In this document: positions 1 to 64,000 of the stretch, one piece after another
Position numbering within the stretch: the stretch's first letter is position 1
Layout of the letters: each line of letters opens with the position of its first letter
Virus record (IMG/VR): IMGVR_UViG_3300033076_000277
Location: 1,656-65,655 of that record
Reading direction: 5' to 3' (one strand)
Source: a virus
Lineage: Duplodnaviria > Caudoviricetes
DNA: 64,000 nucleotides
Translations under genes and position numbers: made by a program
Notes under the pieces: model-generated
What the model saw: the letters and a program-made list of their open reading frames with translations, nothing else
What the model was told of the DNA's origin: nothing
Databases searched by the model: none

Positions 1-744
1 CTTGATGATCTCGTTCTTGGTCTTACGCATGACGTGCGTCACGCGGTGGCAAGTGTCCAAATCTGTCGCGCCGTACGGCAACAAGATGTCCTCGGCGGGG
101 ATGAACATCGACACCTGACGGCCGAGGTTGGGGTCGTAATAGACCTTCTTGAAAGCTGAACCCGTAGCAGGCAGTGACCACAGCATGCGCTCATGCTCCG
201 CCCGGTACTCGACCATGTTCTCGGTCAGCTCGTAGTTCATGTCGTCCTCGACATTCACCGCGATCTCTTTAAGCTCTGGTGTCTCTTTACCCAGCAGCTT
301 GGTGCGCACAGGGCCCTGTGCTGGGAACGTCTCTGTGATTGTCTCGGCTTGGAACCGCACCACAGCCTCAGTAATCATCGGGTGGAACACACCGCAAGCG
401 CCTTGCCATGGCTCCGTTCTCTCCTCAATCTGCAAGCCCAAAAGCTTCAGACCATCAACGTAGGTCTTCTCCCACTCTTTGCGCGATGCTTTGTCTTGGT
501 CAATGTCAGCAACCAAGTCACCAGCGAGTGACTGCAAGGCACCATCGGCTATGTACTCGGCAAGGTTGTCACTGAATGTCTCGTCTTCTTCACCGCCGGG
601 CTTGATCTGAATCTCTAGACCATCCATGCCGATGTTGACTTCTTCGGGATCAACGATCTCGATCTCCAGTGGGGACTCCTGCTCTGCCAGTGCGTCAATG
701 CCAACCGGTTGCTGGTACAGCGCTTTGTCGATGTTCGTTGCCAT
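1..744 (-). CDS. portal protein, N-terminal part (runs off window edge)
   Basis: Manual translation from ATG at 744: MATNIDKALYQQP...SRKEWEKTYVDGLKLLG...PWQGACGVFHPMITEAVVRFQAETITETFPAQGPV; open to position 1; directly downstream of TerL. Confidence 0.8.
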   Translation of the reverse strand, partial: MATNIDKALYQQPVGIDALAEQESPLEIEIVDPEEVNIGMDGLEIQIKPGGEEDETFSDNLAEYIADGALQSLAGDLVADIDQDKASRKEWEKTYVDGLKLLGLQIEERTEPWQGACGVFHPMITEAVVRFQAETITETFPAQGPVRTKLLGKETPELKEIAVNVEDDMNYELTENMVEYRAEHERMLWSLPATGSAFKKVYYDPNLGRQVSMFIPAEDILLPYGATDLDTCHRVTHVMRKTKNEIIK

Positions 745-752
745 GTTTGGTC

Positions 753-2294
753 CTAATAGTATGCGTATGTCTTACGGCGGAAGAACTGTGGTTCGTCTTG
801 CTCATCCGTGTCCAAAGAAATAAAGCCGCCTTGCCTGAAGCGCAGCAGCGCCTGTGTTGTCGTATCCACGAAGTCGTCGTGCTCCCCAACTGGGAACGCC
901 GCCATCTCTTCAATTACCTCACGTGCCCAGCGGGTGTCCGGTGCCCAGACTTTACCACTGCTGAATAAATCCGCAACTGCATTGACACGCACCATCTTGT
1001 CGTTGCCCCGGCTAGGTGAGAACTCCTGAACCGGTATGCCCAGCGCCCTGAGCTCTTGAATCAGCGGCGCTCCGGCCGCCTTCTTCTCCACGATGAACGC
1101 ATCGGGCTCCCACTCTCTGTAGTGTTTGAGCGCAATTGTCTTGAGTTCCGGGAACGCCATCCTGTCTTTGAACGCGTCGAGCAGAATAAGTTGAGGGGCG
1201 TCGTGTTCTTCCTCGTTGTAGAAGATCCCCCACGTCGTGCAGGCGCTGTAGTCAGAGTTGTTCTTGGTCTCAAAGGCCGTGTCCCAAGACTGGATGATGT
1301 ACTCGCACTGTGGCGGCTCGTCGCCCTCCCAGATCCTCCACATCTTACGGCTCACGATGGCGCTGTTCTCGGAGGTCGGCTGCTGCATGTACTGCGCGTT
1401 CCAATACCGGGGGTCCAGCGAAGCTTTTGTAGCTTTTAAGCTACTAAGCGGCCACTGCTCTGGCCAGAGCGACTTCTCGTTCTCCGTGTCCTCGTGAAGA
1501 ATAGCTGGCAGCTCCACAATCTCCCACGGTATGGCCTCTGGGTTCCTCGCTTGGTAGTCAATCAAGCGCCCAGTCAAGTCCAGCAAGGACCAACGGGTCA
1601 TGATGACGATGATCGCACCGCCGGGCATCAAGCGTTGTAGCGGTCCCGTTTGAAACCACGACCACGCCGTGTCAAATGCCAGTCGAGAATTGGACTTAAC
1701 ATCTTGCTCTGAATGAGGGTCATCAATAACGAAAAGATCAGCACCGCGACCAGCAAGAGCGCCCCCGACACCAGCAGCGTAATACTGGCCGCCAGCACTT
1801 GTAGACCACTTACCAGCTGCTTTTTGGTCGTCAGCAACCATTGTTTGGGGGAAAACATCGCGGTACTCCTCAGAATCAATCAAATTTCGAACCCGACGAC
1901 CGAAATCCTCGGACAGACCCGCAGTGTGCGTGCCCATGATGATCTTCTTGTTGGGGTACTTGCCTAAAAAATAGGCAGGGAACAGGTAGGAGCTGAACTC
2001 TGACTTACCCATACGCGGCGCGATGTTGATAATCACCCGTTTTTTCTTGCCCTCGACCACATCTGTAAAAATTTTGGCCAGCTTCTTGTGGTGCGGCCCA
2101 ATCTTGAACCCCGGATACACCGCTTGAGCGAAGCCCAACATGTTTGTCTTGGCCGCCAGCAGGCTGGCCCGGCGCTCGCGCACCTCTAAATCGTCAAGCA
2201 ACTCAATCTTGTCCGCCAGCGACATGTGCGGAAGCGCCTTTTGTATCGCCTCCAGCTCTACTTTGCTGATGGTGGTGAACTTTTCAAGATTCAT
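753..2294 (-). CDS. terL: terminase large subunit
   Basis: Walker A-like APRMGKS, Walker B FVIDD, coupling motif IMTRW, RNase H-fold nuclease SWDTA...HDDFVD. Confidence 0.97.
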   Translation of the reverse strand: MNLEKFTTISKVELEAIQKALPHMSLADKIELLDDLEVRERRASLLAAKTNMLGFAQAVYPGFKIGPHHKKLAKIFTDVVEGKKKRVIINIAPRMGKSEFSSYLFPAYFLGKYPNKKIIMGTHTAGLSEDFGRRVRNLIDSEEYRDVFPQTMVADDQKAAGKWSTSAGGQYYAAGVGGALAGRGADLFVIDDPHSEQDVKSNSRLAFDTAWSWFQTGPLQRLMPGGAIIVIMTRWSLLDLTGRLIDYQARNPEAIPWEIVELPAILHEDTENEKSLWPEQWPLSSLKATKASLDPRYWNAQYMQQPTSENSAIVSRKMWRIWEGDEPPQCEYIIQSWDTAFETKNNSDYSACTTWGIFYNEEEHDAPQLILLDAFKDRMAFPELKTIALKHYREWEPDAFIVEKKAAGAPLIQELRALGIPVQEFSPSRGNDKMVRVNAVADLFSSGKVWAPDTRWAREVIEEMAAFPVGEHDDFVDTTTQALLRFRQGGFISLDTDEQDEPQFFRRKTYAYY

Positions 2295-2904
2295 CTGAGC
2301 TGTCTGTGCTTTCTGACCTATCAGTCTCTGCGTCTGGGCTTTCTTCTGGGCGCTCGGAAACGTCCACCACGTCTATCACGCCCATGAACTTGGCCAACTT
2401 GTCCTTGATGCGCTGCTCAACTTCAGCGTCACTCATCTCAGTTTTCTTGACCTCGATCTGCTCCGTGAACAACCCAACTTCCGTGACCTTGCCCAGCGCA
2501 ATCAAAGCTTTGAGGCGCACGTTGGCGTTGGGGGATTTTGTTTCTTCCAAGATCTTGGCCACCGTGTAGCCGCGAAGCTGCTGCGCCATCTCAATGAACT
2601 GCCAGTCGTACGCGGCCAGCATACCCGTCAGGTGCCTCACGGCAGCCGGGGTCTTAAGTTCTGCAAGAGAAGCTTTCTGTTCTGTGGTGGCGGCGTTGGT
2701 GGTGACGGTGTTGAATGCCTTGCGTGCGGCTTCTGTCTGGTGTTGCTCTGCCACAACATCATCGTCATCTACGCCAAGGTCTGCCAACCATTGCTCCGTG
2801 GCAACTTGCGCGGACAGCATTTCCTCGGGCGACGCGTCGTCCAATTTTTTAAAACCATCCCGAGAGGTGACGTCGGGTTCAAAGTGCACCAAGTGTTCAA
2901 ACAT
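2284..2904 (-). CDS. putative terminase small subunit
   Basis: 206 aa, helical, overlaps the start of TerL; assignment mainly positional. Confidence 0.55.
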   Translation of the reverse strand: MFEHLVHFEPDVTSRDGFKKLDDASPEEMLSAQVATEQWLADLGVDDDDVVAEQHQTEAARKAFNTVTTNAATTEQKASLAELKTPAAVRHLTGMLAAYDWQFIEMAQQLRGYTVAKILEETKSPNANVRLKALIALGKVTEVGLFTEQIEVKKTEMSDAEVEQRIKDKLAKFMGVIDVVDVSERPEESPDAETDRSESTDSSDES

Positions 2905-2986
2905 GCGCAGGAGTCCTTTTCGGTTGCATCCTCGTTGGCGCGAGTGTACACTCCTTTTCGGCGAATGCGCAAGTTGTCTTGTTCAT
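2897..2986 (-). CDS. 29-aa micro-ORF (MNKTTCAFAEKECTLAPTRMQPKRTPAHV) overlapping TerS start
   Basis: Preceded by the phage's exact recurrent start motif AGGAGAAGCAAATG; its stop overlaps the TerS ATG region. Confidence 0.4.
   Translation of the reverse strand: MNKTTCAFAEKECTLAPTRMQPKRTPAHV
2943..2972 (-). promoter_or_regulatory. candidate sigma70 promoter for terminase operon
   Basis: TTGCGC-18nt-TACACT on - strand; -10 lies within perfect palindrome GAGTGTACACTC (2942-2953). Confidence 0.45.
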
Positions 2987-3022
2987 TTGCTTCTCCTTGA
3001 GGTGAGTTTGCATTGCCTCTTC

Positions 3023-3051
3023 GCCCCGGCCTAACCCCCGGGGCTTTTTTT
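3023..3051 (+). terminator. intrinsic terminator
   Basis: GCCCCGG-loop-CCGGGGC followed by T7. Confidence 0.75.
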
Positions 3052-3241
3052 CGCCACGAGGTTTTTCCAAATTTTTATAAAATTTTTGGCGGCTTAAGTA
3101 TCCAGTGTAGGAATTTAAGTATTTAGTTGAGGGGGTGGGGGTGCTGGGATTTTATACAGTATTGGTTCCTCGGATTTTTTAAAATTTGATTTGCGGTTGT
3201 GGAACAGTGTTCACATGTGCATAGGGACTCCGACAGCCACA

Positions 3242-3265
3242 GGGGGTGGTGGGGGATGGGTGGGG
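3242..3265 (+). other. G-quadruplex-forming motif in divergent intergenic region
   Basis: GGGGG-TGGT-GGGGG-AT-GGG-T-GGGG fits (G3+N1-7)x4; a three-tract G-run also at 3131-3148. Confidence 0.5.
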
Positions 3266-3311
3266 TTCAGCTAGCTAGGATTTGCCCTGTCAAGGGGATT
3301 TGGCAACACGT

Positions 3312-3322
3312 TGTGCTATAAT
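3312..3322 (+). promoter_or_regulatory. early promoter, extended -10
   Basis: TGTG-C-TATAAT, perfect extended -10 consensus, upstream of first + strand gene. Confidence 0.8.
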
Positions 3323-3359
3323 AGATGCATCGGTTGGGGATTGCCTTGCCGATTCGTTT

Positions 3360-3385
3360 GCCTCGCCGATTAGCGAGGCTTTTTT
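3360..3385 (+). terminator. intrinsic terminator in leader of first early gene
   Basis: GCCTCGC-cgatta-GCGAGGC-TTTTTT. Confidence 0.75.
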
Positions 3386-3400
3386 ATTTGGAGCTTTATC

Positions 3401-3769
3401 ATGACTAAGTCATTCAATCGTGTTGCCGTGTTCGCTGTGTTCAATGATGCGGACAAGTCGTCCGCCAGTTTCGCTGAGCGTCTGCTTGCGCTTGGCATCG
3501 GTTCGCGTGCTGACGCTCGCCCTCTTGCAATGGAATGGGCGGCCAAGAAGCATGGCGTTGCGATCAAGCAAGGCCAACGTGGTGCGACACTGCCACGCGA
3601 CTCAGCCGCTGAGCGTGCAATGAACCGCGTGCTTCAGGTGTGCTTCCCAAGCGCTGACCTCAAGTCTGCCAAACGTACAGCCAACAAAGTTGACGCTGTG
3701 GACGCGTTGCTCAAGAAGTACCAAGCACTCACCGCAAGTGAGAAGCGCCGTTTCCTCAAGTCAATCTGA
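3401..3769 (+). CDS. early hypothetical protein
   Basis: 122 aa, SD GGAG in GGAGCTTTATCATG. Confidence 0.8.
   Translation: MTKSFNRVAVFAVFNDADKSSASFAERLLALGIGSRADARPLAMEWAAKKHGVAIKQGQRGATLPRDSAAERAMNRVLQVCFPSADLKSAKRTANKVDAVDALLKKYQALTASEKRRFLKSI
3448..3470 (-). repeat. 23-bp motif copy S0 (inside CDS)
   Basis: - strand reads AACTGGCGGACGACTTGTCCGCA. Confidence 0.8.
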
Positions 3770-3792
3770 TGCGGACAACTTGTCCGCGAGTT
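3770..3792 (-). repeat. 23-bp motif copy S1
   Basis: - strand reads AACTCGCGGACAAGTTGTCCGCA; starts 1 nt after the stop at 3769. Confidence 0.95.
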
Positions 3793-3892
3793 TTTTCCAA
3801 GGCGCGAGGGCGGGGAGCTCTTGCGCTGTTTCATTCCTTGTCAATCCAAAACCAACGCGCCACAAAACGTGGTGCACAACTGGAGATTCATC

Positions 3893-4099
3893 ATGCACAA
3901 ACCAAGCAAGAACAAACACTACGCCTTGTCTCAAATGCGTGAGCTACGCAAAGAGTTCAAAGAGATGGCCGACCAATGGGAGAAAGACCCACGCGCCGTT
4001 ATGCAACGCAAGGCACAGCTACGCGCACAACGTGAGTACGAAGCGATGTCTGAGTGGGAGAACATCAAGCGTGGCTCAACACAACTCCGCTTGCTTTAA
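3893..4099 (+). CDS. early hypothetical protein
   Basis: Start moved to ATG 3893 behind GGAGATTCATCATG; 68 aa. Confidence 0.7.
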   Translation: MHKPSKNKHYALSQMRELRKEFKEMADQWEKDPRAVMQRKAQLRAQREYEAMSEWENIKRGSTQLRLL

Positions 4100-4120
4100 C
4101 TTGCGGACAAACTGTCCGCA
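4098..4120 (+). repeat. 23-bp motif copy S2
   Basis: AACTTGCGGACAAACTGTCCGCA; overlaps stop codon TAA 4097-4099. Confidence 0.95.
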
Positions 4121-4126
4121 TCAATC

Positions 4127-4492
4127 TCTCCACAACGTATTGTGGAGAAGTAGGGTAAAAGTGTTGTTTTTTTGCACATACCCACCACTTGACACAAGTG
4201 GACACCTACACGGGCATCCCGCAACCCGCATGGATGCTAGCGTTCACAGCGTCCACGTCCACAATACCTACATATATAAATACTATTTTCCTATAGATAT
4301 ATATATACATAAGTGCGTGGGTGTGTCTTTTCTTGATGTTTGTTTAAAAGGTTTAAAAGTTCTTGAAAAATGGTGGGTATCGTGGTCAAATAGCACACAA
4401 CACCAGTGTTCATGCGGGTTTCAGGTGGTCATCTTTCTTTGGACCACCCCTGCCGAATGGTGGGCCAGTTACAAAACCAAGTGGGCCAGTTA
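4127..4492. other. candidate replication origin
   Basis: 9-bp IR TCTCCACAA-N4-TTGTGGAGA (4127-4148); inverted 18-mers at 4223-4240 and 4403-4420 around an AT-rich (TA)n core; direct 12-mer GTGGGCCAGTTA at 4460 and 4481. Confidence 0.5.
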
Positions 4493-4515
4493 GCCCCAAA
4501 CTGTAAGGAGAAAGT

Positions 4516-5142
4516 ATGCAATTCAAAATCTGTGCAAAATGCGGGCAACAACATCCACTCGCACATTTCAAGTACCGCGCCACCTACGCGCAGTCAAAAG
4601 CATGGGGTCGAGCAGGCAATGTGCGTATGGAATTGGAATCAAAGCACTGCCGAGCGTGTCGACCCAAGCGCAAACCTGACCGCAAACTTACGGCCAAAGA
4701 GATACACAACAAGGTGCAGACAGGCGACATGAACGAATTCATGGCCAAACACCTGCGAGCAAAGCAAGCGCAGGATGAGCGCAACAAGCAGGCCATGGCC
4801 GCCCGAAAGATGTGGCTCAAGAAGTGGAAGGCTGAACTCAAGGAAGCCCTCGCGCCCATCACAAGGGAGATCACCAGCGCAAGGAAAGCGTGGGAGTATG
4901 CCCATGACAAGGGCTACGTGGACAAGGCCAACTTCTACCAAGAATACGGCGAGCTATTGAGGAAAGAAAAGAACTTGGCTGAGTACGAGCACATGACCAA
5001 CCCACGCCGACCACCATCTTCAAGGTGGGCTGACTACATCGACCAAGACACATTCACCCGCATACGTGAGATGTGGGCAGACCTGCCCCCAGTCTTTCAA
5101 CACTCCCGCGTCCCGCTACTAATTAAATACCGCCCTGAGTAG
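4516..5142 (+). CDS. hypothetical protein with N-terminal CxxC...CxxC Zn finger
   Basis: CAKC and CRAC pairs; SD AGGAG. Confidence 0.8.
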   Translation: MQFKICAKCGQQHPLAHFKYRATYAQSKAWGRAGNVRMELESKHCRACRPKRKPDRKLTAKEIHNKVQTGDMNEFMAKHLRAKQAQDERNKQAMAARKMWLKKWKAELKEALAPITREITSARKAWEYAHDKGYVDKANFYQEYGELLRKEKNLAEYEHMTNPRRPPSSRWADYIDQDTFTRIREMWADLPPVFQHSRVPLLIKYRPE

Positions 5143-5147
5143 GGCAT

Positions 5148-5170
5148 AACTCGCGGACAACTTGTCCGCA
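5148..5170 (+). repeat. 23-bp motif copy S3
   Basis: AACTCGCGGACAACTTGTCCGCA between stop 5142 and RBS at 5179. Confidence 0.95.
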
Positions 5171-5190
5171 TAACACCAAGGAGAAAGCAA

Positions 5191-5487
5191 ATGAAAGTCA
5201 TTAGAACAACAGAGGGCTTCATGGTAGAGCTACCCAGTGGCGACTACCTGCACGACGAACATGGGGACAACCTGTGGGATACCCGCGCTGAGGCATGGGA
5301 CGTGATCGCCGCAAACACGGCTGAGAAGCTCGACAAGTACCCCACGTACCACGATGTGATCGACGCAGTCATTGCGCAGATCAAGGTCGACATAGCCAAA
5401 GAGGACGAGACAGCCATCGTCGAGTTACTGGCACGCCTGCCACGCAAGGTGTTGCTGTCCTATTTACCCGAGGAGGAGACAACATGA
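5191..5487 (+). CDS. early hypothetical protein
   Basis: 98 aa, strong RBS AGGAGAAAGCAAATG. Confidence 0.8.
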   Translation: MKVIRTTEGFMVELPSGDYLHDEHGDNLWDTRAEAWDVIAANTAEKLDKYPTYHDVIDAVIAQIKVDIAKEDETAIVELLARLPRKVLLSYLPEEETT

Positions 5488-5870
5488 AGAAGATAAACAC
5501 AACAAGCGGCGCACTGCGTGCGGCCAAGCTGTACCTGTTTGATGGACAACAAGATAGAGGACAGCCTTGGGGTTGGAAGGACGGCCGAGTCCAGTTCTCG
5601 TATATCTGCGCCGCCTTAGCTCAGGCGTATGACTGCGGGGAGATCACACGTCGAGCGCTTATACGTGCGCGGGGTGAAGTCATGGCAAGGCTTGCGCCGC
5701 ATACATCCGTGCCTTCGTGGTTGGACGACAACGTGAAAGGGGGCATCAAGGTTTGGTTTCACCGCCAGTACAACAGAAACGAGCGAGCGTTTTGGCAACA
5801 ACAAATGCAGGCGTACCGCTACCGATGGGTGAACGCACTCATTAAAGAATACGAAGCAAAAGGAGATTGA
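5484..5870 (+). CDS. early hypothetical protein
   Basis: 128 aa, GGAGG SD, coupled overlap. Confidence 0.75.
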   Translation: MKKINTTSGALRAAKLYLFDGQQDRGQPWGWKDGRVQFSYICAALAQAYDCGEITRRALIRARGEVMARLAPHTSVPSWLDDNVKGGIKVWFHRQYNRNERAFWQQQMQAYRYRWVNALIKEYEAKGD

Positions 5871-5871
5871 T

Positions 5872-6051
5872 ATGGACTTTGACCCAAGCTTAATCACGGC
5901 CCTCGTCATAGGCTACTTCGCAGGCAAGTGCGCCTACTGGTGGGGATACAGGGACGGCATGCGCGATGCTGTCGACGACCTGCAAGACGCGGCGATGAAA
6001 CTTAAAGAACTAGGGGAGAGAGCTTATGCTGAAGCGAAGCGACATGTTTGA
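5872..6051 (+). CDS. 59-aa hypothetical protein with N-terminal hydrophobic segment
   Basis: Not in ORF track; MDFDPSLITALVIGYFAGKCAYWWGY...; SD AGGAG. Confidence 0.65.
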   Translation: MDFDPSLITALVIGYFAGKCAYWWGYRDGMRDAVDDLQDAAMKLKELGERAYAEAKRHV

Positions 6052-6118
6052 AGCGGTGGCCATTGCCGTGGCCGTCGTTGTTTTAATCCTTGACTTGTTC
6101 TATTGGAGAGGGGGTTAA
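6026..6118 (+). CDS. 30-aa single-TM peptide (MLKRSDMFEAVAIAVAVVVLILDLFYWRGG)
   Basis: Not in ORF track; GGAG upstream; clean TM helix ending DLFYWR. Confidence 0.55.
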   Translation: MLKRSDMFEAVAIAVAVVVLILDLFYWRGG

Positions 6119-6156
6119 CTTATAGAGAACGGTCATTTCTTCTTTTTCGTTTATTC

Positions 6157-6179
6157 AACTCGCGGACAAAACGTCCGCA
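6157..6179 (+). repeat. 23-bp motif copy S4
   Basis: AACTCGCGGACAAAACGTCCGCA, 8 nt before RBS of next gene. Confidence 0.9.
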
Positions 6180-6198
6180 TCTTTTTTGGAGATTTATC

Positions 6199-6636
6199 AT
6201 GGAACAAACTACACAATCCACACCAGACGCAACCATCACAGTCAACACGCCTGCACAGGTTAGCCAACCAACAGCGGCGCTGATGACCACGCTCATGGCG
6301 CTGATCGACAACTACATCCGCGACATCGTGACATCTCAAGTCAACGAGATCCTGACCAACCACCGCACCATGCGAGTTATTGACAGCGGCTTCGATCAAC
6401 GCATCAGAGAGGTAGCCCAAGACCTTATTGATGACGCCATTCAAGAGCACAACAACGACGAGTATCACATCAGTGAAGACGCAGTCAACGACATCGCAAC
6501 AAGCGCGCTAGAAGATCACGACTTCGACAATCAGATCAGTCAAGCAGTCAACGATGCGATCAACGACTTCGACTTCAGCGACGTCATTCAATCAACCATC
6601 AAAGACAACATCACATTCTCAGTCACAGTGGACTAA
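6199..6636 (+). CDS. highly acidic hypothetical protein
   Basis: Start at 6199 behind GGAGATTTATCATG; 27 D/E vs 6 K/R in 145 aa (hand count). Confidence 0.8.
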   Translation: MEQTTQSTPDATITVNTPAQVSQPTAALMTTLMALIDNYIRDIVTSQVNEILTNHRTMRVIDSGFDQRIREVAQDLIDDAIQEHNNDEYHISEDAVNDIATSALEDHDFDNQISQAVNDAINDFDFSDVIQSTIKDNITFSVTVD

Positions 6637-6640
6637 CACC

Positions 6641-7291
6641 ATGTACACATTCGACCAACTCAATCACTACGGCAAAGCTAACGCAATGTCGCGGTACAAC
6701 GACGCGCCCGATGACTGGGCCGACGAGATCATTGCCAATGCCAAACGCGATGGCCCCGCAAGGGGCTTCAATATAGACGAAGTCTCATGGTCTGGTTTTC
6801 ACTCACAAGGTGATGGCGCATCATGGACTGGCAGTATTCACATGCCCACGTTCATCGAGTACCACAACAAACCCGACAGTGAAGACTTCAGCCAATACGT
6901 TGTGCTTGCTGAGCTAATCAAAGATGGGTGGACACAGAAGCTAGTGGCGGTCGACCGCCGAGCGTACTTCTACAACCACAGTGGCACGATGCTCGTTGAC
7001 GATATCCAAGACAACTTCTACAACGCCAGTGAGGACGGCACCACTTGCATAGACGCAGGGATACTCGAAGGCGCAGATGCGTTCCAACTCATTCAATCTA
7101 TCGACGCATACTCCATGCTCAACGAGTTACAAGATTGGATGGAGCAAAAGGCCAGAGACTACGCTACTGATATATACAAAAAACTGCGCGACGAGTACGA
7201 CGCATACACAAGTGAAGAACGCTTCAAAGATATATGCGACATCAACGACTGGCGCTTCGACTACAACGGCTACTTAATTGAACAGGAGTAA
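6641..7291 (+). CDS. conserved phage/plasmid hypothetical protein (SGFxSQGDGA family)
   Basis: YTFDQL...WSGFHSQGDGASWTG...EYDAYTSEE...NDWRF pattern. Confidence 0.75.
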   Translation: MYTFDQLNHYGKANAMSRYNDAPDDWADEIIANAKRDGPARGFNIDEVSWSGFHSQGDGASWTGSIHMPTFIEYHNKPDSEDFSQYVVLAELIKDGWTQKLVAVDRRAYFYNHSGTMLVDDIQDNFYNASEDGTTCIDAGILEGADAFQLIQSIDAYSMLNELQDWMEQKARDYATDIYKKLRDEYDAYTSEERFKDICDINDWRFDYNGYLIEQE

Positions 7292-7294
7292 CAC

Positions 7295-7714
7295 ATGGGA
7301 TACAGATCAGACGTAGCGTATGTAATACGCTTTAAGAACTTCCAAGACAGAGAGGCGCTTGTGTCCCTTATGCTTGCGAAGAATGATCCAGTCATAACGG
7401 AGGCAGTTGAAGAATGTGAGTACGGCTACACAACACAGCCGCTGATTACGTTTCACGCAGAGAGTGTGAAGTGGTACCCCAGTAACCCCTACGTAAAAGC
7501 GCATGGGGCTTTGATAAACAACGCGCACGAGTTGTACGGTGCCGACTACCGATTCGTTGGCGTGGGCGAGGACGGCGCTGAAGAGATTCAGGAAGAAGAC
7601 GACACAGGAGATTTATATGAGTACATAAGCACACGACACATACTTGACATCGACTTCCCGTTGGTACACCTACCCGCCAACGTAACAAAAGCATTAACCA
7701 CAACACAGGAGTAA
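7295..7714 (+). CDS. hypothetical protein (MGYRSDV family)
   Basis: 139 aa, AGGAG SD. Confidence 0.8.
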   Translation: MGYRSDVAYVIRFKNFQDREALVSLMLAKNDPVITEAVEECEYGYTTQPLITFHAESVKWYPSNPYVKAHGALINNAHELYGADYRFVGVGEDGAEEIQEEDDTGDLYEYISTRHILDIDFPLVHLPANVTKALTTTQE

Positions 7715-7720
7715 TTTATC

Positions 7721-8716
7721 ATGCCATACACATGCAGAAACTATGAAGAAGCACAAGCAATCTTTAACTCACGCCCTGCTGTACGCAGTAACAAGTGGGC
7801 ACCAAACGAGCGGCCACTCGAACCCAAGCCACGCGCAGAACACCGCCTCATCCAAGGCGAGACAAGCTATGGCAAGTACTTCGACCTCAAGCTTTACGAG
7901 ACAGTCATGGCGCGGTTCTACGAGCCCAAGGTAGAGGACGGCAAGCGCGTTGAGCGCAGGCTGTACATGGGCCACCCATCACAGACAAGCCGCAAGTTTA
8001 TGTGGGAGACAACGCACTTCAGCGTTGGTATGAACTGGTGCAGAGACGCTAGCGGTGGACGATCAGACGAAAGCATCATCATGCCTATTTACACCAAGCA
8101 CTTTATGCAAGATGAAGATGGCACAAGGTTCAGCCTTGCCGCGTACCTAGTCGATGGCGTGCTCGATACCACACGCTCAAGTCACACACCGCACCACCGA
8201 CTAGTCGCGGACAAAGATGTCCGCAAGCACAAGCAACGTGTTGTGCAGTTGTTCGACCCATACATCACCCTTGCACTGATGCGTATGCCAGAGTTCAAAG
8301 AGAACTGCAAGCTTGACCACAACTTCGGCCACGCGTTCGGCGGTGAGGGGTTTCAGCGACACTACCTGATGGCCATTCGTGAAATGTGGGATGCGTTGCA
8401 GATGGCGGATGTCATGCCCTCAACACCCAGTATCAACACGTTCTTCGAGATGTGTCAGAAAGCATACGATGTCATGGCGTCTAAGCGTGGCTACAACCAG
8501 AAGAACTTCGAGTTCGGACACAGATGGTACACATCCCCCAACGCAAAGATCAGCACAGTCGACGATCTTGAGCGGCCTGTTGAGAGCGACGACTTCAGGC
8601 GTGCCATCATCGACAGGATACAGAGCTACGTTGGTAGCAACAACTTGAGGAAACTGCAAGAGATACGCCAGTTCCCTACCAAGGCAGAGTACCCAGTGAG
8701 TAACATCCATGTATAA
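7721..8716 (+). CDS. hypothetical protein
   Basis: 331 aa, GGAGTAATTTATCATG start. Confidence 0.85.
   Translation: MPYTCRNYEEAQAIFNSRPAVRSNKWAPNERPLEPKPRAEHRLIQGETSYGKYFDLKLYETVMARFYEPKVEDGKRVERRLYMGHPSQTSRKFMWETTHFSVGMNWCRDASGGRSDESIIMPIYTKHFMQDEDGTRFSLAAYLVDGVLDTTRSSHTPHHRLVADKDVRKHKQRVVQLFDPYITLALMRMPEFKENCKLDHNFGHAFGGEGFQRHYLMAIREMWDALQMADVMPSTPSINTFFEMCQKAYDVMASKRGYNQKNFEFGHRWYTSPNAKISTVDDLERPVESDDFRRAIIDRIQSYVGSNNLRKLQEIRQFPTKAEYPVSNIHV
8202..8225 (+). repeat. variant motif copy S5 (1-nt longer spacer, inside CDS)
   Basis: TAGTCGCGGACAAAGATGTCCGCA. Confidence 0.5.
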
Positions 8717-8738
8717 ATAACCCCTAGGGTTTCCGCTA

Positions 8739-8771
8739 GGTTGTCAAGTCTTTGACAACCTATGCTATAAT
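8739..8771 (+). promoter_or_regulatory. promoter (extended -10) with overlapping operator
   Basis: TATG-C-TATAAT at 8761-8771 directly after perfect IR GGTTGTCAA-GTCT-TTGACAACC (8739-8760); second IR CCTAG-N8-CTAGG at 8723-8740. Confidence 0.8.
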
Positions 8772-8796
8772 TTATCCACAACAACAGGAGAAGCAA

Positions 8797-10002
8797 ATGA
8801 GCTATGAGAAAATGACCCTCAATCAGAGGGTACAAGCCGCCAACATTGACTGTATGCGGCACCCCAAGTTCGCCTTGCTGTCAGGCGTCATCATGCTAGG
8901 CAAGAGCGAGGTGTCTGACAAGATACCAACAGCCGCTACCAATGGCCGTGACAAGAAGTACGGCGCTGACTTCATCGCACCACTCACACGCAAGCAACTG
9001 CGCTACCTCGTTCTCCACGAGAACTTTCACGTTGCGCTCAAGCATTGCATCTTGTTCAAGCAGTACACGCGCAAGATGCCTAAGCTCACCAACATCGCAC
9101 AGGACTACGTGGTTAATGCGTTGATCGAGGAACTCGACCCCGAGTTCAAGTTCGTTGAGCGCCCCACACCTACGCTACTCATTGACCGCAAGTACTTCGG
9201 TTGGTCTTTCCCTCAAGTTCTCAATGACCTCATCAAGAACGGCAAGAAGGAACCACAAGGGGGAGACGGCGACGATGGCGGTGGCAATGGTGACTTCGAC
9301 GAGCCCCTCGATGCGCATGAGGATGGTGAGTTCGACGACAGCCCCGAGGAACAAGAGAAGCTTGGCAAGCAGATCGACGATGCCAACCGACAAGGCGAGA
9401 TCCTCGCACGCAAACTTGCGGGTAAGGAAGGCGGTGGTCGTGACATCTTAGGCACAGCCGTTGAGCGCACAACAGACTGGAAGCAAGCGCTTCAGGAGTG
9501 GATCAGTTCTATCTCTGCGGGCGACGACAACTCGCGCTTCTGTCCTCCCAACAAACGCTTGCTCGCATCGGGCTTCGTTATGCCATCACACTTCACGGAG
9601 TCTGTCGGTGAGTTGATCCTTGCTGTCGACACATCGGGCTCCATGTATCCGTACTACAAGTTACTCTTTGGTGAGATCGCACGCATCTGTCAGACAACCA
9701 AGCCTGCCGGTGTGCGTGTGTTGTGGTGGGACACCGCTGTGTGTGGCGACCAACAGTTCAAGCCTGCTGACTACGAGCAGATCGCATCGCTCATGAGCCC
9801 CAAGGGTGGTGGCGGTACGACACCTGACGTAGTCGTTGACTACATCCGCGAACACAAGATCGACGCTCGGGCAATCGTCTGGTTATCAGACGGCTACCTT
9901 GGTTGCGATACACCGAATACCCCAATGCCGTCTCTGTGGGGCATAGTGGAGAACGACTCGTTCGTTCCTACTCACGGCAAACTCTTGCGTATTTCTGTTT
10001 AA
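8797..10002 (+). CDS. DUF2201-like protein: metallopeptidase-like N-domain plus VWA domain
   Basis: HENFH (HExxH), acidic/Gly linker, MIDAS DTSGS, GGGGT, LSDG. Confidence 0.9.
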   Translation: MSYEKMTLNQRVQAANIDCMRHPKFALLSGVIMLGKSEVSDKIPTAATNGRDKKYGADFIAPLTRKQLRYLVLHENFHVALKHCILFKQYTRKMPKLTNIAQDYVVNALIEELDPEFKFVERPTPTLLIDRKYFGWSFPQVLNDLIKNGKKEPQGGDGDDGGGNGDFDEPLDAHEDGEFDDSPEEQEKLGKQIDDANRQGEILARKLAGKEGGGRDILGTAVERTTDWKQALQEWISSISAGDDNSRFCPPNKRLLASGFVMPSHFTESVGELILAVDTSGSMYPYYKLLFGEIARICQTTKPAGVRVLWWDTAVCGDQQFKPADYEQIASLMSPKGGGGTTPDVVVDYIREHKIDARAIVWLSDGYLGCDTPNTPMPSLWGIVENDSFVPTHGKLLRISV

Positions 10003-10023
10003 TTAACTTTGGAGATCTTTATC

Positions 10024-11148
10024 ATGAACAACTTTTTATCTGCACAACAAGTCCTCAACCTCATCGCCGCTATCGGTGACAAGCGCACAGTAATCGTGGA
10101 GGGTGAGAACGGCATCGGCAAGACTGCGCTCTTCCATGCCTTGCGTAAGTTACCCAAGTTCGCTGACCACATCGCAGTCAAGCCTGTTGACTGCACACAA
10201 CTGTCCGATGGTTCAGTGTGGATGCCTGACCTTGATCGTGAGAACGGCGTCTCGCGTGAGTTACCCAACGAGCGCTTCGGTGTCAGCGCACACAACCAAC
10301 TTGGTGTCAACAACTCCAAGCCAATCATCGTGATGCTTGACGAGATCGCCAAGGCACCGCAGTTCATCAAGAATGTACTTGCGCCTATCGTGTACGAGCG
10401 TCGTGTTGGCAACCTCGATATGCCCGAGGGTAGCGTTGTGTTCTGTGCTACCAATCTGTCTGTCGAGGGTCTCGGTGATTCCATTCAAGCGCACCTGCGC
10501 AATCGTCTCGTGTTCGTCAAGATGCGTAAGCCTACGGCTGACGAGTGGGTCAAGTGGGCGACTGACAATCAGATCAACCCAATGGTCATCGCATTCGTTA
10601 GCAACGAGCCACGTGTTATGCAGTCGTTCCTTGACTACGAGAAGGGCGGCATGTTCGAGGGCAAGGACTTGTCCAAAGACAATGGCTTCATCTTCAACCC
10701 CAAGTCTATGCAACTTGCATACGCTACGCCTCGCTCATTGGTTGCGGCCAGTGACATTCTCGACGCAGGCTTGGGTGTGCTTGACGACGACACGCTTGAG
10801 GCTTCGCTTGTTGGTACTGTGGGCGCGACGACTGCGCAGGCATTGTCATCGTTCATTCGCTTCGGCCGTGAGATCTGCGACTACGCTCGTGTCATCAAGT
10901 CACCAGAGACAGCGCCGCTGTCTGACAACCCCACGGCGCAGTTGATTCAGGTGTTCCAGTTCGTCACCCGTGTGGCCGACCGCGCTGAGGCTGAGGCTAT
11001 CGTCAAGTATGTGTGGCGTATGCGTGCAGAGATGCAGTCGATCTTCTGTAACACAGTGGCAACAAGTCAGCGCGTTGCGATGTTCGCAACCATCAACGAG
11101 TTCGGTCGCATGTTGGCCGAGCACAAGATCTTCTTCTCTACTAAGTGA
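10024..11148 (+). CDS. MoxR-type AAA+ ATPase
   Basis: Walker A GENGIGKT, Walker B IVMLDE, sensor ATN, Arg finger LRNR, TPRS; adjacent to VWA gene. Confidence 0.9.
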   Translation: MNNFLSAQQVLNLIAAIGDKRTVIVEGENGIGKTALFHALRKLPKFADHIAVKPVDCTQLSDGSVWMPDLDRENGVSRELPNERFGVSAHNQLGVNNSKPIIVMLDEIAKAPQFIKNVLAPIVYERRVGNLDMPEGSVVFCATNLSVEGLGDSIQAHLRNRLVFVKMRKPTADEWVKWATDNQINPMVIAFVSNEPRVMQSFLDYEKGGMFEGKDLSKDNGFIFNPKSMQLAYATPRSLVAASDILDAGLGVLDDDTLEASLVGTVGATTAQALSSFIRFGREICDYARVIKSPETAPLSDNPTAQLIQVFQFVTRVADRAEAEAIVKYVWRMRAEMQSIFCNTVATSQRVAMFATINEFGRMLAEHKIFFSTK

Positions 11149-11156
11149 GGTAACAC

Positions 11157-11513
11157 ATGCGGAGATTTGCATACAGGCTTTTCATCCGCATGTGCGAGAA
11201 GCGCATGACGGAGTTAGGCAAAGAGCTACTTCCCTTGTTTGAAGAAGGTGAGTGGAAGTTCAGCGAGTACAGGATAACGCACATGAGTTCAGGCATAGAG
11301 TTCTGGATTGGCAATGACACCCACGGCTTTCGTCTGTACGACGTCAAGGGCCTGCCTTATCACGACGAGTCATACAGAGGCGCACTCAACAAGGCAGACA
11401 AGTTCGTGCTGTGGGATGCGTACCAAAAGATACTCGACAAGGTAAAAGCCAAGCCAAAAGAAGCCGCACTCAACATGGTGCGTTTACATAAGATGAAAGG
11501 AGAAGTGAAATGA
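11157..11513 (+). CDS. hypothetical protein
   Basis: 118 aa, GAGG SD. Confidence 0.75.
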   Translation: MRRFAYRLFIRMCEKRMTELGKELLPLFEEGEWKFSEYRITHMSSGIEFWIGNDTHGFRLYDVKGLPYHDESYRGALNKADKFVLWDAYQKILDKVKAKPKEAALNMVRLHKMKGEVK

Positions 11514-11752
11514 ATGACCCAGTAACTAACTCACTGGTGATGCAGACAGAGTTCGGAGACGATGAGCTAAAGAAAGCAGTCGACGAGCACATCAGGAGTC
11601 TTGCGTACGAAGTAGCGGCGCTTGCTGTGCGCGAGGCGTTCAACAACCCTGACAACTTTCGTCGCATGCTTGTCAACAGCCAGTTTGAGTTTGAAGTAGG
11701 CGTCATGCGCGCCATGAAGAGTTTTCTCAACAACCCCAAAAACATTTACTAA
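11510..11752 (+). CDS. hypothetical protein
   Basis: 80 aa, AGGAG SD. Confidence 0.7.
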   Translation: MNDPVTNSLVMQTEFGDDELKKAVDEHIRSLAYEVAALAVREAFNNPDNFRRMLVNSQFEFEVGVMRAMKSFLNNPKNIY

Positions 11753-11763
11753 GGAGTTTTATC

Positions 11764-12648
11764 ATGACTACAACTACACCACGTCACAATTTAGATACAT
11801 GCGCAATGCTTGTGGAGTTCAACGCTTCTGTGTGGACAGCACGCAAGCTAGACAAGTCAACCACCGATGAGGTGGTGGCAAGCAAGAACGCAGGGGCCAA
11901 GGATGCCGCGCGTGTTAACAAGCACCTGCTTGCAGGTCGCACCGAGCTAGACATCATCCAACAAGCAGTCAGTCGTGCGCGTCAATTCGTATACGACAAC
12001 ACTGCACCTTGGTCTGACTCAGGCTTGCGCCTCTTACCTACTGTCAACTTCATGAAGTTCACTGAGCGCATGAACGAGTTCGAGGAAGAGATGGAGGCAC
12101 TGGTCAAGTCTTTCGTTGCGATCTATCCTACGCTCATCACTGCGCAGGCGCTTGCTCTTGGCGATATGTTTAAGAGAGACGACTACCCCACAGCCAATGA
12201 GATCATGACCAAGTTCTCGTTCCGTGTTAACTACATGCCAGTCCCATCATCGGGCGACTTCCGTGTAGACGTGGGCAATCAAGCGCAGGCCGAGCTCAAG
12301 GCGCGGCTCGAAGCGCTGACACAAGAACGCATTGACTCTGCCATGGCAGATGTGCGCGAGAGACTTAGCACTCACCTCAAACGTATGTCAGACAGACTGA
12401 CCACTGACTATGTGAATGGCGAGGCTAAGCAACGACGTTTCCACGACACGCTTGTCGATGGCGCGTTGGAGTTGTGCGACCTCACCAAGTCATTGAACGT
12501 GACAAACGACGTGGCGCTGGAGGAAGCACGCAAGCAGTTAGAGCAGTTACTTGTTGGCGTTACACCAACTGATCTGCGTAAGAACGAGGCCATCCGTCAA
12601 GACGTCAAGAAGAACGTGGACGCCATCCTCAACAAGTTCAACTTCTAA
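11764..12648 (+). CDS. DUF3150-like protein
   Basis: FNASVWTARKLD...K.LL...PWSDSGLRLLP pattern, helical; usual partner of phage MoxR/VWA pairs (recalled). Confidence 0.7.
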   Translation: MTTTTPRHNLDTCAMLVEFNASVWTARKLDKSTTDEVVASKNAGAKDAARVNKHLLAGRTELDIIQQAVSRARQFVYDNTAPWSDSGLRLLPTVNFMKFTERMNEFEEEMEALVKSFVAIYPTLITAQALALGDMFKRDDYPTANEIMTKFSFRVNYMPVPSSGDFRVDVGNQAQAELKARLEALTQERIDSAMADVRERLSTHLKRMSDRLTTDYVNGEAKQRRFHDTLVDGALELCDLTKSLNVTNDVALEEARKQLEQLLVGVTPTDLRKNEAIRQDVKKNVDAILNKFNF

Positions 12649-12658
12649 GGAGATACAC

Positions 12659-12817
12659 ATGAACACTCACTACCTTAAACACGTGCGTCAGTTGTTTGCT
12701 ACATACAACGCACCACCCGAGACCATCCGTTACTACCAACGCCAGTGGGTGCACTCCATCCGCAGACTTGGTGACAAGTGGTTGCTTGCTCAGCATGTGC
12801 AACGCTTGGAGGCGTGA
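12659..12817 (+). CDS. small hypothetical protein
   Basis: 52 aa from ATG 12659, AGGAG SD. Confidence 0.65.
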   Translation: MNTHYLKHVRQLFATYNAPPETIRYYQRQWVHSIRRLGDKWLLAQHVQRLEA

Positions 12818-13566
12818 TGCGATTTCGCCGTGCGTTCAGGAAAGAAGTACTTACTGCCGCAGAGATAGAGAGGCGTCTGTATGGCGCTCCTCTACCTGAG
12901 ATAAACAAACTACCACCCGCCACCAGTGGCGGGGCTCTCGAAGCAAAAGAAATTATCAACAAACTACAAGGCACAAACAGAAAGGGAACGGTCATGCCTG
13001 ATCTTCAGTCAGCACTCAAAAACGCAATCGAATCGTGGGAACCCACCCCCACCAACAAACCAGTTCAGTCAGTTCAACAACCCAAGGAGAAAACCATGTC
13101 TAACAAAGTAACATTCCCAATCAAGAACAACGTCACTCGCGTAGTCTTCGACTACATCAAACAGCACCCCGGCACGACAGCCGCCGCCGCGTGTAAAGAC
13201 TTAGCCAAGCAGGGCTACAAAGAGTCCTCAGTCACGGCTTTGATGGCGCAGTTTGTCCGCGCTGATTTGGCTGTTCGTGATGGCAAGTTCGGCTATCGCG
13301 TGGTGGTGGATGAGTACATCCCCATGAAGGCATCGCAGAAGTACAACAAGAAGTCCATCAAGGTACACTCTAAGATCAAACCCACCAAGCCTGCGCACGT
13401 AGAGCCAAAGAGTGATGGCATTGCCGCGCTACAACCCGAAGCTACCGCCAAGCGTGTGACCAACATACTGGTGTTTGGCAAGTCTCCTGAAGAAGTTATC
13501 AAGAACATGACGGTGTTCCAAGCTAAGGAGTTGTACGAGTACCTGAAGAAGTTGTTCGGAGGTTAA
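12817..13566 (+). CDS. putative winged-helix DNA-binding protein (alternative start 12994)
   Basis: HPGTTAAAACKDLAKQGYKESSVTALMAQFVRADLAVRDG wHTH-like pattern; basic linker. Confidence 0.6.
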   Translation: MRFRRAFRKEVLTAAEIERRLYGAPLPEINKLPPATSGGALEAKEIINKLQGTNRKGTVMPDLQSALKNAIESWEPTPTNKPVQSVQQPKEKTMSNKVTFPIKNNVTRVVFDYIKQHPGTTAAAACKDLAKQGYKESSVTALMAQFVRADLAVRDGKFGYRVVVDEYIPMKASQKYNKKSIKVHSKIKPTKPAHVEPKSDGIAALQPEATAKRVTNILVFGKSPEEVIKNMTVFQAKELYEYLKKLFGG

Positions 13567-13567
13567 G

Positions 13568-13747
13568 ATGAGAGAAGAGCAAAAGCGCCAAGCGTTCCCC
13601 GACGAAAATAACTACGGCATCAGTATGCGTGACTACTTTGCGGCTAAGGCATTGCCCCGCGTGATGCAAGACGGAAAAAGCTTCTACGAGATCGCAGAGG
13701 ACGCATACGACATGGCAGACGCCATGATGAAAGTGAGAGAAAAATGA
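13568..13747 (+). CDS. 59-aa phage protein (MRDYFAAKA...AYDMADAMM family)
   Basis: Not in ORF track; recognisable widespread phage micro-protein motif; GGAGG SD. Confidence 0.75.
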   Translation: MREEQKRQAFPDENNYGISMRDYFAAKALPRVMQDGKSFYEIAEDAYDMADAMMKVREK

Positions 13748-13839
13748 CTTGGCCATTCCCGCCATTTCCAAACCCAAAGGACAAGGGGACGAAGCGCCCC
13801 AAGTTCAACCCTGAAAACGAAGAGGATGCACCACTATGA
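13744..13839 (+). CDS. 31-aa peptide (MTWPFPPFPNP...)
   Basis: Not in ORF track; ATGA-coupled at both ends. Confidence 0.6.
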   Translation: MTWPFPPFPNPKDKGTKRPKFNPENEEDAPL

Positions 13840-14273
13840 CTAAAGACGAAGCATTGAAACTGGCGCTGGAGGCGTTGGAAAACGCTACGCCAACAGGCTT
13901 CAATATGGAACGAGATAAGCAATTCTTTGCCGCCATCACCGCCATCAAAGAAGCCTTGGCACAGCCAGAGCAGGAGCCTGTGGCAATGAAGTTCAAGATT
14001 TACAAGCCAACTGTGCCAGACCCAACAAGGCAAGACATCAACAACGCCTTATTGCCTTGGGTGTATGACCAAGACAGAAGTTCTGGGTTTGACGCAAGTA
14101 TGTGGGTCACGCCAGTGGCAACTCTCCCACCACAGCGCAAGCCGCTTTCTGAAAATGAAATTAAGCATCTTTGGTACGAAGCGTGTCAAACAAACCTTGA
14201 ACTAACTTCACAACTCATTGTGCATTTGGCTAGAAACATTGAAGCCGCACACGGCATTAAGGGGTTGGTATGA
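13836..14273 (+). CDS. modular hypothetical protein (ALKLALEALE...EPVA...AAHGIK)
   Basis: Mosaic of short motifs common in proteobacterial phage early genes. Confidence 0.8.
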   Translation: MTKDEALKLALEALENATPTGFNMERDKQFFAAITAIKEALAQPEQEPVAMKFKIYKPTVPDPTRQDINNALLPWVYDQDRSSGFDASMWVTPVATLPPQRKPLSENEIKHLWYEACQTNLELTSQLIVHLARNIEAAHGIKGLV

Positions 14274-14491
14274 AATTGGAGACACAACACTCAAGCGCTA
14301 TCAACAAGACAATTAGACCAAAGGGTATGGACATAACCAAGATTCCAGCCGACACCAGAAAGTTTGTCGAGGCCGAGGCGCTTTCAATTTTTACAACCAT
14401 GACTAACGCTGGCGCGTCATTGCAACAAACACTGTTGGCAGTTTACTTGTCTGGCATGAGCGCCGCACACGGCATTAAGGAGGAAGCATGA
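14270..14491 (+). CDS. hypothetical protein ending AAHGIK
   Basis: 73 aa, coupled overlap. Confidence 0.7.
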   Translation: MKLETQHSSAINKTIRPKGMDITKIPADTRKFVEAEALSIFTTMTNAGASLQQTLLAVYLSGMSAAHGIKEEA

Positions 14492-14709
14492 CAGACGAAG
14501 AAGTTGAAAAAATCATCAAGTCAAACATGATGTTGACAATGGACTTTGCTGGCATCCGAGCAGACTTTGAAGAAAAGTTACAGCGCAAGCCGTTATCGGA
14601 TGATGAGATTATTTTGATTGTGGCTGATTGCGCATCTTCTCATCAGCACACGGACATTCACTTTGCCCGAGCCATTGAAGCCGCACATGGAATAAAGGAG
14701 AACACATGA
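14488..14709 (+). CDS. hypothetical protein ending AAHGIK
   Basis: 73 aa, AGGAGG SD. Confidence 0.75.
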   Translation: MTDEEVEKIIKSNMMLTMDFAGIRADFEEKLQRKPLSDDEIILIVADCASSHQHTDIHFARAIEAAHGIKENT

Positions 14710-14954
14710 AAGATATACACATCACCATGTACACAAAGGCTAACTGCCCCAACTGTGTCACCGCGAAGCTCATACTAGATGCCGCAGGGCTGAAGTACGC
14801 AGACGTTGACATTGAGGTGGGCGAGCGCTTGGCTAACTTCCTCAAAGAGTTTCCTGACGCTCGTCAGATGCCGCAGATCTTTATCAACGACCAACGTGTT
14901 GGTGGGTTGGCGGGATTGCAGAAAGCGCTTGGACAACTGGGAGTATTGGTTTGA
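14706..14954 (+). CDS. grx: glutaredoxin
   Basis: YTKANCPNC active site, cis-Pro motif MPQIFI, VGG. Confidence 0.9.
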   Translation: MKDIHITMYTKANCPNCVTAKLILDAAGLKYADVDIEVGERLANFLKEFPDARQMPQIFINDQRVGGLAGLQKALGQLGVLV

Positions 14955-15151
14955 GTGGATTTGCAAAACAACAGCTTGCGATTGGTGGCAAACAGCCTAT
15001 ACACAAGCACAAGCTGTGCAACAAATGTGAAGAGATGCGTCCCCCTGAGGGGGGCATCCAAATGAGTCCGTCCAAGTGGTACTGTGCAGTATGTTGGACG
15101 AAACGAACAACAACGAGGAACTTGTTAAATGCCAAGACCAAAGCCACCTGA
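14951..15151 (+). CDS. small Zn-ribbon protein
   Basis: CNKC...CAVC. Confidence 0.7.
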   Translation: MSGFAKQQLAIGGKQPIHKHKLCNKCEEMRPPEGGIQMSPSKWYCAVCWTKRTTTRNLLNAKTKAT

Positions 15152-15287
15152 ACCTTTGGAACGAGTGGATCTTCGCCTGACCCGCACACACAGGGCGATG
15201 TTGAAACATTTAGGTGGTGTGAGGTGGTTACGTGCGATGCTTGAGAAGCATGCGCCGTTGCCCAAGAAATATTATTCAAAGGACTAA
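15129..15287 (+). CDS. 52-aa putative ribbon-helix-helix DNA-binding protein
   Basis: Not in ORF track; MPRPKPPEPLERVDLRLT...LGGVRWLR. Confidence 0.6.
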   Translation: MPRPKPPEPLERVDLRLTRTHRAMLKHLGGVRWLRAMLEKHAPLPKKYYSKD

Positions 15288-15342
15288 CAGAGTGTGATAA
15301 AGACGATTTGTGCAAGCCTAGTAGATGCGACCACACTTTGTC

Positions 15343-15438
15343 GGCAACAAGGGGCTGTTATGTCCTTTGAAACTAGATTCTCCTTGTTGCCACTCCCCAC
15401 CGCGATACGAGGGGGCGCGGAATCTACTTAACCCCCTC
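15343..15438 (+). ncRNA. candidate structured cis-RNA: 12-bp hairpin plus H-type pseudoknot
   Basis: 15343-15354/15380-15391 stem; S1 CCGCG/CGCGG (15400-04/15416-20), S2 GAGGGGG/CCCCCTC (15409-15/15432-38). Confidence 0.5.
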
Positions 15439-15463
15439 ACCCAATTCATAACAGGAGAAGCAA

Positions 15464-15760
15464 ATGGACACGCAAGAAAACAAGTACGAGTACAGGTACG
15501 AGAAAGAGCCCGCCAACATGGGCGAGTTGATGCACAAAGATGCCATGCGCTACCGCAGGCTGAAGTTTTTCCTAGACACGTTGGTCATCATGGACAACAA
15601 GAGGGGCGCTCTGCACTTCGAGCACGGCACAGACTTTGACAGCTACATCGACGGCCTAACCATCAGCACCAAACCACTCACCGCCAAAGACATCACCGCG
15701 CATGCGTTGAGCATACTAGAAGGCCAACTCACAATGACATCAGAGGAGAATCGCAAATGA
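15464..15760 (+). CDS. hypothetical protein
   Basis: 98 aa, AGGAGAAGCAAATG start. Confidence 0.75.
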   Translation: MDTQENKYEYRYEKEPANMGELMHKDAMRYRRLKFFLDTLVIMDNKRGALHFEHGTDFDSYIDGLTISTKPLTAKDITAHALSILEGQLTMTSEENRK

Positions 15761-16011
15761 CAAGCAACGCATTCGATTACAGCGCCGCCCTTCCCAAACG
15801 CGAAGGCATGTCCATAGACATGGAGTCCCCCATGACGCCGACAGAAAAAATAAGGTTTTTAAAGGGGAAGATTGAAGACCTAAACAGATACCGCGCTGTG
15901 GGGTTACGACTTAGAACAATCGCCAAGGAAGGGAACCTCATGATTAACCACCCAGACAAAGGCTTCGTGTTGGTTGAAGACTTAGAGCAATACATGATGG
16001 AGAAACTATGA
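15757..16011 (+). CDS. hypothetical protein
   Basis: 84 aa, coupled. Confidence 0.7.
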   Translation: MTSNAFDYSAALPKREGMSIDMESPMTPTEKIRFLKGKIEDLNRYRAVGLRLRTIAKEGNLMINHPDKGFVLVEDLEQYMMEKL

Positions 16012-16514
16012 CAGCCGCATGGAAACAAAAGAAGTTCGAACGCCTCGCTCAGAAAGATCTTGTGGAGAAGCTCAAGGGTGAAGTGAAGTATCTACAAGAC
16101 AGGTTGGATGCATACAAAGGTCAACAGAAGTACATGGAAGAGCGCGTCAAAGACTTGTACTACCAACGCGATCAAGCGCAGATCTTGGCCAACCGCTACA
16201 ACGCACTGCGCACACAAGAGTTGATGATTGCAACGTCCGATGGGTTTAAACTGGTGACAGGCGAGGAGCTTGACATACATTGTGGTGCTACGGCATACGG
16301 CGAGTCCCCTAAAGTGTCGGTTAAAGGTTGGCCTGCACAGCATGTGATGACGTATTCAATAGCCGCAGACTGGAGCGCAAATCAATCAGAGAAGTTCAAC
16401 GAGGCACTGAGACGCTCAATGGTACAAACACGCGAAGCGATGAAAGAAGGAATAGAAATTTATGGCCTCAACACCGGAAGCACTGGTCAAGAAGAAGATA
16501 CGCAAAATCCTTGA
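16008..16514 (+). CDS. hypothetical coiled-coil protein
   Basis: 168 aa, coupled. Confidence 0.7.
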   Translation: MTAAWKQKKFERLAQKDLVEKLKGEVKYLQDRLDAYKGQQKYMEERVKDLYYQRDQAQILANRYNALRTQELMIATSDGFKLVTGEELDIHCGATAYGESPKVSVKGWPAQHVMTYSIAADWSANQSEKFNEALRRSMVQTREAMKEGIEIYGLNTGSTGQEEDTQNP

Positions 16515-16746
16515 TGAAGCGGGCGTGTACTACGCCATGCCAATCGGGACAGGGTATGGGAACTCAGGCGTGCCTGATTTTCTTGCGTGTGCTGGTGGCA
16601 GGTTCATTGCCATCGAAGCGAAGGCGGGTAAGGGTAAGACCACCGCGCTACAAGAGTCCCATCTAAGCCGCATACGTGGCGCAGGGGGGACAGCCGTTGT
16701 CATCAACGAAGACAACCTACACACTTTAAAGGAGCTTTTATCATGA
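16462..16746 (+). CDS. VRR-NUC domain nuclease (PD-(D/E)xK)
   Basis: GVPDFLAC...FIAIEAKA...TALQ...IRGAGG. Confidence 0.9.
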   Translation: MASTPEALVKKKIRKILDEAGVYYAMPIGTGYGNSGVPDFLACAGGRFIAIEAKAGKGKTTALQESHLSRIRGAGGTAVVINEDNLHTLKELLS

Positions 16747-17024
16747 CAGACACAATGACACAGGAAGAATTAGAGCAACGCGTTGCCGCGATGTCAGACG
16801 AAGAGCAGGCGCACTTCAAGTTGCTGATACACAAGTTGGTGATGTGTTATGGAGAAGGCAATGCGCAAGGTGTTGTCATCATTGGTCGCGCAGAGGATGC
16901 GTTTGCAGGAGTCGTCACCCTAAACTGTGATGAGATGGAGGCGTCGCAACTCATGTTGGCGGCAAACGATTTTTTCGGCTTTTTAAATCTCGTCGACGCG
17001 CCCCCTAAGGAGCAGTTCAATTGA
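16743..17024 (+). CDS. hypothetical protein
   Basis: 93 aa, GGAGCTTTTATCATG start. Confidence 0.75.
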   Translation: MTDTMTQEELEQRVAAMSDEEQAHFKLLIHKLVMCYGEGNAQGVVIIGRAEDAFAGVVTLNCDEMEASQLMLAANDFFGFLNLVDAPPKEQFN

Positions 17025-18988
17025 GCAAACCATTCAAACAAATTATCACAGTTGATTTCGAAACACGTTGGGACAGCAAGGAATACACGCTGTCCAAGAT
17101 GACAACAGAGGAGTACATACGTGACCCAAGATTCAAAGCCTTTGGCGCATGCATCCACGAGTTCGGCTCAGACAAACGCACCCAGTGGTACAGAGGAGAT
17201 GAGCTCCCGCGCATCCTTGCTTGCTATGATCCTAAGACCACTGCTGTTCTGGCTCACAACGCTCAGTTCGATGTTTCTATATTGGAGTGGGTATATGACT
17301 GGCACCCATGCTTTATTTTTGATTCTCTTTCTATGGCTCGTGCTCTACGGGGTGTCGAGGTGGGAAACTCACTGATGAAACTGGCAGACGAGTTCGGTCT
17401 GCCGCCCAAGGGTCAAGCCGTGCACAACACCAACGGCGTGGAGGAGCTCACGCAAGAGATGGAGTTCGAACTTGCCGAGTACTGTGCTCATGATGTGTTT
17501 CTTTGTGAAGAGATATTCAAACGCTTGAGCAAGGGCTACCCTGCAAAAGAACTGCGCCTCATCGACATGACGCTCAAGATGTACACGCGTCCGCTGTTGC
17601 AACTAGATCAATCAATGCTCATCAAGGCCTTGGCCGAGGAAGGAAACGCTCGTGAACAACTATTACAGAGGCTCGGCGTGGAAGAGGCTGAGCTGGCATC
17701 GAACCCAAAGTTTGCTGAACTACTTACAAAACTGGGCGTTGTTCCGCCTACTAAAACCAGTAAAACCACAGGCAAGACCACGCTCGCGCTTGCCAAGAAC
17801 GATGCCTTATTTCAGACGTTGCTTAACAGTGAACGTGAGGACATTGCCTTACTTTGCCAAGCGCGTCTTAAAGTTAAATCAACCACCGAGAGAACACGCG
17901 CACAGCGCTTTCTCGACATCAGTAAACGCGGGGCATTACCCGTCCCTCTCTCCTACTATGGTGCGCAAACAGGTCGTTGGACAGCGGCCAAAGGCTCGGC
18001 CATCAACATGCAAAACCTCAAGCGAGGTTCGTTCCTACGCAAAGCAATTATGGCTCCCGATGGCTACCAACTCGTTGTCGGCGATCTATCGCAGATTGAG
18101 CCGCGAGTGCTTGCGTGGCTTTCCGACTACGAAGATATGCTTGAAATTTTCAGGGGTGGAGGCGACCCTTATGCCGCGTTCGGCGCACAGATGTTTAACA
18201 TCCCCGGTCTCACCAAAGAGTCTCATCCGGACTTACGGCAGTCGGCAAAGAGTGCGCTTCTGGGATGCGGGTATGGACTCGGTTGGGCTTCCTTTGCGTC
18301 TCAACTACTCGTCGGGTTCCTCGGTGCGCCGCCTGTGCGGTATTCGAAAGACTTTGCAAAAAAGTTAGGCGTTGACTCAGAGTATGCGCAGGCGTTTGTG
18401 AAGTGGGATGGCAACGACGAGAAGCTGTTGGAGATACCGCACACATGCTCAACCCAAGAACTTCTGCACCACGTGCTTGCGGCCAAGGCAATCATAGATA
18501 CGTATAGGAGAACTGCGTACCCTGTTGTAGCGTTCTGGAGTCTCTGTGAAACAGCTTTACACAGGTCGCTTGTCAATGGTGAAGAACTGGTGTATAAATG
18601 CATCACGTTCCGTAAAGGCGAGATAGAATTGCCAAACGGAATGAAGTTGTTGTACCCTGACCTCCGCTATGAGAAGGACGACAAAGGTAGGAGCCAAGCA
18701 GTCTATGGGCCACACGCTACCAAGTTGTATGCAGGGAAGATAACGAACAACATCACGCAGGCTTTGGCTCGCATTGTGATGACGGATGGTATGTTGAGGG
18801 TAGCAAAGAAATACCCGATTGCAGGCACAGTGCATGACGAGTTAATTGCAGTTGTACCTGACGATGAAGTGGCTGACGCTAAGACTTGGGTCTTGGCGCA
18901 AATGACTATGGAGCCGCCCTACATGAAGGGTATTCCATTGGACGCTGACGGTGGCGCACACCGCCGTTATGGGTTAGCTAAAAACTAG
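17021..18988 (+). CDS. polA: family A DNA polymerase with 3'-5' exonuclease
   Basis: Exo DFET, HNAQFD, YCAHD; motif A DLSQIEPR, motif B RQSAKSALLGCGYG, motif C TVHDE. Confidence 0.97.
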   Translation: MSKPFKQIITVDFETRWDSKEYTLSKMTTEEYIRDPRFKAFGACIHEFGSDKRTQWYRGDELPRILACYDPKTTAVLAHNAQFDVSILEWVYDWHPCFIFDSLSMARALRGVEVGNSLMKLADEFGLPPKGQAVHNTNGVEELTQEMEFELAEYCAHDVFLCEEIFKRLSKGYPAKELRLIDMTLKMYTRPLLQLDQSMLIKALAEEGNAREQLLQRLGVEEAELASNPKFAELLTKLGVVPPTKTSKTTGKTTLALAKNDALFQTLLNSEREDIALLCQARLKVKSTTERTRAQRFLDISKRGALPVPLSYYGAQTGRWTAAKGSAINMQNLKRGSFLRKAIMAPDGYQLVVGDLSQIEPRVLAWLSDYEDMLEIFRGGGDPYAAFGAQMFNIPGLTKESHPDLRQSAKSALLGCGYGLGWASFASQLLVGFLGAPPVRYSKDFAKKLGVDSEYAQAFVKWDGNDEKLLEIPHTCSTQELLHHVLAAKAIIDTYRRTAYPVVAFWSLCETALHRSLVNGEELVYKCITFRKGEIELPNGMKLLYPDLRYEKDDKGRSQAVYGPHATKLYAGKITNNITQALARIVMTDGMLRVAKKYPIAGTVHDELIAVVPDDEVADAKTWVLAQMTMEPPYMKGIPLDADGGAHRRYGLAKN

Positions 18989-18996
18989 GAGAAGCA

Positions 18997-19293
18997 ATGC
19001 AGATACCAAAACAAATTACTGTGGGCAAGAAGACGTACAAGATTACGCGCCCTCATACCATTCAAGACCCTGCGGCCTATGGCCGTACATACTTCGAAGA
19101 AAACCGCATCGAGTTAGCGCAGTTCGACAACCATGGCAATACGTTTGAGCAAGTAGAAGTTGACGACACTTTCTGGCACGAGCTCACGCACTGCATCCTC
19201 TACGACATGGGGCACGACTTGTGTGAAAACGAGCGCTTCGTTACAGCTTTTGCCAACAGGTTATGCGATGCCGTTAACTCTGCAAAACTCTGA
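18997..19293 (+). CDS. small HExxH zincin-like protein
   Basis: TFWHELTHCIL...ERFV. Confidence 0.75.
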   Translation: MQIPKQITVGKKTYKITRPHTIQDPAAYGRTYFEENRIELAQFDNHGNTFEQVEVDDTFWHELTHCILYDMGHDLCENERFVTAFANRLCDAVNSAKL

Positions 19294-19303
19294 AGAGCAG
19301 GCG

Positions 19304-19489
19304 ATGCACGATCTGATAATTGTGGCGGGGTGGGAGATACTGGAGGGGAAACACACATGGGTTGTTAAGTCCCCGAACGGTGTTATGTTTTCAGTAAACC
19401 AGCAACGTCCCGAGCGCCCAGTCATCTACGACCTTTTCGACACCTTTGTTAGACACCTCAACAAATCACACAAACACTTATCAATATGA
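19304..19489 (+). CDS. hypothetical protein
   Basis: 61 aa from ATG 19304, coupled to next gene. Confidence 0.5.
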   Translation: MHDLIIVAGWEILEGKHTWVVKSPNGVMFSVNQQRPERPVIYDLFDTFVRHLNKSHKHLSI

Positions 19490-20151
19490 AACAACCCGCA
19501 TGGTCACACTCGTCGCTCAAAGATTTTGAGGGATGCCAACGCCGCTACTACGAAGTCAAGGTCTTGAAGAACTATCCGTTCACTGAGACTGAGGCAACAC
19601 GTTATGGCAACCAAGTGCACGAAGCCATCGAGCATTACATCGCAGAGGGCAAACCAATCCCGCCTGAGTACTCCCAGTTCCAACCCGTAGTGGACGCGAT
19701 GCTCAAGAAGAACGGCCGCAAGCTGGCGGAGTATGAGATGGCGCTGACTGTTGACCTCAAGCCTACTGGTTGGAAGTCCAAGGACGTGTGGGTGCGCGGC
19801 ATTGCTGACATCTTAATCATTGATGACGAGAACCTGACAGCATGGGTTGGCGACTGGAAGACTGGCAACAACAAGTATCCAGACAGAGATCAGCTTGTCC
19901 TCATGTCGCTCATGGTGTTCGCCCACTTCCCACACATCCGCAAGGTCAACTCAGCGTTGCTGTTCATTGTGAAAAATGATATGGTCAAGATGTCGATGGC
20001 GCGAGAAGACATTGACAAGCACTGGTGGGACTACCGTGAGCGTACTGCGCGGCTTGAAGCAAGCTTTGCCAACGACGTGTGGAACCCAAACCAAACGCCA
20101 CTATGCGGTTGGTGCCCAGTAAAGACTTGCGAGTTCAACAAGAAACACTGA
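19486..20151 (+). CDS. Cas4-like PD-(D/E)xK exonuclease
   Basis: SHSS...C.RRYY, ADIL...DWKTG, C-terminal CGWCP...C. Confidence 0.85.
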   Translation: MKQPAWSHSSLKDFEGCQRRYYEVKVLKNYPFTETEATRYGNQVHEAIEHYIAEGKPIPPEYSQFQPVVDAMLKKNGRKLAEYEMALTVDLKPTGWKSKDVWVRGIADILIIDDENLTAWVGDWKTGNNKYPDRDQLVLMSLMVFAHFPHIRKVNSALLFIVKNDMVKMSMAREDIDKHWWDYRERTARLEASFANDVWNPNQTPLCGWCPVKTCEFNKKH

Positions 20152-20161
20152 AAGGAAAATC

Positions 20162-20428
20162 ATGCCTTACGTAAACAAACCACGCCCATACGCCAAAGAA
20201 TACGAGCAGTATGACGGCACACCGGCAGTCAAGAAGAAGCGCGCCGCACGCAACAAAGCACGCGCCATGATGGAGAAGGAAGGCCTCGTGCACAAAGGTG
20301 ACGGCAAAGATGTTGACCACAAGAAGGCGCTCTCAAAAGGCGGCAAGACTGTGCGCTCAAACCTTCGCGTCAAAGATGCAAGTGCGAACCGTTCATACGC
20401 TCGCAAATCAGACCACTCGATAAAATAA
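20162..20428 (+). CDS. small HNH-type endonuclease
   Basis: DVDHKKALSKGG...SNLRV...ANRS. Confidence 0.8.
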   Translation: MPYVNKPRPYAKEYEQYDGTPAVKKKRAARNKARAMMEKEGLVHKGDGKDVDHKKALSKGGKTVRSNLRVKDASANRSYARKSDHSIK

Positions 20429-20889
20429 TGTCACTACTTAATAACCTCTTCGGAACCAACGCCGCGCAGGGACTTCAAGGTGCCATCGGCGGCGCTCAAC
20501 AAGCGCAGAACATGGGAACACTGGCCTCCCCCGGCTCGTTGCTGAACATAGCTAACGGCGGTACTGCGGTGGCACAACAACAGGCATACAACAACATGCT
20601 TGCGCGAAACAATGCCGTGGCAGGCAGTACCACCAATGTCGGAAAGATCATAGGTGAAGCGCACACACATGCCACAAGCAAAGAGCTTGAACACGAAGCG
20701 TACAACGTGTCAGTAGAAAACCTAATCAATCTCTGGGTAACACGTTGGGGTAACGAGTGGGCTGACCTAACGGACATTGAGAACGATGAGTTCTTTAGGC
20801 TAGCGTACCGACGGCTCAAACAAATGGGCGAGCTTGAGACGCACTACCTTACAGATCGAGCGCGGTACGTGTGCCGCAGACCAGAATAA
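20428..20889 (+). CDS. hypothetical protein, paralog 1 (LW..WG..W domain)
   Basis: Low-complexity G/A/Q/N N-terminus plus ENLINLWVTRWGNEW. Confidence 0.75.
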   Translation: MSLLNNLFGTNAAQGLQGAIGGAQQAQNMGTLASPGSLLNIANGGTAVAQQQAYNNMLARNNAVAGSTTNVGKIIGEAHTHATSKELEHEAYNVSVENLINLWVTRWGNEWADLTDIENDEFFRLAYRRLKQMGELETHYLTDRARYVCRRPE

Positions 20890-20904
20890 AACAAGGAGAA
20901 GCAA

Positions 20905-21246
20905 ATGGGAAAAGTAAAAAACACATATCACATAAACCCATCACAAGTAGCAGTAGCAAAAAAGATGGGCATAACTTTAGAAGAGTTTGCAAAACACATG
21001 GTGCCGTTTGCGCCAACTTCCATGACCACGTTCAATCCAAACAAAGACCCTGTGTATTCAATACCGCTGTCTGAGTTAGTTAACTTGTGGCGAGCAAAGT
21101 TTGGGGATACGTGGGTAGATGTGTCTGAACTAGAAGATGACTTTTGGTCTGATGCATCTGCACGCTTGCACACAAACAAGTTGATGGAAGAACTGAACCA
21201 TCACAGCGACACAACGCCATGGTCTAGGCTGAAGGAGGGCGCATGA
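20905..21246 (+). CDS. hypothetical protein, paralog 2
   Basis: SELVNLWRAKFGDTW. Confidence 0.75.
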   Translation: MGKVKNTYHINPSQVAVAKKMGITLEEFAKHMVPFAPTSMTTFNPNKDPVYSIPLSELVNLWRAKFGDTWVDVSELEDDFWSDASARLHTNKLMEELNHHSDTTPWSRLKEGA

Positions 21247-21578
21247 GCACGATGAAATACAAAGCGACTGAGCGCTACGAAATGGGGTGGACTGACCCAC
21301 GCGGTATGAACATGTTAGGCAAAATAAATTTAAATGGTGGTGAGCCCACAGGCCTTACCGAAACGCCGACGGAAGTATTGCGCGATCTATGGATGGTTCA
21401 GTTCAGTTCGAGGCTAGTGACTTACGATGACATAGTGAAAGCAATGGAGCGCAACGAAACAAACGTGGCGCAAGAATTAGTCAACAGGAGTCTTGTCGAA
21501 CAGCGAAAAGTGTCGCGCATGGATATGGATAAACCCCAATACTATTTCGCACTGGTAAAAGAAGATGCAAATAATTGA
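21243..21578 (+). CDS. hypothetical protein, paralog 3 (divergent)
   Basis: EVLRDLWMVQFSSRL. Confidence 0.7.
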   Translation: MSTMKYKATERYEMGWTDPRGMNMLGKINLNGGEPTGLTETPTEVLRDLWMVQFSSRLVTYDDIVKAMERNETNVAQELVNRSLVEQRKVSRMDMDKPQYYFALVKEDANN

Positions 21579-23127
21579 AGACAAAGCGCTCGTACTGCGC
21601 ACACGTAACCCAAGCAAGTACTCAATCATTCCAAAGCATAAGGTGCTGTCTGAGGAGAACGGCATCTATGAAGTTGCTGTGTACTGGGGGCTCGACGAGT
21701 CTCGCGTGCTACGCAATCTTGGCGTGAAAGATGTGCCGTCGCCTATCACTAGGCGCTACGACTGGCCGGGCAAGTTTGTACCAATGGCTCACCAAATAGA
21801 GACAGCGGCTTTCTTGACACTCAACCGCAGAGCGTTCTGCTTTAACGACCCCGGCACTGGCAAGACTTTGTCTGCGCTATGGGCGGCTGACTTCTTGATG
21901 AAGCGTGGTGAAGTGCGGCGCGTTCTTATTCTCTGCCCCTTGTCCATCATGCACAGCGCGTGGATGGGCGACATCAACCGAAGCGTGATTCACAGAAGCG
22001 CAGTGGTAGCCCACCATTCGCAAGCCAGTCGGCGCATCGAGATGATTCAGCAGGACTACGAGATTGTGATTGCCAACTACGATGGCCTGAACTTGATTGC
22101 CTCTGAGATCAACGCAGATGGGCGCTTTGACTTAATCATTGTGGACGAGGCCAACGCATACAAGAACCCATCGACACGCAGATGGAAGACCCTTGCGTCA
22201 ATCATCAAGCCCGAGACATACCTGTGGATGATGACTGGTACGCCTGCATCGCAGTCGCCTGTGGATGCGTACGGCTTGGCTCGCTTGGTCAATCCCGGCG
22301 GTGTGCCCAAGTTCATGACATCGTGGCGCGACAAAGTGATGAACAAGATTAGCATGTTCAAGTGGGCTCCCAAGGGCGATGCAAAGGACACGGTGTTCAA
22401 GGCGCTACAGCCTGCAATACGTTTCACAAAAGAGCAGTGCCTTGACTTGCCGCCAGTCATCACAGTCACCCGCGAAGTACCGATGACACCTCAGCAGGCG
22501 AAGTACTACAAGCTACTCAAAGAGCAAATGCTTGTCCAAGCTGCCGGAGAAACAATCAGCGCAGTCAATGCAGGCGTTGCTGTAAACAAGTTGCTACAAA
22601 TCAGTTGCGGTGCCGCTTACACTGACGAGAAAGAAGTTGTGGAGTTCGATGCCGCGCCACGTCTAAACGTGTTGGAGGAAGTGTTGGAGGAGACATCGCG
22701 CAAGGTCATCATCTTCGCGCTGTTCCGCTCAAGCATTGACACCATCGTCACGTATCTCACAAAGCATGGCTATGCCGTGGACCAAATTCATGGCGACGTG
22801 TCTGCAACAAAGCGTGGGCACATCATCAATGACTTTCAAACAACTGACAACATCCGCGTGTTGGTGATGCAACCGCAAGCGACTGCACACGGGATTACCC
22901 TTACGGCCGCTGACACTGTTGTCTTCTATGGTCCACTAATGTCTGTGGAGATGTACACGCAGTGTATTGCGCGTGCTGATCGCAAGGGGCAAGACTCAGA
23001 CAAAGTCACTGTGGTGCACATTGAGTCAAGCCCCATCGAGAAGAAGCTCTTCAAGGCGATGAATACAAAAGTTTCAGACCACGCTTTGCTTGTCGGCATG
23101 TTCGACAGCGAGGTAAAAAATATTTAA
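21565..23127 (+). CDS. SNF2-like SF2 helicase
   Basis: DPGTGKT, IVDEAN, MTGTP, HGITLT, QCIARADRKGQ. Confidence 0.93.
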   Translation: MQIIEDKALVLRTRNPSKYSIIPKHKVLSEENGIYEVAVYWGLDESRVLRNLGVKDVPSPITRRYDWPGKFVPMAHQIETAAFLTLNRRAFCFNDPGTGKTLSALWAADFLMKRGEVRRVLILCPLSIMHSAWMGDINRSVIHRSAVVAHHSQASRRIEMIQQDYEIVIANYDGLNLIASEINADGRFDLIIVDEANAYKNPSTRRWKTLASIIKPETYLWMMTGTPASQSPVDAYGLARLVNPGGVPKFMTSWRDKVMNKISMFKWAPKGDAKDTVFKALQPAIRFTKEQCLDLPPVITVTREVPMTPQQAKYYKLLKEQMLVQAAGETISAVNAGVAVNKLLQISCGAAYTDEKEVVEFDAAPRLNVLEEVLEETSRKVIIFALFRSSIDTIVTYLTKHGYAVDQIHGDVSATKRGHIINDFQTTDNIRVLVMQPQATAHGITLTAADTVVFYGPLMSVEMYTQCIARADRKGQDSDKVTVVHIESSPIEKKLFKAMNTKVSDHALLVGMFDSEVKNI

Positions 23128-23136
23128 AGAAAGGAG

Positions 23137-23179
23137 TTGCAAATCAAATCAGTCGTGCTATGCTGTCAAACCATTGACA
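23137..23179 (+). promoter_or_regulatory. promoter with downstream operator
   Basis: TTGCAA-16-TATGCT with TG extension; TGTCAA-ACCA-TTGACA at 23164-23179. Confidence 0.7.
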
Positions 23180-23207
23180 ATAATTCAAAGCAAACAGGAG
23201 AAGCAAA

Positions 23208-23657
23208 ATGTCAGTAGTCGATGATGAGGATACCCCTCAGCAAGAAGCGCCGCCGGAAGTTGCCACTGTCCCCATGGACAAGCTAGCCAAGGTGTACCGC
23301 CGGATGCAGTCACGCATCCAAGAGTTAACAACTCAATACGAGTCCGAGATTGAAGACATCAAGCGTCAGCAAGATGTTGTAAAGATTGCGCTCAAAGACC
23401 AAATGCTAAAGCTCGGCGTATCTAGCGTACGCACAGACCAAGGCACCGTAGTGCTGTCCACAAAGACACGCTACAACACACAGGACTGGGACTCGTTCAA
23501 AGAGTTCATCAAGGAACACGATGCGTTGGACTTGTTGGAGAAGCGTATTGCGCAGACCAACATGGCAACCTTCTTGGCCGACAACCCCAGTCTCGTACCC
23601 GCAGGGCTGAACTCAACAACTGAGTACGCCATTTCAGTAAGGAAACCAACCAAATGA
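23208..23657 (+). CDS. replication-module coiled-coil protein (Gam/Gp157-like, uncertain)
   Basis: N-terminal coiled coil plus beta-rich C-terminus; position between helicase and SSB-like gene. Confidence 0.6.
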   Translation: MSVVDDEDTPQQEAPPEVATVPMDKLAKVYRRMQSRIQELTTQYESEIEDIKRQQDVVKIALKDQMLKLGVSSVRTDQGTVVLSTKTRYNTQDWDSFKEFIKEHDALDLLEKRIAQTNMATFLADNPSLVPAGLNSTTEYAISVRKPTK

Positions 23658-23896
23658 CAAAGAAAACAGTGTCTCAAGAACTGGACGAGATCGCCGCATC
23701 CGCTCCAGTCGAAAGCATCGAAGACAAAATGTACGAGCGCTCTCGCGCTGAGTTGCGTGACATTCAGTGGACACGAGAGAACGCGTTGCGATGCGCCATC
23801 GACTTCCACAAAAACAATGGTGGTATGACCACTGCCTCGGCGCTTGTTGACCAAGCCCAGACCTTTTTAAACTTTATTCAAGGAGAAACCAAATGA
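23654..23896 (+). CDS. hypothetical protein
   Basis: 80 aa, coupled. Confidence 0.7.
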   Translation: MTKKTVSQELDEIAASAPVESIEDKMYERSRAELRDIQWTRENALRCAIDFHKNNGGMTTASALVDQAQTFLNFIQGETK

Positions 23897-24879
23897 GCAA
23901 CGTAGCTCTCTTTAACCCATCCCAAGTACCCGCGTTCGCTAAGAACCGCAAAGAGCTGTCCCCCATCGCCAAGGCGTTGGCAGGTGGCGGCGTCAACGGA
24001 GGCAAGCGCATCTCCATCAAGGGCGGCGTGTTCCGTCTGGTTGATGGCGGCAAAGAGATCGCCGCTATTGAAGACCGCTATCTGGACGTTGTGGTTGTCA
24101 ATGCCGCGCCTGATGTCGGACGCCAGTATTACGCAGGCTCTTATGACAAGGATGCCACAGCCGCTCCGCCTGACTGCTGGTCACAAGACGGCAAGACGCC
24201 AAGCCCTGATGCCAAGAACAAACAACACTCCAAGTGTGATGGTTGCCCACAGAACATCGCAGGTTCAGGCCAAGGTAACAGCCGTGCTTGCCGCTATCAG
24301 CAACGTCTTGCTGTAGTGCTCGCCAACGACATGGAAGGCGCAGTGATGCAGTTGGCTCTGCCTGCTACGTCAATCTTCGGTAAAGAAGAAGGTGAGAACC
24401 GCCCACTGCAAGCGTACGCTCGTTGGTTGGCCGCGCAGAACATTGACCCATCTGAGGTCATCACGCGTATGAAGTTCGACACCAAGTCCGAGTCACCCAA
24501 GTTGTTCTTCAAGCCTATGCGTTGGTTGACAGACGACGAGTTCCCCATCATCCAAGAGCAAGGCAAGTCTGACGATGCGCTCAAAGCCATCACGATGACT
24601 GTCGCTAAGATGGACGGCGCGGCTGTAGCGGCTCCGGTTGAGATCCCCGGTGCGCGTCCCAAGGCGGCGGCAAAGCCTGCCCCCGAGCCAGAAGCAGAAG
24701 AGGAAGAAGCGCCCGCTCCTGCACCAAAGGCTAAGGCAAAAGCCAAAGCCGCACCTCTGCCTGCTGAGGATGACGACGAGCCACCAGTCGTGCGCAAGGA
24801 AGAGAAGAAACAAAACGCGGTGCCCAAGGCTAAGTCAGCGCTAGCTGACATGGTCGACGACTGGGACGAAACCGAGTAA
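23893..24879 (+). CDS. putative ssDNA-binding/annealing protein
   Basis: RISIKGGVF...DCWS...CDGCPQN...CRY; Ala/Pro/Lys linker and acidic aromatic tail DDWDETE. Confidence 0.65.
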   Translation: MSNVALFNPSQVPAFAKNRKELSPIAKALAGGGVNGGKRISIKGGVFRLVDGGKEIAAIEDRYLDVVVVNAAPDVGRQYYAGSYDKDATAAPPDCWSQDGKTPSPDAKNKQHSKCDGCPQNIAGSGQGNSRACRYQQRLAVVLANDMEGAVMQLALPATSIFGKEEGENRPLQAYARWLAAQNIDPSEVITRMKFDTKSESPKLFFKPMRWLTDDEFPIIQEQGKSDDALKAITMTVAKMDGAAVAAPVEIPGARPKAAAKPAPEPEAEEEEAPAPAPKAKAKAKAAPLPAEDDDEPPVVRKEEKKQNAVPKAKSALADMVDDWDETE

Positions 24880-24886
24880 AGGAATC

Positions 24887-24942
24887 GGGGGGAACGTTGT
24901 GCAGAGCTTTAACGAGCTTGCGGACGAACAACTAGTACCTCC
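24887..24942 (+). ncRNA. candidate structured RNA with loop-E (bulged-G) motif
   Basis: GGGGG/CCTCC stem, GAAC/TAGTA internal loop, GTTGT/ACAAC stem, inner GCA-AGCT/AGCT-TGC hairpin. Confidence 0.55.
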
Positions 24943-24951
24943 ACCTACACC

Positions 24952-25230
24952 ATGGCATATTCACCACAAGTAATCAGCGCAGTCAAGAAAGCGCCTAAGA
25001 CGTTGGGCAACCAACTCGGGCGATGGGCTGTGCATCACGACTTCTCGGCCATCAAGATCACCAAGGCAACAGGCGCTTCTCGGCAATCTGTTTACAACTG
25101 GTTCAATGGTGGCGAAGTCTTCGTCGCTTACCGCCCTGCGGTTGAAGCACTTCTTAAAATTTTGCAGTCGTCCGGCACGGGCGAGGAAGCTTGGAAAAAA
25201 ACATGCAAAGCGTTCAACCTCAACACCTAA
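24952..25230 (+). CDS. Cro/XRE-like HTH regulator
   Basis: SAIKITKATGASRQSVYNWFNG helix-turn-helix. Confidence 0.85.
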   Translation: MAYSPQVISAVKKAPKTLGNQLGRWAVHHDFSAIKITKATGASRQSVYNWFNGGEVFVAYRPAVEALLKILQSSGTGEEAWKKTCKAFNLNT

Positions 25231-25367
25231 GCGCAGAAGAGCTACTGCGCCACGTATACCTGATGGGCAATGAAAACCTGCCGAAAGAGTGGGTAGAAGC
25301 ACTGTGCACACAGCTTGCCAAGGCACTGGACCGCGAGTCAGGCAACTGCGACGAAGAACTAAAGTAA
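25203..25367 (+). CDS. 54-aa hypothetical protein (MQSVQPQHLSAEELLRH...)
   Basis: Not in ORF track; fills the gap between HTH and primase genes. Confidence 0.55.
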   Translation: MQSVQPQHLSAEELLRHVYLMGNENLPKEWVEALCTQLAKALDRESGNCDEELK

Positions 25368-25380
25368 CCAAAGGACAAAC

Positions 25381-28302
25381 ATGACATCCGCTGAATTTTT
25401 AGCGGTGGTTTTACCGTCCGAAGGTTTCGGTCTTTACTGCGCGGTAGAACTCACAAAAAAGAAAGAGCATGTATATGCGGCAAAAATCGACGACCTCATC
25501 CCGACGATAGAGCAGTGGCACGCCAACAACTACGACGTCTTCTATAGCGTAGCTACCTTCGACAAGAAGCGCGGCGCAGAGGAAGCGCAGTACTTGAAGT
25601 CTTTCTTTGTCGACTTGGATGGGTACACATCTAAGAAAGCGGCGGCTGATGCGCTGATTCAATTCCTGCAAAGCTCGGGCCTCGACGCGCTCGGTACGCC
25701 GTGGGTGGTTGACTCTGGCGGCGGCTTGCACTGCTACTGGCCGTTGAAGGACGAGGTGCCTGCGGCTGTTTGGAAACCTGTTGCTGAGAACCTAAAGCGT
25801 TTGTGCAAACAGGAAGGCTTCAACATTGACATGACGGTGACGGCTGACTTAGCTCGCATCTTGCGGGTGCCCGGTACAGCCAACAACAAAAAGAAGTACG
25901 CGACGCCGCGCCCTGTGCGCATAGTGCAGGAAGGCGACATTTTTGACTTTGCTACTTTCTCCCCACTTGTTTATGAGAAGCTTGAGGAAGTACCTGCGCC
26001 ACCTGCACCCAAAGCAGACCTGCCCGGTCAGCGCCCCACTGCACCAACACGCAGTCAGGTCAAGCTGATGCAGGACAGCTACACGGTCTTTGAGAACTTT
26101 GAGAACCAGTGTGGGCAGATACAGGACTACATCGCCACGGCGACTGACGACGGCAAGGAACCCATCTGGCGCGGTATTTTGTCTTGGGCCAAGGTGTGCA
26201 CGGACGGCGCGGAGAAAGCGGTTTGGCTCTCAGACATGCACCCGTACCCACATGAGCGCATGCACCAGAAGCTTGCTGAAATCAAAGGCCCATACGCCTG
26301 CATGAAGATGGACAGCGAGAACCCCGGCATCTGCACAAAGTGCAAGCACTGGGGAAAAATCACCAACCCTCTAATCCTTGGGCGCGAGATCAAGACGGAC
26401 AACACCGCCAAAGAGATCATGCTCGAAGCGCCAGTTGAAGAAGACTTTGATGACGCAGTGTTCGACTCCGAGGATGAGTACGAACCAGAAGATACGGGTT
26501 TACCCTTAGCACCTAGCGTGGTACGTCCTGTGCCCCCTCGTGGTTTCAGTTATGGTGAGAACGGCGGCGTGTACTGCACCCGCACTGAAGAAGACGAAGA
26601 AGGCAAGAAGGTCAAGAAGAACATTCAGCTTGTTCCCTACGACTTGTTTGTGGTTGACCTCCTGAAGATGGAGAACGACCACTTGGTTCACATGGCCGCT
26701 GTGCGTCCCGAAGGCGTGCAGACTTTGAACTTCCCACAGAAATCTGTTGTCAGCAAAGACGAGACGCTCAAATGGTTGGCCAGTCAGAACATCGTCAGCA
26801 CGTTTGCAGGCCACGACAAGACTTTGTATGAGTACGTGCGAGCATGCGTGGGCGAGGCTTCACAAGAGCGCAAACCCATCGAGGTGCCATACCAGTGCGG
26901 ATGGCAGGCAGACGGCTCGTTTGTTTACAACCACCGCGTGTTCAGCAGAGACGGCCGCGAGACTCGCGTGCCGATGCCCGGGCTGGAGAATATCAACCGC
27001 AACACCAACGGCAAGGGCGACATCGATACGTGGCGAAATCTGTGGCGGACAATCTTTGTAGAGAAGCCCGGGATGGAGACAGCCTTGGCTGTGGCGTTAG
27101 ACTCCTTTGGATCACCACTCATGCGCTTCACGGAATACGAAGGCTTTGTCTGGCACATCGGATCACAGTGGTCAGGTACGGGTAAATCCCTAGTCCTTAG
27201 CGCCAAGGCAGGTGTGTGGGGGCATCCGCTACGCTACCGCACAGGCAAGAGCACGTCACCTGTTGCTATGCAACAACGCGCCGGTTTGCTTAACAGCATG
27301 CCGCTTCTGATCGACGAGATCACCAATACGCAACGACACAACATGGAGTGGGCGCCTGCCTTTATCTTCGACTACGCTGAGGGTCAGGGTAAGGAGCGTA
27401 TGGAGTCCGGCTCCAACAAGGAGCGTATCAATAACAGTACGTGGACTGCCACCTGCACGATGACGTCCAACACGAAGCTGACCGACTACATGGCGGGTGT
27501 ACGGGCGCACAGCTCCAACGGCGAGCTTCTGCGTATGCTTGAGTGGGCACCGCACATTAAACTAAAGTTCACCCCCGAAGAGCGCACAACCTTGCTTGAG
27601 ATCAAACGCAACTACGGCATTGCCGGTGAAGCATGGGTCCGGTGGTTGGCGGTCAACCAAAAGACTGCTGAAGAGATTGTGCAGAAGACGCACAGGCATC
27701 TGAAGAAAGTGTTCAACTTCAACGACGACGAGCGCTACTGGCACGCAGGCTGTACAACAACTGTGGCGGCGGCAATCATGCTTCGCAAGGAGTACTCCGG
27801 TATTCTGGACGTGGAGATCAACAAGGTCATCACCGCTCTGAAAGAGCTTGTGGAGAAAGCCCGTGGCGTTATCAAGACCAGTGTGCGCTCTGCTGAGGAT
27901 GTCCTGAACGCCTACATCGGCGACAACTACGGAAGCTTCATCGTCATCAAGAAAGTCGAGGGCAAAATCTTGGCAGCGTGGGGCGACAACGGCGACATCG
28001 TGGACCGCTCGACCACCAAGAGCAAGGTGCTCGGCAGGGTGGAGCATGGCATCCTAGCGCCGGGGTACAGGGAGTTCTACATTGAGGAACAGCTTTTGAA
28101 GAAGCACTGCGTGAGCATGAGCTTCGGTTACGATGAATTCAAGGCGCAGATGGAGGAGCTATTTACCTGCAAATACGTCAAGAAAGATATGCTGTCCCGC
28201 ACCAACGGCCCTGCCATGCGCGTCAACACCATGCACATAACCTTCAGGGAAGAAGTCTTCGATGGAAATAATCTATCCGTGGGCGAAGCTAAAGCCGGGT
28301 GA
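25381..28302 (+). CDS. RepB/AEP-like primase fused to DUF927-type helicase
   Basis: FFVDLD, SGGGLHCYW, DLARILRVPGT; Cys cluster C..C..CKH; Walker A SGTGKS, Walker B LLIDE. Confidence 0.9.
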   Translation: MTSAEFLAVVLPSEGFGLYCAVELTKKKEHVYAAKIDDLIPTIEQWHANNYDVFYSVATFDKKRGAEEAQYLKSFFVDLDGYTSKKAAADALIQFLQSSGLDALGTPWVVDSGGGLHCYWPLKDEVPAAVWKPVAENLKRLCKQEGFNIDMTVTADLARILRVPGTANNKKKYATPRPVRIVQEGDIFDFATFSPLVYEKLEEVPAPPAPKADLPGQRPTAPTRSQVKLMQDSYTVFENFENQCGQIQDYIATATDDGKEPIWRGILSWAKVCTDGAEKAVWLSDMHPYPHERMHQKLAEIKGPYACMKMDSENPGICTKCKHWGKITNPLILGREIKTDNTAKEIMLEAPVEEDFDDAVFDSEDEYEPEDTGLPLAPSVVRPVPPRGFSYGENGGVYCTRTEEDEEGKKVKKNIQLVPYDLFVVDLLKMENDHLVHMAAVRPEGVQTLNFPQKSVVSKDETLKWLASQNIVSTFAGHDKTLYEYVRACVGEASQERKPIEVPYQCGWQADGSFVYNHRVFSRDGRETRVPMPGLENINRNTNGKGDIDTWRNLWRTIFVEKPGMETALAVALDSFGSPLMRFTEYEGFVWHIGSQWSGTGKSLVLSAKAGVWGHPLRYRTGKSTSPVAMQQRAGLLNSMPLLIDEITNTQRHNMEWAPAFIFDYAEGQGKERMESGSNKERINNSTWTATCTMTSNTKLTDYMAGVRAHSSNGELLRMLEWAPHIKLKFTPEERTTLLEIKRNYGIAGEAWVRWLAVNQKTAEEIVQKTHRHLKKVFNFNDDERYWHAGCTTTVAAAIMLRKEYSGILDVEINKVITALKELVEKARGVIKTSVRSAEDVLNAYIGDNYGSFIVIKKVEGKILAAWGDNGDIVDRSTTKSKVLGRVEHGILAPGYREFYIEEQLLKKHCVSMSFGYDEFKAQMEELFTCKYVKKDMLSRTNGPAMRVNTMHITFREEVFDGNNLSVGEAKAG

Positions 28303-28480
28303 GGGCTTCTTTGTACCGGGGCTAGACGTAGAGAAAGTGAGGGAGTTGGGCTTACGTGCCGCGCTCCCTCACCGGATTCATGCTCGTGCGATTGTGGGTA
28401 TCAGGAAGAACCAACTAGGCGTATGGTTTTATCGGAAATTTCCCGCGTCGCATTTGCAAGCCCAATCTTCATCTTCCTGA
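28262..28480 (+). CDS. small hypothetical protein (YPW..L.PGE.FFVP family)
   Basis: 72 aa, last + strand gene. Confidence 0.7.
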   Translation: MEIIYPWAKLKPGEGFFVPGLDVEKVRELGLRAALPHRIHARAIVGIRKNQLGVWFYRKFPASHLQAQSSSS

Positions 28481-31400
28481 TCTCGTCAAGCTGTTGGCGC
28501 TTGGCTTCAGGCGTCATATTTGATGCGGCTACAGCACGCTCGGCTTGGGTCAACATGTTCATGTTTGTCTTAAACGTATTGGCCAACTCTGCCTGCATAT
28601 ACTCGGAACCGCGCTTGGTCAGCAAGGCTTGAGCTTCCTGCACCTTACCTTCTTCCACCAGTTTGGTCACAGTGTTCTTCACTTGCAGAGCCTCGTTCAT
28701 GCGCTCGTACACGGAGTTCACGATGCCGCCTGCGTCGTTGGGTTGGAACACGCCGCCCACGATGGGGTACTCAGACAAGCGTTTGACGGCCTGCTCTGGA
28801 GTCTCTTTGGATGGCACGCCCATACTGATTGCCTGCAAGAAAGCCAAGCCCATCGTTCCTGTATAGCCGCTGACAAGCGCCTCGATCTTGACTGGAGAAA
28901 TCTCCAAGGCACTACCGAGAGCCTTTGCCGCTTCGCTTGTATTGGCGCGGTACTGTTCTTCTGGCAACAGGTTCTTCTCACGTGCAGACAAGATGTCGCG
29001 GCCTGTGTAGAACGACTTGCCGAGCCCCACCTCGATGGCGGGTTTGATCGCCTGAGGGATGCCGTATGAAGAACCGCCGGGGACAGTCTGCAACAAGATT
29101 TGCTTGAACGCTTTGACTGCTTCCTCTCCGCCATGCTCTGTAGTCATGGTGTTGTACAGCGCCTCAGGCAACGCCTTGAAGATGTAGCCGATCTCAAATG
29201 GCACAGGAATCTTGACGGGCTCATCGACACCGGGCAAGCGCACAAACCAACTGCCGTACTTCTGGTCAGGGGTAGCGTTCTTGTAGGCGTCGTCGTCCTC
29301 CATCATTGCGGCGTAAATAATTGAAGCCGCCGCCATCATGCCACCACGCATCAACAACTTCTCACGAATACGCAACTGGTCGTTGAATGGCATCTTGCCG
29401 GACATTGCTTTGTACAACACGTTCAGACCTTGGATCTGTGCGTTGAAGAAAGGAATCAAGGCGTTGGCTACGTGCACGCTTGGGGATGCGCCGCGCTTGT
29501 TAAAGTTCATGGACTCCAGAGACATCAGCGTAGCTTCCATCTCAGACAAGCCTTGCTCAATGTAGCTGTTGTACTGGGCACGACGAGTCAAAGCATCAGC
29601 CTCCATACCCAAAGCTTCAAACTTGCCAAGTGCTTCCATCCATCCGGGTTTACCCTCAGTGATGTCGCGCATGATCTTGGTCAGGTCTTCGCTTGTGCCT
29701 TTGAACTGTTGGCCGCCAGTGATGCCGCGTTTCTCCAAAACGCCTTTAGACGGAGCGCCAATCTCTTTGAGCGCGCCAATCACGGGAGCAAAGTCAGCGC
29801 CGGACATGATCGGTGCGGCCAACGAGTCACGGAACAACTGCTTGGCCATGTACAAGGGGCTGAGCGTCACGGCCTTGCGCAAAGCTTGCGCTGGCATAGA
29901 CATCACGCGGAACAGGAACGGCATCTGTGTGGGGATACCCTCCATGCCCTTAACCAAGATATCAGCAGGCACGCCTGTGTCGAACTCCTTGTTGCCAATC
30001 TTCACCTTCTCTGTAGCGATGATCGCGTAACGGTCATCCCCTTCTACTTTGAATTTGACAACGTCTGGGCCGTCGGCTTTTTTCACCAACGTGGCGGCTT
30101 TCAGGTCGACCAGTTCCATGACTGCGTTCTTGGTTGCGAGGTTGCGCAGGCCCATGTCAGTCAGCATGTTGGTGTTCTGCACCGAGCTGGTCATAAAGTC
30201 TAGGATGGCGGTATCGCCACCGACCAAGCTTTGCAGGTATGGCTGTTCAGCAACACTACCAATACGCACGGGACTTTCGTTGCCGATCACCAACTCGACG
30301 ACACCTTTGCGCTCACGATAGAACGGGATGTAATCGTCCTGCGCTACCAAGCGTTTCACAAGTTCTTTAGACAAAGCGCCTGTGCTGGCTACAAAGTCCA
30401 AAAGGTCGCGGTTGTACTGGTTGTACTCTGTGCGAGCATCATCAAAGATTTTCTTCAGCGCTGGGTTGGTGTCTACCAAAGAGGTGACGTCGTCAAGCAT
30501 TGCCTGTGTCAGAATAGGTTTGCCGTCTGCGTCCGTGCCAAAGTTGAGCGTCTCGATACCCTTGTTGGCGGCACGAATTGCCGCCATGTAGGTGGTAAAC
30601 AACTGGTTAACAGCTTCGCCGTTACCTACGTACTGCTTGGCTTCGTTCAGCTTGCTGACAATGCTCTTCAGGTTAGCGCCGTCAGTGCTCTCCACAATAC
30701 GCTCAGTCTGGCCGTCAGCTCTTGTCTTCTCCACAATACGTGGAGCGCCGTTGGCTACAGACTGCGACACCATGTTCATACGCTGATCGTATGTGCGCAA
30801 GTAGTACATCATCTGAGTACCACGAAGCGGCTCCATGTATTTGGCCAAACGCTCAAAGCCTGCGAAGCGGTCAACAAGCTGTGTCTCAAACGCAAGGCCT
30901 GTTGTGTTGGCCTTGACGGTATCCCACCAAGATTTATCCTTGGCCACAACCTTGTCCATGGTGGCGCGTACGCGGTTGAACTCTTCACCCTTGTACTCAG
31001 CCTTAGCGCGGTACACAAGTCCAGAAGTATCTACGCTACCGCCACGGGCACCTTTGCCGGTCTTCACATAGCGACGTGCGTCAGCAACCAGTTGCTTGAC
31101 TTCGGAGTCGGACACGTTGGCGATGCCAAGCTTGCTCAGGAACCACTGTTTAATTGCAGAGTAAATGCGGCGCAGTGCATTTGCGGCTTGGGAGTTAGCG
31201 TATGGGCCCGTCTCAGCCAGATCAGCCAACACCTCTTCAACAGCCACTTCACGGGAGAGCGCCTTGTTTGCGTCCATCTTGCCTTCAGCGGCGATACGCA
31301 CAGCCTCGTTGCCGTTGTAAATGCTCTGCATGGTAGAGGCGTATGTGTCGCCCAGCATCTCGCGCAAACCAAAGTGACCTGCAATCTCGTGCGCTACGGT

Positions 31401-34400
31401 GAGCGCAACGTCGGTCGTGCCATGCAAGTTGTCGGCAATCAGGTACACCTTCTTTGTCTTGGGGTCGTACAGGCCCGGGGCTTTGCCCTGCATGCTCTCA
31501 GCAACAAGTTGCTTGTAGATACGGATTGGCAAACCTGTCTCGCTCTGGATGACAACGACAGGAGGCACAACCTCCCAGTCTTTACGGACTTCGTCGGCAA
31601 CCTTCTGGACAGCGTCCACAGTCATGCCTTCGCCCTTACCTGTTGTACGGAACAGACCACGCAAGTCGGGCGTCTCTTCACCAAACTCGCCGTACACGCC
31701 TTGTTCACGCTCAGCGGCAAGACCTTCCGACGCGGCTGCAAGAGTTTGTTTGTATCCTGTGCGGAAAGGTTTCTGCGCAGCCAAGGCAACAGTGCTGGCA
31801 ACTGTAGCGGCGCGTTGCTTCTTACGAGGCTTGCCTTCAAACAATACTTCGCGCTGTTGCTCCAAGGACTCAATGTTCTGAATCACGCCAGCTTTTGCAA
31901 GCGCGGCATCGCGTTCTGCTTGGGGCAGAGTCTCGTCTTGTGCCAACTTCTTGAGCGCAGACAATTCATTGGGAAACTCTTCGTAAGCGCCCAGCTCCGT
32001 GATTAGCTCAGCAACCTCTTTGTCGATGCTCTCAGCCTGTGCGTTCTTGATGAGCGTGGCTTGTTCGGCTTCGTATGCGCGGTCGGCTTTGTCTTGATCT
32101 TGCTTACGCAGTCTGTCTGCTTCTAGCTCGGCAGTGTCTTTAAGAGTTTCGGTTACACCTGCCTGACGTTTGACGCCCTTGCCGCCCAACGTGTCTTTCC
32201 AATACTCTTCAAATTTCTGTTGGTCGGACTTGGCAATTTCTTTGAACTCAGTGGCGCGTGTCTCTGCCGCTTGGACAGTTTGCTTCTGCACTTCCAAGTT
32301 CTTCTTGGCCTGACGGTACGCGAACGGATAAGCGTTGGGGTTGTCGAGCACAGTCTCGCCGCGCATGGAGGCCAAGGTAGCTTCCTGCATCTCCAAGTAT
32401 TGACGCTCGTTCTTAACGTTCTTATCAAGCATGGCCTGAATAACGACAGCGGCTCCGTCAAACTCTTCGTGGCGCTCAGTCACCAACTTATCAAGCGCAT
32501 CCTCTTGCTCTTTGATTTTGGCTTTCAGGTCGTCGACGACGCCCTTCTTCTCTTCGTAGCGGAACAACTCGTAGGTGGCCAGCTCTGTGCGGTTTGCACC
32601 TTCCTTCTGTGCCAATACGCCCTCAAAGCGCTTGTTGATTTTGTCCAGCTCTGCCTGCTCTTTGTCGAGCGTCTTCTTGGCAGCCTCTAACTCTTTGGCC
32701 ACATCACGAATCTGCGGGTCAAGCAGTGCCGCACGTGCGGCTTCCATCTCACCGTTTGCTTTGGTGATGGCTTTCTCAACAGCCAGTTGGTACACACCGC
32801 GCTGTTTCTCAACAGCTTGCTCAGAGTCCAGCAACGCTTTCTGCTCAGGAGACATGATGGCAGAGCCGCGCATCACTTCTTTGAGGTACTTGACGGTGTC
32901 ACGCATACCCGCCATGCGCTCGTTCAGCGCCTTAGCAGTGGCCCGGACATTTGCATTTGTGTCCTGCATGAAAGCCAACAGTTGATTGTCAGCATCCTGT
33001 AGGCGGCGTCCTTGTGCCAACAAGTCCATGGCTTCTTTGACTCGCGCTTGGTACTTTGGCAACTCTTTAGCGCGGAAGTCTTTAAGTAAGCGGTCAGCAA
33101 GAATCTTTTCCTGCTCCGTCATGGGCTGGCCCTTGGCGTACTTGTACAGGGTGTCTTTTTCTTCCTGCGTTGTGCCTGCCTCTGGCATACCTGCAAAAAC
33201 CTTGGCCATCTCAGCGTCAGACCAACGGCTTGTGTCTTTCCAGAAGAACTGTGTGTCCTTACGGATGCTGTCCATGCGCTCAGTCAACTGCTCAAGCAAA
33301 CGCAGGCGGTTCTTACGTGTGGCTTCCTTGGCCAGACGCACAGGCTCGGTCTTCTTGAACAACTCTTTTGCGCGGTCGATCGCCGCCCACACAGGCTTGA
33401 TGCGAGGTGAGTTGGCAAAGTTCTTTGGCGTTGCGCGGATATAGCCAAGGTCTTCCTTGATCTCAGGGAACAAAGACTTCTGACCTTCTGGCACAGTCTC
33501 AGTAGCGCGGATGGCATCACGGATCGCTTGAATGTCGACCTGCTTGACGTCGCGGCCTGCGACGATGGCGTCCACCACGGGCTCAACTTTGTCCAAGATG
33601 TCGCGTGTGGCTTTGCCTTCATCCATGATGTCGGCGGCGGCATTGAGTGCGTCGCGTGCTGCTGGGCGCATACCGCCCATCTTGGCCATCTTGTCACGTA
33701 CAAACTCTGTACGGCGGCGCAGTTCTCCACCCAAAGTTGTTGCAGTTTCGCCACGGGCTTCGGCTACTTTCTTAGCCTCTGTCTCTTTAAACTGGCGCTT
33801 CAAAGGGCCGGTCTCCACACGTGTGGCATTGACCTCAGGCTTCTCTAACAGGTTACGCATCGCAGACTTGATACGCTCTTGGAAGTGGGCGATCTCCGCA
33901 GGGCTGATAGCCTGCGTGCCTGCTTTGACCTGACGACGCTCTGTAACCGCAGGGCGCACAATTTTGTCTGCACGCATCTGTGCAGGCTGAACAATCACAT
34001 CCTCAAACTCAGGCTGTGTGGGCTTGGCATTTGAGCGTGCCACCCAGTCATTGACCGCATCGAACATTGTGGACGCGGCTTTGATCGCCTCGTCTTGTGT
34101 GATGGCCGGCTGGCCTGCGGCACGGCGGTGCAGTGCGGCTTCTTGGAGCGCAGAAGAAATCAGTTGGCCACGGACTTGGTTGGCCTTGTTGGTCAGTGAC
34201 TGCTCTGTCGAAGCGGCCATCTCTTTGTTTGTACCGCCAAGGGTCTGCTCTGTGCGCAGTTGCTCGGTGATGTCGCTCAGCTTGGCCATGGCCTCTTGCT
34301 GTGCACGGCGTGCGGCAATCACTTCACGGGCGTAGTCACCGCCTTCTTTGCTGATCTGCTCGATCTTCTCAAGTGCAGTCTTGCCTTTGGCCAGCGCTTC

Positions 34401-36317
34401 CATGGCTGCGGCACGCTCTGGCGCACCGCGTTTACCTTGAGCTGGGATGGCGTAGCGCGCTGTGCGGTAGTCTTGGTCGGCTTTGTCTGCCTCTGCAATC
34501 AAGGAGTCGATGCGCTCTCGAATCTGTGGACCGCGTGGCAGAGGCTTGACTTTCTCACTGACGGCGATGACGGGCTCTTGGCCCAACGCCTTCTCAAACA
34601 TGGGGTCGAGGTAGTCAAAGTTTGGTTCAGCGGTTCTTGCTTGCTCTTCCACATCCTCCTGAGACTCTTTGAACAGTGCCATCTGGTCGGCAGGTTCTGT
34701 AAGTGTCTGGGCTTTGAGCGTCTCTTGGCGCTGTGCAAGCTCTTGCTTGGACGCGGCTTTCTCTTTCTTCTCAATGTCTGCAAGGCGCAACTTGATGCCA
34801 GACAACAAAAGGCTGTTGTCGGAAGCTGTCAAATCAGGCATCTTTGTGCGCGTCTTGACCATCTCCGCAGCCTTTTTGGGGTCCTGCATCATGTAGTCGG
34901 CGATGTCGCCAAGATCAAATACACCCGCGCCACGGGCCGCATCGAACTGTCCTTGGGCGTAATCTTGTACAGACGTGTCGACAGCAGGCGGCGTCTCTTC
35001 AACACCGAACAACTGACCTTTGCCACGGCGCACTGTGGGCTCTGCCGCTTTGGGCGCTTCAACAGGCTTGTACTCGATGCCCATCTGCTGAAGCATGAAG
35101 TCCTCTGTTGGCATTTTGGCCAACGCTTCTTTCTTGGCAATCTCGTCAACTTGCTTTTTAGCGCCGTGATATTCCTCAGCCAGAGGCTTAATCTGCTTGT
35201 CGAGATCCTTCAGTTGTGCGTTAATATCTCTATTGAACGCCCGGTCTGCGTCGGCGGTGGGGGAGTCTTTCTCAATCTTTTTGATCTGCCCGACCAAGTC
35301 CTGCTTTTGCTTGGCCAACTCATCGTACTTTTGTACTACCTCTTGGGCATACTCAGGCGTAGCTTTACGCTCACGCTCGGTCTCTAAACGCTGTGCTTCC
35401 TCAGCACGCAACTGCGCAAGCTCTTCTTGCTGTGGTGTTTTTTCTTTCTTAGCTTCGCCGCGACGCTCCATGTAGCGACCACCGGGGGCAAGTACGCCGC
35501 CAAGAACCGCGCCACCAACAAAGCTGTCAAAGTACTCGTCACGGGCTTTTTCGTCTGCGATGTTGAGACCTGCTTGTAGGCGCTCAAACACCTGCTGGCC
35601 TGCTTCTGTCAGACCTTCTGTGCCCATAGCCTTGCCTGTGGCAAGCGCATAGTCTTTGGCGATCTGTGCAGTGCTTTGTTTTGTAGCTTCAAGCAGCGCC
35701 TTCTCAGGAACTTGTTTACCAGCAGCGGCAAAAATATTGCGGATGCCGGGCAGCATCTTCAAGCTGAGCATGTCCAAGGCGGCTTGCGGTACAGCAGCGG
35801 CAGCGGCGTAACCTAGTTCCGTCTCACCAAGTTTTTTGCCCTCGTCCATCTGACGAGACAAGTTAGAACCAGTGAACTGTGCGGCAGATGCAAGGCCAGC
35901 GGCACCAAGCGCGGCAAGACCTTCGGGGGCCAAGGCACCTGCGGCAATAGGCGCGGCCATGTATGGGACTGACTGCCCCAACAACTCAGAAACTTTGGTG
36001 ATCGGCGCTTCTGTCCAACCTTTCTCGGTTGGCTTGAAGGTTTTCTTTTTGTACTCTTCCTGCTCTTGGATGTACTTCTCGGCCGCAGCTTGGTCCATCA
36101 ACCCACTACGTCCTGCAAGCGCGGCAATGTCGCCTTTAAGCCCGGCTAATCCTGCTTTGGTGGCGGCTACAAACCCGCCTTCTGGTTGAGCTTCTTGGCC
36201 TTTGGAAGCAAAGGCTTCGGGGTACATGCGCTGTGCACGCGCCCAAGCTTCTTGGGGCGACTCGCCCTCTCGAATAGTTACAGATGAACCGTCAGGAAGA
36301 GGGAGGTATTGTGCCAT
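28401..36317 (-). CDS. giant virion/ejection polyvalent protein (zincin-like HExxGH plus C-terminal LPD38-like domain)
   Basis: 2638 aa; long coiled coil; VAHEIAGHFGL...AVEEVLA; C-terminal PFFNAQIQG...PVPFEIG. Confidence 0.85.
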   Translation of the reverse strand: MAQYLPLPDGSSVTIREGESPQEAWARAQRMYPEAFASKGQEAQPEGGFVAATKAGLAGLKGDIAALAGRSGLMDQAAAEKYIQEQEEYKKKTFKPTEKGWTEAPITKVSELLGQSVPYMAAPIAAGALAPEGLAALGAAGLASAAQFTGSNLSRQMDEGKKLGETELGYAAAAAVPQAALDMLSLKMLPGIRNIFAAAGKQVPEKALLEATKQSTAQIAKDYALATGKAMGTEGLTEAGQQVFERLQAGLNIADEKARDEYFDSFVGGAVLGGVLAPGGRYMERRGEAKKEKTPQQEELAQLRAEEAQRLETERERKATPEYAQEVVQKYDELAKQKQDLVGQIKKIEKDSPTADADRAFNRDINAQLKDLDKQIKPLAEEYHGAKKQVDEIAKKEALAKMPTEDFMLQQMGIEYKPVEAPKAAEPTVRRGKGQLFGVEETPPAVDTSVQDYAQGQFDAARGAGVFDLGDIADYMMQDPKKAAEMVKTRTKMPDLTASDNSLLLSGIKLRLADIEKKEKAASKQELAQRQETLKAQTLTEPADQMALFKESQEDVEEQARTAEPNFDYLDPMFEKALGQEPVIAVSEKVKPLPRGPQIRERIDSLIAEADKADQDYRTARYAIPAQGKRGAPERAAAMEALAKGKTALEKIEQISKEGGDYAREVIAARRAQQEAMAKLSDITEQLRTEQTLGGTNKEMAASTEQSLTNKANQVRGQLISSALQEAALHRRAAGQPAITQDEAIKAASTMFDAVNDWVARSNAKPTQPEFEDVIVQPAQMRADKIVRPAVTERRQVKAGTQAISPAEIAHFQERIKSAMRNLLEKPEVNATRVETGPLKRQFKETEAKKVAEARGETATTLGGELRRRTEFVRDKMAKMGGMRPAARDALNAAADIMDEGKATRDILDKVEPVVDAIVAGRDVKQVDIQAIRDAIRATETVPEGQKSLFPEIKEDLGYIRATPKNFANSPRIKPVWAAIDRAKELFKKTEPVRLAKEATRKNRLRLLEQLTERMDSIRKDTQFFWKDTSRWSDAEMAKVFAGMPEAGTTQEEKDTLYKYAKGQPMTEQEKILADRLLKDFRAKELPKYQARVKEAMDLLAQGRRLQDADNQLLAFMQDTNANVRATAKALNERMAGMRDTVKYLKEVMRGSAIMSPEQKALLDSEQAVEKQRGVYQLAVEKAITKANGEMEAARAALLDPQIRDVAKELEAAKKTLDKEQAELDKINKRFEGVLAQKEGANRTELATYELFRYEEKKGVVDDLKAKIKEQEDALDKLVTERHEEFDGAAVVIQAMLDKNVKNERQYLEMQEATLASMRGETVLDNPNAYPFAYRQAKKNLEVQKQTVQAAETRATEFKEIAKSDQQKFEEYWKDTLGGKGVKRQAGVTETLKDTAELEADRLRKQDQDKADRAYEAEQATLIKNAQAESIDKEVAELITELGAYEEFPNELSALKKLAQDETLPQAERDAALAKAGVIQNIESLEQQREVLFEGKPRKKQRAATVASTVALAAQKPFRTGYKQTLAAASEGLAAEREQGVYGEFGEETPDLRGLFRTTGKGEGMTVDAVQKVADEVRKDWEVVPPVVVIQSETGLPIRIYKQLVAESMQGKAPGLYDPKTKKVYLIADNLHGTTDVALTVAHEIAGHFGLREMLGDTYASTMQSIYNGNEAVRIAAEGKMDANKALSREVAVEEVLADLAETGPYANSQAANALRRIYSAIKQWFLSKLGIANVSDSEVKQLVADARRYVKTGKGARGGSVDTSGLVYRAKAEYKGEEFNRVRATMDKVVAKDKSWWDTVKANTTGLAFETQLVDRFAGFERLAKYMEPLRGTQMMYYLRTYDQRMNMVSQSVANGAPRIVEKTRADGQTERIVESTDGANLKSIVSKLNEAKQYVGNGEAVNQLFTTYMAAIRAANKGIETLNFGTDADGKPILTQAMLDDVTSLVDTNPALKKIFDDARTEYNQYNRDLLDFVASTGALSKELVKRLVAQDDYIPFYRERKGVVELVIGNESPVRIGSVAEQPYLQSLVGGDTAILDFMTSSVQNTNMLTDMGLRNLATKNAVMELVDLKAATLVKKADGPDVVKFKVEGDDRYAIIATEKVKIGNKEFDTGVPADILVKGMEGIPTQMPFLFRVMSMPAQALRKAVTLSPLYMAKQLFRDSLAAPIMSGADFAPVIGALKEIGAPSKGVLEKRGITGGQQFKGTSEDLTKIMRDITEGKPGWMEALGKFEALGMEADALTRRAQYNSYIEQGLSEMEATLMSLESMNFNKRGASPSVHVANALIPFFNAQIQGLNVLYKAMSGKMPFNDQLRIREKLLMRGGMMAAASIIYAAMMEDDDAYKNATPDQKYGSWFVRLPGVDEPVKIPVPFEIGYIFKALPEALYNTMTTEHGGEEAVKAFKQILLQTVPGGSSYGIPQAIKPAIEVGLGKSFYTGRDILSAREKNLLPEEQYRANTSEAAKALGSALEISPVKIEALVSGYTGTMGLAFLQAISMGVPSKETPEQAVKRLSEYPIVGGVFQPNDAGGIVNSVYERMNEALQVKNTVTKLVEEGKVQEAQALLTKRGSEYMQAELANTFKTNMNMLTQAERAVAASNMTPEAKRQQLDEIRKMKIGLANATREISDKTIRLVGSS

Positions 36318-36382
36318 GGCAGTACTAATTGTGCGGCTTGTCGAAAGCCCCCAGCAAGGCCGAACTCAACTGGGGTGTTGAA

Positions 36383-36411
36383 ATTCTACAACTTAGTCTC
36401 GAACAGGTCCA
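36383..36411 (-). promoter_or_regulatory. candidate sigma70 promoter for giant protein
   Basis: TGGACC-17-TAGAAT. Confidence 0.45.
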
Positions 36412-38081
36412 GTGGGCTTGCTCATCGGAGTAAGAAACGCACCTTGCAGCTTTTGACGAATCAGCGCAGCTTGTGCTTTACCTTCAGGACCAGAGTTTTC
36501 AAGCATTTTGAGTGCAATCTCGCCTTGAGGACCTGCGTACTTGGCAAGAATAGCTTGCTCGCCTTTGGCTTCGGGGCCCATCACGTCGGCATACACGCCA
36601 AGACCTTTCTTGATGTTGCCATCACCAAGAGCGCCAAACAATTGCATTTGAGCGCTGGGGGCTGTAACTTGCAGGTTTGCACGAGCGTTAGCGCCTGACT
36701 GTTGAATCATTTCGCGTGCAAGGTTGGTAGCACCTTCGCCTTTTTTACCCATGATGCCAAGAACCGCATCGGTGGCGTGCTGGTCGACCTTAGACAAACG
36801 CTCGGCGGCTTGGGCTTCGTAGTCCTGCTGGCTCTTAAAGTCGCCGCGAGCCTCTGAACGACGTGCATTCTCGATGTCGGCCATGGCTTTGTTGCGCTCT
36901 TTGGCCGCTTTCTTGAATTCCTTCAAGGACTCTGTGTACTCGCCAAGGCCCATCATGGCACCTTTGGCAATGTTTGTGGCAGCGTTGGGTGACTCGCCTG
37001 CGGCCATGCCCAAGAAACCTTTCATGAGCGCCATCAAACCAGACTTCTCTTTGTCGGTGGCGTCTTGCAGTTCTTCGGACTTGAGCAATTTCTCGTAGCC
37101 AGCAAACGCAGGACCCTGCTCTTTGTTGAACGCCTCCATCTTGGCTGCGCGCGCTTCGGCCTGATTCGTGATGTCTTGGCGCTGTTGCAGGCGTTGCTGG
37201 TCAACCATCTGCTCCATTTTCTTGGTGTCATACAACTCGTCGCTCATCTTCTTGACTTGCGAAAGCGATGGCAAACCTGTAGACAAAGTAGCTTGAGGTG
37301 CAGGCGCGGCACTGGGAGTTGGAGCAGGCGCGGCTTTATCTGCCGCTTTAAATCGGGCAGCTTTCTCGGCAGCCATGGCTGCTTCGTCTGGGTTCACAAC
37401 ACTCTTGGGTGCAGCTACCTGCGGCTGGCCAGATTTCTTTGACATCTCGGTTTGATAGAACATCTGCTCTTCAGCAGTAGCCGTGCCCTGCGCAATCTTT
37501 TGTTCGATTGCGGCAAGCTGTCGTTCTTTGTTACCCGCGCCAAGACTCTCGTAAATACGTTGCAACAATGGCGTGTTCTCAGGTGCGCCTTGTTGAGTAA
37601 ACTGGTCGCGTGGCGTAACAGCTTGAAAGCCGGGGATGTCGCCAGTCAAGCTGCCAGTCAATCCGTTGTAACGGGGAACCGCTCCGCCGTCCGCCATGCG
37701 CAATACAGGTTCGCTGCGCTGAGCAAAGTCAAACATCGAGCCACCCATGGCCAAACCGGGATCTTCGTTAGCATCATCACCGTAGCCCGCGATACCACCG
37801 TCAGCCATGTGCTGAATGTTGGGCGCTGCCAATTGGCCAATACCTTGGTTCTCAGGAAGCTGTTGTGGAGCCATGGCTGCGATGTCTTGATCTACAACCT
37901 TGGGCATAGGCTGGCCGCCAGCTTGCGCCTGTGCAGCCATGCGGAGCTTTTTGCGCTGATTACTTTCAGAGACAGCCAAAGCCAAAATGTAAGGGTCGCC
38001 CTTGTGCATCGCAGCGTACTGCTGCAACTGCTGGTCTGGCATGCCACGCAGGGTGGAGGTGATTTCGTTTACATCAATCAT
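36393..38081 (-). CDS. internal virion/ejection protein
   Basis: 562 aa, A/Q-rich helical, MADGG motifs; position in ejection cluster. Confidence 0.75.
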   Translation of the reverse strand: MIDVNEITSTLRGMPDQQLQQYAAMHKGDPYILALAVSESNQRKKLRMAAQAQAGGQPMPKVVDQDIAAMAPQQLPENQGIGQLAAPNIQHMADGGIAGYGDDANEDPGLAMGGSMFDFAQRSEPVLRMADGGAVPRYNGLTGSLTGDIPGFQAVTPRDQFTQQGAPENTPLLQRIYESLGAGNKERQLAAIEQKIAQGTATAEEQMFYQTEMSKKSGQPQVAAPKSVVNPDEAAMAAEKAARFKAADKAAPAPTPSAAPAPQATLSTGLPSLSQVKKMSDELYDTKKMEQMVDQQRLQQRQDITNQAEARAAKMEAFNKEQGPAFAGYEKLLKSEELQDATDKEKSGLMALMKGFLGMAAGESPNAATNIAKGAMMGLGEYTESLKEFKKAAKERNKAMADIENARRSEARGDFKSQQDYEAQAAERLSKVDQHATDAVLGIMGKKGEGATNLAREMIQQSGANARANLQVTAPSAQMQLFGALGDGNIKKGLGVYADVMGPEAKGEQAILAKYAGPQGEIALKMLENSGPEGKAQAALIRQKLQGAFLTPMSKPTGPVRD

Positions 38082-38086
38082 GTTCT

Positions 38087-39097
38087 TCAGCCCATGTTAT
38101 AGACAGCCAAGTCCGCCAGTCCTGCTGGACGCTCTTCCAAATCTTTTGTGGCTCCGCCTTTAGCTCCAAACAACTTAGCACCAGTCAACGCAGCGCCGCC
38201 CAGACCTGCAACCTGCGACACCATGGAAGGAGGCGTAGCGTACAAAGAAGAAGACTGCTGAGTCAAAGGTAAACCGCGGAGCATGTCGGACATGAAGCCT
38301 AACTGCTTGTATGGGTAGTTCTGAGCATTCAAATAGTCTTGGTACTGCGTGTTCAACACGTTCTGAACTTGCTGTTGCTGCTGACCGCCCAACTGATTTT
38401 GAAGGTTGAGCAAACCAACGTTCTGGCCGTACTGTGTTTGGCCGATGTTTGCCAAGTTGCTGGCCGCTTGGTTGGCTGTCTGCAAGCCCTGCAAGCCTAG
38501 ACCTGCGCCAAACTGTTGCTGCTGAGCGTTCAGTTGGTTCTGGGTGTTGTACTGCTGCATGGCCTGCTGGTAGGCGTTTTGCAAACCTTGAGCCTGAATG
38601 TCGCCTTTCTGACGGGCCAAATTGCCTGCGGCTTGCGCACGCATAAGATAGTCACCGCTACCACCAAACGCACCTGAACGCGCAGCCTGCGCACCCTGTG
38701 CTTGACGGGCAATGTCCGCTTGACGCTGCGCATCTTGTTGCTGGCGCTCCACCACATTCTGCATGTAGGGAGACATTAACGCTTGGGCATCTGCCGCAGT
38801 GAAATTAGCTGGGCGGAATGTGTATTGTGTATTAAGGGCACCCAAACCAGACATACCTGCCAAAGCAGTGGCATCGCCCAACTGAGGGGCTGTTTGCATC
38901 AACGCCGCGTTCTGGTATGACTGCTGTTGCAAAGGAGTGAACTGCGCCACACGGTCGCCCATGTACTGCATGTAGGGGTTTTGATTGATGTCCGTCAAAC
39001 CTTGGGCGTTGCCCAGCAGTTCCTCAACGTACGGCTTAGCGTAGTCAGGGATTGTGGTTTGCGTTTGTTGGATTTGTTGCAATACTGGATCAGCCAT
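38087..39097 (-). CDS. Q/A/G-rich DNA transfer (pilot-like) protein
   Basis: SPYMQNVV...QAARSGAFGGS pattern of podovirus ejection proteins. Confidence 0.75.
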   Translation of the reverse strand: MADPVLQQIQQTQTTIPDYAKPYVEELLGNAQGLTDINQNPYMQYMGDRVAQFTPLQQQSYQNAALMQTAPQLGDATALAGMSGLGALNTQYTFRPANFTAADAQALMSPYMQNVVERQQQDAQRQADIARQAQGAQAARSGAFGGSGDYLMRAQAAGNLARQKGDIQAQGLQNAYQQAMQQYNTQNQLNAQQQQFGAGLGLQGLQTANQAASNLANIGQTQYGQNVGLLNLQNQLGGQQQQQVQNVLNTQYQDYLNAQNYPYKQLGFMSDMLRGLPLTQQSSSLYATPPSMVSQVAGLGGAALTGAKLFGAKGGATKDLEERPAGLADLAVYNMG

Positions 39098-39107
39098 GAT
39101 CTATTCC

Positions 39108-41471
39108 TTACGCGGGAAGATATTTGTCAGCGCGGGTGTTGGCCGCTACTTTGTTTTTGCCTGTGGTCTTGCCGCGTGCTTTTTGTACACGGTCCATCAT
39201 GGCGTAAAGTTTCTTTGCGCCTGCCTCTGTTGAGCCATTACCCAATTCGGACACGATACGAGCAGGGACTACAAACTCACCATCAGCAAGGCGTGCGGGT
39301 TGTTTGTTAGCGCCAATCGTTGCAGGGATGCTGTCAGACACGCCATCACCGGGGCCCTTAAGAAGACGGCCACCATCAGAGTAGCTACCCAAAGAACCAA
39401 GGCCGCCACCCATGGCGTAACCTGCCATACCGCCTTCGGCTTTAGCCACAACGGGAGCGCCAGAAACATCGTATGCGTCGCCGCCAGAGGTGTGGTAATT
39501 GCCGTCGGATCCCAAGACAGCTTCTTCACTTTCACCACGGTTATTTGTGATGTATATACTCTTGGCCGCCAGTGTGCCGCTGGGTGTTGTGGTAGTACCG
39601 CCTTTTGTACTGCTTGAGGAAATTGTGCCGTCGGCGTTCTGAGTCAGGAACTTGGGCTTGTATTTCACGCCAGCAGACCAGTATGGGCGCTGAATGCCTG
39701 TAGCTGTAGACGCTGCTTGACTTTGCACAGGATAGGCGTTGTTGTTTGCACCTTTGCCCATGAGGTAGTTGTAGGCAGCCAGTGAGTCGCCGGTCTGTTT
39801 GTTAAACATCTGGTCAAACTCCGCCATGGTTCTTGGCGCAGGGGCTGTATAGCCCAAGCTGCCGCCACCGGCCGTGTATGCGTCACGAACTTGGCCCATA
39901 CCTGTGAAACCCCCAGCAGGACGACCGGGGATGTTCGGCACAACCGTGACTGTGCCGTCTTTATTTGTAATGATGTCGCCGGGAGTTGTCGTCAAGGGGT
40001 TGCCGGTATCATTCCCGTAGTAACCCATAGGGGTGACGGTGGTCGCCTTCTTAATATCGGGGAACAACTCCGCAACAGTCTTACCCGTCGCACGCAAAAC
40101 ATCGGCTTCGTTTAAACCATACTTGTTCATTTCAGCCAGCGCGTTTGCGCGAGCATCAGCGCCTGTCAATCCAGCTTTGCGAATGGTGTCGATACCGTAG
40201 TTGATGTTGCTACTCAAACCTTTAAGGCCGCCGTAGTCCTCGGCTGTGTTCTGAGGCATACCAATGTCTGCATGTGTCAGCGCGTACTGAGCGGCGGCGG
40301 ACAAACCGGAATTTTGCAAAGCTGTGGCCAACGGTTGAGTTAACCCCACGCCTGCTTGTTGAGCCCCTGTAATAAACTGCTGCGCAGTCTCGGTGGGAAT
40401 TGCTGCGGACTTTACGTAGTCTGCCGCCACCTTGTTGTAGTCAGGCGGCGTAGCTGCTGCGGCTTGTTGTTGCCAGTTGTACTGATTCAGCGCGTTGTTC
40501 TGTGCGTCACGTGCGGCAGCGGCAGCTTCCCAGCTACCTGTCTTTTGAAACAACTGCTCGTCCGTCAACATAGTAGGAGGGCCGCCAGCAGCCAAGGCCA
40601 CGATACCGCCACCAGCCATACCGGGAGAACGGGGCTGAAGCGTTGCCATCTCACCAGTCTGTGGGTTTGTGTAAGCGTCAGAGAAGCTACGGCCGCCCCA
40701 CTCGCTGGCCTTAACAGGTGTCAAGGATTTGTAAGTTTGTGTGTACGGATCGTAAAGTTTTTGGCGAATGTAGGCAGGGTTTGTGTCTGCCTTGGGCATC
40801 TTGGTGGTTGTTGGAACCATAGCGCCTGCCATGATTGGAGCAGCGGCGGCTGCAATACTTCCAAGGTTTTGTTTGGCAAACTCCATAGGAGCTTCTTTGA
40901 TTGCGCCCAAACCGGCGGAAAACTTGTCTGCGCCAGACATGGTGGCGGGGTTTGCATTGCTTTTCAAAAAATCATTAAAAGCTTGGCCTGAAGAACCTTC
41001 GGCCGCAGCCACATCCCCTGCAATTTGAGCGCCTGTACCAGCAGAAGAACCTGCTAAAGCTTCATTCAATCCCGCGCCTGCACCCGCATTCGCAATACCT
41101 TCAGCCAATCCAGCACCGCCATAAGCCCCCAGCCCGGCCATGAGACCGCGAGACAAACTGCCGGTAGCCAAAGTTGTGATGCCGCCTGTCAACAAACCCG
41201 CTGTTGCTGCGCTAGACAAACCGCCAACCGTCAACCCCATACCTGCGGGGCCAAGGAACGCGCCAAGGGCTACAGGAGCCACCATCTTGAAAAAGTCGGA
41301 CAGAAGACCTGCTTCGGGTAAACCCGTATGCGGATTGATGGTCAGCGTCGTGCCATTAGCCTCGGCAAACTGCTGGAGTTTGCGGACTTCGTCCGGCGTC
41401 ATGTGTACGAGTAATGAATCTTCACCGCGACCGTGCGCGGCTACCTGTTCGGCAAACTTATGCAGGCTCAT
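39108..41471 (-). CDS. internal virion protein
   Basis: N-terminal GRGEDSLLVHM...TINPHTGLPEA; hydrophobic Gly-rich segment; C-terminal GPGDGVSDSIPA...LADGEFV. Confidence 0.75.
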   Translation of the reverse strand: MSLHKFAEQVAAHGRGEDSLLVHMTPDEVRKLQQFAEANGTTLTINPHTGLPEAGLLSDFFKMVAPVALGAFLGPAGMGLTVGGLSSAATAGLLTGGITTLATGSLSRGLMAGLGAYGGAGLAEGIANAGAGAGLNEALAGSSAGTGAQIAGDVAAAEGSSGQAFNDFLKSNANPATMSGADKFSAGLGAIKEAPMEFAKQNLGSIAAAAAPIMAGAMVPTTTKMPKADTNPAYIRQKLYDPYTQTYKSLTPVKASEWGGRSFSDAYTNPQTGEMATLQPRSPGMAGGGIVALAAGGPPTMLTDEQLFQKTGSWEAAAAARDAQNNALNQYNWQQQAAAATPPDYNKVAADYVKSAAIPTETAQQFITGAQQAGVGLTQPLATALQNSGLSAAAQYALTHADIGMPQNTAEDYGGLKGLSSNINYGIDTIRKAGLTGADARANALAEMNKYGLNEADVLRATGKTVAELFPDIKKATTVTPMGYYGNDTGNPLTTTPGDIITNKDGTVTVVPNIPGRPAGGFTGMGQVRDAYTAGGGSLGYTAPAPRTMAEFDQMFNKQTGDSLAAYNYLMGKGANNNAYPVQSQAASTATGIQRPYWSAGVKYKPKFLTQNADGTISSSSTKGGTTTTPSGTLAAKSIYITNNRGESEEAVLGSDGNYHTSGGDAYDVSGAPVVAKAEGGMAGYAMGGGLGSLGSYSDGGRLLKGPGDGVSDSIPATIGANKQPARLADGEFVVPARIVSELGNGSTEAGAKKLYAMMDRVQKARGKTTGKNKVAANTRADKYLPA

Positions 41472-41498
41472 TTTTGCCTCTCAAAATGGGGTTGTTTG

Positions 41499-41527
41499 AT
41501 AATATCATGTTGGTAGCGCGGAGACAA
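41499..41527 (-). promoter_or_regulatory. sigma70 promoter for ejection-protein operon
   Basis: TTGTCT-17-TATTAT with TG extension. Confidence 0.75.
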
Positions 41528-42200
41528 ACGTTATTGACCCGATTACTGATGGAGTTGCAGGGTACACCATAGGGCTTGTCTGAGCTGCACGGAAGTAAAT
41601 GTATGTACCTGTTGCGCCCCCTGATGTAGCCGCTTGATCGGTGCCCCACCACAAGCCAACAGAATCTCCCGCGTTCAGGGTAAACACAACTTCTGAGTAT
41701 CCACAAACGTAGCTTGGAACGCCTGCACTTTTGCGGGCAGGGATGGTAAAAATGGTTGACGAGTTTGGCACATCATTAGCCGAAGTGGAGGAAGCGCCAT
41801 CTACACGCAACCAAACAATTGCATCATGGGCAGCATTGTCGTTATTGGCAAACTGAATGCTGTACGTAATCTTGTAGATGCCCGATGCCTGTGCAGTGGC
41901 AGTGCTGTTTGAATTAAGCGTAAATGCGCTACCTGCATCTAAGTTAGTCCACTGAATCAGGGTTGGCGTGTTTGCCGCCGTTGCGTATTGAATAGCGCCA
42001 TCAGAAGCTGCAATGTGCGGAAAGCCCAGATACCTACCACCGTTTGGCGAAAACAACTCCCCCAACACATTCTTAAGCTGGTTGAAGTACAGACGCAAAA
42101 CGTTGGCGAACTGATCTTGGTAACGACGCTCGTACTCAGGCGTACCCAACGGCAGATTGGGCGTAGAGGGGTTAATCAGGCGGTTTAGATTTGCCATCAA
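41505..42200 (-). CDS. virion protein with C1q/BclA-like beta-sandwich C-terminus
   Basis: GIYKITYSIQF...L.AGD.V.L pattern. Confidence 0.65.
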   Translation of the reverse strand: MMANLNRLINPSTPNLPLGTPEYERRYQDQFANVLRLYFNQLKNVLGELFSPNGGRYLGFPHIAASDGAIQYATAANTPTLIQWTNLDAGSAFTLNSNSTATAQASGIYKITYSIQFANNDNAAHDAIVWLRVDGASSTSANDVPNSSTIFTIPARKSAGVPSYVCGYSEVVFTLNAGDSVGLWWGTDQAATSGGATGTYIYFRAAQTSPMVYPATPSVIGSITFVSALPT

Positions 42201-44290
42201 CGTCTACCGTCAGGACGGATATCTATACGCGGAGCACCCAACTGCCAAGTCGTGTTGATTTGGTTTGAGCTGATTTTAAAAATCATTTGGCGGCCACGGA
42301 AGCGTGTAAAGATTTGCCCCGTAAACTCTTCTGTGATGTTGTACGTGGAGCTACTACGAACAGGCTGCGAGGCATCGCTGGTAACACCCGAGCCAGAGTT
42401 GGCAAGGCCATACAACTCCATGGTGACTTTTGCCGCATCTCCATTTGGAGCGGCTGTTGCGTTTTCAAAAGTCAAGTCAGGCAAGATGCGCCATACGAAA
42501 CCGAAGTTGTGGCCGTCGCCAATGTCAAATTCAGAAGACGCAATGTATGCATTGATGGCCGCACTAGTACCTGTCGTGTTGTCATTGATGCCCTGCTCAT
42601 GGTTAATGAGGTTGCCTGTGGCAGTGCTGCTGTTGTAGTTGGCAGCAATTGGGTAGGGCAGTAAACCAGAATCCAGCCACGCTGTGCGGTTCATCGTGCC
42701 GTAGTACCAGACTTTTTCAAGGTAGTTGTAGATGACATACTTGTTAATTGTCGAACTGTTGGCCGAACAATAGAACCACCACACTTCATTGAAGCCTTCG
42801 CTTGTGCCACAGAAAACTTGAAGCGCTTGCTCTTGGTTAATGTCTTGGAACACGTAGCGGCGCAGGTCGCAGTTAAGCGTTTGCACACGGCCATCGTACA
42901 TGTAGAACTTGTCAACACCCATCCAGTACACCACGCCAGAAGCAATGATGGCAGCGTTGGGGCTCATGATAGAGATGTTGTCACCCAGCAACTGAGGTGC
43001 CCAAACATAGGGGGGCCCGAGGTACTGCAAAGAATAAATGCTGGAATCCGTAAGTACTACAACCTCTTGACGAGTTTGCACTGTTGTGACAATAGATGAA
43101 CCGTGAGAAAGGCGAGTAAACCCCGCTTGGTTGGTTGCGTCAGGTGTCCAGTTGTAAGGATCGTCTTGGCCAGACCAGCGAATCAACATGGGGTCCAGCG
43201 TGCTGGAACCGTAGTCATTGCAACCAAAAGCAATCAGGAATCTTGAGGAGTCTGATACCACCAAATTGTTCTGTACTGTCGGCACATCCACAATTAAAGA
43301 TACCGACCCGGTACCTGTAGAAGTTGTTGAGACTTCTGTACCAGAGTTGTTAAGCAAATTGAACGTCAAGCCGTTGGCGTTGAACACATAGTACGTTGTG
43401 GCCGCAGACACGCCTGCTGGCAAGGAGCCGCCAGAGAATTGAAGCGCAGCGCCTTCAGTGTACTGGATGGTTGAAGTCACCACAGTTGGCACACCCGTTA
43501 CTGAGCTGTTGGTGAACGATACCGTGCCACCAAGACTGTTTAGTAGAACACCGCGAGTGTTTACGCCGCTTGTTGCACTCCAGTAATAGATGCCACCACC
43601 GCGTGGGCCGTACACAAGGTCTTGGCCGTAGTTTGTCTGGTTCCACAAACGCAACGCGATTGTTGACGTGCCGCCGTTACCCCATGTCGTACCAGTTTGT
43701 CCCCAAGCACCAGCGCCCCAGCCAAGAAGCGGGACAGGGAAAGCCGGACCTGCACTGACCTGATATGCCGCAGACACGGCTGAGCCGCCGTAAGAACCCG
43801 CCGTGAGTGCTGAGCCTACTGTGATTGTGAAAGATGTTGAGCCTACAGTTTGGATTTGAAACTGCGCATTAAAAGTCGAGGCGTATGTGCCTGTAGCGCC
43901 AGAGAACGTAACAAACGTTCCCGCAGTCAAACCAGTTGTTGTAGCCGTAACGGTAACTGTGGTTGTACCGTTTGCGGTGAATGGATCGGTTCCAAGAGTG
44001 ACTGTCGATGCAATAGGCGTGATGTCGTAGTACGCACCGCCCTGCTCAATGTAGAACTTAACGTTAGTCCCAACACCCACATAATTAGCGCCAGCAAGCG
44101 ATGTCCAGTTCCAAAGGGAACGGCAAACGCCATAATACGAAGCGCCAGATACAGGTTCCCAACCGCCAATTACTTCTGGGTTGCCTTGACGGAAACGGAT
44201 TTTGTCGCACTCGTACCAACCGCCTTCGGTGGTGTACCTTGTGTTCTCCCGGTTGACGCCCGGCTTAAATAGAATTTTCTGTAATGGCAT
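42197..44290 (-). CDS. P22 gp10-like packaged-DNA stabilisation / tail tube protein
   Basis: 697 aa; PGVNRE..., LIRWS.Q, beta-propeller-like composition; two Thr/Gly-rich inserts. Confidence 0.75.
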   Translation of the reverse strand: MPLQKILFKPGVNRENTRYTTEGGWYECDKIRFRQGNPEVIGGWEPVSGASYYGVCRSLWNWTSLAGANYVGVGTNVKFYIEQGGAYYDITPIASTVTLGTDPFTANGTTTVTVTATTTGLTAGTFVTFSGATGTYASTFNAQFQIQTVGSTSFTITVGSALTAGSYGGSAVSAAYQVSAGPAFPVPLLGWGAGAWGQTGTTWGNGGTSTIALRLWNQTNYGQDLVYGPRGGGIYYWSATSGVNTRGVLLNSLGGTVSFTNSSVTGVPTVVTSTIQYTEGAALQFSGGSLPAGVSAATTYYVFNANGLTFNLLNNSGTEVSTTSTGTGSVSLIVDVPTVQNNLVVSDSSRFLIAFGCNDYGSSTLDPMLIRWSGQDDPYNWTPDATNQAGFTRLSHGSSIVTTVQTRQEVVVLTDSSIYSLQYLGPPYVWAPQLLGDNISIMSPNAAIIASGVVYWMGVDKFYMYDGRVQTLNCDLRRYVFQDINQEQALQVFCGTSEGFNEVWWFYCSANSSTINKYVIYNYLEKVWYYGTMNRTAWLDSGLLPYPIAANYNSSTATGNLINHEQGINDNTTGTSAAINAYIASSEFDIGDGHNFGFVWRILPDLTFENATAAPNGDAAKVTMELYGLANSGSGVTSDASQPVRSSSTYNITEEFTGQIFTRFRGRQMIFKISSNQINTTWQLGAPRIDIRPDGRR

Positions 44291-44293
44291 CGG

Positions 44294-44737
44294 TCAATCC
44301 AGTAAGGCGCACTCAGCAGTGCGGCGTTTCAGTAGCCCCGGCAAAACCTTGCCGCCACCTTTGGTCCAGAGCATGAGCTGTTCCTTGGCCCCTTCCCAAT
44401 CATTGGCGTTGATTTTCCTCTTTAACGTGCTTGTTTGCAAGCGTCCTACACCTAAATTGTAGGCAAAGTCAACGATGGCATTGCACTTACGTTCGTTGGT
44501 AATCAGGCCGGGGCAGTTACGCAGGACTCCGGGCAGGTACGTGTGTTGGAGTTCAACCATCAAAAGCGCCCTAGCCGTGGGTTCGTCCATCGGCGGGTCT
44601 TCCAAAGTCACCTTCCGGCCATCTGCGTAGTAGGTAGAGCCGTAACCAATCGTGGCAACCCCAGCCGGACACAAGTACGGCTTGGATTTAAAGCCCTCAA
44701 ACTGACGGCACAGGGCAGAGGCCAACTCTAGGTTCAT
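44294..44737 (-). CDS. GH24 lysozyme (endolysin)
   Basis: E14-x8-C23-x5-T29 triad (FEGFKSKPYLCPAGVATIGYG), FAYNLGVG, GLLKRR..E. Confidence 0.93.
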   Translation of the reverse strand: MNLELASALCRQFEGFKSKPYLCPAGVATIGYGSTYYADGRKVTLEDPPMDEPTARALLMVELQHTYLPGVLRNCPGLITNERKCNAIVDFAYNLGVGRLQTSTLKRKINANDWEGAKEQLMLWTKGGGKVLPGLLKRRTAECALLD

Positions 44738-45228
44738 AGGCCACGTTGCTTGAGAGTTCTATCGAGGAACCAATAGTTGATTGTCCCAGACAGCAGGGCT
44801 GAAAAGTCAGGAGTCATCATGGTTTTAAACACTTCAACTGCTGGCGCACCAGCAAGCCATGCGTTCCATGCAAACCAAACGTGGATAAACGACCAGACAA
44901 ACAGCACCCAATATGTGACCACGGGGCGCACGGAAGCTGACAGACTAGCCACCCAACCGCCTGCGGCTTTGACCATTTCGGCCTGTTGTTGGATTGCGGA
45001 GTTAAACGCATCCATGACCCCAACGTCCACGGCGGCCTCGCGCTGGGCATCGATCTCGGCTAACTTCTGTTGGCCGCGAAGCGTCTCAAGCTCACACTGA
45101 CGGGCAAACATAGCAAGTTCATGCTCACGCTCATTCTTTTTGTCAAAGAACTTCAGAACTTCAGGGGCAAGGCGGAACAGACCGCCAAAGATGGAGCCAA
45201 GCAAACCGCCAGATAGGACTTCAAACAT
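44734..45228 (-). CDS. putative holin-like membrane protein
   Basis: Hydrophobic N-terminus, ASVRPVVTY plus two C-terminal TM segments; adjacent to lysozyme. Confidence 0.6.
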   Translation of the reverse strand: MFEVLSGGLLGSIFGGLFRLAPEVLKFFDKKNEREHELAMFARQCELETLRGQQKLAEIDAQREAAVDVGVMDAFNSAIQQQAEMVKAAGGWVASLSASVRPVVTYWVLFVWSFIHVWFAWNAWLAGAPAVEVFKTMMTPDFSALLSGTINYWFLDRTLKQRGL

Positions 45229-45230
45229 GG

Positions 45231-45644
45231 TTACTCCCTTGCTGCGCTAACTTTATCCGCGCCTTTGGTAACGGTCACTTTGTCGCCTACTACGTCTACG
45301 CGCATGGGTTGCTCTTCGCGGTCAAGGCGGTCAAGCTTGTCAATCAAGTGTTTGATAACTTCAAACTCAGGCTTCTCTTGTTTGGGGTTTGCGCCGGCGA
45401 TGCCGTTGAGCATAGAGATCAGGGCGGTAAGCGCAGCGCCAAGCAAGCCCATTACGGCAGCAATTTTTGACTCTTCAAGGAACAGGCTGGACACAACACC
45501 AATAACTACAATGGCTGTGATGTACGCAAGGCCATGCTTACCAATAGCTTTACCGGCAACTTCTTTGGCGGTGCTGTCGGCTTCCAAACGGTTCAGTTCC
45601 GCTTGGGCTTGTGCTTTAAACAGTTTTAATTCTTGAGCATCCAT
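45231..45644 (-). CDS. two-TM membrane protein (lysis-associated?)
   Basis: Start set to MDAQEL; two hydrophobic helices. Confidence 0.6.
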   Translation of the reverse strand: MDAQELKLFKAQAQAELNRLEADSTAKEVAGKAIGKHGLAYITAIVVIGVVSSLFLEESKIAAVMGLLGAALTALISMLNGIAGANPKQEKPEFEVIKHLIDKLDRLDREEQPMRVDVVGDKVTVTKGADKVSAARE

Positions 45645-45645
45645 G

Positions 45646-45738
45646 TTACCCCCACATCCAAATAAATATGAACGTACCCCCGATAATAAATGCGAGGATT
45701 GCCGCTGCAAGTATAAAAGCTTCGGCCCAGTCTGTCAT
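45646..45738 (-). CDS. 30-aa single-TM peptide (MTDWAEAFILAAAILAFIIGGTFIFIWMWG)
   Basis: Not in ORF track; exactly fills the gap between neighbouring genes. Confidence 0.6.
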   Translation of the reverse strand: MTDWAEAFILAAAILAFIIGGTFIFIWMWG

Positions 45739-45739
45739 G

Positions 45740-46270
45740 TCACGACATCTCAGCGTTAAAAGCAATCACGATCTTTGACTCATCACCCAAGTGTGGTTTT
45801 GAACAGTGCTTCAAATAACTTGGTATTGTGATAATGTCCCCCTCATGAACTTCAAGTTCCGTTTCAACCCCCGAAATATTTAACGTGGTTTTCATTGAAC
45901 CTTCTGGCAAAGATAAGTAGTACACATTAGTAAGCATTGCGCCGGGATGCGTATGCCAAGGCTGGTAATCGCCTTTTCGGTATTCTTGGTACCAGTATTT
46001 AGAAATTTCCCATCCATTCAATCCAAGTTTTCTTGCAACTTCATTCAGATGCAAGCTAACGTCCGGGAAAAAAATTGACCAGTATTTTGGGCCAACTAAA
46101 TTAAAAAACATTGGCGAAATATGGTAATCCGTATTTGTAACGCTTATATTATTGTCGCGAATGGAAAACTCCATGCCAGATTTAATAATCCGAATGAGCT
46201 CTTGCTTTATTTCTGCATGCCTCGCAACTGGCTTTATAAATACAGGGGCATCAATATTGTGTACTTGCAT
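45740..46270 (-). CDS. 2OG-Fe(II) oxygenase (TIGR02466-like)
   Basis: WHTHPGAMLTNVYYL...IPSYLKH...KIVIAFN. Confidence 0.8.
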   Translation of the reverse strand: MQVHNIDAPVFIKPVARHAEIKQELIRIIKSGMEFSIRDNNISVTNTDYHISPMFFNLVGPKYWSIFFPDVSLHLNEVARKLGLNGWEISKYWYQEYRKGDYQPWHTHPGAMLTNVYYLSLPEGSMKTTLNISGVETELEVHEGDIITIPSYLKHCSKPHLGDESKIVIAFNAEMS

Positions 46271-46279
46271 ATTATTTCT

Positions 46280-46756
46280 TTATAAGATGTTGTTTATTTG
46301 TTGCAGAGGGACAATGCCACCAAAAGAAAAAATAACGCGCTCACTACCGCGTATTGGTTCCGATGCGTGCTCCTCAAGACTAGCCAAGCACAGCCATAAA
46401 TCGTGTTCATTTACTTGCACCGATTCACCATCCAAAATAGGATTGCCGCCAAACATTGGTTTTTTAAGCATGACATTGCATCGCACATGGGCGTATCCAT
46501 CCGGCGCAGGATCGCAATGCTTATGAGTGCAAGCCCCATCCAAAAAATGATTGCCAGTCATGTTTTGAAATCTTGGCTCAATGTATTCTGGCTTTAACCC
46601 AAAAGCGGCAAAAGCCTCTTCCCAGTATGGTGCTGTTGTTTGTTTTGCATACCTCCTGCCATATCCGTTTTGTACAAATTTGGAATCATCAACGCACGGC
46701 TGAACAAGTGGTGCAAAATCCCAGTTTGATATAACGCGGGGTATGGCGAGAATCAT
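46280..46756 (-). CDS. 2OG-Fe(II) oxygenase-like
   Basis: HKHCD...GGNPIL...EHASEPI.G.ERVIFSFG. Confidence 0.7.
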   Translation of the reverse strand: MILAIPRVISNWDFAPLVQPCVDDSKFVQNGYGRRYAKQTTAPYWEEAFAAFGLKPEYIEPRFQNMTGNHFLDGACTHKHCDPAPDGYAHVRCNVMLKKPMFGGNPILDGESVQVNEHDLWLCLASLEEHASEPIRGSERVIFSFGGIVPLQQINNIL

Positions 46757-46980
46757 GCCGGATTGATAATTATTAAATCGGTGTCAGTCATTCTAAACAT
46801 GACACCTCGGCATGCAATGTTCCAATCACCGTTATCCAACTCACCCCAACTCGGAACATTGAGCATTACATCTGTAGCCAAATGCTCTACGCCATTTTCA
46901 AAAATTCGCCATACGTGCGCTTCTGAACCACGCCCCTCTTGGCCGCGGCTCTTGTTGAAGCGTATTAAATATTTATTCAT
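46753..46980 (-). CDS. hypothetical protein
   Basis: 75 aa, coupled. Confidence 0.7.
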   Translation of the reverse strand: MNKYLIRFNKSRGQEGRGSEAHVWRIFENGVEHLATDVMLNVPSWGELDNGDWNIACRGVMFRMTDTDLIIINPA

Positions 46981-47414
46981 CTTGATGTAAATGGCATCAT
47001 TGGTTTACAAGTGTACGCGCTAACAAGTTGGCGTAACTCACCTTTATTTTCAGAATTGACTGGCTCAATTAAAAATTCTGGATCAAGAATTTGACCCTCA
47101 ACATCACGAATTGCATGTATGCAAGAACAGACCGTGTTGTCTTCCAATGCAACCAGCTTATGAGTTCGATCTTTGTGTATGAACACCATGCTTGGGGCGA
47201 CAAACTCTTTACTCGATGCGATGGTTCCGTCATCATTAAGAACTTCAACGCGCACTGAACCACTGCTTACAAGCGTGGCGTGGTCATACGTGTGCTTGTG
47301 CCCCTGCTCAATGTCGCCTGCGTTAACAAAATTCATTAAACGGCAGAACACATTGCTGACAGCGATGATCTTAATTTCTGGAGACGCCATATTTACTCCG
47401 GTTGATTTGGCCAA
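46977..47414 (-). CDS. cupin-fold protein
   Basis: GHKHTYDHATLVSSG...THKLVAL...CIH. Confidence 0.8.
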   Translation of the reverse strand: MAKSTGVNMASPEIKIIAVSNVFCRLMNFVNAGDIEQGHKHTYDHATLVSSGSVRVEVLNDDGTIASSKEFVAPSMVFIHKDRTHKLVALEDNTVCSCIHAIRDVEGQILDPEFLIEPVNSENKGELRQLVSAYTCKPMMPFTSR

Positions 47415-47776
47415 ATAATGTTTTCAGGGAATCCTTCTTGGCTTGGAACGTTGCGCAAAGCCTCTCTAAAATCCAGCCAATTAGCACGCTGTTCTTTTGT
47501 CATTGAAGTATTGTCTGCCGCGACCGCCCAAGCTGTAGCGTTTAAAAGTTGCGCTACTGTTGAATTGGCTTCTTCAGCAGTCATTGGAATTGGGGCTTCT
47601 TCACCAACCTCAAACCAGCCTTGGTCAACAAAGCTATCGCCCAACCATGACAAATCAGCAAGGCGATCAACAATACCGCCCATTCCAAAAATTGGCCCCC
47701 AGTTTTCAGGGAGTCTTTGGGGCTCGTTTAGCGCTTCGCCCGTTGATATTTTTTTCAGTTGCCAAAGCATCGCCAT
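47393..47776 (-). CDS. tail fibre assembly chaperone-like protein
   Basis: C-terminal W..FREALRNVPSQEGFPENIIWP. Confidence 0.75.
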   Translation of the reverse strand: MAMLWQLKKISTGEALNEPQRLPENWGPIFGMGGIVDRLADLSWLGDSFVDQGWFEVGEEAPIPMTAEEANSTVAQLLNATAWAVAADNTSMTKEQRANWLDFREALRNVPSQEGFPENIIWPNQPE

Positions 47777-48251
47777 TTTTTTCACCTCTTTTTTTACGGG
47801 CTCTAACCGCCCCACCATTTACATACTCATACTCTTTTTGAGCCAAGTTGTCCGCCACAATTGCTTCGGCTTCGGCTTGGTCAAACCCAGAGGAACCTAG
47901 TTTTTGAAACACGGACATGTCATTTGGAAATGGTGGATGACCATTTAAGTGTTTCTTTTCTGCTTCGCTAACACGCCACTCCCGCCAACTTGAAAAATCA
48001 TCTCTTGGCTTTAGAGCAATATGGCAACCAACATTAGCCGCAAGCTGGTGAATTAACTCAATAGTTTCTGCTGGCTGCATTAGGCACCAAATGTAAGATC
48101 CATCCGCAGAACGCATGGACACTTCTGTTGTACCACCAAAAGCTGTGCCAACAGTAACTGAACGCGCACGGCTAAATTCGCCCAACCTATTTGCAAGCTC
48201 CTGTTTATTACGAAGCTCATCCAACTGTTTTTGCAATTCAGAAGTTTTCAT
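47706..48251 (-). CDS. hypothetical protein of fibre island
   Basis: Start set to MKTSEL; coupled to fibre gene. Confidence 0.7.
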   Translation of the reverse strand: MKTSELQKQLDELRNKQELANRLGEFSRARSVTVGTAFGGTTEVSMRSADGSYIWCLMQPAETIELIHQLAANVGCHIALKPRDDFSSWREWRVSEAEKKHLNGHPPFPNDMSVFQKLGSSGFDQAEAEAIVADNLAQKEYEYVNGGAVRARKKRGEKNGDALATEKNINGRSAKRAPKTP

Positions 48252-49201
48252 TGGGCATTCCAACTAATAGTAATAGTACCCCCGCTGGCTACGGTAACTG
48301 GATAAGAGCCACCCGGAGTAACAGCTACACAGTTAAATGTAGCAGGGTTAGCGGCAGAACCGGGATTGCCGGCGCTACCACTATTTCCAGCGCTACCTCG
48401 ACCACCGCCGCCAGCGCCGCCGCCAGATGCTCCAGACAAAGATCCGAAGCCCCATCCACCACCACCGCCAGCGCGGGCCACATTTGCAGGGGATCCAGCT
48501 AAATTGGGGCCACCACCAGTGCCGCCACCCGGATTGCCGCCAGCAGCGCCACCGAAATAAGGTATGTTAACGGTCACAGAAGTTCCGGGATTACAGGCTC
48601 CAGATCCTCCGCCACCAGTATTAAAATTGCCGCAAGCATTAACACCGCCGCCACCAGATCCGCCTCCAATTGACCCCCCACTACCCCCACCACCTGTGCT
48701 TGCCGAGGGGCCGGGTCCTTTTGCGTACTTTACTCCGGGGCCGCCATCGCCACCACGTCCACCACCAGCGCCCCCATTACCTGCGGCACCAGCATTTCCG
48801 CCAGCACCGCCTGTAAATGTTTTGCATATAGCAGTAGAAGATGCTCCAGTATTGCCAGCAGAACCATTAGAGCCAGACGAGCCCGAGCTTCCGCAACTTG
48901 AATTACCCGTACCACCTAGACCGCCGCACTTACCAGTAAAAGATCCACCGCAAGGTTGATAGCCATAACAAGGGCACCAAATATATCCGTAAGCATTTCC
49001 GCCGTGACCACCAGCGCCACCATTGCCAGTACCGCCGGAATTTCCACTATTGCCCGCATTGCCGGAGCCGCCTCGTCCAGTAATCGTGACCTTGCTAAGT
49101 CCAGCAGGCGCGGCAAAAGTGCCCGGCGCATTAAATGTTTGAGAACCTGCCGGAATACCACCACCGCCAAGCACTCCAACTTTTGAAGTTCCAATTGCCA
49201 T
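48248..49201 (-). CDS. Gly-rich, Cys-containing fibre/adhesin protein
   Basis: GGxGG repeats, TFNAPGTF...VTITGRGG, C-terminal YPVTVASGG.ITISW. Confidence 0.75.
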   Translation of the reverse strand: MAIGTSKVGVLGGGGIPAGSQTFNAPGTFAAPAGLSKVTITGRGGSGNAGNSGNSGGTGNGGAGGHGGNAYGYIWCPCYGYQPCGGSFTGKCGGLGGTGNSSCGSSGSSGSNGSAGNTGASSTAICKTFTGGAGGNAGAAGNGGAGGGRGGDGGPGVKYAKGPGPSASTGGGGSGGSIGGGSGGGGVNACGNFNTGGGGSGACNPGTSVTVNIPYFGGAAGGNPGGGTGGGPNLAGSPANVARAGGGGGWGFGSLSGASGGGAGGGGRGSAGNSGSAGNPGSAANPATFNCVAVTPGGSYPVTVASGGTITISWNAQ

Positions 49202-49210
49202 TATTTCACC

Positions 49211-49771
49211 TCATTTATCCAAACCAAGCGATGCACGCCTGTCAAACTTAAACCCCGAATATGGGCCATTCTGATCCACGTAGTGCAACATTACCTGAAC
49301 ATTGATGTCCGTGTCCACCGATTTCTCCCGCCAATGAACGACTTCGCAACCTTTGTAGATGCAAGCGTCACCGGGTTCAAGGTAGTGAGTTGCAGGTTCT
49401 TTGCCCAAAACTTTCATGCAGATTGGCCAAGGCTTTCCAACCGTTGCAATATGCGATGTTACTGAAATTTCGCAAGAGCGTCTATCTACATGTGGTGCAA
49501 GTTCATTGCCTTTTAAATAAACACGAGCAAATGAATATGTTGGGTGCAACTTCAAACCAGTCGCCGCCTCAACGGTAGCTGTTGAATTTTTTAAAAGCAC
49601 TTCAGTCAAAGGATCTGCATACCAACCAATTGAGCTGTTTTCATCACCCGCCGTATTATTTTCTGGGTATCGCTTTAAAGAATTTTCCAGATACTGAGAA
49701 ACAATGCCAACAGTCTTGGTGTCGTAAAAGCCCTTAATTAACACATAGCCGTTTTTTTCAAATTCAGTCAT
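49211..49771 (-). CDS. 2OG-Fe(II) oxygenase
   Basis: Start set to MTEFEK; LAPHVDR.SCEIS...HWRE...QVMLHY. Confidence 0.8.
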   Translation of the reverse strand: MTEFEKNGYVLIKGFYDTKTVGIVSQYLENSLKRYPENNTAGDENSSIGWYADPLTEVLLKNSTATVEAATGLKLHPTYSFARVYLKGNELAPHVDRRSCEISVTSHIATVGKPWPICMKVLGKEPATHYLEPGDACIYKGCEVVHWREKSVDTDINVQVMLHYVDQNGPYSGFKFDRRASLGLDK

Positions 49772-50372
49772 AGTAAAACCACCCTGTGACAATATATTTG
49801 TGCGTTTCACCGAGAACCGGGTTGCCTCTGTGAGCATGTGTGTATGTTGCTGGCCATAAGAGCACTGTATTTTCAACTGGGTTAAAGCGCTTTTTTTGGT
49901 ACAAGAACTCTGTCTCAGCGCCTTCTTCTGGAGCAATACTATTTAAATACAACATGTACGTCACAACACGATTAGCTTGTGGTCCAGAGCCTTGTTCGGC
50001 GTGCCATACATGGTATCCACCACCGGGGCCGGTGCGTTGCATTTTCATGCACGTAGCGCGAATACTGCCACTGCTTTTTATTACCGAAAACTTTTCAGTG
50101 TAGTTATCGTAACAACGTTGCAAACCATCAAAAAATAACGTTACTGGATTGTGCCCATCAAAAAACTGCATGTCGTGGCCCCTTAACTCCATGCCAATAG
50201 CATGGTCGTCTTTCATGTGCCGCTCCGCGTTTTCGAGAACTTGCCTATTTGCGCCAGCACCATTCTGCTCTAAACGGTTAAATTCAGAAATTAAATGTTG
50301 GCAGTATCCGGGCGGATACACATTTTTATACAAGCCAATGTATTCAAGGTATTCAATATAGTCTTTATTCAT
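49764..50372 (-). CDS. 2OG-Fe(II) oxygenase (prolyl-4-hydroxylase-like)
   Basis: YHVWHAE...MLYLN...THAHRGNP...KYIVTGW. Confidence 0.9.
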   Translation of the reverse strand: MNKDYIEYLEYIGLYKNVYPPGYCQHLISEFNRLEQNGAGANRQVLENAERHMKDDHAIGMELRGHDMQFFDGHNPVTLFFDGLQRCYDNYTEKFSVIKSSGSIRATCMKMQRTGPGGGYHVWHAEQGSGPQANRVVTYMLYLNSIAPEEGAETEFLYQKKRFNPVENTVLLWPATYTHAHRGNPVLGETHKYIVTGWFYYD

Positions 50373-50941
50373 TTGAACGCTGGCCCCGATACCCATGCAA
50401 CTAAAGATTGACGACTTCCACTGGTTACAGGTGTAACTTGGTGCAGAATGTACGATGGAAAGATGGCAATTAATCCACGCTGTTTGCGAATGGTTTGTGG
50501 ATCGCCGGACGTCATAATTTGCAAATCACCACCATAATACTCAGATGGATCTGTTAACTGCATTGCCATAGAAAGTTTTCGGCTTATTCCTCCGCCGCCA
50601 CAATCTTGATGCCATCCATACATGCCTTTTTCAATTTGGTCGTAGTGTGTAAGTTGAAGCGGTTCACCAAAACCAGTTAAATCAAAACGGTAATACTGCG
50701 CATTTATTTTGGAAACAACGTCAGCAAGCTTGTCGAAAACCCATTTTGTTTCTTGTGAATTGTTAAGCCAAGAAACTTGCGACCTTCTAATTTGTTTATT
50801 TAGACCAGCATTTGTCTCTGCGGCCCTTTGTGCATTTTTTGCTTTATCCTGAAGCCAGTCCAACTCGGCGTCAGTAAAAGCACCTTCCCACCAAGCCCAC
50901 GGTTCCGTGGACTGCGTAAAAGGAGTTAGCAAATATTGCAT
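50369..50941 (-). CDS. PKHD-type 2OG-Fe(II) hydroxylase
   Basis: YGWHQD...RKLS...YYGGDL...LHQVTPVTSGSRQSLVAW. Confidence 0.92.
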   Translation of the reverse strand: MQYLLTPFTQSTEPWAWWEGAFTDAELDWLQDKAKNAQRAAETNAGLNKQIRRSQVSWLNNSQETKWVFDKLADVVSKINAQYYRFDLTGFGEPLQLTHYDQIEKGMYGWHQDCGGGGISRKLSMAMQLTDPSEYYGGDLQIMTSGDPQTIRKQRGLIAIFPSYILHQVTPVTSGSRQSLVAWVSGPAFK

Positions 50942-51516
50942 GTGCGCTCCCTATGCGAAACAATAAAGTGCACAGATTTTGTTTCAGACTTTGAATTGTT
51001 TTGTGTCAATTGATGTTGCATCCAAGAGTTTGCCATCAAAATTGTACCGGGTTTAATGTTGGAAAAATGCACTTGTGAAGAGGCATTATTTAATTCCGAA
51101 CCTTGCACAAAGTCAAGCTCGACCATTTGCTTGTTCATGCGTGGCTCATGGTACACAGGGTATGCACCACCTTCTGGAGTTTCCAAAAAGAACCAACCAC
51201 AGATTTGACTATTCTTATGCACGTGGACATTTGTTCCACCATTGCACTTAACGTCTTGACCCCATAACCCAGATACGTACAACTCGTACTTATCCATGTC
51301 ATAACCTTGTTCGCGCAAGATTGCGTCTGACGCTAACAACAAGTAATCAACCAGAAATTTTAATTCTGGGTCATTGGCCATATGCGCAGTTTGGTCAAGC
51401 ATGTTGCCTGACAAAACTTGATCGTAATACTTTTGAACAACCTGACGAGTGTAACCAACCCATTCAGGCTGTTCGTCGCGATAAACGCAACTTGGAAAGT
51501 ATTCAAACCTTTCCAT
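50926..51516 (-). CDS. 2OG-Fe(II) oxygenase (TIGR02466-like)
   Basis: HVHKNSQICGWFFL...KPG.ILMANSWMQH...SVHF. Confidence 0.8.
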   Translation of the reverse strand: MERFEYFPSCVYRDEQPEWVGYTRQVVQKYYDQVLSGNMLDQTAHMANDPELKFLVDYLLLASDAILREQGYDMDKYELYVSGLWGQDVKCNGGTNVHVHKNSQICGWFFLETPEGGAYPVYHEPRMNKQMVELDFVQGSELNNASSQVHFSNIKPGTILMANSWMQHQLTQNNSKSETKSVHFIVSHRERTCNIC

Positions 51517-51749
51517 TAGGCATCAACGTATGCCACCAATGTGTCTGCAAAAGCCGTGATATCTGCGGCTGTAACATCGCGCTCACCAACGGATTTACTG
51601 CGAGCATTCTCAATCAAGATTTCTTTTGACAAGCGCACAGCCTCTAAGCGAGCCTGTTTTGCTTGCGCCGCCATTTGATTGGCATGTTGTGCATTTTGAA
51701 TTGCCACTTGCACATCAACCTGTGCTTGTTGTTCAGCTGTCAAGGCCAT
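51516..51749 (-). CDS. small Q/A-rich hypothetical protein
   Basis: 77 aa helical, AGGAG SD. Confidence 0.7.
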   Translation of the reverse strand: MALTAEQQAQVDVQVAIQNAQHANQMAAQAKQARLEAVRLSKEILIENARSKSVGERDVTAADITAFADTLVAYVDA

Positions 51750-51762
51750 TTTGATACTCCTA

Positions 51763-53040
51763 TTAAGTAGTCAGATTTTTCATGGGGATAGTGCCATACC
51801 AAGTAGAGCCACCATCAGGGGTAAAGAAGAACCAAACATCAATGGCGTTTGCCGTTGTTGTTCTTGATAACGATCCAGATCCGCCGGGGAATTTAAATGT
51901 ACCACCAGCCCAAGATACTGTTCTACCAGCCGTACCGTCATTCGTCAAGATCAGTGTAAACGAAGATGATCCTGTTGCAACGGGATAACGCAAAGTAATT
52001 GTGGCATTACCTGTCAGTGTCGCAGTAAACACGTTACCGCTCACCACGTCAAGGTTAATCGCCGTGCCAGTATTGCCCAGAGCAACCACAGTATCGGCAT
52101 AGCCGACCGCTTGGGCGTAGGTGCCTGACGTAACAGCAGCGGCTGTACCAAAAACACTGGTTGTAGATGGGACAGCCCCAGCCCCACCACCAATCACCAT
52201 TTTATTTGCGGTCAGTGCAGCAGAAGATGCCAACGTTCCAGAGGCGGTGAAAGCTAAAACGCCGCCCGATGTTCCGGATGTCAAATTTGTGCCGCCACGA
52301 ACTACTGGCAGGGTTGATGTAAATCCAGTTACATCGGCATCCCAAGAAGTTGCATCAGTGCCGGAAAGTGAAACACAAGTAACTACGTTGGTGGTATTTG
52401 CATAAACAGTAGTCACCAAATTTCCACCTGACGAATTGACTGTAATGTCGCCAGTAGAGTTATTATGTATTGTCCATTGCTGACCAAGAATCAAAGTTGC
52501 TGCTAATGGCAATACAACCGTTTGGGTGGTAGTGCCAGTAAAGAACTGCAATGATGTGCTTGTGCTTGTTAGAGTGGTTGTCCCTGCGGCTGTGGCCGTA
52601 GTTGTGTATCCACCTAAAATCAAACTTGACGATACTTTGATGTAGTCAGTACCGTTGTAGAAAGCAAAACACTTTTCTCCAGCCGCAACAGTAATACCTG
52701 TTTGGCCAGATGCTTTAAATGTTATGTTGCCGCCAGTCGCTGAGTTATCCACCATATACAGCTTGCTGTAGCTGGGACCAGTAATTACTTTGGTTGTAGT
52801 CAGTGAACCGGTAACGCGAATAACCATGTATTGCGCGGTTGTTGACCCAATGTTTGAAGCAGTAGCATCGCCCGTTGTGTTTGCTAACGTAACCGCACCG
52901 TCACCGGCAAGATTTAATGTGCCAGCAATAGCAATGTTGACGTATTCGGTAATTCCGTTATTAACTGTGTCGCCCCAGGTGCCCGAGAGCGTACCTTGTG
53001 TTGGGGTGACTAACCCTAGTTGACCTGTTGTAGCTGCCAT
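51763..53040 (-). CDS. tail fibre protein
   Basis: T/G/A-rich; N-terminal GTWGDTVN anchor; C-terminal FTLILT..G...T..AIDVWFF. Confidence 0.8.
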   Translation of the reverse strand: MAATTGQLGLVTPTQGTLSGTWGDTVNNGITEYVNIAIAGTLNLAGDGAVTLANTTGDATASNIGSTTAQYMVIRVTGSLTTTKVITGPSYSKLYMVDNSATGGNITFKASGQTGITVAAGEKCFAFYNGTDYIKVSSSLILGGYTTTATAAGTTTLTSTSTSLQFFTGTTTQTVVLPLAATLILGQQWTIHNNSTGDITVNSSGGNLVTTVYANTTNVVTCVSLSGTDATSWDADVTGFTSTLPVVRGGTNLTSGTSGGVLAFTASGTLASSAALTANKMVIGGGAGAVPSTTSVFGTAAAVTSGTYAQAVGYADTVVALGNTGTAINLDVVSGNVFTATLTGNATITLRYPVATGSSSFTLILTNDGTAGRTVSWAGGTFKFPGGSGSLSRTTTANAIDVWFFFTPDGGSTWYGTIPMKNLTT

Positions 53041-53071
53041 TTAAATGCTCCTGTCTGTGTGTAGCGCGGGG

Positions 53072-53971
53072 CTACACTGTAGTGATATTCTGCCAGTTTG
53101 CGTCTTCTGTGTCATCAATTAATGACCAGTAGAAGACACCAAGATTACCAACGTTGCCCATAGCTTGATTGCCCGTGATAGCTACAAGCTGTGCCCCAAT
53201 TACGTTACCCACGTTGCCTGTGGCGGCTACACCAGATAGTTCCAAAGCTTTAACCGGAACGTCTGTTCCAACTAAGCCTGATGCGCTAACGCCTGTCAGA
53301 GCAACCGATATTGTTCCAACAGAAACGTTGCCCACTGCACCTGTAGCTTGAACCCCGCCAGCCTGCCAGTTAAATGTTGCTGTTCCTACAGCACCAGTGG
53401 CTGCAACGCCTGTGAGTGCAATTGTTTTAGTAGGTACAACAGTTCCTGTAGAACCTGCCGCGCTATTGCCGCTAATATTAGCGCCGTACGTGAACCCAAC
53501 AGATCCAACCTCGCCTGTAGCGGAAACGCCTGACAACGCGACTGTTCGGGTGGGTGTTACTGTGCCAACGGAACCTGTAGCAACAACGCCATCCTCACCT
53601 TCAGCGGCAACTGGTGTAACGGAACCCACGGAACCCGTCGCCCCGACACCGGAAAGTGCAGATTCACGCCCCGGAATAGAAACGTCGCCAGTAAATCCAG
53701 TAGCTGATACCCCAGTTAAAGCAATTTGCCTTTCGGCAACAGTAACTGCACCGACCGAGCCTGTAGCTGCAACGCCTGTAATTGGTACGGGATATTCAAC
53801 TGAAGCAGTGGCTGTACCTACCGCACCAGACGCAGAAACGCCAGAAAGGGCTACCGTTACAGTAACCCCCGCCGTACCGACAGCACCAGACGCAGCATTA
53901 CCGGTTAGAGCAGCTTGCTGCCCTCCCCAAGTATTACTGCCCCATGTACTCGCGCCCCATGCGGTTGCCAT
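53072..53971 (-). CDS. virion protein with about 13 tandem 20-aa repeats
   Basis: Repeat A(L/I)(T/S)GVxA(T/S)GxVG; N-terminal WGASTWGSNTWGG. Confidence 0.8.
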   Translation of the reverse strand: MATAWGASTWGSNTWGGQQAALTGNAASGAVGTAGVTVTVALSGVSASGAVGTATASVEYPVPITGVAATGSVGAVTVAERQIALTGVSATGFTGDVSIPGRESALSGVGATGSVGSVTPVAAEGEDGVVATGSVGTVTPTRTVALSGVSATGEVGSVGFTYGANISGNSAAGSTGTVVPTKTIALTGVAATGAVGTATFNWQAGGVQATGAVGNVSVGTISVALTGVSASGLVGTDVPVKALELSGVAATGNVGNVIGAQLVAITGNQAMGNVGNLGVFYWSLIDDTEDANWQNITTV

Positions 53972-53995
53972 GACCTGCCTTTAAGTTAGGCTAGA

Positions 53996-54454
53996 TCAGG
54001 TTGTTGCCAAACGGATCAGCGCGGTAGATGTTGTGTTTGAAGGCATTGTCAATGTGAACGTACCAGCAGTCACAGTCTGTGAACCGAAGGTGTGCACGCT
54101 GACAGCCTTGTTAGAAGATGAAGAGTTGTAAATCAACACAGCATCAAAAGCTGTTGTCAACGTCACGTTTGTATATGTGATGCTGGCTGTTGGTGTCCAG
54201 TAAGCCACACCCGCAGTTGCGGATGAGTTTGTTGCCGTGGGAGATGTGCCGTTTGTCACAGTCACACCACCAGCAGTGTAGTTTGTACCGGTAACTTCAC
54301 CTGTAGATGAATACGCAGTAGTTGAAGCATTCACTGTGGCAGAAGCCAAATACAAAGCAGCTTTAAATGTGTTGCCTGTACCAGTTGTGAAGTTGTGCGT
54401 GGCTGTCATGAGTTCGCCCATGAACGAGGTGCACATTGCTTGAGTATTTGCCAT
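53996..54454 (-). CDS. virion structural protein, paralog A
   Basis: FKAALY...TTAYS..GE..G.NYTAGG. Confidence 0.75.
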   Translation of the reverse strand: MANTQAMCTSFMGELMTATHNFTTGTGNTFKAALYLASATVNASTTAYSSTGEVTGTNYTAGGVTVTNGTSPTATNSSATAGVAYWTPTASITYTNVTLTTAFDAVLIYNSSSSNKAVSVHTFGSQTVTAGTFTLTMPSNTTSTALIRLATT

Positions 54455-54464
54455 GATTTTTCCT

Positions 54465-54659
54465 TTACTCGAAAGAAGCTGTGGAACCTGAAAGAACCAC
54501 GGATTTTTTTAACTGAACGTGCACCGAACGGTGGACAAGTTCCCCATCCAACCAATACTCCACCCAAGTGGTGTATTCGTCATCATTATCAACGAAGCCT
54601 TCTTTTTTCTCAAGAAGAGAATCGTCCATTTCGCCTTTGGTCGTATTTACAAGCGCCAT
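54465..54659 (-). CDS. small hypothetical protein
   Basis: 64 aa, TTWVEYWLDGELVHRS. Confidence 0.7.
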   Translation of the reverse strand: MALVNTTKGEMDDSLLEKKEGFVDNDDEYTTWVEYWLDGELVHRSVHVQLKKSVVLSGSTASFE

Positions 54660-55102
54660 TACGCAATCCTTAAAATAGCAGTGGAGGAAGAAGCTGTTGG
54701 GAACTGGACAACAAATGTGTTGACGGAAGTCTTATCAGACCCAAAGTCAAGCACGCAAACAGATGCGGTGCTGCCCCCACCCAAATCTTTGTAGATCAAA
54801 GCGCCGCGTGCTGTGATTGCGCCTGTCCACGTTACGTTGGCAAAAGACCAATATGCCGCTGCGGTAGAGCCTGTCTGATTGCCCAGCGTAGGTACTTGTG
54901 TAATTGTCAAAGTTTGACCGCCAGCGGCATAGCTGCCGCCTGTAGCTTCGCTATCGGTTGTGTATGCAGTTGTATCAGGACCCAAATTGGCATTACCTGT
55001 GTACAAAGCAATTTTGTAAGATGTGTCAGCAGTGTCGCTAAAACTAAACGTGCCGTTGGCCAGCCCAGTTTTAAATGTGTTGGTTGCGCCTTGGGTCAGC
55101 AT
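54659..55102 (-). CDS. virion structural protein, paralog B
   Basis: YKIALY...TTAYT..SE..G.SYAAGG. Confidence 0.75.
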   Translation of the reverse strand: MLTQGATNTFKTGLANGTFSFSDTADTSYKIALYTGNANLGPDTTAYTTDSEATGGSYAAGGQTLTITQVPTLGNQTGSTAAAYWSFANVTWTGAITARGALIYKDLGGGSTASVCVLDFGSDKTSVNTFVVQFPTASSSTAILRIA

Positions 55103-55103
55103 A

Positions 55104-55790
55104 TCAAGTTACCTTCTGACGGAACTGACCAGAACGGTAAGCGTCTTGACGCTCCATACCATCACCCAGACGTTTAGCCAACGCAAGCGCTTCCATGAAC
55201 TTAGTGTTGTAAAGCTGCATCATGTCGGTCTCACCCTTCATGTAGGTGTACGCCTCGACCAAAGAACCGTACAAAAGCACGGAGTCAAAGTTGTCACCAA
55301 GCCAAGAAGTACCCGCAGTCACAATAGACTGTGGGTAATAGTAATAATGCAGCTCTGTGCGGTAGTTTTGATCTGGCGTAGGGCCAATCAAGAACGTCAA
55401 TTCTGTGGAAATAGTGCCGCCTGAAACAGCAGGGCCAAACAAAGCATAGTACCGTGGAACGCCCGTGTCATCAGGCGTGGGGTACGCTTGGCGAATAAAG
55501 TTCACATCTTTGTTCAGCAGGTACTCGTATGTACCAGTATTGATGTCGCCACCGGTCACATCTGTGACCACTGCTAAAGAATATGTGGCCAAGTAATCGT
55601 CAGGGGCTTGCAAGTATTTGTTGTTTGCCGCCATCGACCCTTGCACATTTTTGCGCAAAGACGGGAACTGAACGCTGTTGTAAATACGCTGCTCAGCCTG
55701 CTGCACGAAGACAGGAATCTCGGCGATAAAGTTCGCCTCCGTGTTCTCCGTGTACGCCTGAATAGCGTCGCTGAGCTGCGTGTAATTCAT
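55104..55790 (-). CDS. head-tail adaptor-like protein
   Basis: FVQQAEQRI...GPTPD..Y..ELHYYY...LLYGSLVEA. Confidence 0.7.
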   Translation of the reverse strand: MNYTQLSDAIQAYTENTEANFIAEIPVFVQQAEQRIYNSVQFPSLRKNVQGSMAANNKYLQAPDDYLATYSLAVVTDVTGGDINTGTYEYLLNKDVNFIRQAYPTPDDTGVPRYYALFGPAVSGGTISTELTFLIGPTPDQNYRTELHYYYYPQSIVTAGTSWLGDNFDSVLLYGSLVEAYTYMKGETDMMQLYNTKFMEALALAKRLGDGMERQDAYRSGQFRQKVT

Positions 55791-55993
55791 GCCATTGGGC
55801 CTCGGGCCATAACACCTTTAGTCGCAGCGCCTGTGCCGCGAATCTTGATGCCAGAAGTTTTCACACCGGGGTAGTCATTGCTACGGCGGTTGGCCACAGA
55901 CACGTTTGACTCTTTGTTGAACTTGGTGTTGTTCTTCTCCACGCCAGCTTCCGTAATGGGAGCAGGAGTAGGTTGCTTGTATGTTGTAGCCAT
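55787..55993 (-). CDS. small basic virion protein
   Basis: RGTGAATKG motif. Confidence 0.7.
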   Translation of the reverse strand: MATTYKQPTPAPITEAGVEKNNTKFNKESNVSVANRRSNDYPGVKTSGIKIRGTGAATKGVMARGPMA

Positions 55994-55995
55994 GA

Positions 55996-56226
55996 TTAGC
56001 CTCCGCGACTGGTCTTGCGCTGATTCGCAACACGAGCCAAGTTACGGCCCATCTGCATCATCATTTTGCTTGTGACGCCGCCAGCAGCCAGCTTCAAGGA
56101 TGTGCCCTTGCCGCCTTTATGCTCTTGCTTATCGTGCTGTTTGAAGGCTTTTTTGATCAGAGCAACGTCTTGCTTCTTGTCTGCTTTCATTTCACCCTTC
56201 TCAGAGTGCATTTCCTTTGTAGCCAT
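55996..56226 (-). CDS. small basic protein
   Basis: Start set to MATKEM; K/H-rich, LAAGG. Confidence 0.65.
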   Translation of the reverse strand: MATKEMHSEKGEMKADKKQDVALIKKAFKQHDKQEHKGGKGTSLKLAAGGVTSKMMMQMGRNLARVANQRKTSRGG

Positions 56227-56236
56227 GTTCGACTCC

Positions 56237-56665
56237 TTATGTCGTTGTAACCGTAACTGTACCAACTTCTACGTTAACCACCAAGTAATTTAACGTCAAA
56301 GCTGCATCAAAACTACTTGCCCCACCCACAGGGTTCCATCCCCACTGGTAGATCCTACTACCTTCAGAGGGCAACCCCGCCGCATTTTTTGCTGAACTGT
56401 TGGTCAACGCAATTTGCAAGCCTGTGTTACCAGACTGAACATAGCTTGTGTCGGGACGAGGATCACGCAAGCCTTGTGGATCATCCACGGGGTACATACC
56501 CAACTGCAACTGCGGCTGATCGGGATCCCAACATGTTTTACAAACCAAGAGATTGTAGTTCTTGGTCTTGATAATTTCTTTGCGCAGTTCGGTCAGCTTA
56601 AATTGAAAGCCACAGCGATCGCATATCGAGATCGCATTTTTGCCGGACGCAAACCGATTGCCCAT
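56237..56665 (-). CDS. Zn-binding hypothetical virion-module protein
   Basis: CDRCG...VCKTCWD..QPQL. Confidence 0.75.
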   Translation of the reverse strand: MGNRFASGKNAISICDRCGFQFKLTELRKEIIKTKNYNLLVCKTCWDPDQPQLQLGMYPVDDPQGLRDPRPDTSYVQSGNTGLQIALTNSSAKNAAGLPSEGSRIYQWGWNPVGGASSFDAALTLNYLVVNVEVGTVTVTTT

Positions 56666-57613
56666 TTACGTACCGCTTCCAATGAACATCTGACGAGGCA
56701 CAAAGCGAACAGCCGCTTTTTCATGGTCTTCGCCTGCGGCGCGTTCCCAAGCCTCGTCGTACTGCTGTTTCAGCACGTCCAAACGCTGCAAGCCCTCTGG
56801 GACTTTAAGCGCGATGTAGTAAGCAAGCCCAGCGGCCAAGCAGGGCACAAAACGAAATGGCACGTCCATGGTTTTTGTACCGCCACCAGCATCTTGAATA
56901 CGGCGCATGCGCCAGTAGACAAACTGGTAAGTTGTACCTGCGTTGGGGGTCGGCCACACAGTGATACTGTTCTTCTGAACCAAACTCATAGCAGCGCCCG
57001 TAGCGTGAGAAGCCGCCGTTGTCCCATCCTGACCGCGTGTGCAGTTGTACAGGTAAGCTGGGGTAGTATCGGTGGCTGGCGCAGTCTCGTTGAAACCAAT
57101 CAGCTCTGTACCAATCTGTATAAAACCTGCTGTCGGAATTCCGACAAGAGAGGTCACAGGAATGGTTGTGGCCGCCGCATCAATGGTGGACTGCACCGTG
57201 CCCGCCAAAAGGCTTGAACCCCCTGTCAGACGCTGTACCCAAACCTGAATAGGACGGCCTTGGGTAAGTTTATTTGGGATAGTGGCATACGTGGGCATGC
57301 TGATGCGCGTAATCGTCAGGTCGGCCTGATTTGAGGCTACGTTGGCGTTAGTTCTGATGACATGGTCAAGCAAGTCAACTGTGTCGTCTGGAAGCGCATA
57401 AGTGGGTTGCCCCTGCACCAGTGTGATGGTGTTCTGCTCGAACGTCCACATGTTGATGCCACGGTTGGCCCAATCCGCAAACAGCAAATTCAGCGAACGA
57501 CGCGCTGTGCGCAGGTCATAACCTGTGCGAAGCTCAGAACCCGCCCGCTCAAAAGCCTCCTCAACCATGTCGTTGAGGTCAAGGTTAAACGAGGTGAGTC
57601 CTGAAGTTGTCAT
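56666..57613 (-). CDS. neck/adaptor protein with inserted fibre-type module
   Basis: EEAFERAG...ARRSLNLLF..WANRG; insert TTIPVTS...IGTELI...CTRG.DGT.AASH. Confidence 0.7.
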   Translation of the reverse strand: MTTSGLTSFNLDLNDMVEEAFERAGSELRTGYDLRTARRSLNLLFADWANRGINMWTFEQNTITLVQGQPTYALPDDTVDLLDHVIRTNANVASNQADLTITRISMPTYATIPNKLTQGRPIQVWVQRLTGGSSLLAGTVQSTIDAAATTIPVTSLVGIPTAGFIQIGTELIGFNETAPATDTTPAYLYNCTRGQDGTTAASHATGAAMSLVQKNSITVWPTPNAGTTYQFVYWRMRRIQDAGGGTKTMDVPFRFVPCLAAGLAYYIALKVPEGLQRLDVLKQQYDEAWERAAGEDHEKAAVRFVPRQMFIGSGT

Positions 57614-57783
57614 TTCATGCCTTTAAGAGTCTGTGCCAAACGCGCACGTTGACCCATTTTGCCGGGCTTTTTGGCGGCTGCTGCCAGCTTCTTTGCTGGA
57701 ATAGGCTCGCCCTTTTTAGCACCAAGTGCAGAGCGCAGGGCTCCGGGCTTCTTGATTGCTTTTTGAATCCACTTTTCAGCCAT
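57610..57783 (-). CDS. 57-aa Lys/Ala-rich protein (MAEKWIQKAIKKPGALR...)
   Basis: Not in ORF track; coupled at both ends. Confidence 0.75.
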   Translation of the reverse strand: MAEKWIQKAIKKPGALRSALGAKKGEPIPAKKLAAAAKKPGKMGQRARLAQTLKGMK

Positions 57784-58016
57784 TATCTGAACCCCGCAGT
57801 TTTCTTTGCAATAGTCTTTGGCTGGGCAACAAACTGTTTCCCCGCCTTTTTGCCAGCACGTTTAGCCCGTGTTGTCGCCGCGTATTCCGCAGGGCTCAAA
57901 GCCTTGATTGCCGCGCTTGGTAAATACCTCTCCCCCGTCTTGCTAGACGGCTTGCCGGACTTGGTGCGCCACTTCTGGTCTGTCCAGTCCTTGAGAGATT
58001 TTTGCGGGGCTTTCAA
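57783..58016 (-). CDS. basic protein, C-terminal half of DUF5872-like family
   Basis: SLKDWTDQKW...ERYLP..AIKALS..EYAAT.RAKR. Confidence 0.75.
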   Translation of the reverse strand: MKAPQKSLKDWTDQKWRTKSGKPSSKTGERYLPSAAIKALSPAEYAATTRAKRAGKKAGKQFVAQPKTIAKKTAGFR

Positions 58017-58189
58017 TCTCTGTAACCTCCGCCTGCCGCCTTGTACTTCTTGGCAACAAGCTGCGCTTTACGGGCCGACCACTGGCCAGCTTTGGTTCCC
58101 TGAGTCGCGGATGCTTTCACCTGCGCCACAATCTTCTTGCGAAGAGTTGGCTTTGTGTAGTTACCAGCAGCGTTGACTTTGGAAGCCAT
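58013..58189 (-). CDS. basic protein, N-terminal half of DUF5872-like family
   Basis: Not in ORF track; YTKPTLRKKI...GQWSARKAQLVAKKYKAAGGGY. Confidence 0.75.
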   Translation of the reverse strand: MASKVNAAGNYTKPTLRKKIVAQVKASATQGTKAGQWSARKAQLVAKKYKAAGGGYRD

Positions 58190-58356
58190 TACTTCTTACC
58201 CTTCATGTAGCCGCCACCACAAGCGCAATCAGCCTCTTTGACCTTGCCACCACGCTTGTACATCTCGACCTTGTTCGGATCATCCTTACGGGTGATCGTC
58301 TTAGGTTTAGGCATTTTGGAGGGCGCAATAGCGCCCATCCCCCGGCTGGCCATCAT
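58189..58356 (-). CDS. 55-aa basic protein (MMASRGMGAI...)
   Basis: Not in ORF track; TAATG coupling. Confidence 0.7.
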   Translation of the reverse strand: MMASRGMGAIAPSKMPKPKTITRKDDPNKVEMYKRGGKVKEADCACGGGYMKGKK

Positions 58357-58359
58357 GAT

Positions 58360-58770
58360 TTAGCACTTACCGCCGTAAGCCATCTTCTTGGTCATGCCAC
58401 CCTTTTTCATACCCAAGGGTGTGCTGCCTTTCATAGCGATCATTGTGCCTTTGGTCTTGCCTTTAGAAGCAATACCGTCACGGCTAGGAGCCGCTGTGCG
58501 CACTGAACCCATTTTGGCAGTCGTGATGCCGTTGTTTTTTGTAGCCATGGTAGAACCACCTTCTTTAAAAAAAGCCATTTTCCCGTGATCGGTTTTAGGC
58601 TTGTTGATTTTCTGGATGTCGGTACGACCGCCAGACCCAAACTTCTTACCCTTGTCGGCTTGGAGAAAATCTTCACCAACACTTTGTTTAATCCCAACCT
58701 TCTTGGCAAACGCAGGGTTTTTGGCCACTGCCGCCATGAAGTTGTGCTGTTTTTTGCTTGTGCTAGGCAT
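58360..58770 (-). CDS. basic protein with repeated xxGG motifs
   Basis: Start set to MPSTSKKQ; FGSGG, FKEGG, MKKGG, MAYGG. Confidence 0.75.
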   Translation of the reverse strand: MPSTSKKQHNFMAAVAKNPAFAKKVGIKQSVGEDFLQADKGKKFGSGGRTDIQKINKPKTDHGKMAFFKEGGSTMATKNNGITTAKMGSVRTAAPSRDGIASKGKTKGTMIAMKGSTPLGMKKGGMTKKMAYGGKC

Positions 58771-59018
58771 CACTTGCCCCAAGGCAAAGCATGAATAATT
58801 TGCGTTACCGCTGCACCAAGAACACCGCCTGCACCGCCAAGCAACATCAACATCTTCCACCCACCTTTGGCTTCGGAAAGCGTTTTGTCAATGTCGCTAA
58901 GCGTCTTCTGCATAACGGCCATGCTCGCAACCAACTTGTCCATGTCGTCTTGCAGATGTGCAATATCTGCTGCATGGGTTGCCAGTTCTCGGGCAGTCAT
59001 GATGTCTTTGTCATCCAT
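58770..59018 (-). CDS. coiled-coil plus C-terminal TM protein
   Basis: Heptad helix then WKMLMLLGGAGGVLGAAV. Confidence 0.7.
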   Translation of the reverse strand: MDDKDIMTARELATHAADIAHLQDDMDKLVASMAVMQKTLSDIDKTLSEAKGGWKMLMLLGGAGGVLGAAVTQIIHALPWGK

Positions 59019-59019
59019 G

Positions 59020-59274
59020 TTAGCAATTCCAAGCCCGAAGGCTCTTGTTGATACGGGAGTTCGGGTCTTTCTTGGCCTTCTCTCCGGTTAACTTTTTCTT
59101 CATGCCTTCCATGCGGGCGCAGAAAGAGTCGCGGCGTTTGCCGCCCTCTGGTTGAGGGCGCTTCAGGCCCGGTTTCCCGGGGTTCGCTGCGTTGTACGAG
59201 GCCCGTCCCTTGGCATTCAAGCCGCCCTTGGGGTTCTTGCCCTCTTTGCGTTGCCATGCTGGAGACTTAGCCAT
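59020..59274 (-). CDS. small basic protein
   Basis: EGKNPKGGLNAKGRASY...RRDSFCARM...SLRAWNC. Confidence 0.8.
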   Translation of the reverse strand: MAKSPAWQRKEGKNPKGGLNAKGRASYNAANPGKPGLKRPQPEGGKRRDSFCARMEGMKKKLTGEKAKKDPNSRINKSLRAWNC

Positions 59275-59575
59275 AGATTAACATCGCCGAGTCGACGTTG
59301 GTGATAGCCGCATAAACTCCGGTACGCACCAAAACACCCTCGCCGGGCATCAAGATGTAGTATGTGCCTTGGTTTGCAGCGGTTGGCGTGCTAATTGTGC
59401 CGATTGGTTTGCCTGTGTTATCAGCACCGTCATACAAAACCAATGTACCAGCTAAGGCAGCAGCAGTTCCGTAGATTGCTTTGATACGACAAGGGCCAAG
59501 CACAGCACCAGACTGTGTTTTAAACGTGTTTGAGCTGCCAAGCGGCTGCGTTAGCAGTACGTCTGTTTGCATCAT
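59267..59575 (-). CDS. small beta-rich virion protein
   Basis: AAGGAG SD; GEGVL...Y pattern. Confidence 0.7.
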   Translation of the reverse strand: MMQTDVLLTQPLGSSNTFKTQSGAVLGPCRIKAIYGTAAALAGTLVLYDGADNTGKPIGTISTPTAANQGTYYILMPGEGVLVRTGVYAAITNVDSAMLIYG

Positions 59576-59589
59576 AATCAAGCTCCTTT

Positions 59590-59609
59590 AAAAACGGGGC
59601 CGAAGCCCC
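59590..59609 (-). terminator. intrinsic terminator
   Basis: - strand GGGGC-TTCG-GCCCC-GTTTTT (cUUCGg tetraloop). Confidence 0.75.
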
Positions 59610-59619
59610 TTGGGGTTGA

Positions 59620-60084
59620 TTAGTTCTGGAATGCAGTAGGAGCCTGAGCACCATCAGAATTACGCACAGCGTAAGTAACGATGATGGTTGCAGCGCCAGT
59701 GGTCAAAGAAGTACCAGCCAGTGTGTAAGTGATGATGGCATCAGTCGCACCAACGTTCAACCAACCGCCGGGGGTAGTTGCGTTAGCGCCCAAAGCCACG
59801 CTACCAACGCTGGTGATCGTGCCGGTGGTTGTGAAATCTGTACCGCCAATGCTCAATTTGCAGGTTGTGGCTGCACTGAACACAGTGGTTGTGACAACTT
59901 TAACGTCAACGATTTGGGAACCGGCAGGAACAACAACTGCATTACCAGTCAGTGTGCCGTAGACAACGTTAGCGCTTTGTGAAACAACTGTGCAGCCTGT
60001 GTTTTGAATCGTGCCAGCAGTAGTGCCAGTAGTGTTTTTAACAGTACCAAGCAACCAAGGGCCAAGGTGTGTTGCGAATCCCAT
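59620..60084 (-). CDS. putative capsid decoration / minor capsid protein
   Basis: T/G/A-rich, VPAGSQIVDVKV.VTTVF pattern; follows MCP. Confidence 0.65.
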   Translation of the reverse strand: MGFATHLGPWLLGTVKNTTGTTAGTIQNTGCTVVSQSANVVYGTLTGNAVVVPAGSQIVDVKVVTTTVFSAATTCKLSIGGTDFTTTGTITSVGSVALGANATTPGGWLNVGATDAIITYTLAGTSLTTGAATIIVTYAVRNSDGAQAPTAFQN

Positions 60085-60096
60085 GATGTATTCCTT

Positions 60097-60165
60097 ACAT
60101 ACAAGTCAAAGCGCATCAGTCGGTATGTCGTCTGCCGGGACAGTTTGATGCACCGGAAAGCCCGG
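60097..60165 (-). ncRNA. candidate pseudoknotted 5' leader RNA
   Basis: GTGCATCA/TGATGCGC stem; loop ACATAC pairs with GTATGT next to SD; 5' CCGG/CCGG hairpin. Confidence 0.55.
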
Positions 60166-60174
60166 ATTGAGTGC

Positions 60175-60203
60175 AATATACAACAAAAGAAAAACAGATG
60201 CAA
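60175..60203 (-). promoter_or_regulatory. sigma70 promoter
   Basis: TTGCAT-17-TATATT. Confidence 0.8.
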
Positions 60204-60208
60204 CAAAT

Positions 60209-60234
60209 AAAAAAGCCACCCGAAGGTGGCTTTT
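60209..60234 (-). terminator. bidirectional intrinsic terminator after MCP
   Basis: AAAAGCCACC-CGAA-GGTGGCTTTT; U6 tract on - strand. Confidence 0.85.
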
Positions 60235-60269
60235 CTACGGCCGGGAACTCCCAACCCTTTAAAGGCTCA

Positions 60270-61199
60270 TTAAGAACCTTGTGAACCCCACATACCGAGG
60301 GGATCAGACCAGCCGAAGCTGTAACGCTCACGAGACTTGTAGCGAACGTTACCTGTGTCGAAGTCACCGTCCATGCTGTTTTGCAAGGCGATACGCTCGA
60401 AGTGCTTCATGCCGTTTGGCACGTCAGTCAACAAATACCAGCCGTTGCTGTCTGTCAAGAAGTGGTTGACAGTGTAGCCTTCAGGGATTGCACCCATCTG
60501 CTTCAACGCGTTGATATCGTTGTCGGTTGTACCAACACGCAATTCGGTGTCAAGCAAACGCTTAGCAACGAACATCAATGCTGGAGGAACAACCATCTTA
60601 CGGGGCTTAGCAGCGATCAGCAAACCACGCTCGTCTGTCCAAGCAGCGATCTGGATCACAGCGTTTTCCAAAGATGTTTCGTTCAAGTCAACGCCAGTGG
60701 CTGGGCTGTTGTAGTTCACACCACCGTTAACGAGTGGGTGGCCAACACGTGAGCCGCCAGAGCTCACGCCGAACAAAGAAACACCGTCACCGCCCAAGTA
60801 TGAACCGCTAAAGCCGTTGTTGATAACGGAAGCAGCCTTAACTTGCTTGGTGTAAGCCATAGCACGTGCCAAAGCTTTGGTGTAACGAGCTGACAAGGAG
60901 TCATACAAGTTATCTTCCACAGCTTCTTCAGTGATACTGAAGCCCAGAGCGATTGTCTCGTGGTTGTAGCGTGCAGTGAAGGCTTCTTGTGCGTTGTCAT
61001 AAGAAAGGGCTTGACCCTCGTTCTTGACAGGCGCAGCAGCGAAACCAGCCAGCTTTGTCTCTTCTTCGAAGCTACGCTCAGATTTCTCTGTTTCGTAGAT
61101 CTCTTTGTGCTCTTCGCCGTAACGGGCGTATTCCATGCCGAACAAAGCGTTCAGACCGGGGAGCAACTCTTTAAGTAGTTGTGCGCGTGAAATTGCCAT
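60270..61199 (-). CDS. major capsid protein
   Basis: MAISRAQLLKELLPGLNALFG...P..LVVPP.L...GDFDTGNVRYKSRERYSFG. Confidence 0.9.
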   Translation of the reverse strand: MAISRAQLLKELLPGLNALFGMEYARYGEEHKEIYETEKSERSFEEETKLAGFAAAPVKNEGQALSYDNAQEAFTARYNHETIALGFSITEEAVEDNLYDSLSARYTKALARAMAYTKQVKAASVINNGFSGSYLGGDGVSLFGVSSGGSRVGHPLVNGGVNYNSPATGVDLNETSLENAVIQIAAWTDERGLLIAAKPRKMVVPPALMFVAKRLLDTELRVGTTDNDINALKQMGAIPEGYTVNHFLTDSNGWYLLTDVPNGMKHFERIALQNSMDGDFDTGNVRYKSRERYSFGWSDPLGMWGSQGS

Positions 61200-61215
61200 G
61201 GTGAATTACTCCTAA

Positions 61216-61833
61216 TTACAGACCAACAGCGTTGCTGTATGAATGATATCCGGGGTTGAACTTCACCAGAATGTCAGTGTAAGCGTCGCCGGGGGCTTGG
61301 TTGGGGCCTTGTGCAAAACCAACAATGCGGAAAGCCGCAGATGCAGTTTGTGACGTAGCCGACACAGCAATATTGCTGTTACCAGATGTGGTTGAACCAG
61401 TGCTGGTGCTCTGAGCGTTAGCCAAGAACACGTTCTCGCCCAATTTAGCTTGAGCAACTGCACCGTCAGCCTGCACTTGGAACACAGCACGGTCGTCGTC
61501 AACAACGAAAGCGATAGCGTTCAAAGAGTTTGCTGGGTAGTACTGTGAGTAAATTGTCTGGCCTTGAGCATTGACGTAGGAGCAACCAACGAAAACACCA
61601 ACAGCACCAGTCAATGTGGTACCAGCGGGGAATGCGTTTGTTGTAGCGTCAGCGCCTGTGGCTGTAGCCAATTGCAGATAACCGGTAGACGCCACATAAA
61701 CAATGCTGCCATTGAAAATGTTGGTGCCATAACCGGCGGGGTTGATTGCGAACGAGCGAGTGCTACCAGCGTATGGTAGGCCACCCAACTCATTCACGGC
61801 TTTGAAGCCGTAGGGAGAAGCAGTAGATGCCAT
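61216..61833 (-). CDS. head decoration/structural protein
   Basis: PYGFKAV...VGVFVGCSY...DD..AVF.VQAD; directly upstream of MCP. Confidence 0.7.
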   Translation of the reverse strand: MASTASPYGFKAVNELGGLPYAGSTRSFAINPAGYGTNIFNGSIVYVASTGYLQLATATGADATTNAFPAGTTLTGAVGVFVGCSYVNAQGQTIYSQYYPANSLNAIAFVVDDDRAVFQVQADGAVAQAKLGENVFLANAQSTSTGSTTSGNSNIAVSATSQTASAAFRIVGFAQGPNQAPGDAYTDILVKFNPGYHSYSNAVGL

Positions 61834-61849
61834 TTAAGGACTCCTAAGT

Positions 61850-62305
61850 TTATTTAGAACCATTTCCAAATCCACCACGTGTTGATGTCGACTTGCGTTC
61901 GGCAAACAACGGCATGCGTGAATCGTTTTGTCGCATGAAGCTATTGTCAACTGAGTCCATCTGGTTTTGAGCTTGCTGGTCGTAATACTCTTTACGGGCT
62001 TCGAATTTCTCGCGTGGCATCTTGCAAAGCATGAGGCCGCCAATTTCAACGTTGCCAGTTTTTTCATTACCCATCATCATCAATTCCGGATGGTCCTCAG
62101 CCTTCACCGGTACCCAACCTTCACGCATTTTGCGAGACACGTTGGTTACTTCCGACTGTCCCAGAACGTGCGTAGCCACCCAGTGGTACACCCAGCCCGG
62201 TTCAGGCGTTGGATCAGGCAGATTGCTCGGCGGTACGTATACAGCACGAACAGATTTTTCGCGTGTCGTCAGATCACGGTTTTTGCGGTCAATTGTTTCA
62301 GCCAT
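61850..62305 (-). CDS. conserved head-module protein
   Basis: LPDPTPEPGWVYHW...REGWVPV...GGLMLCK. Confidence 0.75.
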   Translation of the reverse strand: MAETIDRKNRDLTTREKSVRAVYVPPSNLPDPTPEPGWVYHWVATHVLGQSEVTNVSRKMREGWVPVKAEDHPELMMMGNEKTGNVEIGGLMLCKMPREKFEARKEYYDQQAQNQMDSVDNSFMRQNDSRMPLFAERKSTSTRGGFGNGSK

Positions 62306-62306
62306 T

Positions 62307-63263
62307 TCAGTTCTCCAGTTTCGCTACTTGTGCAGCATATTGCTGCGGGGTCAATCCGAGTTTCTTCGCCAACGCAACTTGCGTAGTCGTCAGCTTGATC
62401 TTTCCTGCGCTCGTAGAACGAGACACAGCGGCAACCACTGTCGTAGGTTTCTTTTGAACCTCACCAGACCTTGGCTTGTCTTCGCTCCGACCAAACAGAT
62501 CAGGAAACGTTGACTTCATGCGAGCGTCAATTTGCTCGAAGTATTCAGCAGAGCGGGGATCCACTCCGTTTGTGACTAGCTTTTGATGCAGCCCTAGTGC
62601 GTAGCTGGTGTATTCCTCAAACCCGGGGGAACCAAACCACTGGTTTTTTGCCTGCCAGCGCAGTGTCTTTTCGTCCGGTTCAACCTTTGCAGGTTGGGTT
62701 TGTGGCGTTTGTACATCAAATTTTTCTTCCTGTAAAGGGGCAGGTCGAAAATTCTTTGTTTGTTCGACTTTGATTTTTGCATCCATCACCTCTTCTTGAG
62801 CGGCAAGGATTGCATCAGTGTCGTATGCTTCTTGAGCAGCTTTTAGTTTAGCGCGTGCTTCGCGCAACTCAACCTCTGCTTTGGACTTTGCGCTCTCAAT
62901 GATCGCTTCTTGTCCTGTGTAAACGTTTTGCTTGAGGCGTTTGTTCTCCTCAATCAACTGCTGTGCTAGACGCTCCAGCTCTTGTTTCTCACGCATCGTG
63001 GCTTCTTTGACGCGGCGCTCGTCATGACGGGCATGCGTCAACTCTTTGATGCGGTTCTTGACTTTGTCTGAGTATGACTCGATCTCTTCCTCAGAAGGGT
63101 CTTCCACTTCCTTGTCCAGCGGCTTGCGGCCTCTGTCTTGGGGAGGCGTGTCGTCCTCAATCTCAATGTCTACGTCACCGTCTGTTTCGATTTCAAAGTC
63201 GACCTCGTCGGTCTTCTTGTCTTCGACTTCGTCGGGGAACTTAAATTCGTCCTTCATAGCCAT
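62307..63263 (-). CDS. capsid scaffolding protein
   Basis: Acidic N-terminus, long coiled coil, C-terminal LT..QVALAKKLGLT..QYA. Confidence 0.75.
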   Translation of the reverse strand: MAMKDEFKFPDEVEDKKTDEVDFEIETDGDVDIEIEDDTPPQDRGRKPLDKEVEDPSEEEIESYSDKVKNRIKELTHARHDERRVKEATMREKQELERLAQQLIEENKRLKQNVYTGQEAIIESAKSKAEVELREARAKLKAAQEAYDTDAILAAQEEVMDAKIKVEQTKNFRPAPLQEEKFDVQTPQTQPAKVEPDEKTLRWQAKNQWFGSPGFEEYTSYALGLHQKLVTNGVDPRSAEYFEQIDARMKSTFPDLFGRSEDKPRSGEVQKKPTTVVAAVSRSTSAGKIKLTTTQVALAKKLGLTPQQYAAQVAKLEN

Positions 63264-63273
63264 ATTCTTCCTT

Positions 63274-63720
63274 TCAAGCGCGGGTCAGGCCGCGAGGGTC
63301 TAGCACAACAGCATCAACTTGGTCATCGTTGATGAGACGGAACTCCTTGCCAAAGATCTTGAATCTTGTGCCGGAGTAAGTACGCACCAAGACGAAGTCG
63401 CCTTCTTTACACCATGCTCCGTTGGGGAACTTGGCCGTGTCTTTGTACGCATCGGGGCCTACGCGCAAAACAAACAACACCGTGGTGGCATGTTCTTCTT
63501 GGCGCAAACTGGCGGTATCTCTCACGAGATCCAGTGATGTACCTGCAATCTTTTGGTCGACTTCAGGGACTACGCAGAGCAACTTCCAACCTGTGGGGGT
63601 GGGCAGTGCACCTGCTTTTGTTTCGTTGTCATCGTCTTCCTCTGGTTTGTCCATTGGTTGAATATGGGGCGGCAACGAAATACCGGGAGGCAGGATCAAT
63701 CCTGATTCAGATTCCATCAT
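63274..63720 (-). CDS. groES: GroES-like co-chaperonin
   Basis: PTGWKLL...VLRVGPDAY...CKEGDFVL...YSG..F...EFRLINDDQVDAVV. Confidence 0.85.
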   Translation of the reverse strand: MMESESGLILPPGISLPPHIQPMDKPEEDDDNETKAGALPTPTGWKLLCVVPEVDQKIAGTSLDLVRDTASLRQEEHATTVLFVLRVGPDAYKDTAKFPNGAWCKEGDFVLVRTYSGTRFKIFGKEFRLINDDQVDAVVLDPRGLTRA

Positions 63721-63907
63721 TTGCTTTTTCGACTTTCTCAAGCAGGTCAAGTAGATAACGCTCTGCGAGTGCTAGACCCGAAATAACACCACAGAGTTTT
63801 TGGTATTCCTCAAAGGAACGACAGATACCACCAGCCAAGTCGTCGGCATAGTTGTTCATGTCTTTACGTATTTGGTCGCGCAATACGTGTGCGAAGTCTT
63901 GGATCAT
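63707..63907 (-). CDS. small conserved hypothetical protein
   Basis: 66 aa; LAGG...EEYQKLCGVISGL. Confidence 0.75.
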   Translation of the reverse strand: MIQDFAHVLRDQIRKDMNNYADDLAGGICRSFEEYQKLCGVISGLALAERYLLDLLEKVEKANDGI

Positions 63908-64000
63908 TTCTTAGATGTTCCTTGGTTCCTGCTATTGGCAAGCGCCGCAGTTCGCGCTTGTACGGCCATCTGAGCCTTACTCTTTGCGATGTCAGCGCCC
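63904..64000 (-). CDS. C-terminal end of a gene entering from the right edge (probably portal)
   Basis: ...GADIAKSKAQMAVQARTAALANSRNQGTSKK*, stop coupled to next ATG. Confidence 0.55.
   Translation of the reverse strand, partial: GADIAKSKAQMAVQARTAALANSRNQGTSKK

Follow-up and report, generated by a model that had tools for sequence, protein, structure and literature searches.

A short palindrome is repeated among the first early genes of this phage, and the question raised by the locus is which protein, if any, reads the repeats and whether it does so on DNA or on RNA. The sequence analysed (the window) was a stretch of 64,000 nucleotides from IMG/VR record IMGVR_UViG_3300033076_000277, and the motif scans covered the 65,655-bp genome. 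Five exact copies of AACT-N-GCGGAC-N5-GTCCGC (S0 to S4) were found and no others, with the core GCGGAC-N5-GTCCGC starting at positions 3449, 3771, 4103, 5153 and 6162. The chance expectation for this core was 0.10 matches (100 shuffles), and none of the 100 shuffles reached five. All of the copies lie within 2.8 kb of the 65.6-kb genome and contain the full 23-mer AACT-N-GCGGAC-N5-GTCCGCA. The features of the region are as follows:

3314–3322, plus strand: extended −10 (TGcTATAAT) of the predicted gene A promoter, read from the sequence and conserved in alignments across palindrome types
3360–3385, plus strand: terminator-like hairpin from a terminator scan, in the leader between this promoter and the gene A RBS
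3401–3769, plus strand: gene A, the first early gene, encoding 122 aa with a net charge of +12; proposed binder of the palindromes
3448–3470, minus strand: S0, inside codons 16–23 of gene A
3770–3792, minus strand: S1, starting one base past the TGA of gene A
4098–4120, plus strand: S2, overlapping the TAA of ORF 3893–4099 and followed by a conserved 9-bp inverted repeat
5148–5170, plus strand: S3, 5 nt past the TAG of ORF 4516–5142 and 8 nt before AAGGAG, between that ORF and the RBS of ORF 5191–5487
about 6125–6150: intrinsic terminator with covarying stems, on the 5' side of S4
6157–6179, plus strand: S4, 8 nt before the GGAG of the ORF starting at 6199

A preliminary description of this DNA had given the same coordinates for S0 to S4, and its further statements on their layout were also found to hold: S1–S3 are at stop codons, S3 and S4 just before RBSs and S0 in coding sequence, and the orientation flips between S1 and S2. 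Its report of no full copy elsewhere agrees with a scan of the 65,655-bp genome allowing up to four mismatches, in which no convincing further 23-mer was detected. The exception was a sixth member, S5 (8207–8224, with a 6-nt spacer), which was judged a coincidence of coding and removed from the array. Its bases specify the conserved peptide VAD(K/T)DVR of ORF 7721–8716, and its N6 palindrome recurs in 25 related loci, some of them from phages with a different array palindrome. ORF 3690–4493 (267 aa), spanning S2 and an A+T-rich region, was not accepted as a gene, its translation being Cys/His/Ser-rich junk. A search of the early-region DNA against deposited phages gave zero matches.

Scanning of related genomes showed that sites are kept at equivalent positions in about 110 IMG/VR loci, namely near the 5' end of gene A, past its stop codon, past the next gene and ahead of two later genes. 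This placement has been retained in about 45 relatives, the early proteins of which share only 25–90% identity. The palindrome itself differs among phages, with at least seven types. A de novo census, which was seeded with loci chosen for containing the motif and in which a TerS-anchored set offsets this selection in part, gave one private palindrome family per phage at equivalent positions (GCGGAC-N5, GTGGAG-N4, GTGGTC-N4, GGGAAC-N5, and GGGGTCA-N3 or CGGGTCA-N3). The types other than T1, the type with the AACT tail, are also dyads of 15–19 bp. Distant family members follow suit: L118 has CAGTGAC-N5-GTCACTG three times around gene A, and L121 and L122 have GCAGACA-N3/4-TGTCTGC palindromes as well as an equivalent leader hairpin with a related loop (CCGATT) ahead of the site and gene A. 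The arms do not vary across 129 distinct T1 sites of relatives. The one-sided AACT tail noted earlier is real, being perfect on at least one side in 114 of the 129, but it is not a strict asymmetry since fully symmetric copies exist: eight have AACT on both sides, forming a 27-bp perfect dyad, and seven have it on neither.

In T1, T2 and T3 phages a replaced palindrome is set between nearly identical flanks at S1, S2 and S4. A shared crossover site would be expected to give the reverse pattern, which argues against sites for cassette recombination, one of the functions first suggested; nothing was found in support of another, loading sites for an ejection protein. The S1 position holds a private palindrome with a T-run in types T1, T2, T3 and T5b. 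Host-regulator boxes, or host-type REP-like repeats moved by a transposase, were considered as well. The hairpin and conserved 4-nt tail do resemble REP/IS200-type ends. However, the positions are conserved by descent, related phages with presumably similar hosts use different palindromes, and in 596 Gb of bacterial genomes the 17-base pattern was encountered 68 times, always singly and never clustered, where chance predicts roughly 70; the failure to match a host box had already been noted. None of the genes covered by the Pfam or PHROG scans looked like a transposase. Host boxes and mobile repeats were rejected as extremely improbable.

Besides the array and the conservation of its positions, a strict co-variation between the palindrome and the N-terminal domain of protein A was observed. 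The two types match in 61 of the 61 distinct genes tabulated:

A1 (35 genes): 118 T1 sites
A2 (10 genes): 43 T2 sites and one orphan T1 site
A3 (3 genes): 13 T3 sites
A4 (3 genes): 11 T4 sites
A5a (5 genes): 19 T5 sites
A5b (5 genes): 21 T5 sites

In a close clade with TerL 85–96% identical, the T1-type N-domain of A was present in all 33 T1 phages and in none of the 21 T2/T3 phages. It was the only early-gene segment there to track the type, the other early genes having a similar range of identity in all types. The palindrome type changes at least 12 times on the TerS tree and 7, 5, 10 and 8 times on the trees of intervening and downstream genes, yet it matches A. A2 and A3 share 50% identity, with two of six arm positions differing between their palindromes. 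The C-terminal tail of A shuffles independently, with L007 and L047 combining an A1 N-domain and a different tail while still having T1 sites. The matching is not absolute, as T2 phage L038 carries an orphan T1 site and A1 phage L047 two orphans of T4 type. ORF 3401–3769, which headed the original list of candidate binders, is the one gene whose type tracks that of the palindrome. Ter-like fork traps or origin-oriented priming signals, Chi-like end protection, pac/cos and parS were set aside on general grounds, because other types are symmetric, orientation varies at one homologous position, and the sites track gene A rather than replication or packaging genes.

Protein A has a variable N-terminal domain (about residues 1–85), a linker and a conserved C-terminal helix pair, and carries a net charge of +5 to +12. 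Its family comprises 92 clusters at 50% identity. No match was obtained in profile searches of Pfam, PHROGs, NCBIfam and PDB, and only unnamed viral clusters were hit in the ESM Atlas (score 0.80). The AF2 model (pLDDT 90) shows the order helix-helix-helix-beta-hairpin-helix, which resembles a winged helix, and winged-helix regulators were frequent among the weak, non-significant fold matches. No significant structural relative was found by Foldseek against PDB with two AF2 models of A (best E of 0.4 or more) or in a VIA wide search (Z at most 5.1), and high-probability matches in BFVD were uncharacterised phage proteins only.

The reading preferred here, to which a probability of roughly 60% is assigned, is that the five palindromes are DNA operators of protein A, a putative sequence-specific early regulator, with some of them doubling as terminator stems. 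They look like binding sites of A because relatives with a different A carry a different palindrome at the same positions, which supports the earlier view of a specific recognition site rather than a generic hairpin. From these sequence comparisons we infer direct binding by A, DNA rather than RNA as the target, binding as a dimer, and repression as the outcome. The N-terminal domain would serve for recognition and be joined by a flexible linker to the C-terminal helix pair. An A dimer would sit on the GCGGAC-N5-GTCCGC dyad and touch AACT as a further, outer contact on one side or both. Both ends of its own gene would be occupied, with one site each, as would sites at the next early-gene junctions, and A so could exert feedback on its own expression and on transcription of the early region, either by promoter occlusion or by an elongation block. 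No recognisable sigma-70 promoter was found beside S2 or S3, and no consensus promoter adjoins S2–S4 in the window; occlusion thus cannot explain every site.

Sequence constraint within S0 was counted in favour of this operator reading. In 22 distinct genes chosen for carrying an in-frame site, the synonymous positions at S0, the examination of which had been proposed, are frozen as GCG GAC .. TCC GCN AGT, whereas elsewhere in those gene A copies TCC makes up one and AGT 12 of 151 Ser codons. Rare codons frozen in this way point to selection on the exact sequence. In relative L031 the S0-equivalent site lies in the 5'UTR and not in coding sequence.

Being G+C-rich, the dyads also form RNA hairpins; S1 and S4 each have a T-run behind them and probably serve as terminator stems as well. 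On the plus strand S1 reads as a hairpin followed by GAGTTTTTT, an intrinsic-terminator-like signal. It could be argued that the sites are plain RNA structures, either terminators or stabilisers of 3' and 5' ends, with no dedicated protein, their uniformity being due to copying and the association with gene A to linkage. The hairpins are stable, S1 and S4 pass a terminator scan, and S0 or its neighbour is in or beside gene A such that a segment swap would bring one site along. However, T-runs are absent from S0, S2 and S3, the rare codons in S0 are frozen, and compensatory drift within a genome would be expected of such elements, yet the T1 arms are invariant. The genes separating the sites have trees that do not follow palindrome type, and the flanks of the sites differ from one another so that inter-site conversion has no homology to act on. 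This explanation is considered quite unlikely.

A more serious alternative, still judged improbable, is that A binds nascent RNA hairpins instead of DNA, setting termination or read-through at S1 and S4, or mRNA stability or translation at S3 and S4. Every site folds into a stable RNA hairpin (about −11 to −12 kcal/mol), all sites of the window fall within the likely early transcript, and a T-run follows S1 in most types and S4 in the window. Terminator-like hairpins punctuate the early region, including the one in the gene A leader, and S3 and S4 are located 8 nt upstream of an SD. In addition, A is small, very basic and the first early protein, its specificity part varies while its tail is conserved, and N proteins are built in the same way. 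An RNA-binding A would thus be comparable to lambda N/boxB or to the translational operators of phages. Against this, T2, T3 and T5b phages have their first site upstream of the conserved extended −10 of the predicted gene A promoter, which means that this promoter does not transcribe it. Sites in relatives lie at about −44 to −59 from, or over the −35 region of, that promoter. In several relatives a site lies 13–15 nt downstream of a TTGTCC-17-TATACT promoter (about +7 to +23) with its tail in either orientation. In T1 the conserved AACT tail falls on different sides of the hairpin depending on the transcript, 5' in some and 3' (as AGUU) in others, so that a binder would meet unlike RNAs. Single-mismatch variants show no preference for G-U compatibility on the sense strand, and the dyad symmetry often extends into the would-be loop, for example GGGAACAC-N-GTGTTCCC and TGTGGAGAATTCTCCACA. 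The order of S4 and the A+T-rich stretch is also reversed between types. DNA is favoured as the target by the site upstream of the −10, the variable tail orientation downstream of a promoter and the reversed order at S4, so that the DNA-level site originally proposed stands as the favoured target of A, with RNA as its rival.

It should also be noted that the operator reading of A and its palindromes has counterparts in known systems. The closest logic is that of the lambdoid immunity modules (cI/Cro; imm lambda, imm434, imm21). In both, the sites are palindromes of ~17 bp (17-bp operators in the lambdoid case), one of them lies at the gene for the regulator, the regulator is a small early protein that includes a specificity domain, and its recognition part is exchanged together with the sites among otherwise closely related mosaic phages. 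The array had been put forward as a candidate for an undescribed system; its kind is not wholly undescribed, having this logic of a repressor/operator specificity pair. The differences are that the present phage is probably virulent, neither of two integrase families tested having been detected, that one regulator replaces the cI/Cro pair, and that the sites extend over about 2.8 kb at gene junctions instead of being clustered at two promoters; the A family is also unrelated by sequence and without a significant fold match. In lambda N/boxB (nut), a small basic first-early product acts with a hairpin near its own gene start and another after the first gene of the other early operon, and in lambda, P22 and phi21 the protein has diverged in specificity along with its hairpin. 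The small basic first-early protein and a short hairpin site near the start of its gene are shared with A. Nut sites, however, function as RNA, with one per operon, and depend on boxA and Nus factors, whereas there are four to six sites per early region here and one can be upstream of the promoter. In the T7 group, a lytic lineage, RNA polymerase and promoters of ~23 bp diversify together, resulting in phage-specific expression. Protein and ~23-bp sites likewise diversify together here in a lytic lineage, but as dyads lying too near start codons for upstream activator sites and with no polymerase found, whereas the T7-group sites are promoters read by the polymerase.

Stoperators of Cluster A mycobacteriophages (L5 gp71), to which the array had been likened from the outset, offer a fair analogy for the intergenic copies, as they too occur in many copies in short intergenic spaces near stops and starts (PMC9283540, PMC6550527) and are proposed to block elongation as well as initiation (PMC9283540, PMC6550527). 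They are asymmetric 13-mers, bound by monomers, genome-wide and oriented with transcription (PMC9283540). The likeness fails in that the present sites are dyads, including symmetric copies, are confined to the early region and have an orientation that does not follow transcription, S0 and S1 being inverted relative to S2–S4.

The hairpin promoters of N4 vRNAP have a 5–7-bp stem and a 3-nt loop and are restricted to the early region at one map end (PMC4496689), as are the sites described here. An N4-type DNA-hairpin promoter for an injected or early phage RNA polymerase, with site orientation setting direction, would be in keeping with the 7-bp stem and 3-nt loop, the location about 20 nt before start codons, a T-run past the hairpin as in N4 P2, a giant virion-type protein (28401–36317) and N4-like VWA and AAA genes. 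On the other hand, no recognisable RNA polymerase was found, PF00940 having no match in the genome and the giant protein (sequence and a 30-sequence profile) giving no N4 mini-vRNAP or polymerase match in PDB; that protein looks like a coiled coil plus LPD38. A very divergent enzyme is still conceivable. The central loop base, for which N4 needs a purine, is not conserved (A24 C22 G28 T39 in 113 sites). The T2 and T3 palindromes are perfectly symmetric and so cannot set a direction of transcription, one homologous promoter-proximal site is found in either orientation, sites facing both ways are present within a single direction of transcription, and S0 and S1 would fire antisense into gene A. 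Promoters of this type were rejected as very unlikely.

A possible biological role of A and its private palindromes, put forward tentatively and considered doubtful, is that of an immunity-like exclusion system in a virulent phage lineage. The A protein of the first-entering genome would shut down or mis-terminate the early region of a later phage with the same palindromes, and competition between co-infecting relatives would drive the repeated joint replacement of the recognition domain of A and every site. A more radical variant, sharing this tentative standing with the exclusion system, would make A a termination or antitermination factor that works site by site on nascent hairpins and has private terminators.

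The phage belongs to a lineage of widespread environmental podophages distantly related to HTVC023P-type pelagiphages, and the logic, that of a repressor/operator specificity pair, is a known one, here in a phage with neither of the searched integrase families. The role and significance suggested for the A/palindrome pairs rest on their co-variation, with the direction of regulation a predicted one. A putative role is thereby given to an unnamed family of small phage proteins occupying the first early gene. The relatives also supply at least seven naturally matched protein/site pairs in genetic backgrounds that are nearly identical, which is material for a recognition code and for non-cross-reacting regulators. 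If the turnover of specificity reflects competition between co-infecting lytic phages, heteroimmunity would be extended beyond temperate phages.

A search of the window with up to one mismatch located five exact copies of GCGGAC-N5-GTCCGC at 3449, 3771, 4103, 5153 and 6162, against a mean of 0.10 copies in shuffled sequence, where five were reached in none of 100 shuffles. With their flanks, all five fit AACT-N-GCGGAC-N5-GTCCGCA, and the complete 65,655-bp record (the window being bases 1656–65655), scanned with mismatches allowed, gave no further credible copy of the 23-mer. The positional details of the preliminary description were correct on re-reading of the window, where the sites lie as follows.

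Palindromes in the window (start of dyad, strand, location)
S0: 3449, minus strand, in codons 16–23 of ORF 3401–3769
S1: 3771, minus strand, one base past the stop of ORF 3401–3769
S2: 4103, plus strand, overlapping the stop of ORF 3893–4099
S3: 5153, plus strand, 8 nt upstream of a Shine-Dalgarno sequence
S4: 6162, plus strand, 8 nt upstream of a Shine-Dalgarno sequence

A sixth member, S5, had also been proposed, but 8207–8224 (6-nt spacer) encodes the conserved VAD(K/T)DVR of ORF 7721–8716. Its N6 palindrome is also found in 25 related loci, including phages with a different array palindrome, and we take S5 to be a coding coincidence.

The sites lie among the first early genes of a genome arranged in three blocks.

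1–2904, minus strand: genes including the large terminase (TerL)
3401–28302, plus strand: early and replication genes, with a VWA/AAA pair like N4 gp25/gp24, a family A DNA polymerase, a helicase and a primase-helicase
Remainder, minus strand: structural block, including a 2638-aa LPD38 protein (28401–36317)

By terminase, HTVC023P-type pelagiphages and Planktothrix phage Pag-Yong1 come closest among deposited phages (46–52% identity). Since no T7-like RNA polymerase, tyrosine integrase or serine recombinase was detectable in the genome, and the giant protein gave no polymerase match to PDB sequences, whether searched singly or as a profile of 30 sequences, the phage is treated as probably a virulent podophage using the host polymerase. 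The C-terminal 800 residues of the giant protein, LPD38 included, are highly conserved, while its first ~1500 residues are rich in Ala, Glu, Lys and Arg and match coiled-coil entries only; more than 550 metagenomic homologues of 2600–3300 aa were found, none of them named. It should also be noted that the 400-bp non-coding gap separating the divergent late and early blocks contains, at 3023–3052, a strong terminator-like hairpin on the plus strand (GCCCCGG..CCGGGGC, then T7), with no plus-strand gene upstream.

A scan of IMG/VR with the 23-mer returned 47 stretches, mostly with 2–6 copies each, a first set of relatives picked by the motif itself. When the early proteins of the window were mapped onto these loci, the layout was the same throughout, despite early proteins only 25–90% identical: gene A (the first early gene, 3401–3769, plus strand) has one inverted copy close to its 5′ end and another directly past its stop, and direct copies follow gene B and gene C, with one more in the interval between a terminator and gene F. 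Several divergent relatives carry an extra copy 13–15 nt downstream of a TTGTCC-17-TATACT promoter ahead of the AAA/VWA genes, with the AACT tail in either direction, on both sides or on neither. A perfect AACT was present on at least one side in 114 of 129 distinct sites and on both sides in 8, which indicates that the full site is a 27-bp dyad with one outer quarter usually degenerate. The S0 equivalent sits in the 5′UTR in one related locus (L031) and is absent from another (L046). Where it is coding, the in-frame codons GCG GAC .. TCC GCN AGT were found in 22 of 22 distinct genes, although these were selected by a pattern fixing most bases, so that the choice of rare codons is informative and the invariance itself is not; in the rest of the same genes, TCC accounts for 1 and AGT for 12 of 151 serine codons. 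Upstream of S4 (about 6125–6150, and in relatives) there is an intrinsic terminator with compensatory stem differences, for example CAGGGAT/ATCCCTG versus AGAGAGAA/TTCTCTCT, and a loop, CGGTCA, that is conserved among the phages.

The palindrome is not the same in all relatives. In locus L038, the first 85 residues of protein A, the product of gene A (2257–2637 in that locus), are unrelated to those of the window by BLAST, the match being confined to the last 40, and TGTGGAGAATTCTCCACA replaces the GCGGAC dyad at the S1, S2 and S4 positions and occurs once more a short distance 5′ of the promoter of gene A. A further 70 loci were fetched through a small-terminase-like gene, an anchor independent of the motif, and palindromes counted de novo gave one dominant family per phage. 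Gene A was then typed by its N-terminal 85 residues and palindromes were counted in the interval −600 to +4500 relative to it, which gave a diagonal table; the window is of type T1/A1.

N-domain type of protein A, distinct genes, and palindromes counted
A1: 35 genes; 118 T1 (GCGGAC-N5-GTCCGC)
A2: 10 genes; 43 T2 (GTGGAG-N4-CTCCAC) and one orphan T1
A3: 3 genes; 13 T3 (GTGGTC-N4-GACCAC)
A4: 3 genes; 11 T4 (GGGAAC-N5-GTTCCC)
A5a: 5 genes; 19 T5 (GGGGTCA-N3-TGACCCC or CGGGTCA-N3-TGACCCG)
A5b: 5 genes; 21 T5

The A2 and A3 domains share 50% identity, and two arm positions distinguish their dyads; the C-terminal tail of protein A occurs in two variants that reassort without regard to the palindrome. 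Both observations fit a recognition code. Three distant family members, fetched by identity, likewise lie among private palindromes.

L118: CAGTGAC-N5-GTCACTG, three copies (5′UTR, after the stop, after the next gene)
L121/L122: GCAGACA-N3/4-TGTCTGC
L119: GGGGTCA-N3-TGACCCC, directly past the stop

The orphan T1 site lies at 4143 in the T2 phage L038, and L047 is an A1 phage in which the type is T1 for the regulator and for each of the first five sites, with two GGGAAC-N5-GTTCCC sites ~4.9 and ~6.3 kb 3′ of gene A. Such orphans are what recent mosaic recombination would produce or, alternatively, signs of a second regulator. The T4-type locus L098 (IMGVR_UViG_3300017978_000368) has ~75% DNA identity to the window over conserved parts; its record is exactly 65,655 bp, like that of the window, with a distinct sequence. 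Directly 3′ of S2, a long A+T-rich non-coding stretch (4127–4492) starts with a 9-bp inverted repeat, TCTCCACAA-cgta-TTGTGGAGA (4127–4148), kept in types T1, T2 and T3; its half-site TGTGGAGA is identical to the arm of the putative T2 operator, but in an everted arrangement.

Within the close clade (TerL 85–96%, small terminase TerS 83–91%), the identity ranges of T1, T2 and T3 phages to the window are the same for every other early gene, and the sole separator of T1 from T2/T3 is the N-domain of protein A, with the window type in 33 of 33 T1 phages versus 0 of 21 T2/T3 phages. Alignments showed the flanks of S1, S2 and S4 to be nearly identical across types, with the palindrome alone swapped. 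On quick gene trees, the palindrome type changes at least 12 times for the adjacent TerS gene and 7, 5, 10 and 8 times for B68, C208, F145 and G216, early genes between or just after the sites. Together these results argue against mere linkage: the dispersed sites track gene A instead of the genes beside them, which is hard to explain without selection for a match.

Protein A has 122 aa and a net charge of +12 (+5 to +10 in the other types), with no relative in Pfam, PHROG, NCBIfam or PDB sequences. A profile search of 1.84 billion representatives gave 92 clusters of the family, of ~80–230 aa and mostly 120–150 aa; the alignment spans the whole of A1, A5a and A5b, and in A2, A3 and A4 the part from mid-N-domain to the C terminus. 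An AlphaFold2 model (75-sequence alignment, pLDDT 90) has the following elements.

7–19, 25–30, 36–51: helices
56–63: beta hairpin bearing the family GQRG motif
69–81: helix
Thereafter: low-confidence linker, then two C-terminal helices

The predicted order of elements recalls a winged helix, and the DNA-binding domains of MarR, ArsR, IscR and LysR recur among weak Foldseek matches. As none of these matches is significant and VIA-align gave Z ≤5.1 only, no fold is assigned to protein A. The leader of gene A has a terminator-like hairpin (3360–3385) between an extended −10 promoter and the RBS, kept in L121 (225–242) and L122 (279–296) with different stems and a related loop (CCGATT); it looks like a conserved attenuator.

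Each site is predicted to form an RNA hairpin of about −11 to −12 kcal/mol, S1 and S4 score as terminators in a scan, and in most types S1 has a T-run 3′ of it; an RNA role of the sites is therefore possible, and S1 likely functions as a terminator. Four observations favour DNA as the target recognised by protein A. The promoter of gene A has a conserved extended −10, and in T2, T3 and T5b the first site is found 5′ of this element or across the −35 region; the promoter-proximal site ahead of the AAA gene differs in orientation among phages; the S4 site follows an A+T-rich stretch in T1 and precedes it in T2 and T3; and dyad symmetry often extends into the would-be loop. We favour, with a probability of roughly 0.6, the palindromes being DNA operators of protein A, and consider an RNA-binding version less likely.

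Other readings were rejected. Against N4-type hairpin promoters (described in PMC4496689) stand the lack of a polymerase match in the searches above, a loop base that is not conserved, and the orientation of the sites. A host box or REP-like repeat was discarded with the pattern at chance level in bacterial genomes, where it was never clustered (68 singletons in 596 Gb versus about 70 expected). A hairpin conserved for structure only does not account for arms that stay invariant, for the rare codons fixed in S0 or for the correspondence with gene A.

Sites at the start and end of gene A suggest autoregulation by protein A and, because they are ~320–510 bp apart, looping via the C-terminal helices is conceivable. 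Those at gene junctions may act as elongation blocks or occlude weak internal promoters. Activation from S3 and S4 is unlikely because they lie only about 20–30 nt from start codons. The simplest outcome would be that early genes are repressed once protein A accumulates. The repeated turnover of specificity on near-identical phage backbones resembles immunity switching, and may reflect conflict between co-infecting relatives.

Follow-up and report, generated by a model that had tools for sequence, protein, structure and literature searches.

A covarying, doubly pseudoknotted leader RNA predicted ahead of a phage capsid cement gene: probable control of cement protein amount

Introduction

The operators of the alpha operon (S4) and of rpsO (S15) in Escherichia coli are multi-helix structures at the ribosome-binding site, a double pseudoknot in the first case and a pseudoknot in the second, and both have alternative conformers. 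Their folded form can sit on the platform of the 30S subunit, trapping or blocking initiation. The pseudoknot of T4 gene 32 is a simple H-type fold about 40 nt upstream of the ribosome-binding site, which nucleates cooperative binding of the ssDNA-binding protein. In preQ1-II and SAM-II the SD is sequestered by a pseudoknot with a ligand pocket, and these RNAs belong to metabolic or transport genes. Among phage RNAs, the Mu-gpT-DE motif (RF03012) reportedly stems from the 2017 motif collection of Weinberg; its Rfam entry classifies it as "Gene; sRNA" and assigns no function. The T4 gene 32 leader pseudoknot is a cited example of autogenous translational control in a phage (cited in PMC10690425), and the same work provides 8,495 automatic candidate phage RNAs. 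In xrRNAs, an internal strand pairs downstream, and the 5′ end is held inside the fold (PMC12397905).

Here we describe the leader of a capsid-associated gene in a 64,000 nt stretch of a Caudoviricetes virus record (IMGVR_UViG_3300033076_000277, positions 1,656 to 65,655; hereafter the window). All coordinates refer to the window, and all features discussed lie on its minus strand. An earlier note on this DNA had proposed a pseudoknotted leader that touches the SD, downstream of its own promoter and on a capsid-associated gene, and had assigned it a riboswitch, ribozyme or autoregulatory architecture. The structural reading proved correct. As to function, cis-regulation at the ribosome-binding site is the best-supported part of these labels, while ribozyme activity and autoregulation found no support.

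Results

The leader lies between a capsid gene and a putative cement gene

The gene for the major capsid protein (60270–61199), Mu gpT-like and of the HK97 fold, matches the phrog_371 major head protein (E 4.9e-18) and Pfam PF10124, Mu-like_gpT (25.5 bits, cutoff 20.1). It is followed by an intrinsic terminator at 60234–60209, read from the sequence as an A-run, GCCACC-TTCG-GGTGGC and a U-run (stem-loop AAAAGCCACC-TTCG-GGTGGCTTTTTT). Its fold has an energy of −20.1 kcal/mol with a z-score of −6.67, and none of 200 shuffles was equally stable. Terminator-like hairpins also precede the motif in 78 of 129 related leaders.

Directly downstream, at 60203–60175, a −35 box TTGCAT (60203–60198) is separated by a 17-nt spacer from a −10 box TATATT (60180–60175). 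This element had been called a consensus promoter, which overstates its 8 of 12 consensus matches, and it has no entry in the output of the scan tool for the window. The box is nevertheless kept in relatives: a box of the TATAAA, TATATT or TATAAT type ends 6–9 nt before the first helix of the leader (helix a) in 108 of 131 distinct related leaders, and related leaders with this −10 box carry TTGCA-type −35 boxes at 16–17 nt. From this spacing, the 5′ end of the RNA is predicted to lie 0–3 nt upstream of helix a, at about 60168, which would leave only 0–3 unpaired 5′ nucleotides.

The downstream gene (59620–60084; ATG 60084–60082, TAA 59622–59620) encodes a protein of 154 aa. Since no terminator is present in the window sequence between the motif and this ATG, action of the leader through transcription termination within it is unlikely. 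The 154-aa protein has no match in Pfam or PHROG; it is 37% identical to the "cement protein" of phage DSL-LC04, and hhalign relates the two protein families at 97%. In a comparison of its AF2 model by VIA-align, the KHP30 and KHP40 cement proteins scored Z 9.9 and 9.7 (KHP30 gp15: rmsd 4.8, 115 aligned residues), followed by the Pam1 capsid chain 7eel_H (Z 8.8, rmsd 2.7, 106 aligned) and BPP-1 3j4u_H (Z 7.8). The KHP30 cement protein is also the top profile match, at E 0.6, and Foldseek against the PDB gave no match to the model at E ≤ 0.001. There is thus moderate support for a jelly-roll capsid cement (decoration) protein of the BPP-1, Pam1 and KHP30 type, encoded beside an HK97-fold capsid gene; the support is moderate because the pLDDT of the model is only 59.8 and generic jelly rolls score Z 7–8.

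After the gene follows a hairpin, GGGGC-TTCG-GCCCC with G-TTTTT (59609–59590, −11.0 kcal/mol), which may be a terminator or a 3′ stabiliser. Its T-run extends into AAAGGAG, the SD of the next gene (ATG at about 59575), and no promoter of that gene's own was seen in the sequence. The next gene must therefore be read through the hairpin at 59609–59596, which has to be leaky. Consequently, the proposed isolation of the cement gene as its own unit is not fully supported. The capsid gene terminator, the promoter, the leader pairings, the gene and the 3′ hairpin are all found on the minus strand where the earlier note had placed them. The same 3′ hairpin sequence follows the cement gene in marine relatives; hairpins of any terminator-like kind come after the gene in only 37 of 123 relatives.

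Four helices would tie the 5′ end of the mRNA to the ribosome-binding site

Comparative analysis confirmed a predicted four-helix, doubly knotted RNA (60165–60097) in the leader of about 85 nt ahead of the cement gene. The element is about 70 nt long and forms a three-way junction closed by helix c, with the strand order a-c-d-a′-d′-e-c′-e′; c is crossed by both a and e, and d by a. Helix a pairs CCGGG (60165–60161) with CCCGG (60139–60135). Helix c pairs GGTGCATCA with TGATGCGCT, its 5′ strand GGTGCATCA(A) running from 60154 to 60145 and its partner from 60119 to 60110. It contains the GTGCATCA/TGATGCGC pairing that had been proposed for this leader (60154–60146 with 60118–60110). Hairpin d (CTG/CAG, 60143–60132) has a loop of 6 nt, T plus CCCGG, which carries the strand a′, and is followed by a conserved AC (60131–60130). 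Within the region enclosed by helix c, ACATAC (60128–60123) forms the 5′ strand of helix e. The junction GA (60121–60120) then leads into the 3′ strand of helix c, (C)TGATGCGCT (60121–60110 including GA), so that the junction as a whole reads A-CTG-T-CCCGG-CAG-AC ... GA-(C)TGATGCGCT. The 3′ strand of helix e, GTATGT (60102–60097), ends directly at the SD AAGGA (60096–60092), as had been claimed. Across relatives, helix c has 9–10 bp, d 3 bp, a 5–7 bp and e 5–8 bp. With the 5′ end in the loop of hairpin d and a junction strand paired beside the SD, the mRNA 5′ end and the ribosome-binding site would be tied together in one fold. A start-stop ATGTAA at 60100–60095 of the window is without conservation in relatives.

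A second CCGG (b, 60156–60153), which overlaps the first two bases of helix c, can serve as a local partner of helix a. The earlier note had described a CCGG hairpin at the 5′ end and an alternative CCGG partner in the loop; both partners exist, but the supposed alternative a:a′ is the universal pairing. In the window the a:b hairpin has an energy of −5.5 kcal/mol, the a:a′-based fold with a′ present −9.6, and helix a:a′ alone −6.0. The nested subsets a+e and c+d reach −9.1 and −10.5 kcal/mol. The minimum free energy of the window leader is unremarkable (z +0.52; 137 of 200 shuffles fold as well), which is uninformative because nested folding of a single sequence is blind to pseudoknots.

Covariation supports all four helices

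The pairing was examined in alignments of related leaders. A1 is a MAFFT alignment of leaders cut at set distances from the ATG. Used alone, MAFFT shifts helix a by 1–2 columns, and in A1 also helix e, and the covariance model R2 was therefore used for these two helices; tests on alignments not fitted to the structure were available from MAFFT for c and d, and in A4 also for e. Compensatory changes, which the earlier note had named as the check on its pairings, are abundant (A4, A6 and A1): 22 of the 24 pairs have changed on both sides (A4, A6), and the observed covariation score was reached by none of 500 shuffles (A4, A6). Sliding the partners by 1–3 columns reduced pairing from 87–95% to 26–42%. 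Among 131 distinct leaders, the number of complementary types is 17 for helix a, 7 for d, 34 for e and 77 for c.

Helix a is 99% paired with four of its five pairs changed on both sides (A6), and all 131 parsed leaders have five Watson–Crick pairs, against a chance expectation of 2.6% per sequence. All ten pairs of helix c have changed on both sides (A4, A6); on the unfitted A1 it is 97.7% paired, and eight of eight pairs have changed on both sides. All three alignments show helix d 100% paired; two of its three pairs have changed on both sides, and it occurs as CTG/CAG, CAG/CTG, CCG/CGG, CCC/GGG, CCT/AGG, CCA/TGG and CG/CG. In helix e, all six pairs have changed on both sides; its pairing of 88.6% on A6 is an underestimate, since R2 mis-registers e in the ATGCAA/TTGCAT clade. 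A4 shows an invariant C at the start of d, an invariant G at the end of d′ and an invariant A right after it, and the C that closes this AC is conserved to at least 90%; in A1 and A3 the junction GA has an invariant A and a G conserved to at least 90%. An extension of helix c by GTC/GAC, which had also been proposed, is rejected, because the proposed partners are the near-invariant G and the invariant A of the GA junction, while the bases on the other side belong to helix d, a variable spacer base and helix a′.

The position of helix e is linked to that of the SD. In 126 of the 131 distinct leaders, the first base of the SD core falls in a span that reaches from 5 nt inside helix e to 3 nt past its end. 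One to five SD bases are covered by helix e in 48 leaders (e.g., CCTCA/TGAGG), and in the other 83, the window included, the SD core itself is unpaired. A local a:b hairpin of at least four Watson–Crick pairs is present in 43 of 131 leaders, compared to 7% of shuffles, and b covaries with a (CCGG, CCAG, TCGG, CTTGG). All leaders with this hairpin are from GC-richer freshwater clades, and the AT-rich marine clades lack it. Across relatives, the protein is 81% identical, compared to 54–58% for the leader columns, and the leader is still paired. A strand test (54 cells with G.U versus 26 with A.C) leans modestly towards the sense strand. By this covariation, the leader has the conserved structure in a 5′ UTR that a riboswitch aptamer would show.

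The motif travels with cement-like genes

The motif is conserved in hundreds of lake and ocean phages and occurs once in the complete 65.6-kb virus record. It is present in the isolates DSL-LC04, HTVC023P and HTVC027P, the latter two being Pelagibacter phages. At all loci examined, the matches lie directly upstream of a cement-like gene. In HTVC027P, two small ORFs lie between capsid gene and motif, showing that the RNA stays with the downstream gene. A scan that started from the RNA yielded 91 full motifs; their downstream genes form at least five BLAST-unrelated clusters with a common N-terminus (S/T)TFxGPV, and the upstream gene was a Mu-gpT-like capsid gene in three of four cases tested. 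The divergence of the proteins is also seen by hhalign, which found no relation between the family of the window protein and that of HTVC023P gp41. Between gp41 and the DSL-LC04 family, the one link lies in the N-terminal 39 residues, at 46% probability.

With default Infernal filters, the model R1 detected the motif in only 26 and 33 of 80 loci of two marine and brackish sets. Direct parsing showed that in many of the loci missed by R1 helix a is longer (7 bp) and helix d shorter (2 bp), and the remaining ones carry other leader types. Some related phages have unstructured leaders in which nothing but GAC repeats is kept. The motif is missing from Pag-Yong1, the isolate nearest in capsid DNA; in its leader the hairpin loop CCGUCUCC is exactly complementary to GGAGACGG, a pairing with the SD. 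Thus, two other leader architectures in the same slot, RF03012 and that of Pag-Yong1, likewise pair upstream sequence with the SD.

The leader as a proposed larger relative of Mu-gpT-DE

An Infernal/Rfam search, which had been suggested as a check, gave no match of the leader to any of the 4227 families of Rfam 15, neither on 3 kb nor on the 171 nt at E ≤ 10. RF03012 (gathering threshold 49 bits) was not scored in the window, either on 3 kb or on 171 nt with lax filters at E ≤ 10, and conversely, our R models with default filters did not report RF03012-type loci at E ≤ 1. The leader RNA is uncatalogued in this sense, the comparison covering Rfam 15.

In related contigs and in Roseobacter phage CRP-901, RF03012 scores 60–72 bits in the very same slot, a catalogued motif that the earlier note had overlooked. 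Both RNAs lie downstream of a Mu-gpT-like capsid gene and directly before a homologous cement gene, a context that the window shares, and both reach the SD; the RF03012 model extends through the SD to the AUG. They also share a junction consisting of 5′ strand, A, CNG[loop]CNG, AC, about 9 nt, GA and 3′ strand. In the window the hairpin is likewise preceded by A and followed by AC, with GA before the closing strand. RF03012 is a 53-nt RNA with two nested helices and no pseudoknot in its model, and its outer helix CCUG/CAGG has 4 bp and is part of the SD (in ACAGGAG). In the window leader, by contrast, the outer helix has 9–10 bp, lies away from the SD and is crossed by two further helices; the loop of the hairpin is filled by the 5′ end, and the strand of about 9 nt pairs beside the SD. 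Based on the same slot in related phages and the common junction signature, we read the leader as a larger, double-pseudoknotted relative of the Mu-gpT-DE family.

Discussion

Like the S4 and S15 operators, the leader is a multi-helix pseudoknot at the ribosome-binding site, with a hairpin form and a pseudoknot form as alternatives. It resembles these operators neither in sequence nor by model, and they are bound by their own basic, rRNA-binding products, whereas the product here is a neutral-to-acidic jelly-roll capsid protein. With T4 gene 32 it shares a 5′-proximal pseudoknot in a phage mRNA leader, but it is a double pseudoknot abutting the SD. Like preQ1-II and SAM-II it is a compact pseudoknot with a 3′ strand reaching the SD; neither model matches it, and the regulated gene is a structural one. 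As in xrRNAs (PMC12397905), an internal strand pairs downstream and the 5′ end would lie inside the fold, which may confer resistance to 5′-end-dependent nucleases. However, xrRNAs are known from eukaryotic RNA viruses and not from phage mRNAs, and are set apart by a three-dimensional ring around the 5′ end and by Xrn1 stalling.

Our data suggest that the leader probably controls the amount of cement protein. How it might do so is best captured by a conserved cis-acting element that gates ribosome access to the cement mRNA, possibly together with 5′-end protection, a proposal that we regard as evenly poised. Pairing of its loop with the extreme 5′ end of the RNA (helix a) would lengthen hairpin d, and the single strand of the junction would pair with sequence abutting or overlapping the SD (helix e). 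The resulting fold would gate access of the 30S subunit to the mRNA, so that amount or timing of the cement protein could be set independently of the capsid protein, whose transcript stops at the upstream terminator. When folded, perhaps with a factor as clamp, the leader would obstruct the ribosome or trap it, and once open it would permit initiation; the local a:b hairpin would tip the balance towards the open state in the freshwater clades. With an unpaired SD core in 83 of 131 leaders, the fold would need to occlude the SD sterically, or it might instead aid docking of the ribosome. Where transcription starts, in which direction translation is affected, and whether and by what the fold is triggered are matters of inference. 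The two-state a:b alternative is missing from the marine clades, and a structured 5′ end together with a 3′ GC hairpin equally fits a plain design for mRNA stability.

Such a design, a constitutive lock in which the first nucleotides sit in the loop of hairpin d and nothing switches, is a possible though somewhat improbable explanation. The lock would hide the 5′ end from decay by RppH and RNase E, or RNase J, and together with the 3′ GC hairpin would give a long-lived, highly translated monocistronic message. This fits the few unpaired 5′ nucleotides predicted from the −10 box, the stable UUCG-capped hairpin after the gene in the window and in marine relatives, and the frequently unpaired SD core. 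Cement proteins are needed in amounts similar to those of capsid proteins, and 5′-terminal stem-loops stabilise E. coli mRNAs such as ompA. For stabilisation, however, a simple 5′ hairpin would suffice; four covarying helices, conserved junction bases (A, AC, GA) and a helix that nearly all leaders keep within 3 nt of the SD exceed this need, and both the shorter RF03012 form and the leader of Pag-Yong1 use the SD itself as a pairing partner.

It is doubtful that the leader is the sensor domain of a new riboregulator class, be it a riboswitch for a small molecule that reports how the infected cell is faring, or an operator bound at its conserved GAC/GA junction by an RNA-binding factor of phage or host. 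If true, capsid cementing would be timed to the condition of that cell, with carriers among the most abundant ocean and lake phages. In a related and similarly doubtful reading, the topology with the 5′ end in a loop would be a bacterial counterpart of the viral nuclease-resistant RNAs.

That the junction (A, AC, GA) of a new metabolite or ion riboswitch binds a ligand, which would stabilise the pseudoknot and close the ribosome-binding site, we consider unlikely. A compact, widespread pseudoknotted junction in a 5′ UTR that has few near-invariant unpaired bases, reaches the SD, has an alternative 5′ hairpin in some clades and matches none of the Rfam families would suit this explanation. But a pocket would have to be built from no more than about five conserved unpaired bases, the alternative hairpin is confined to certain clades, and a virion structural protein has no metabolic link. 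The motif shows no association with genes for metabolism or transport of a ligand, as every motif found precedes a capsid cement-like gene, and the unstructured leaders with only GAC repeats fit a protein or ribosome partner better than a ligand pocket.

Autogenous control, in which free cement protein that is not bound to capsids would bind its own leader and repress translation, appears rather improbable. The RNA always travels with the cement gene, the structured element adjoins the ribosome-binding site of this gene with helix e ending at the SD, and the RNA core and the N-terminal (S/T)TFxGPV arm are both kept across BLAST-diverged protein families; titration of the protein by capsids would then control stoichiometry. 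Against it, the three cement proteins examined are neutral to acidic (pI 6.5, 4.2 and 4.1), with 4–6 K+R in 151–173 residues and no known RNA-binding motif, which speaks against binding of their own mRNA and against the autoregulation label of the earlier note. Moreover, one RNA core serves protein bodies without detectable similarity.

We consider it very unlikely that the element acts outside of translation, as a trans-acting sRNA or as a cis-acting modifier of RNA polymerase (HK022 put-like) that allows reading through the 59609–59596 hairpin into the neck and tail genes. The promoterless downstream genes behind a terminator-like hairpin, the position of the element directly after a promoter and the filing of RF03012 as "Gene; sRNA" would agree with this. 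Yet the stretch from the motif to its ATG holds no terminator, the place of helix e follows that of the SD in nearly all leaders, the RF03012 model itself spans the SD to the AUG, and most relatives lack a terminator-like hairpin after the gene.

A self-cleaving ribozyme that processes a capsid–cement transcript can practically be dismissed: the motif does lie between two highly expressed genes, and double pseudoknots are typical of HDV-like, twister and glmS ribozymes, but no Rfam ribozyme class (hammerhead, HDV-like, twister, pistol, hatchet, glmS and others) matched at E ≤ 10, few unpaired bases are invariant, the strand order is unlike HDV or pistol topologies, and the conserved terminator and promoter already part the messages, so that processing is not needed for an RNA predicted to start at helix a.

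The gating proposal concerns a compact RNA, absent from Rfam 15, in which 24 base pairs covary and two pseudoknots cross. Cultured systems with the leader are HTVC023P and HTVC027P on Pelagibacter HTCC1062, phage DSL-LC04 and, for the short form, CRP-901; an infection transcriptome of HTVC027P has been published (PMC12753301). In our reading, the catalogued but unexplained Mu-gpT-DE "sRNA" becomes the minimal version within a family of 5′ leaders that belong to capsid cement genes, and this family gains a testable function, control of ribosome access and/or protection of the 5′ end. The leader points to post-transcriptional control of the stoichiometry of capsid decoration, of which we know no description for tailed phages.

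Organization of the Probable Cement Gene Locus

The source record in IMG/VR comprises 65,655 bp, of which the window covers bases 1656–65655, and is rated complete. The late genes are located on the minus strand. On this strand an ORF for a Mu-gpT-like HK97 capsid protein (60270–61199; phrog_371, PF10124 above cutoff) is followed by a strong terminator (60234–60209, −20.1 kcal/mol, z −6.7), a promoter-like pair TTGCAT-17-TATATT (60203–60175), a leader of about 84 nt, a 154-aa ORF (60084–59620, the cement gene) and the hairpin GGGGCUUCGGCCCC with a U-run (59609–59590; hairpin 59609–59596). The earlier note had mapped these elements correctly by sequence, save for two points. What it called a consensus promoter is a promoter-like pair that matches the consensus at 8 of 12 positions. 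The cement gene, described as isolated as its own unit, does have its own promoter-like pair and flanking hairpins, but is not fully insulated. The next gene (59267–59581, minus strand, start at about 59575; about 101–104 aa, phrog_28102, unknown function) has no promoter and its Shine-Dalgarno sequence (SD) is fused to the U-run, so the hairpin at 59609–59590 must be leaky, and expression of this gene depends on read-through. Downstream of the cement gene, marine relatives (loci L098, L102, L109 and others) have a UUCG-capped GGGGCUUCGGCCCC identical to that of the present freshwater phage, with differing flanks.

Pfam and PHROG contain no family for the 154-aa protein. It shows 37% identity to the annotated cement protein of phage DSL-LC04, and hhalign between the families gave 97%. 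AlphaFold predicts, with modest confidence (pLDDT 59.8), an eight-stranded beta sandwich, whose best structural neighbours are the KHP30 and KHP40 cement proteins (Z 9.9 and 9.7), followed by Pam1 capsid chain 7eel_H (Z 8.8), GP4 and BPP-1. The top profile match, KHP30 gp15, was weak (E 0.6). These structural neighbours and the adjoining capsid gene make it reasonable to regard the product as a jelly-roll cement (decoration) protein.

Two Crossing Helices in a Leader That Reaches the SD

Four helices can be formed in the leader (all strands on the minus strand). Strand a (CCGGG, 60165–60161) pairs with a′ (CCCGG, 60139–60135), c (GGUGCAUCA, 60154–60146, followed by A) with c′ (UGAUGCGCU, 60118–60110, followed by 7 nt), d (CUG, 60143–60141, followed by U) with d′ (CAG, 60134–60132, followed by AC), and e (ACAUAC, 60128–60123, followed by CGA(C)) with e′ (GUAUGU, 60102–60097). 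A second CCGG (b, 60156–60153) is a local alternative partner of a. The SD AAGGA (60096–60092) precedes the AUG at 60084. Helix a:a′ crosses c:c′ and d:d′, helix e:e′ crosses c:c′, and e′ abuts AAGGA, which bears out the pseudoknotted leader touching the SD that had been proposed. Nested folding revealed nothing unusual (z +0.52), since such a program is blind to the crossing helices a:a′ and e:e′. The suggested search of Rfam 15, performed with 3 kb and with 171 nt at E up to 10, left the leader unmatched and returned only generic terminator look-alikes.

The Helices Covary across Relatives

IMG/VR holds at least 592 relatives of the 154-aa protein, and obvious compensatory changes were seen in the 120 nt upstream of their genes. 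Three leader alignments were analysed. In A1 (MAFFT, leaders trimmed solely at set distances from the ATG) pairing reached 97.7% in helix c, where both sides had changed in 8/8 inner pairs, and 100% in helix d. In A4, also from MAFFT, 10/10 pairs of helix c, 2/3 of helix d and 6/6 of helix e had changed on both sides. For A6, aligned by a covariance model holding only helices a and e, helix a was 99% paired (both sides changed in 4/5 pairs); pairing was 94% in helix c and 100% in helix d, to neither of which the model had been fitted. The compensatory changes for which the earlier note had proposed to look are thus abundant in all three alignments, and none of 500 shuffles came up to the real alignment in covariation score or in percentage paired. 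When the partners were slid by 1–3 columns, pairing fell to 26–42%.

All four helices were present in 131 leaders, from 234 parsed (165 distinct). Complementary variants among these 131 numbered 17 for a:a′, 7 for d, 34 for e and 77 for c. A 5-bp Watson–Crick partner for a′ was found in 131/131 leaders, versus 2.6% expected from shuffled upstream regions. G.U exceeded A.C (54 versus 26), which leans mildly towards the sense strand.

Distribution of the Motif

Among cultured phages, the motif precedes gp41 of Pelagibacter phage HTVC023P (L083, 3494–3566), gp62 of Pelagibacter phage HTVC027P (L246, ~3470–3546) and the annotated cement protein gene of DSL-LC04 (L082, 3469–3539). The original observation is confirmed. 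A marine variant has 7 bp in helix a and 2 bp in helix d, so that their stacked arm has almost the same total length. In HTVC027P the capsid gene is followed by two small ORFs, gp60 and gp61 (L246, 2968–3385), before the promoter and motif of gp62; since they part capsid gene and motif, the RNA belongs to the downstream gene. One copy was found in the present genome (search with filters off).

Scanning IMG/VR from the RNA side, with the 14-base core ACTGNCCCAGCAGAC, gave at least 120 matching stretches, and all four helices were present in 91 of 115 testable stretches among the matches listed. The genes downstream (L247–L366) form at least five BLAST-unrelated clusters of 160–290 aa, all of which have only the N-terminus M-x-x-(S/T)-T-F-x-G-P-V in common; the upstream gene was a Mu-gpT-like capsid gene in 3/4 tested. 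This shared N-terminus suggests that an arm for docking to the capsid is conserved, whereas the protein bodies can be exchanged.

At one locus (L009, ~2985–3003) the capsid gene runs at its 3′ end directly, and out of frame, into the cement ATG at a short AGCTT repeat, and terminator, promoter and leader are all absent; the junction would be either a natural deletion or an assembly chimera. Three GenBank phages (OQ594354, OL906435, PP438419), each of 65,014 bp, gave identical matches. Their stated hosts differ but are all cyanobacterial (Synechococcus, Planktothrix, Planktothricoides), and all three may represent a single phage, perhaps one that infects a heterotroph in the cultures.

Other Leaders in the Same Slot

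Some relatives have Rfam RF03012, Mu-gpT-DE, in this slot, as a leader of 53 nt (60–72 bits). It occurs at L175, L178, L181, L186, L188, L192 and L223 and, judged by sequence, in Roseobacter phage CRP-901 (L245, 2773–2825). Its consensus, CCCUG-A-CAGcc..ggCUG-AC-AcUAGCCAc-GA-CAGG-AGAU..AUG, has the same order as the present RNA: 5′ strand, A, CNG-loop-CNG, AC, ~9 nt, GA, 3′ strand. However, the 3′ strand of RF03012 is part of the SD, whereas the outer helix of the present RNA is long. Unlike in RF03012, the hairpin loop of the present RNA is filled by the transcript 5′ end, and the ~9-nt strand pairs next to the SD. The RF03012 model did not match this leader, nor did models of the present RNA match RF03012-type loci, so membership in RF03012 fails. 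We infer that the two are long and short forms of one leader family with common ancestry. Since the RF03012 model continues past the SD as far as the AUG of a cement-like gene, RF03012 is in fact the 5′ leader of that gene, and its Rfam type (sRNA) and the name "downstream element" look misleading.

A third type, upstream of cement-gene homologues at L190, L204, L218, L241 and L228, is apparently unstructured, with only CCC and spaced GAC repeats (CCCAAGAC-N5-AAACGAC-N8-AAGGAGG). In both the pseudoknot and RF03012, GAC/GA are likewise conserved at the junction, and their retention in unstructured leaders hints at a trans factor reading GAC. The motif is absent from Planktothrix phage Pag-Yong1, a high-GC relative (L081). 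Here, a GC-rich hairpin has a loop and 3′ stem (CCGTCTCC, 3977–3984) that exactly complement, over 8 nt, the SD region (GGAGACGG, 4007–4014) of the gene after the capsid gene, which makes a different SD-sequestering pseudoknot in this slot.

Putative Function of the Leader

Of 131 distinct leaders, 126 have helix e ending −5 to +3 nt from the SD core, and in 48 this helix covers SD bases. The RF03012 and Pag-Yong1 leaders also pair with the SD, and there is no terminator between motif and ATG in the window. Together this implicates the ribosome-binding site. The conserved −10 box ends 6–9 nt before helix a, which ties the predicted first bases of the transcript into the hairpin loop, implicating the 5′ end as well. 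The −10 box and helix a favour the main rival, protection of the 5′ end, which is likewise a likely companion of 30S gating. The local a:b hairpin covaries with a in freshwater clades, window included (43/131 versus 7% by chance). At −5.5 kcal/mol it is weaker than the fold containing a:a′ (−9.6; a:a′ alone −6.0), and so represents either an intermediate formed during transcription or a switch in its open state.

These observations on ribosome-binding site, 5′ end and a:b hairpin give about an even chance to a cis-acting leader whose fold would gate 30S access to the cement-gene mRNA, probably accompanied by 5′-end protection through helix a. The initial reading as riboswitch, ribozyme or autoregulatory operator is partly supported: cis control at the ribosome-binding site has the best support, and the three labels are less likely. 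Autoregulation by the cement protein comes first among the less likely explanations; cement-like proteins are neutral to acidic and very poor in basic residues. Below it, in falling order of likelihood, come a small-molecule riboswitch, a trans or antitermination role and a ribozyme.

The accessible parts of papers on HTVC023P-type phages do not mention the RNA element. Among the 8,495 candidate RNAs, all unnamed, that a 2023 survey predicted in IMG/VR (PMC10690425), the present RNA may be included. It is a real, widespread and uncatalogued structured RNA, and is best placed in the Mu-gpT-DE leader family, as a new variant with a double pseudoknot.
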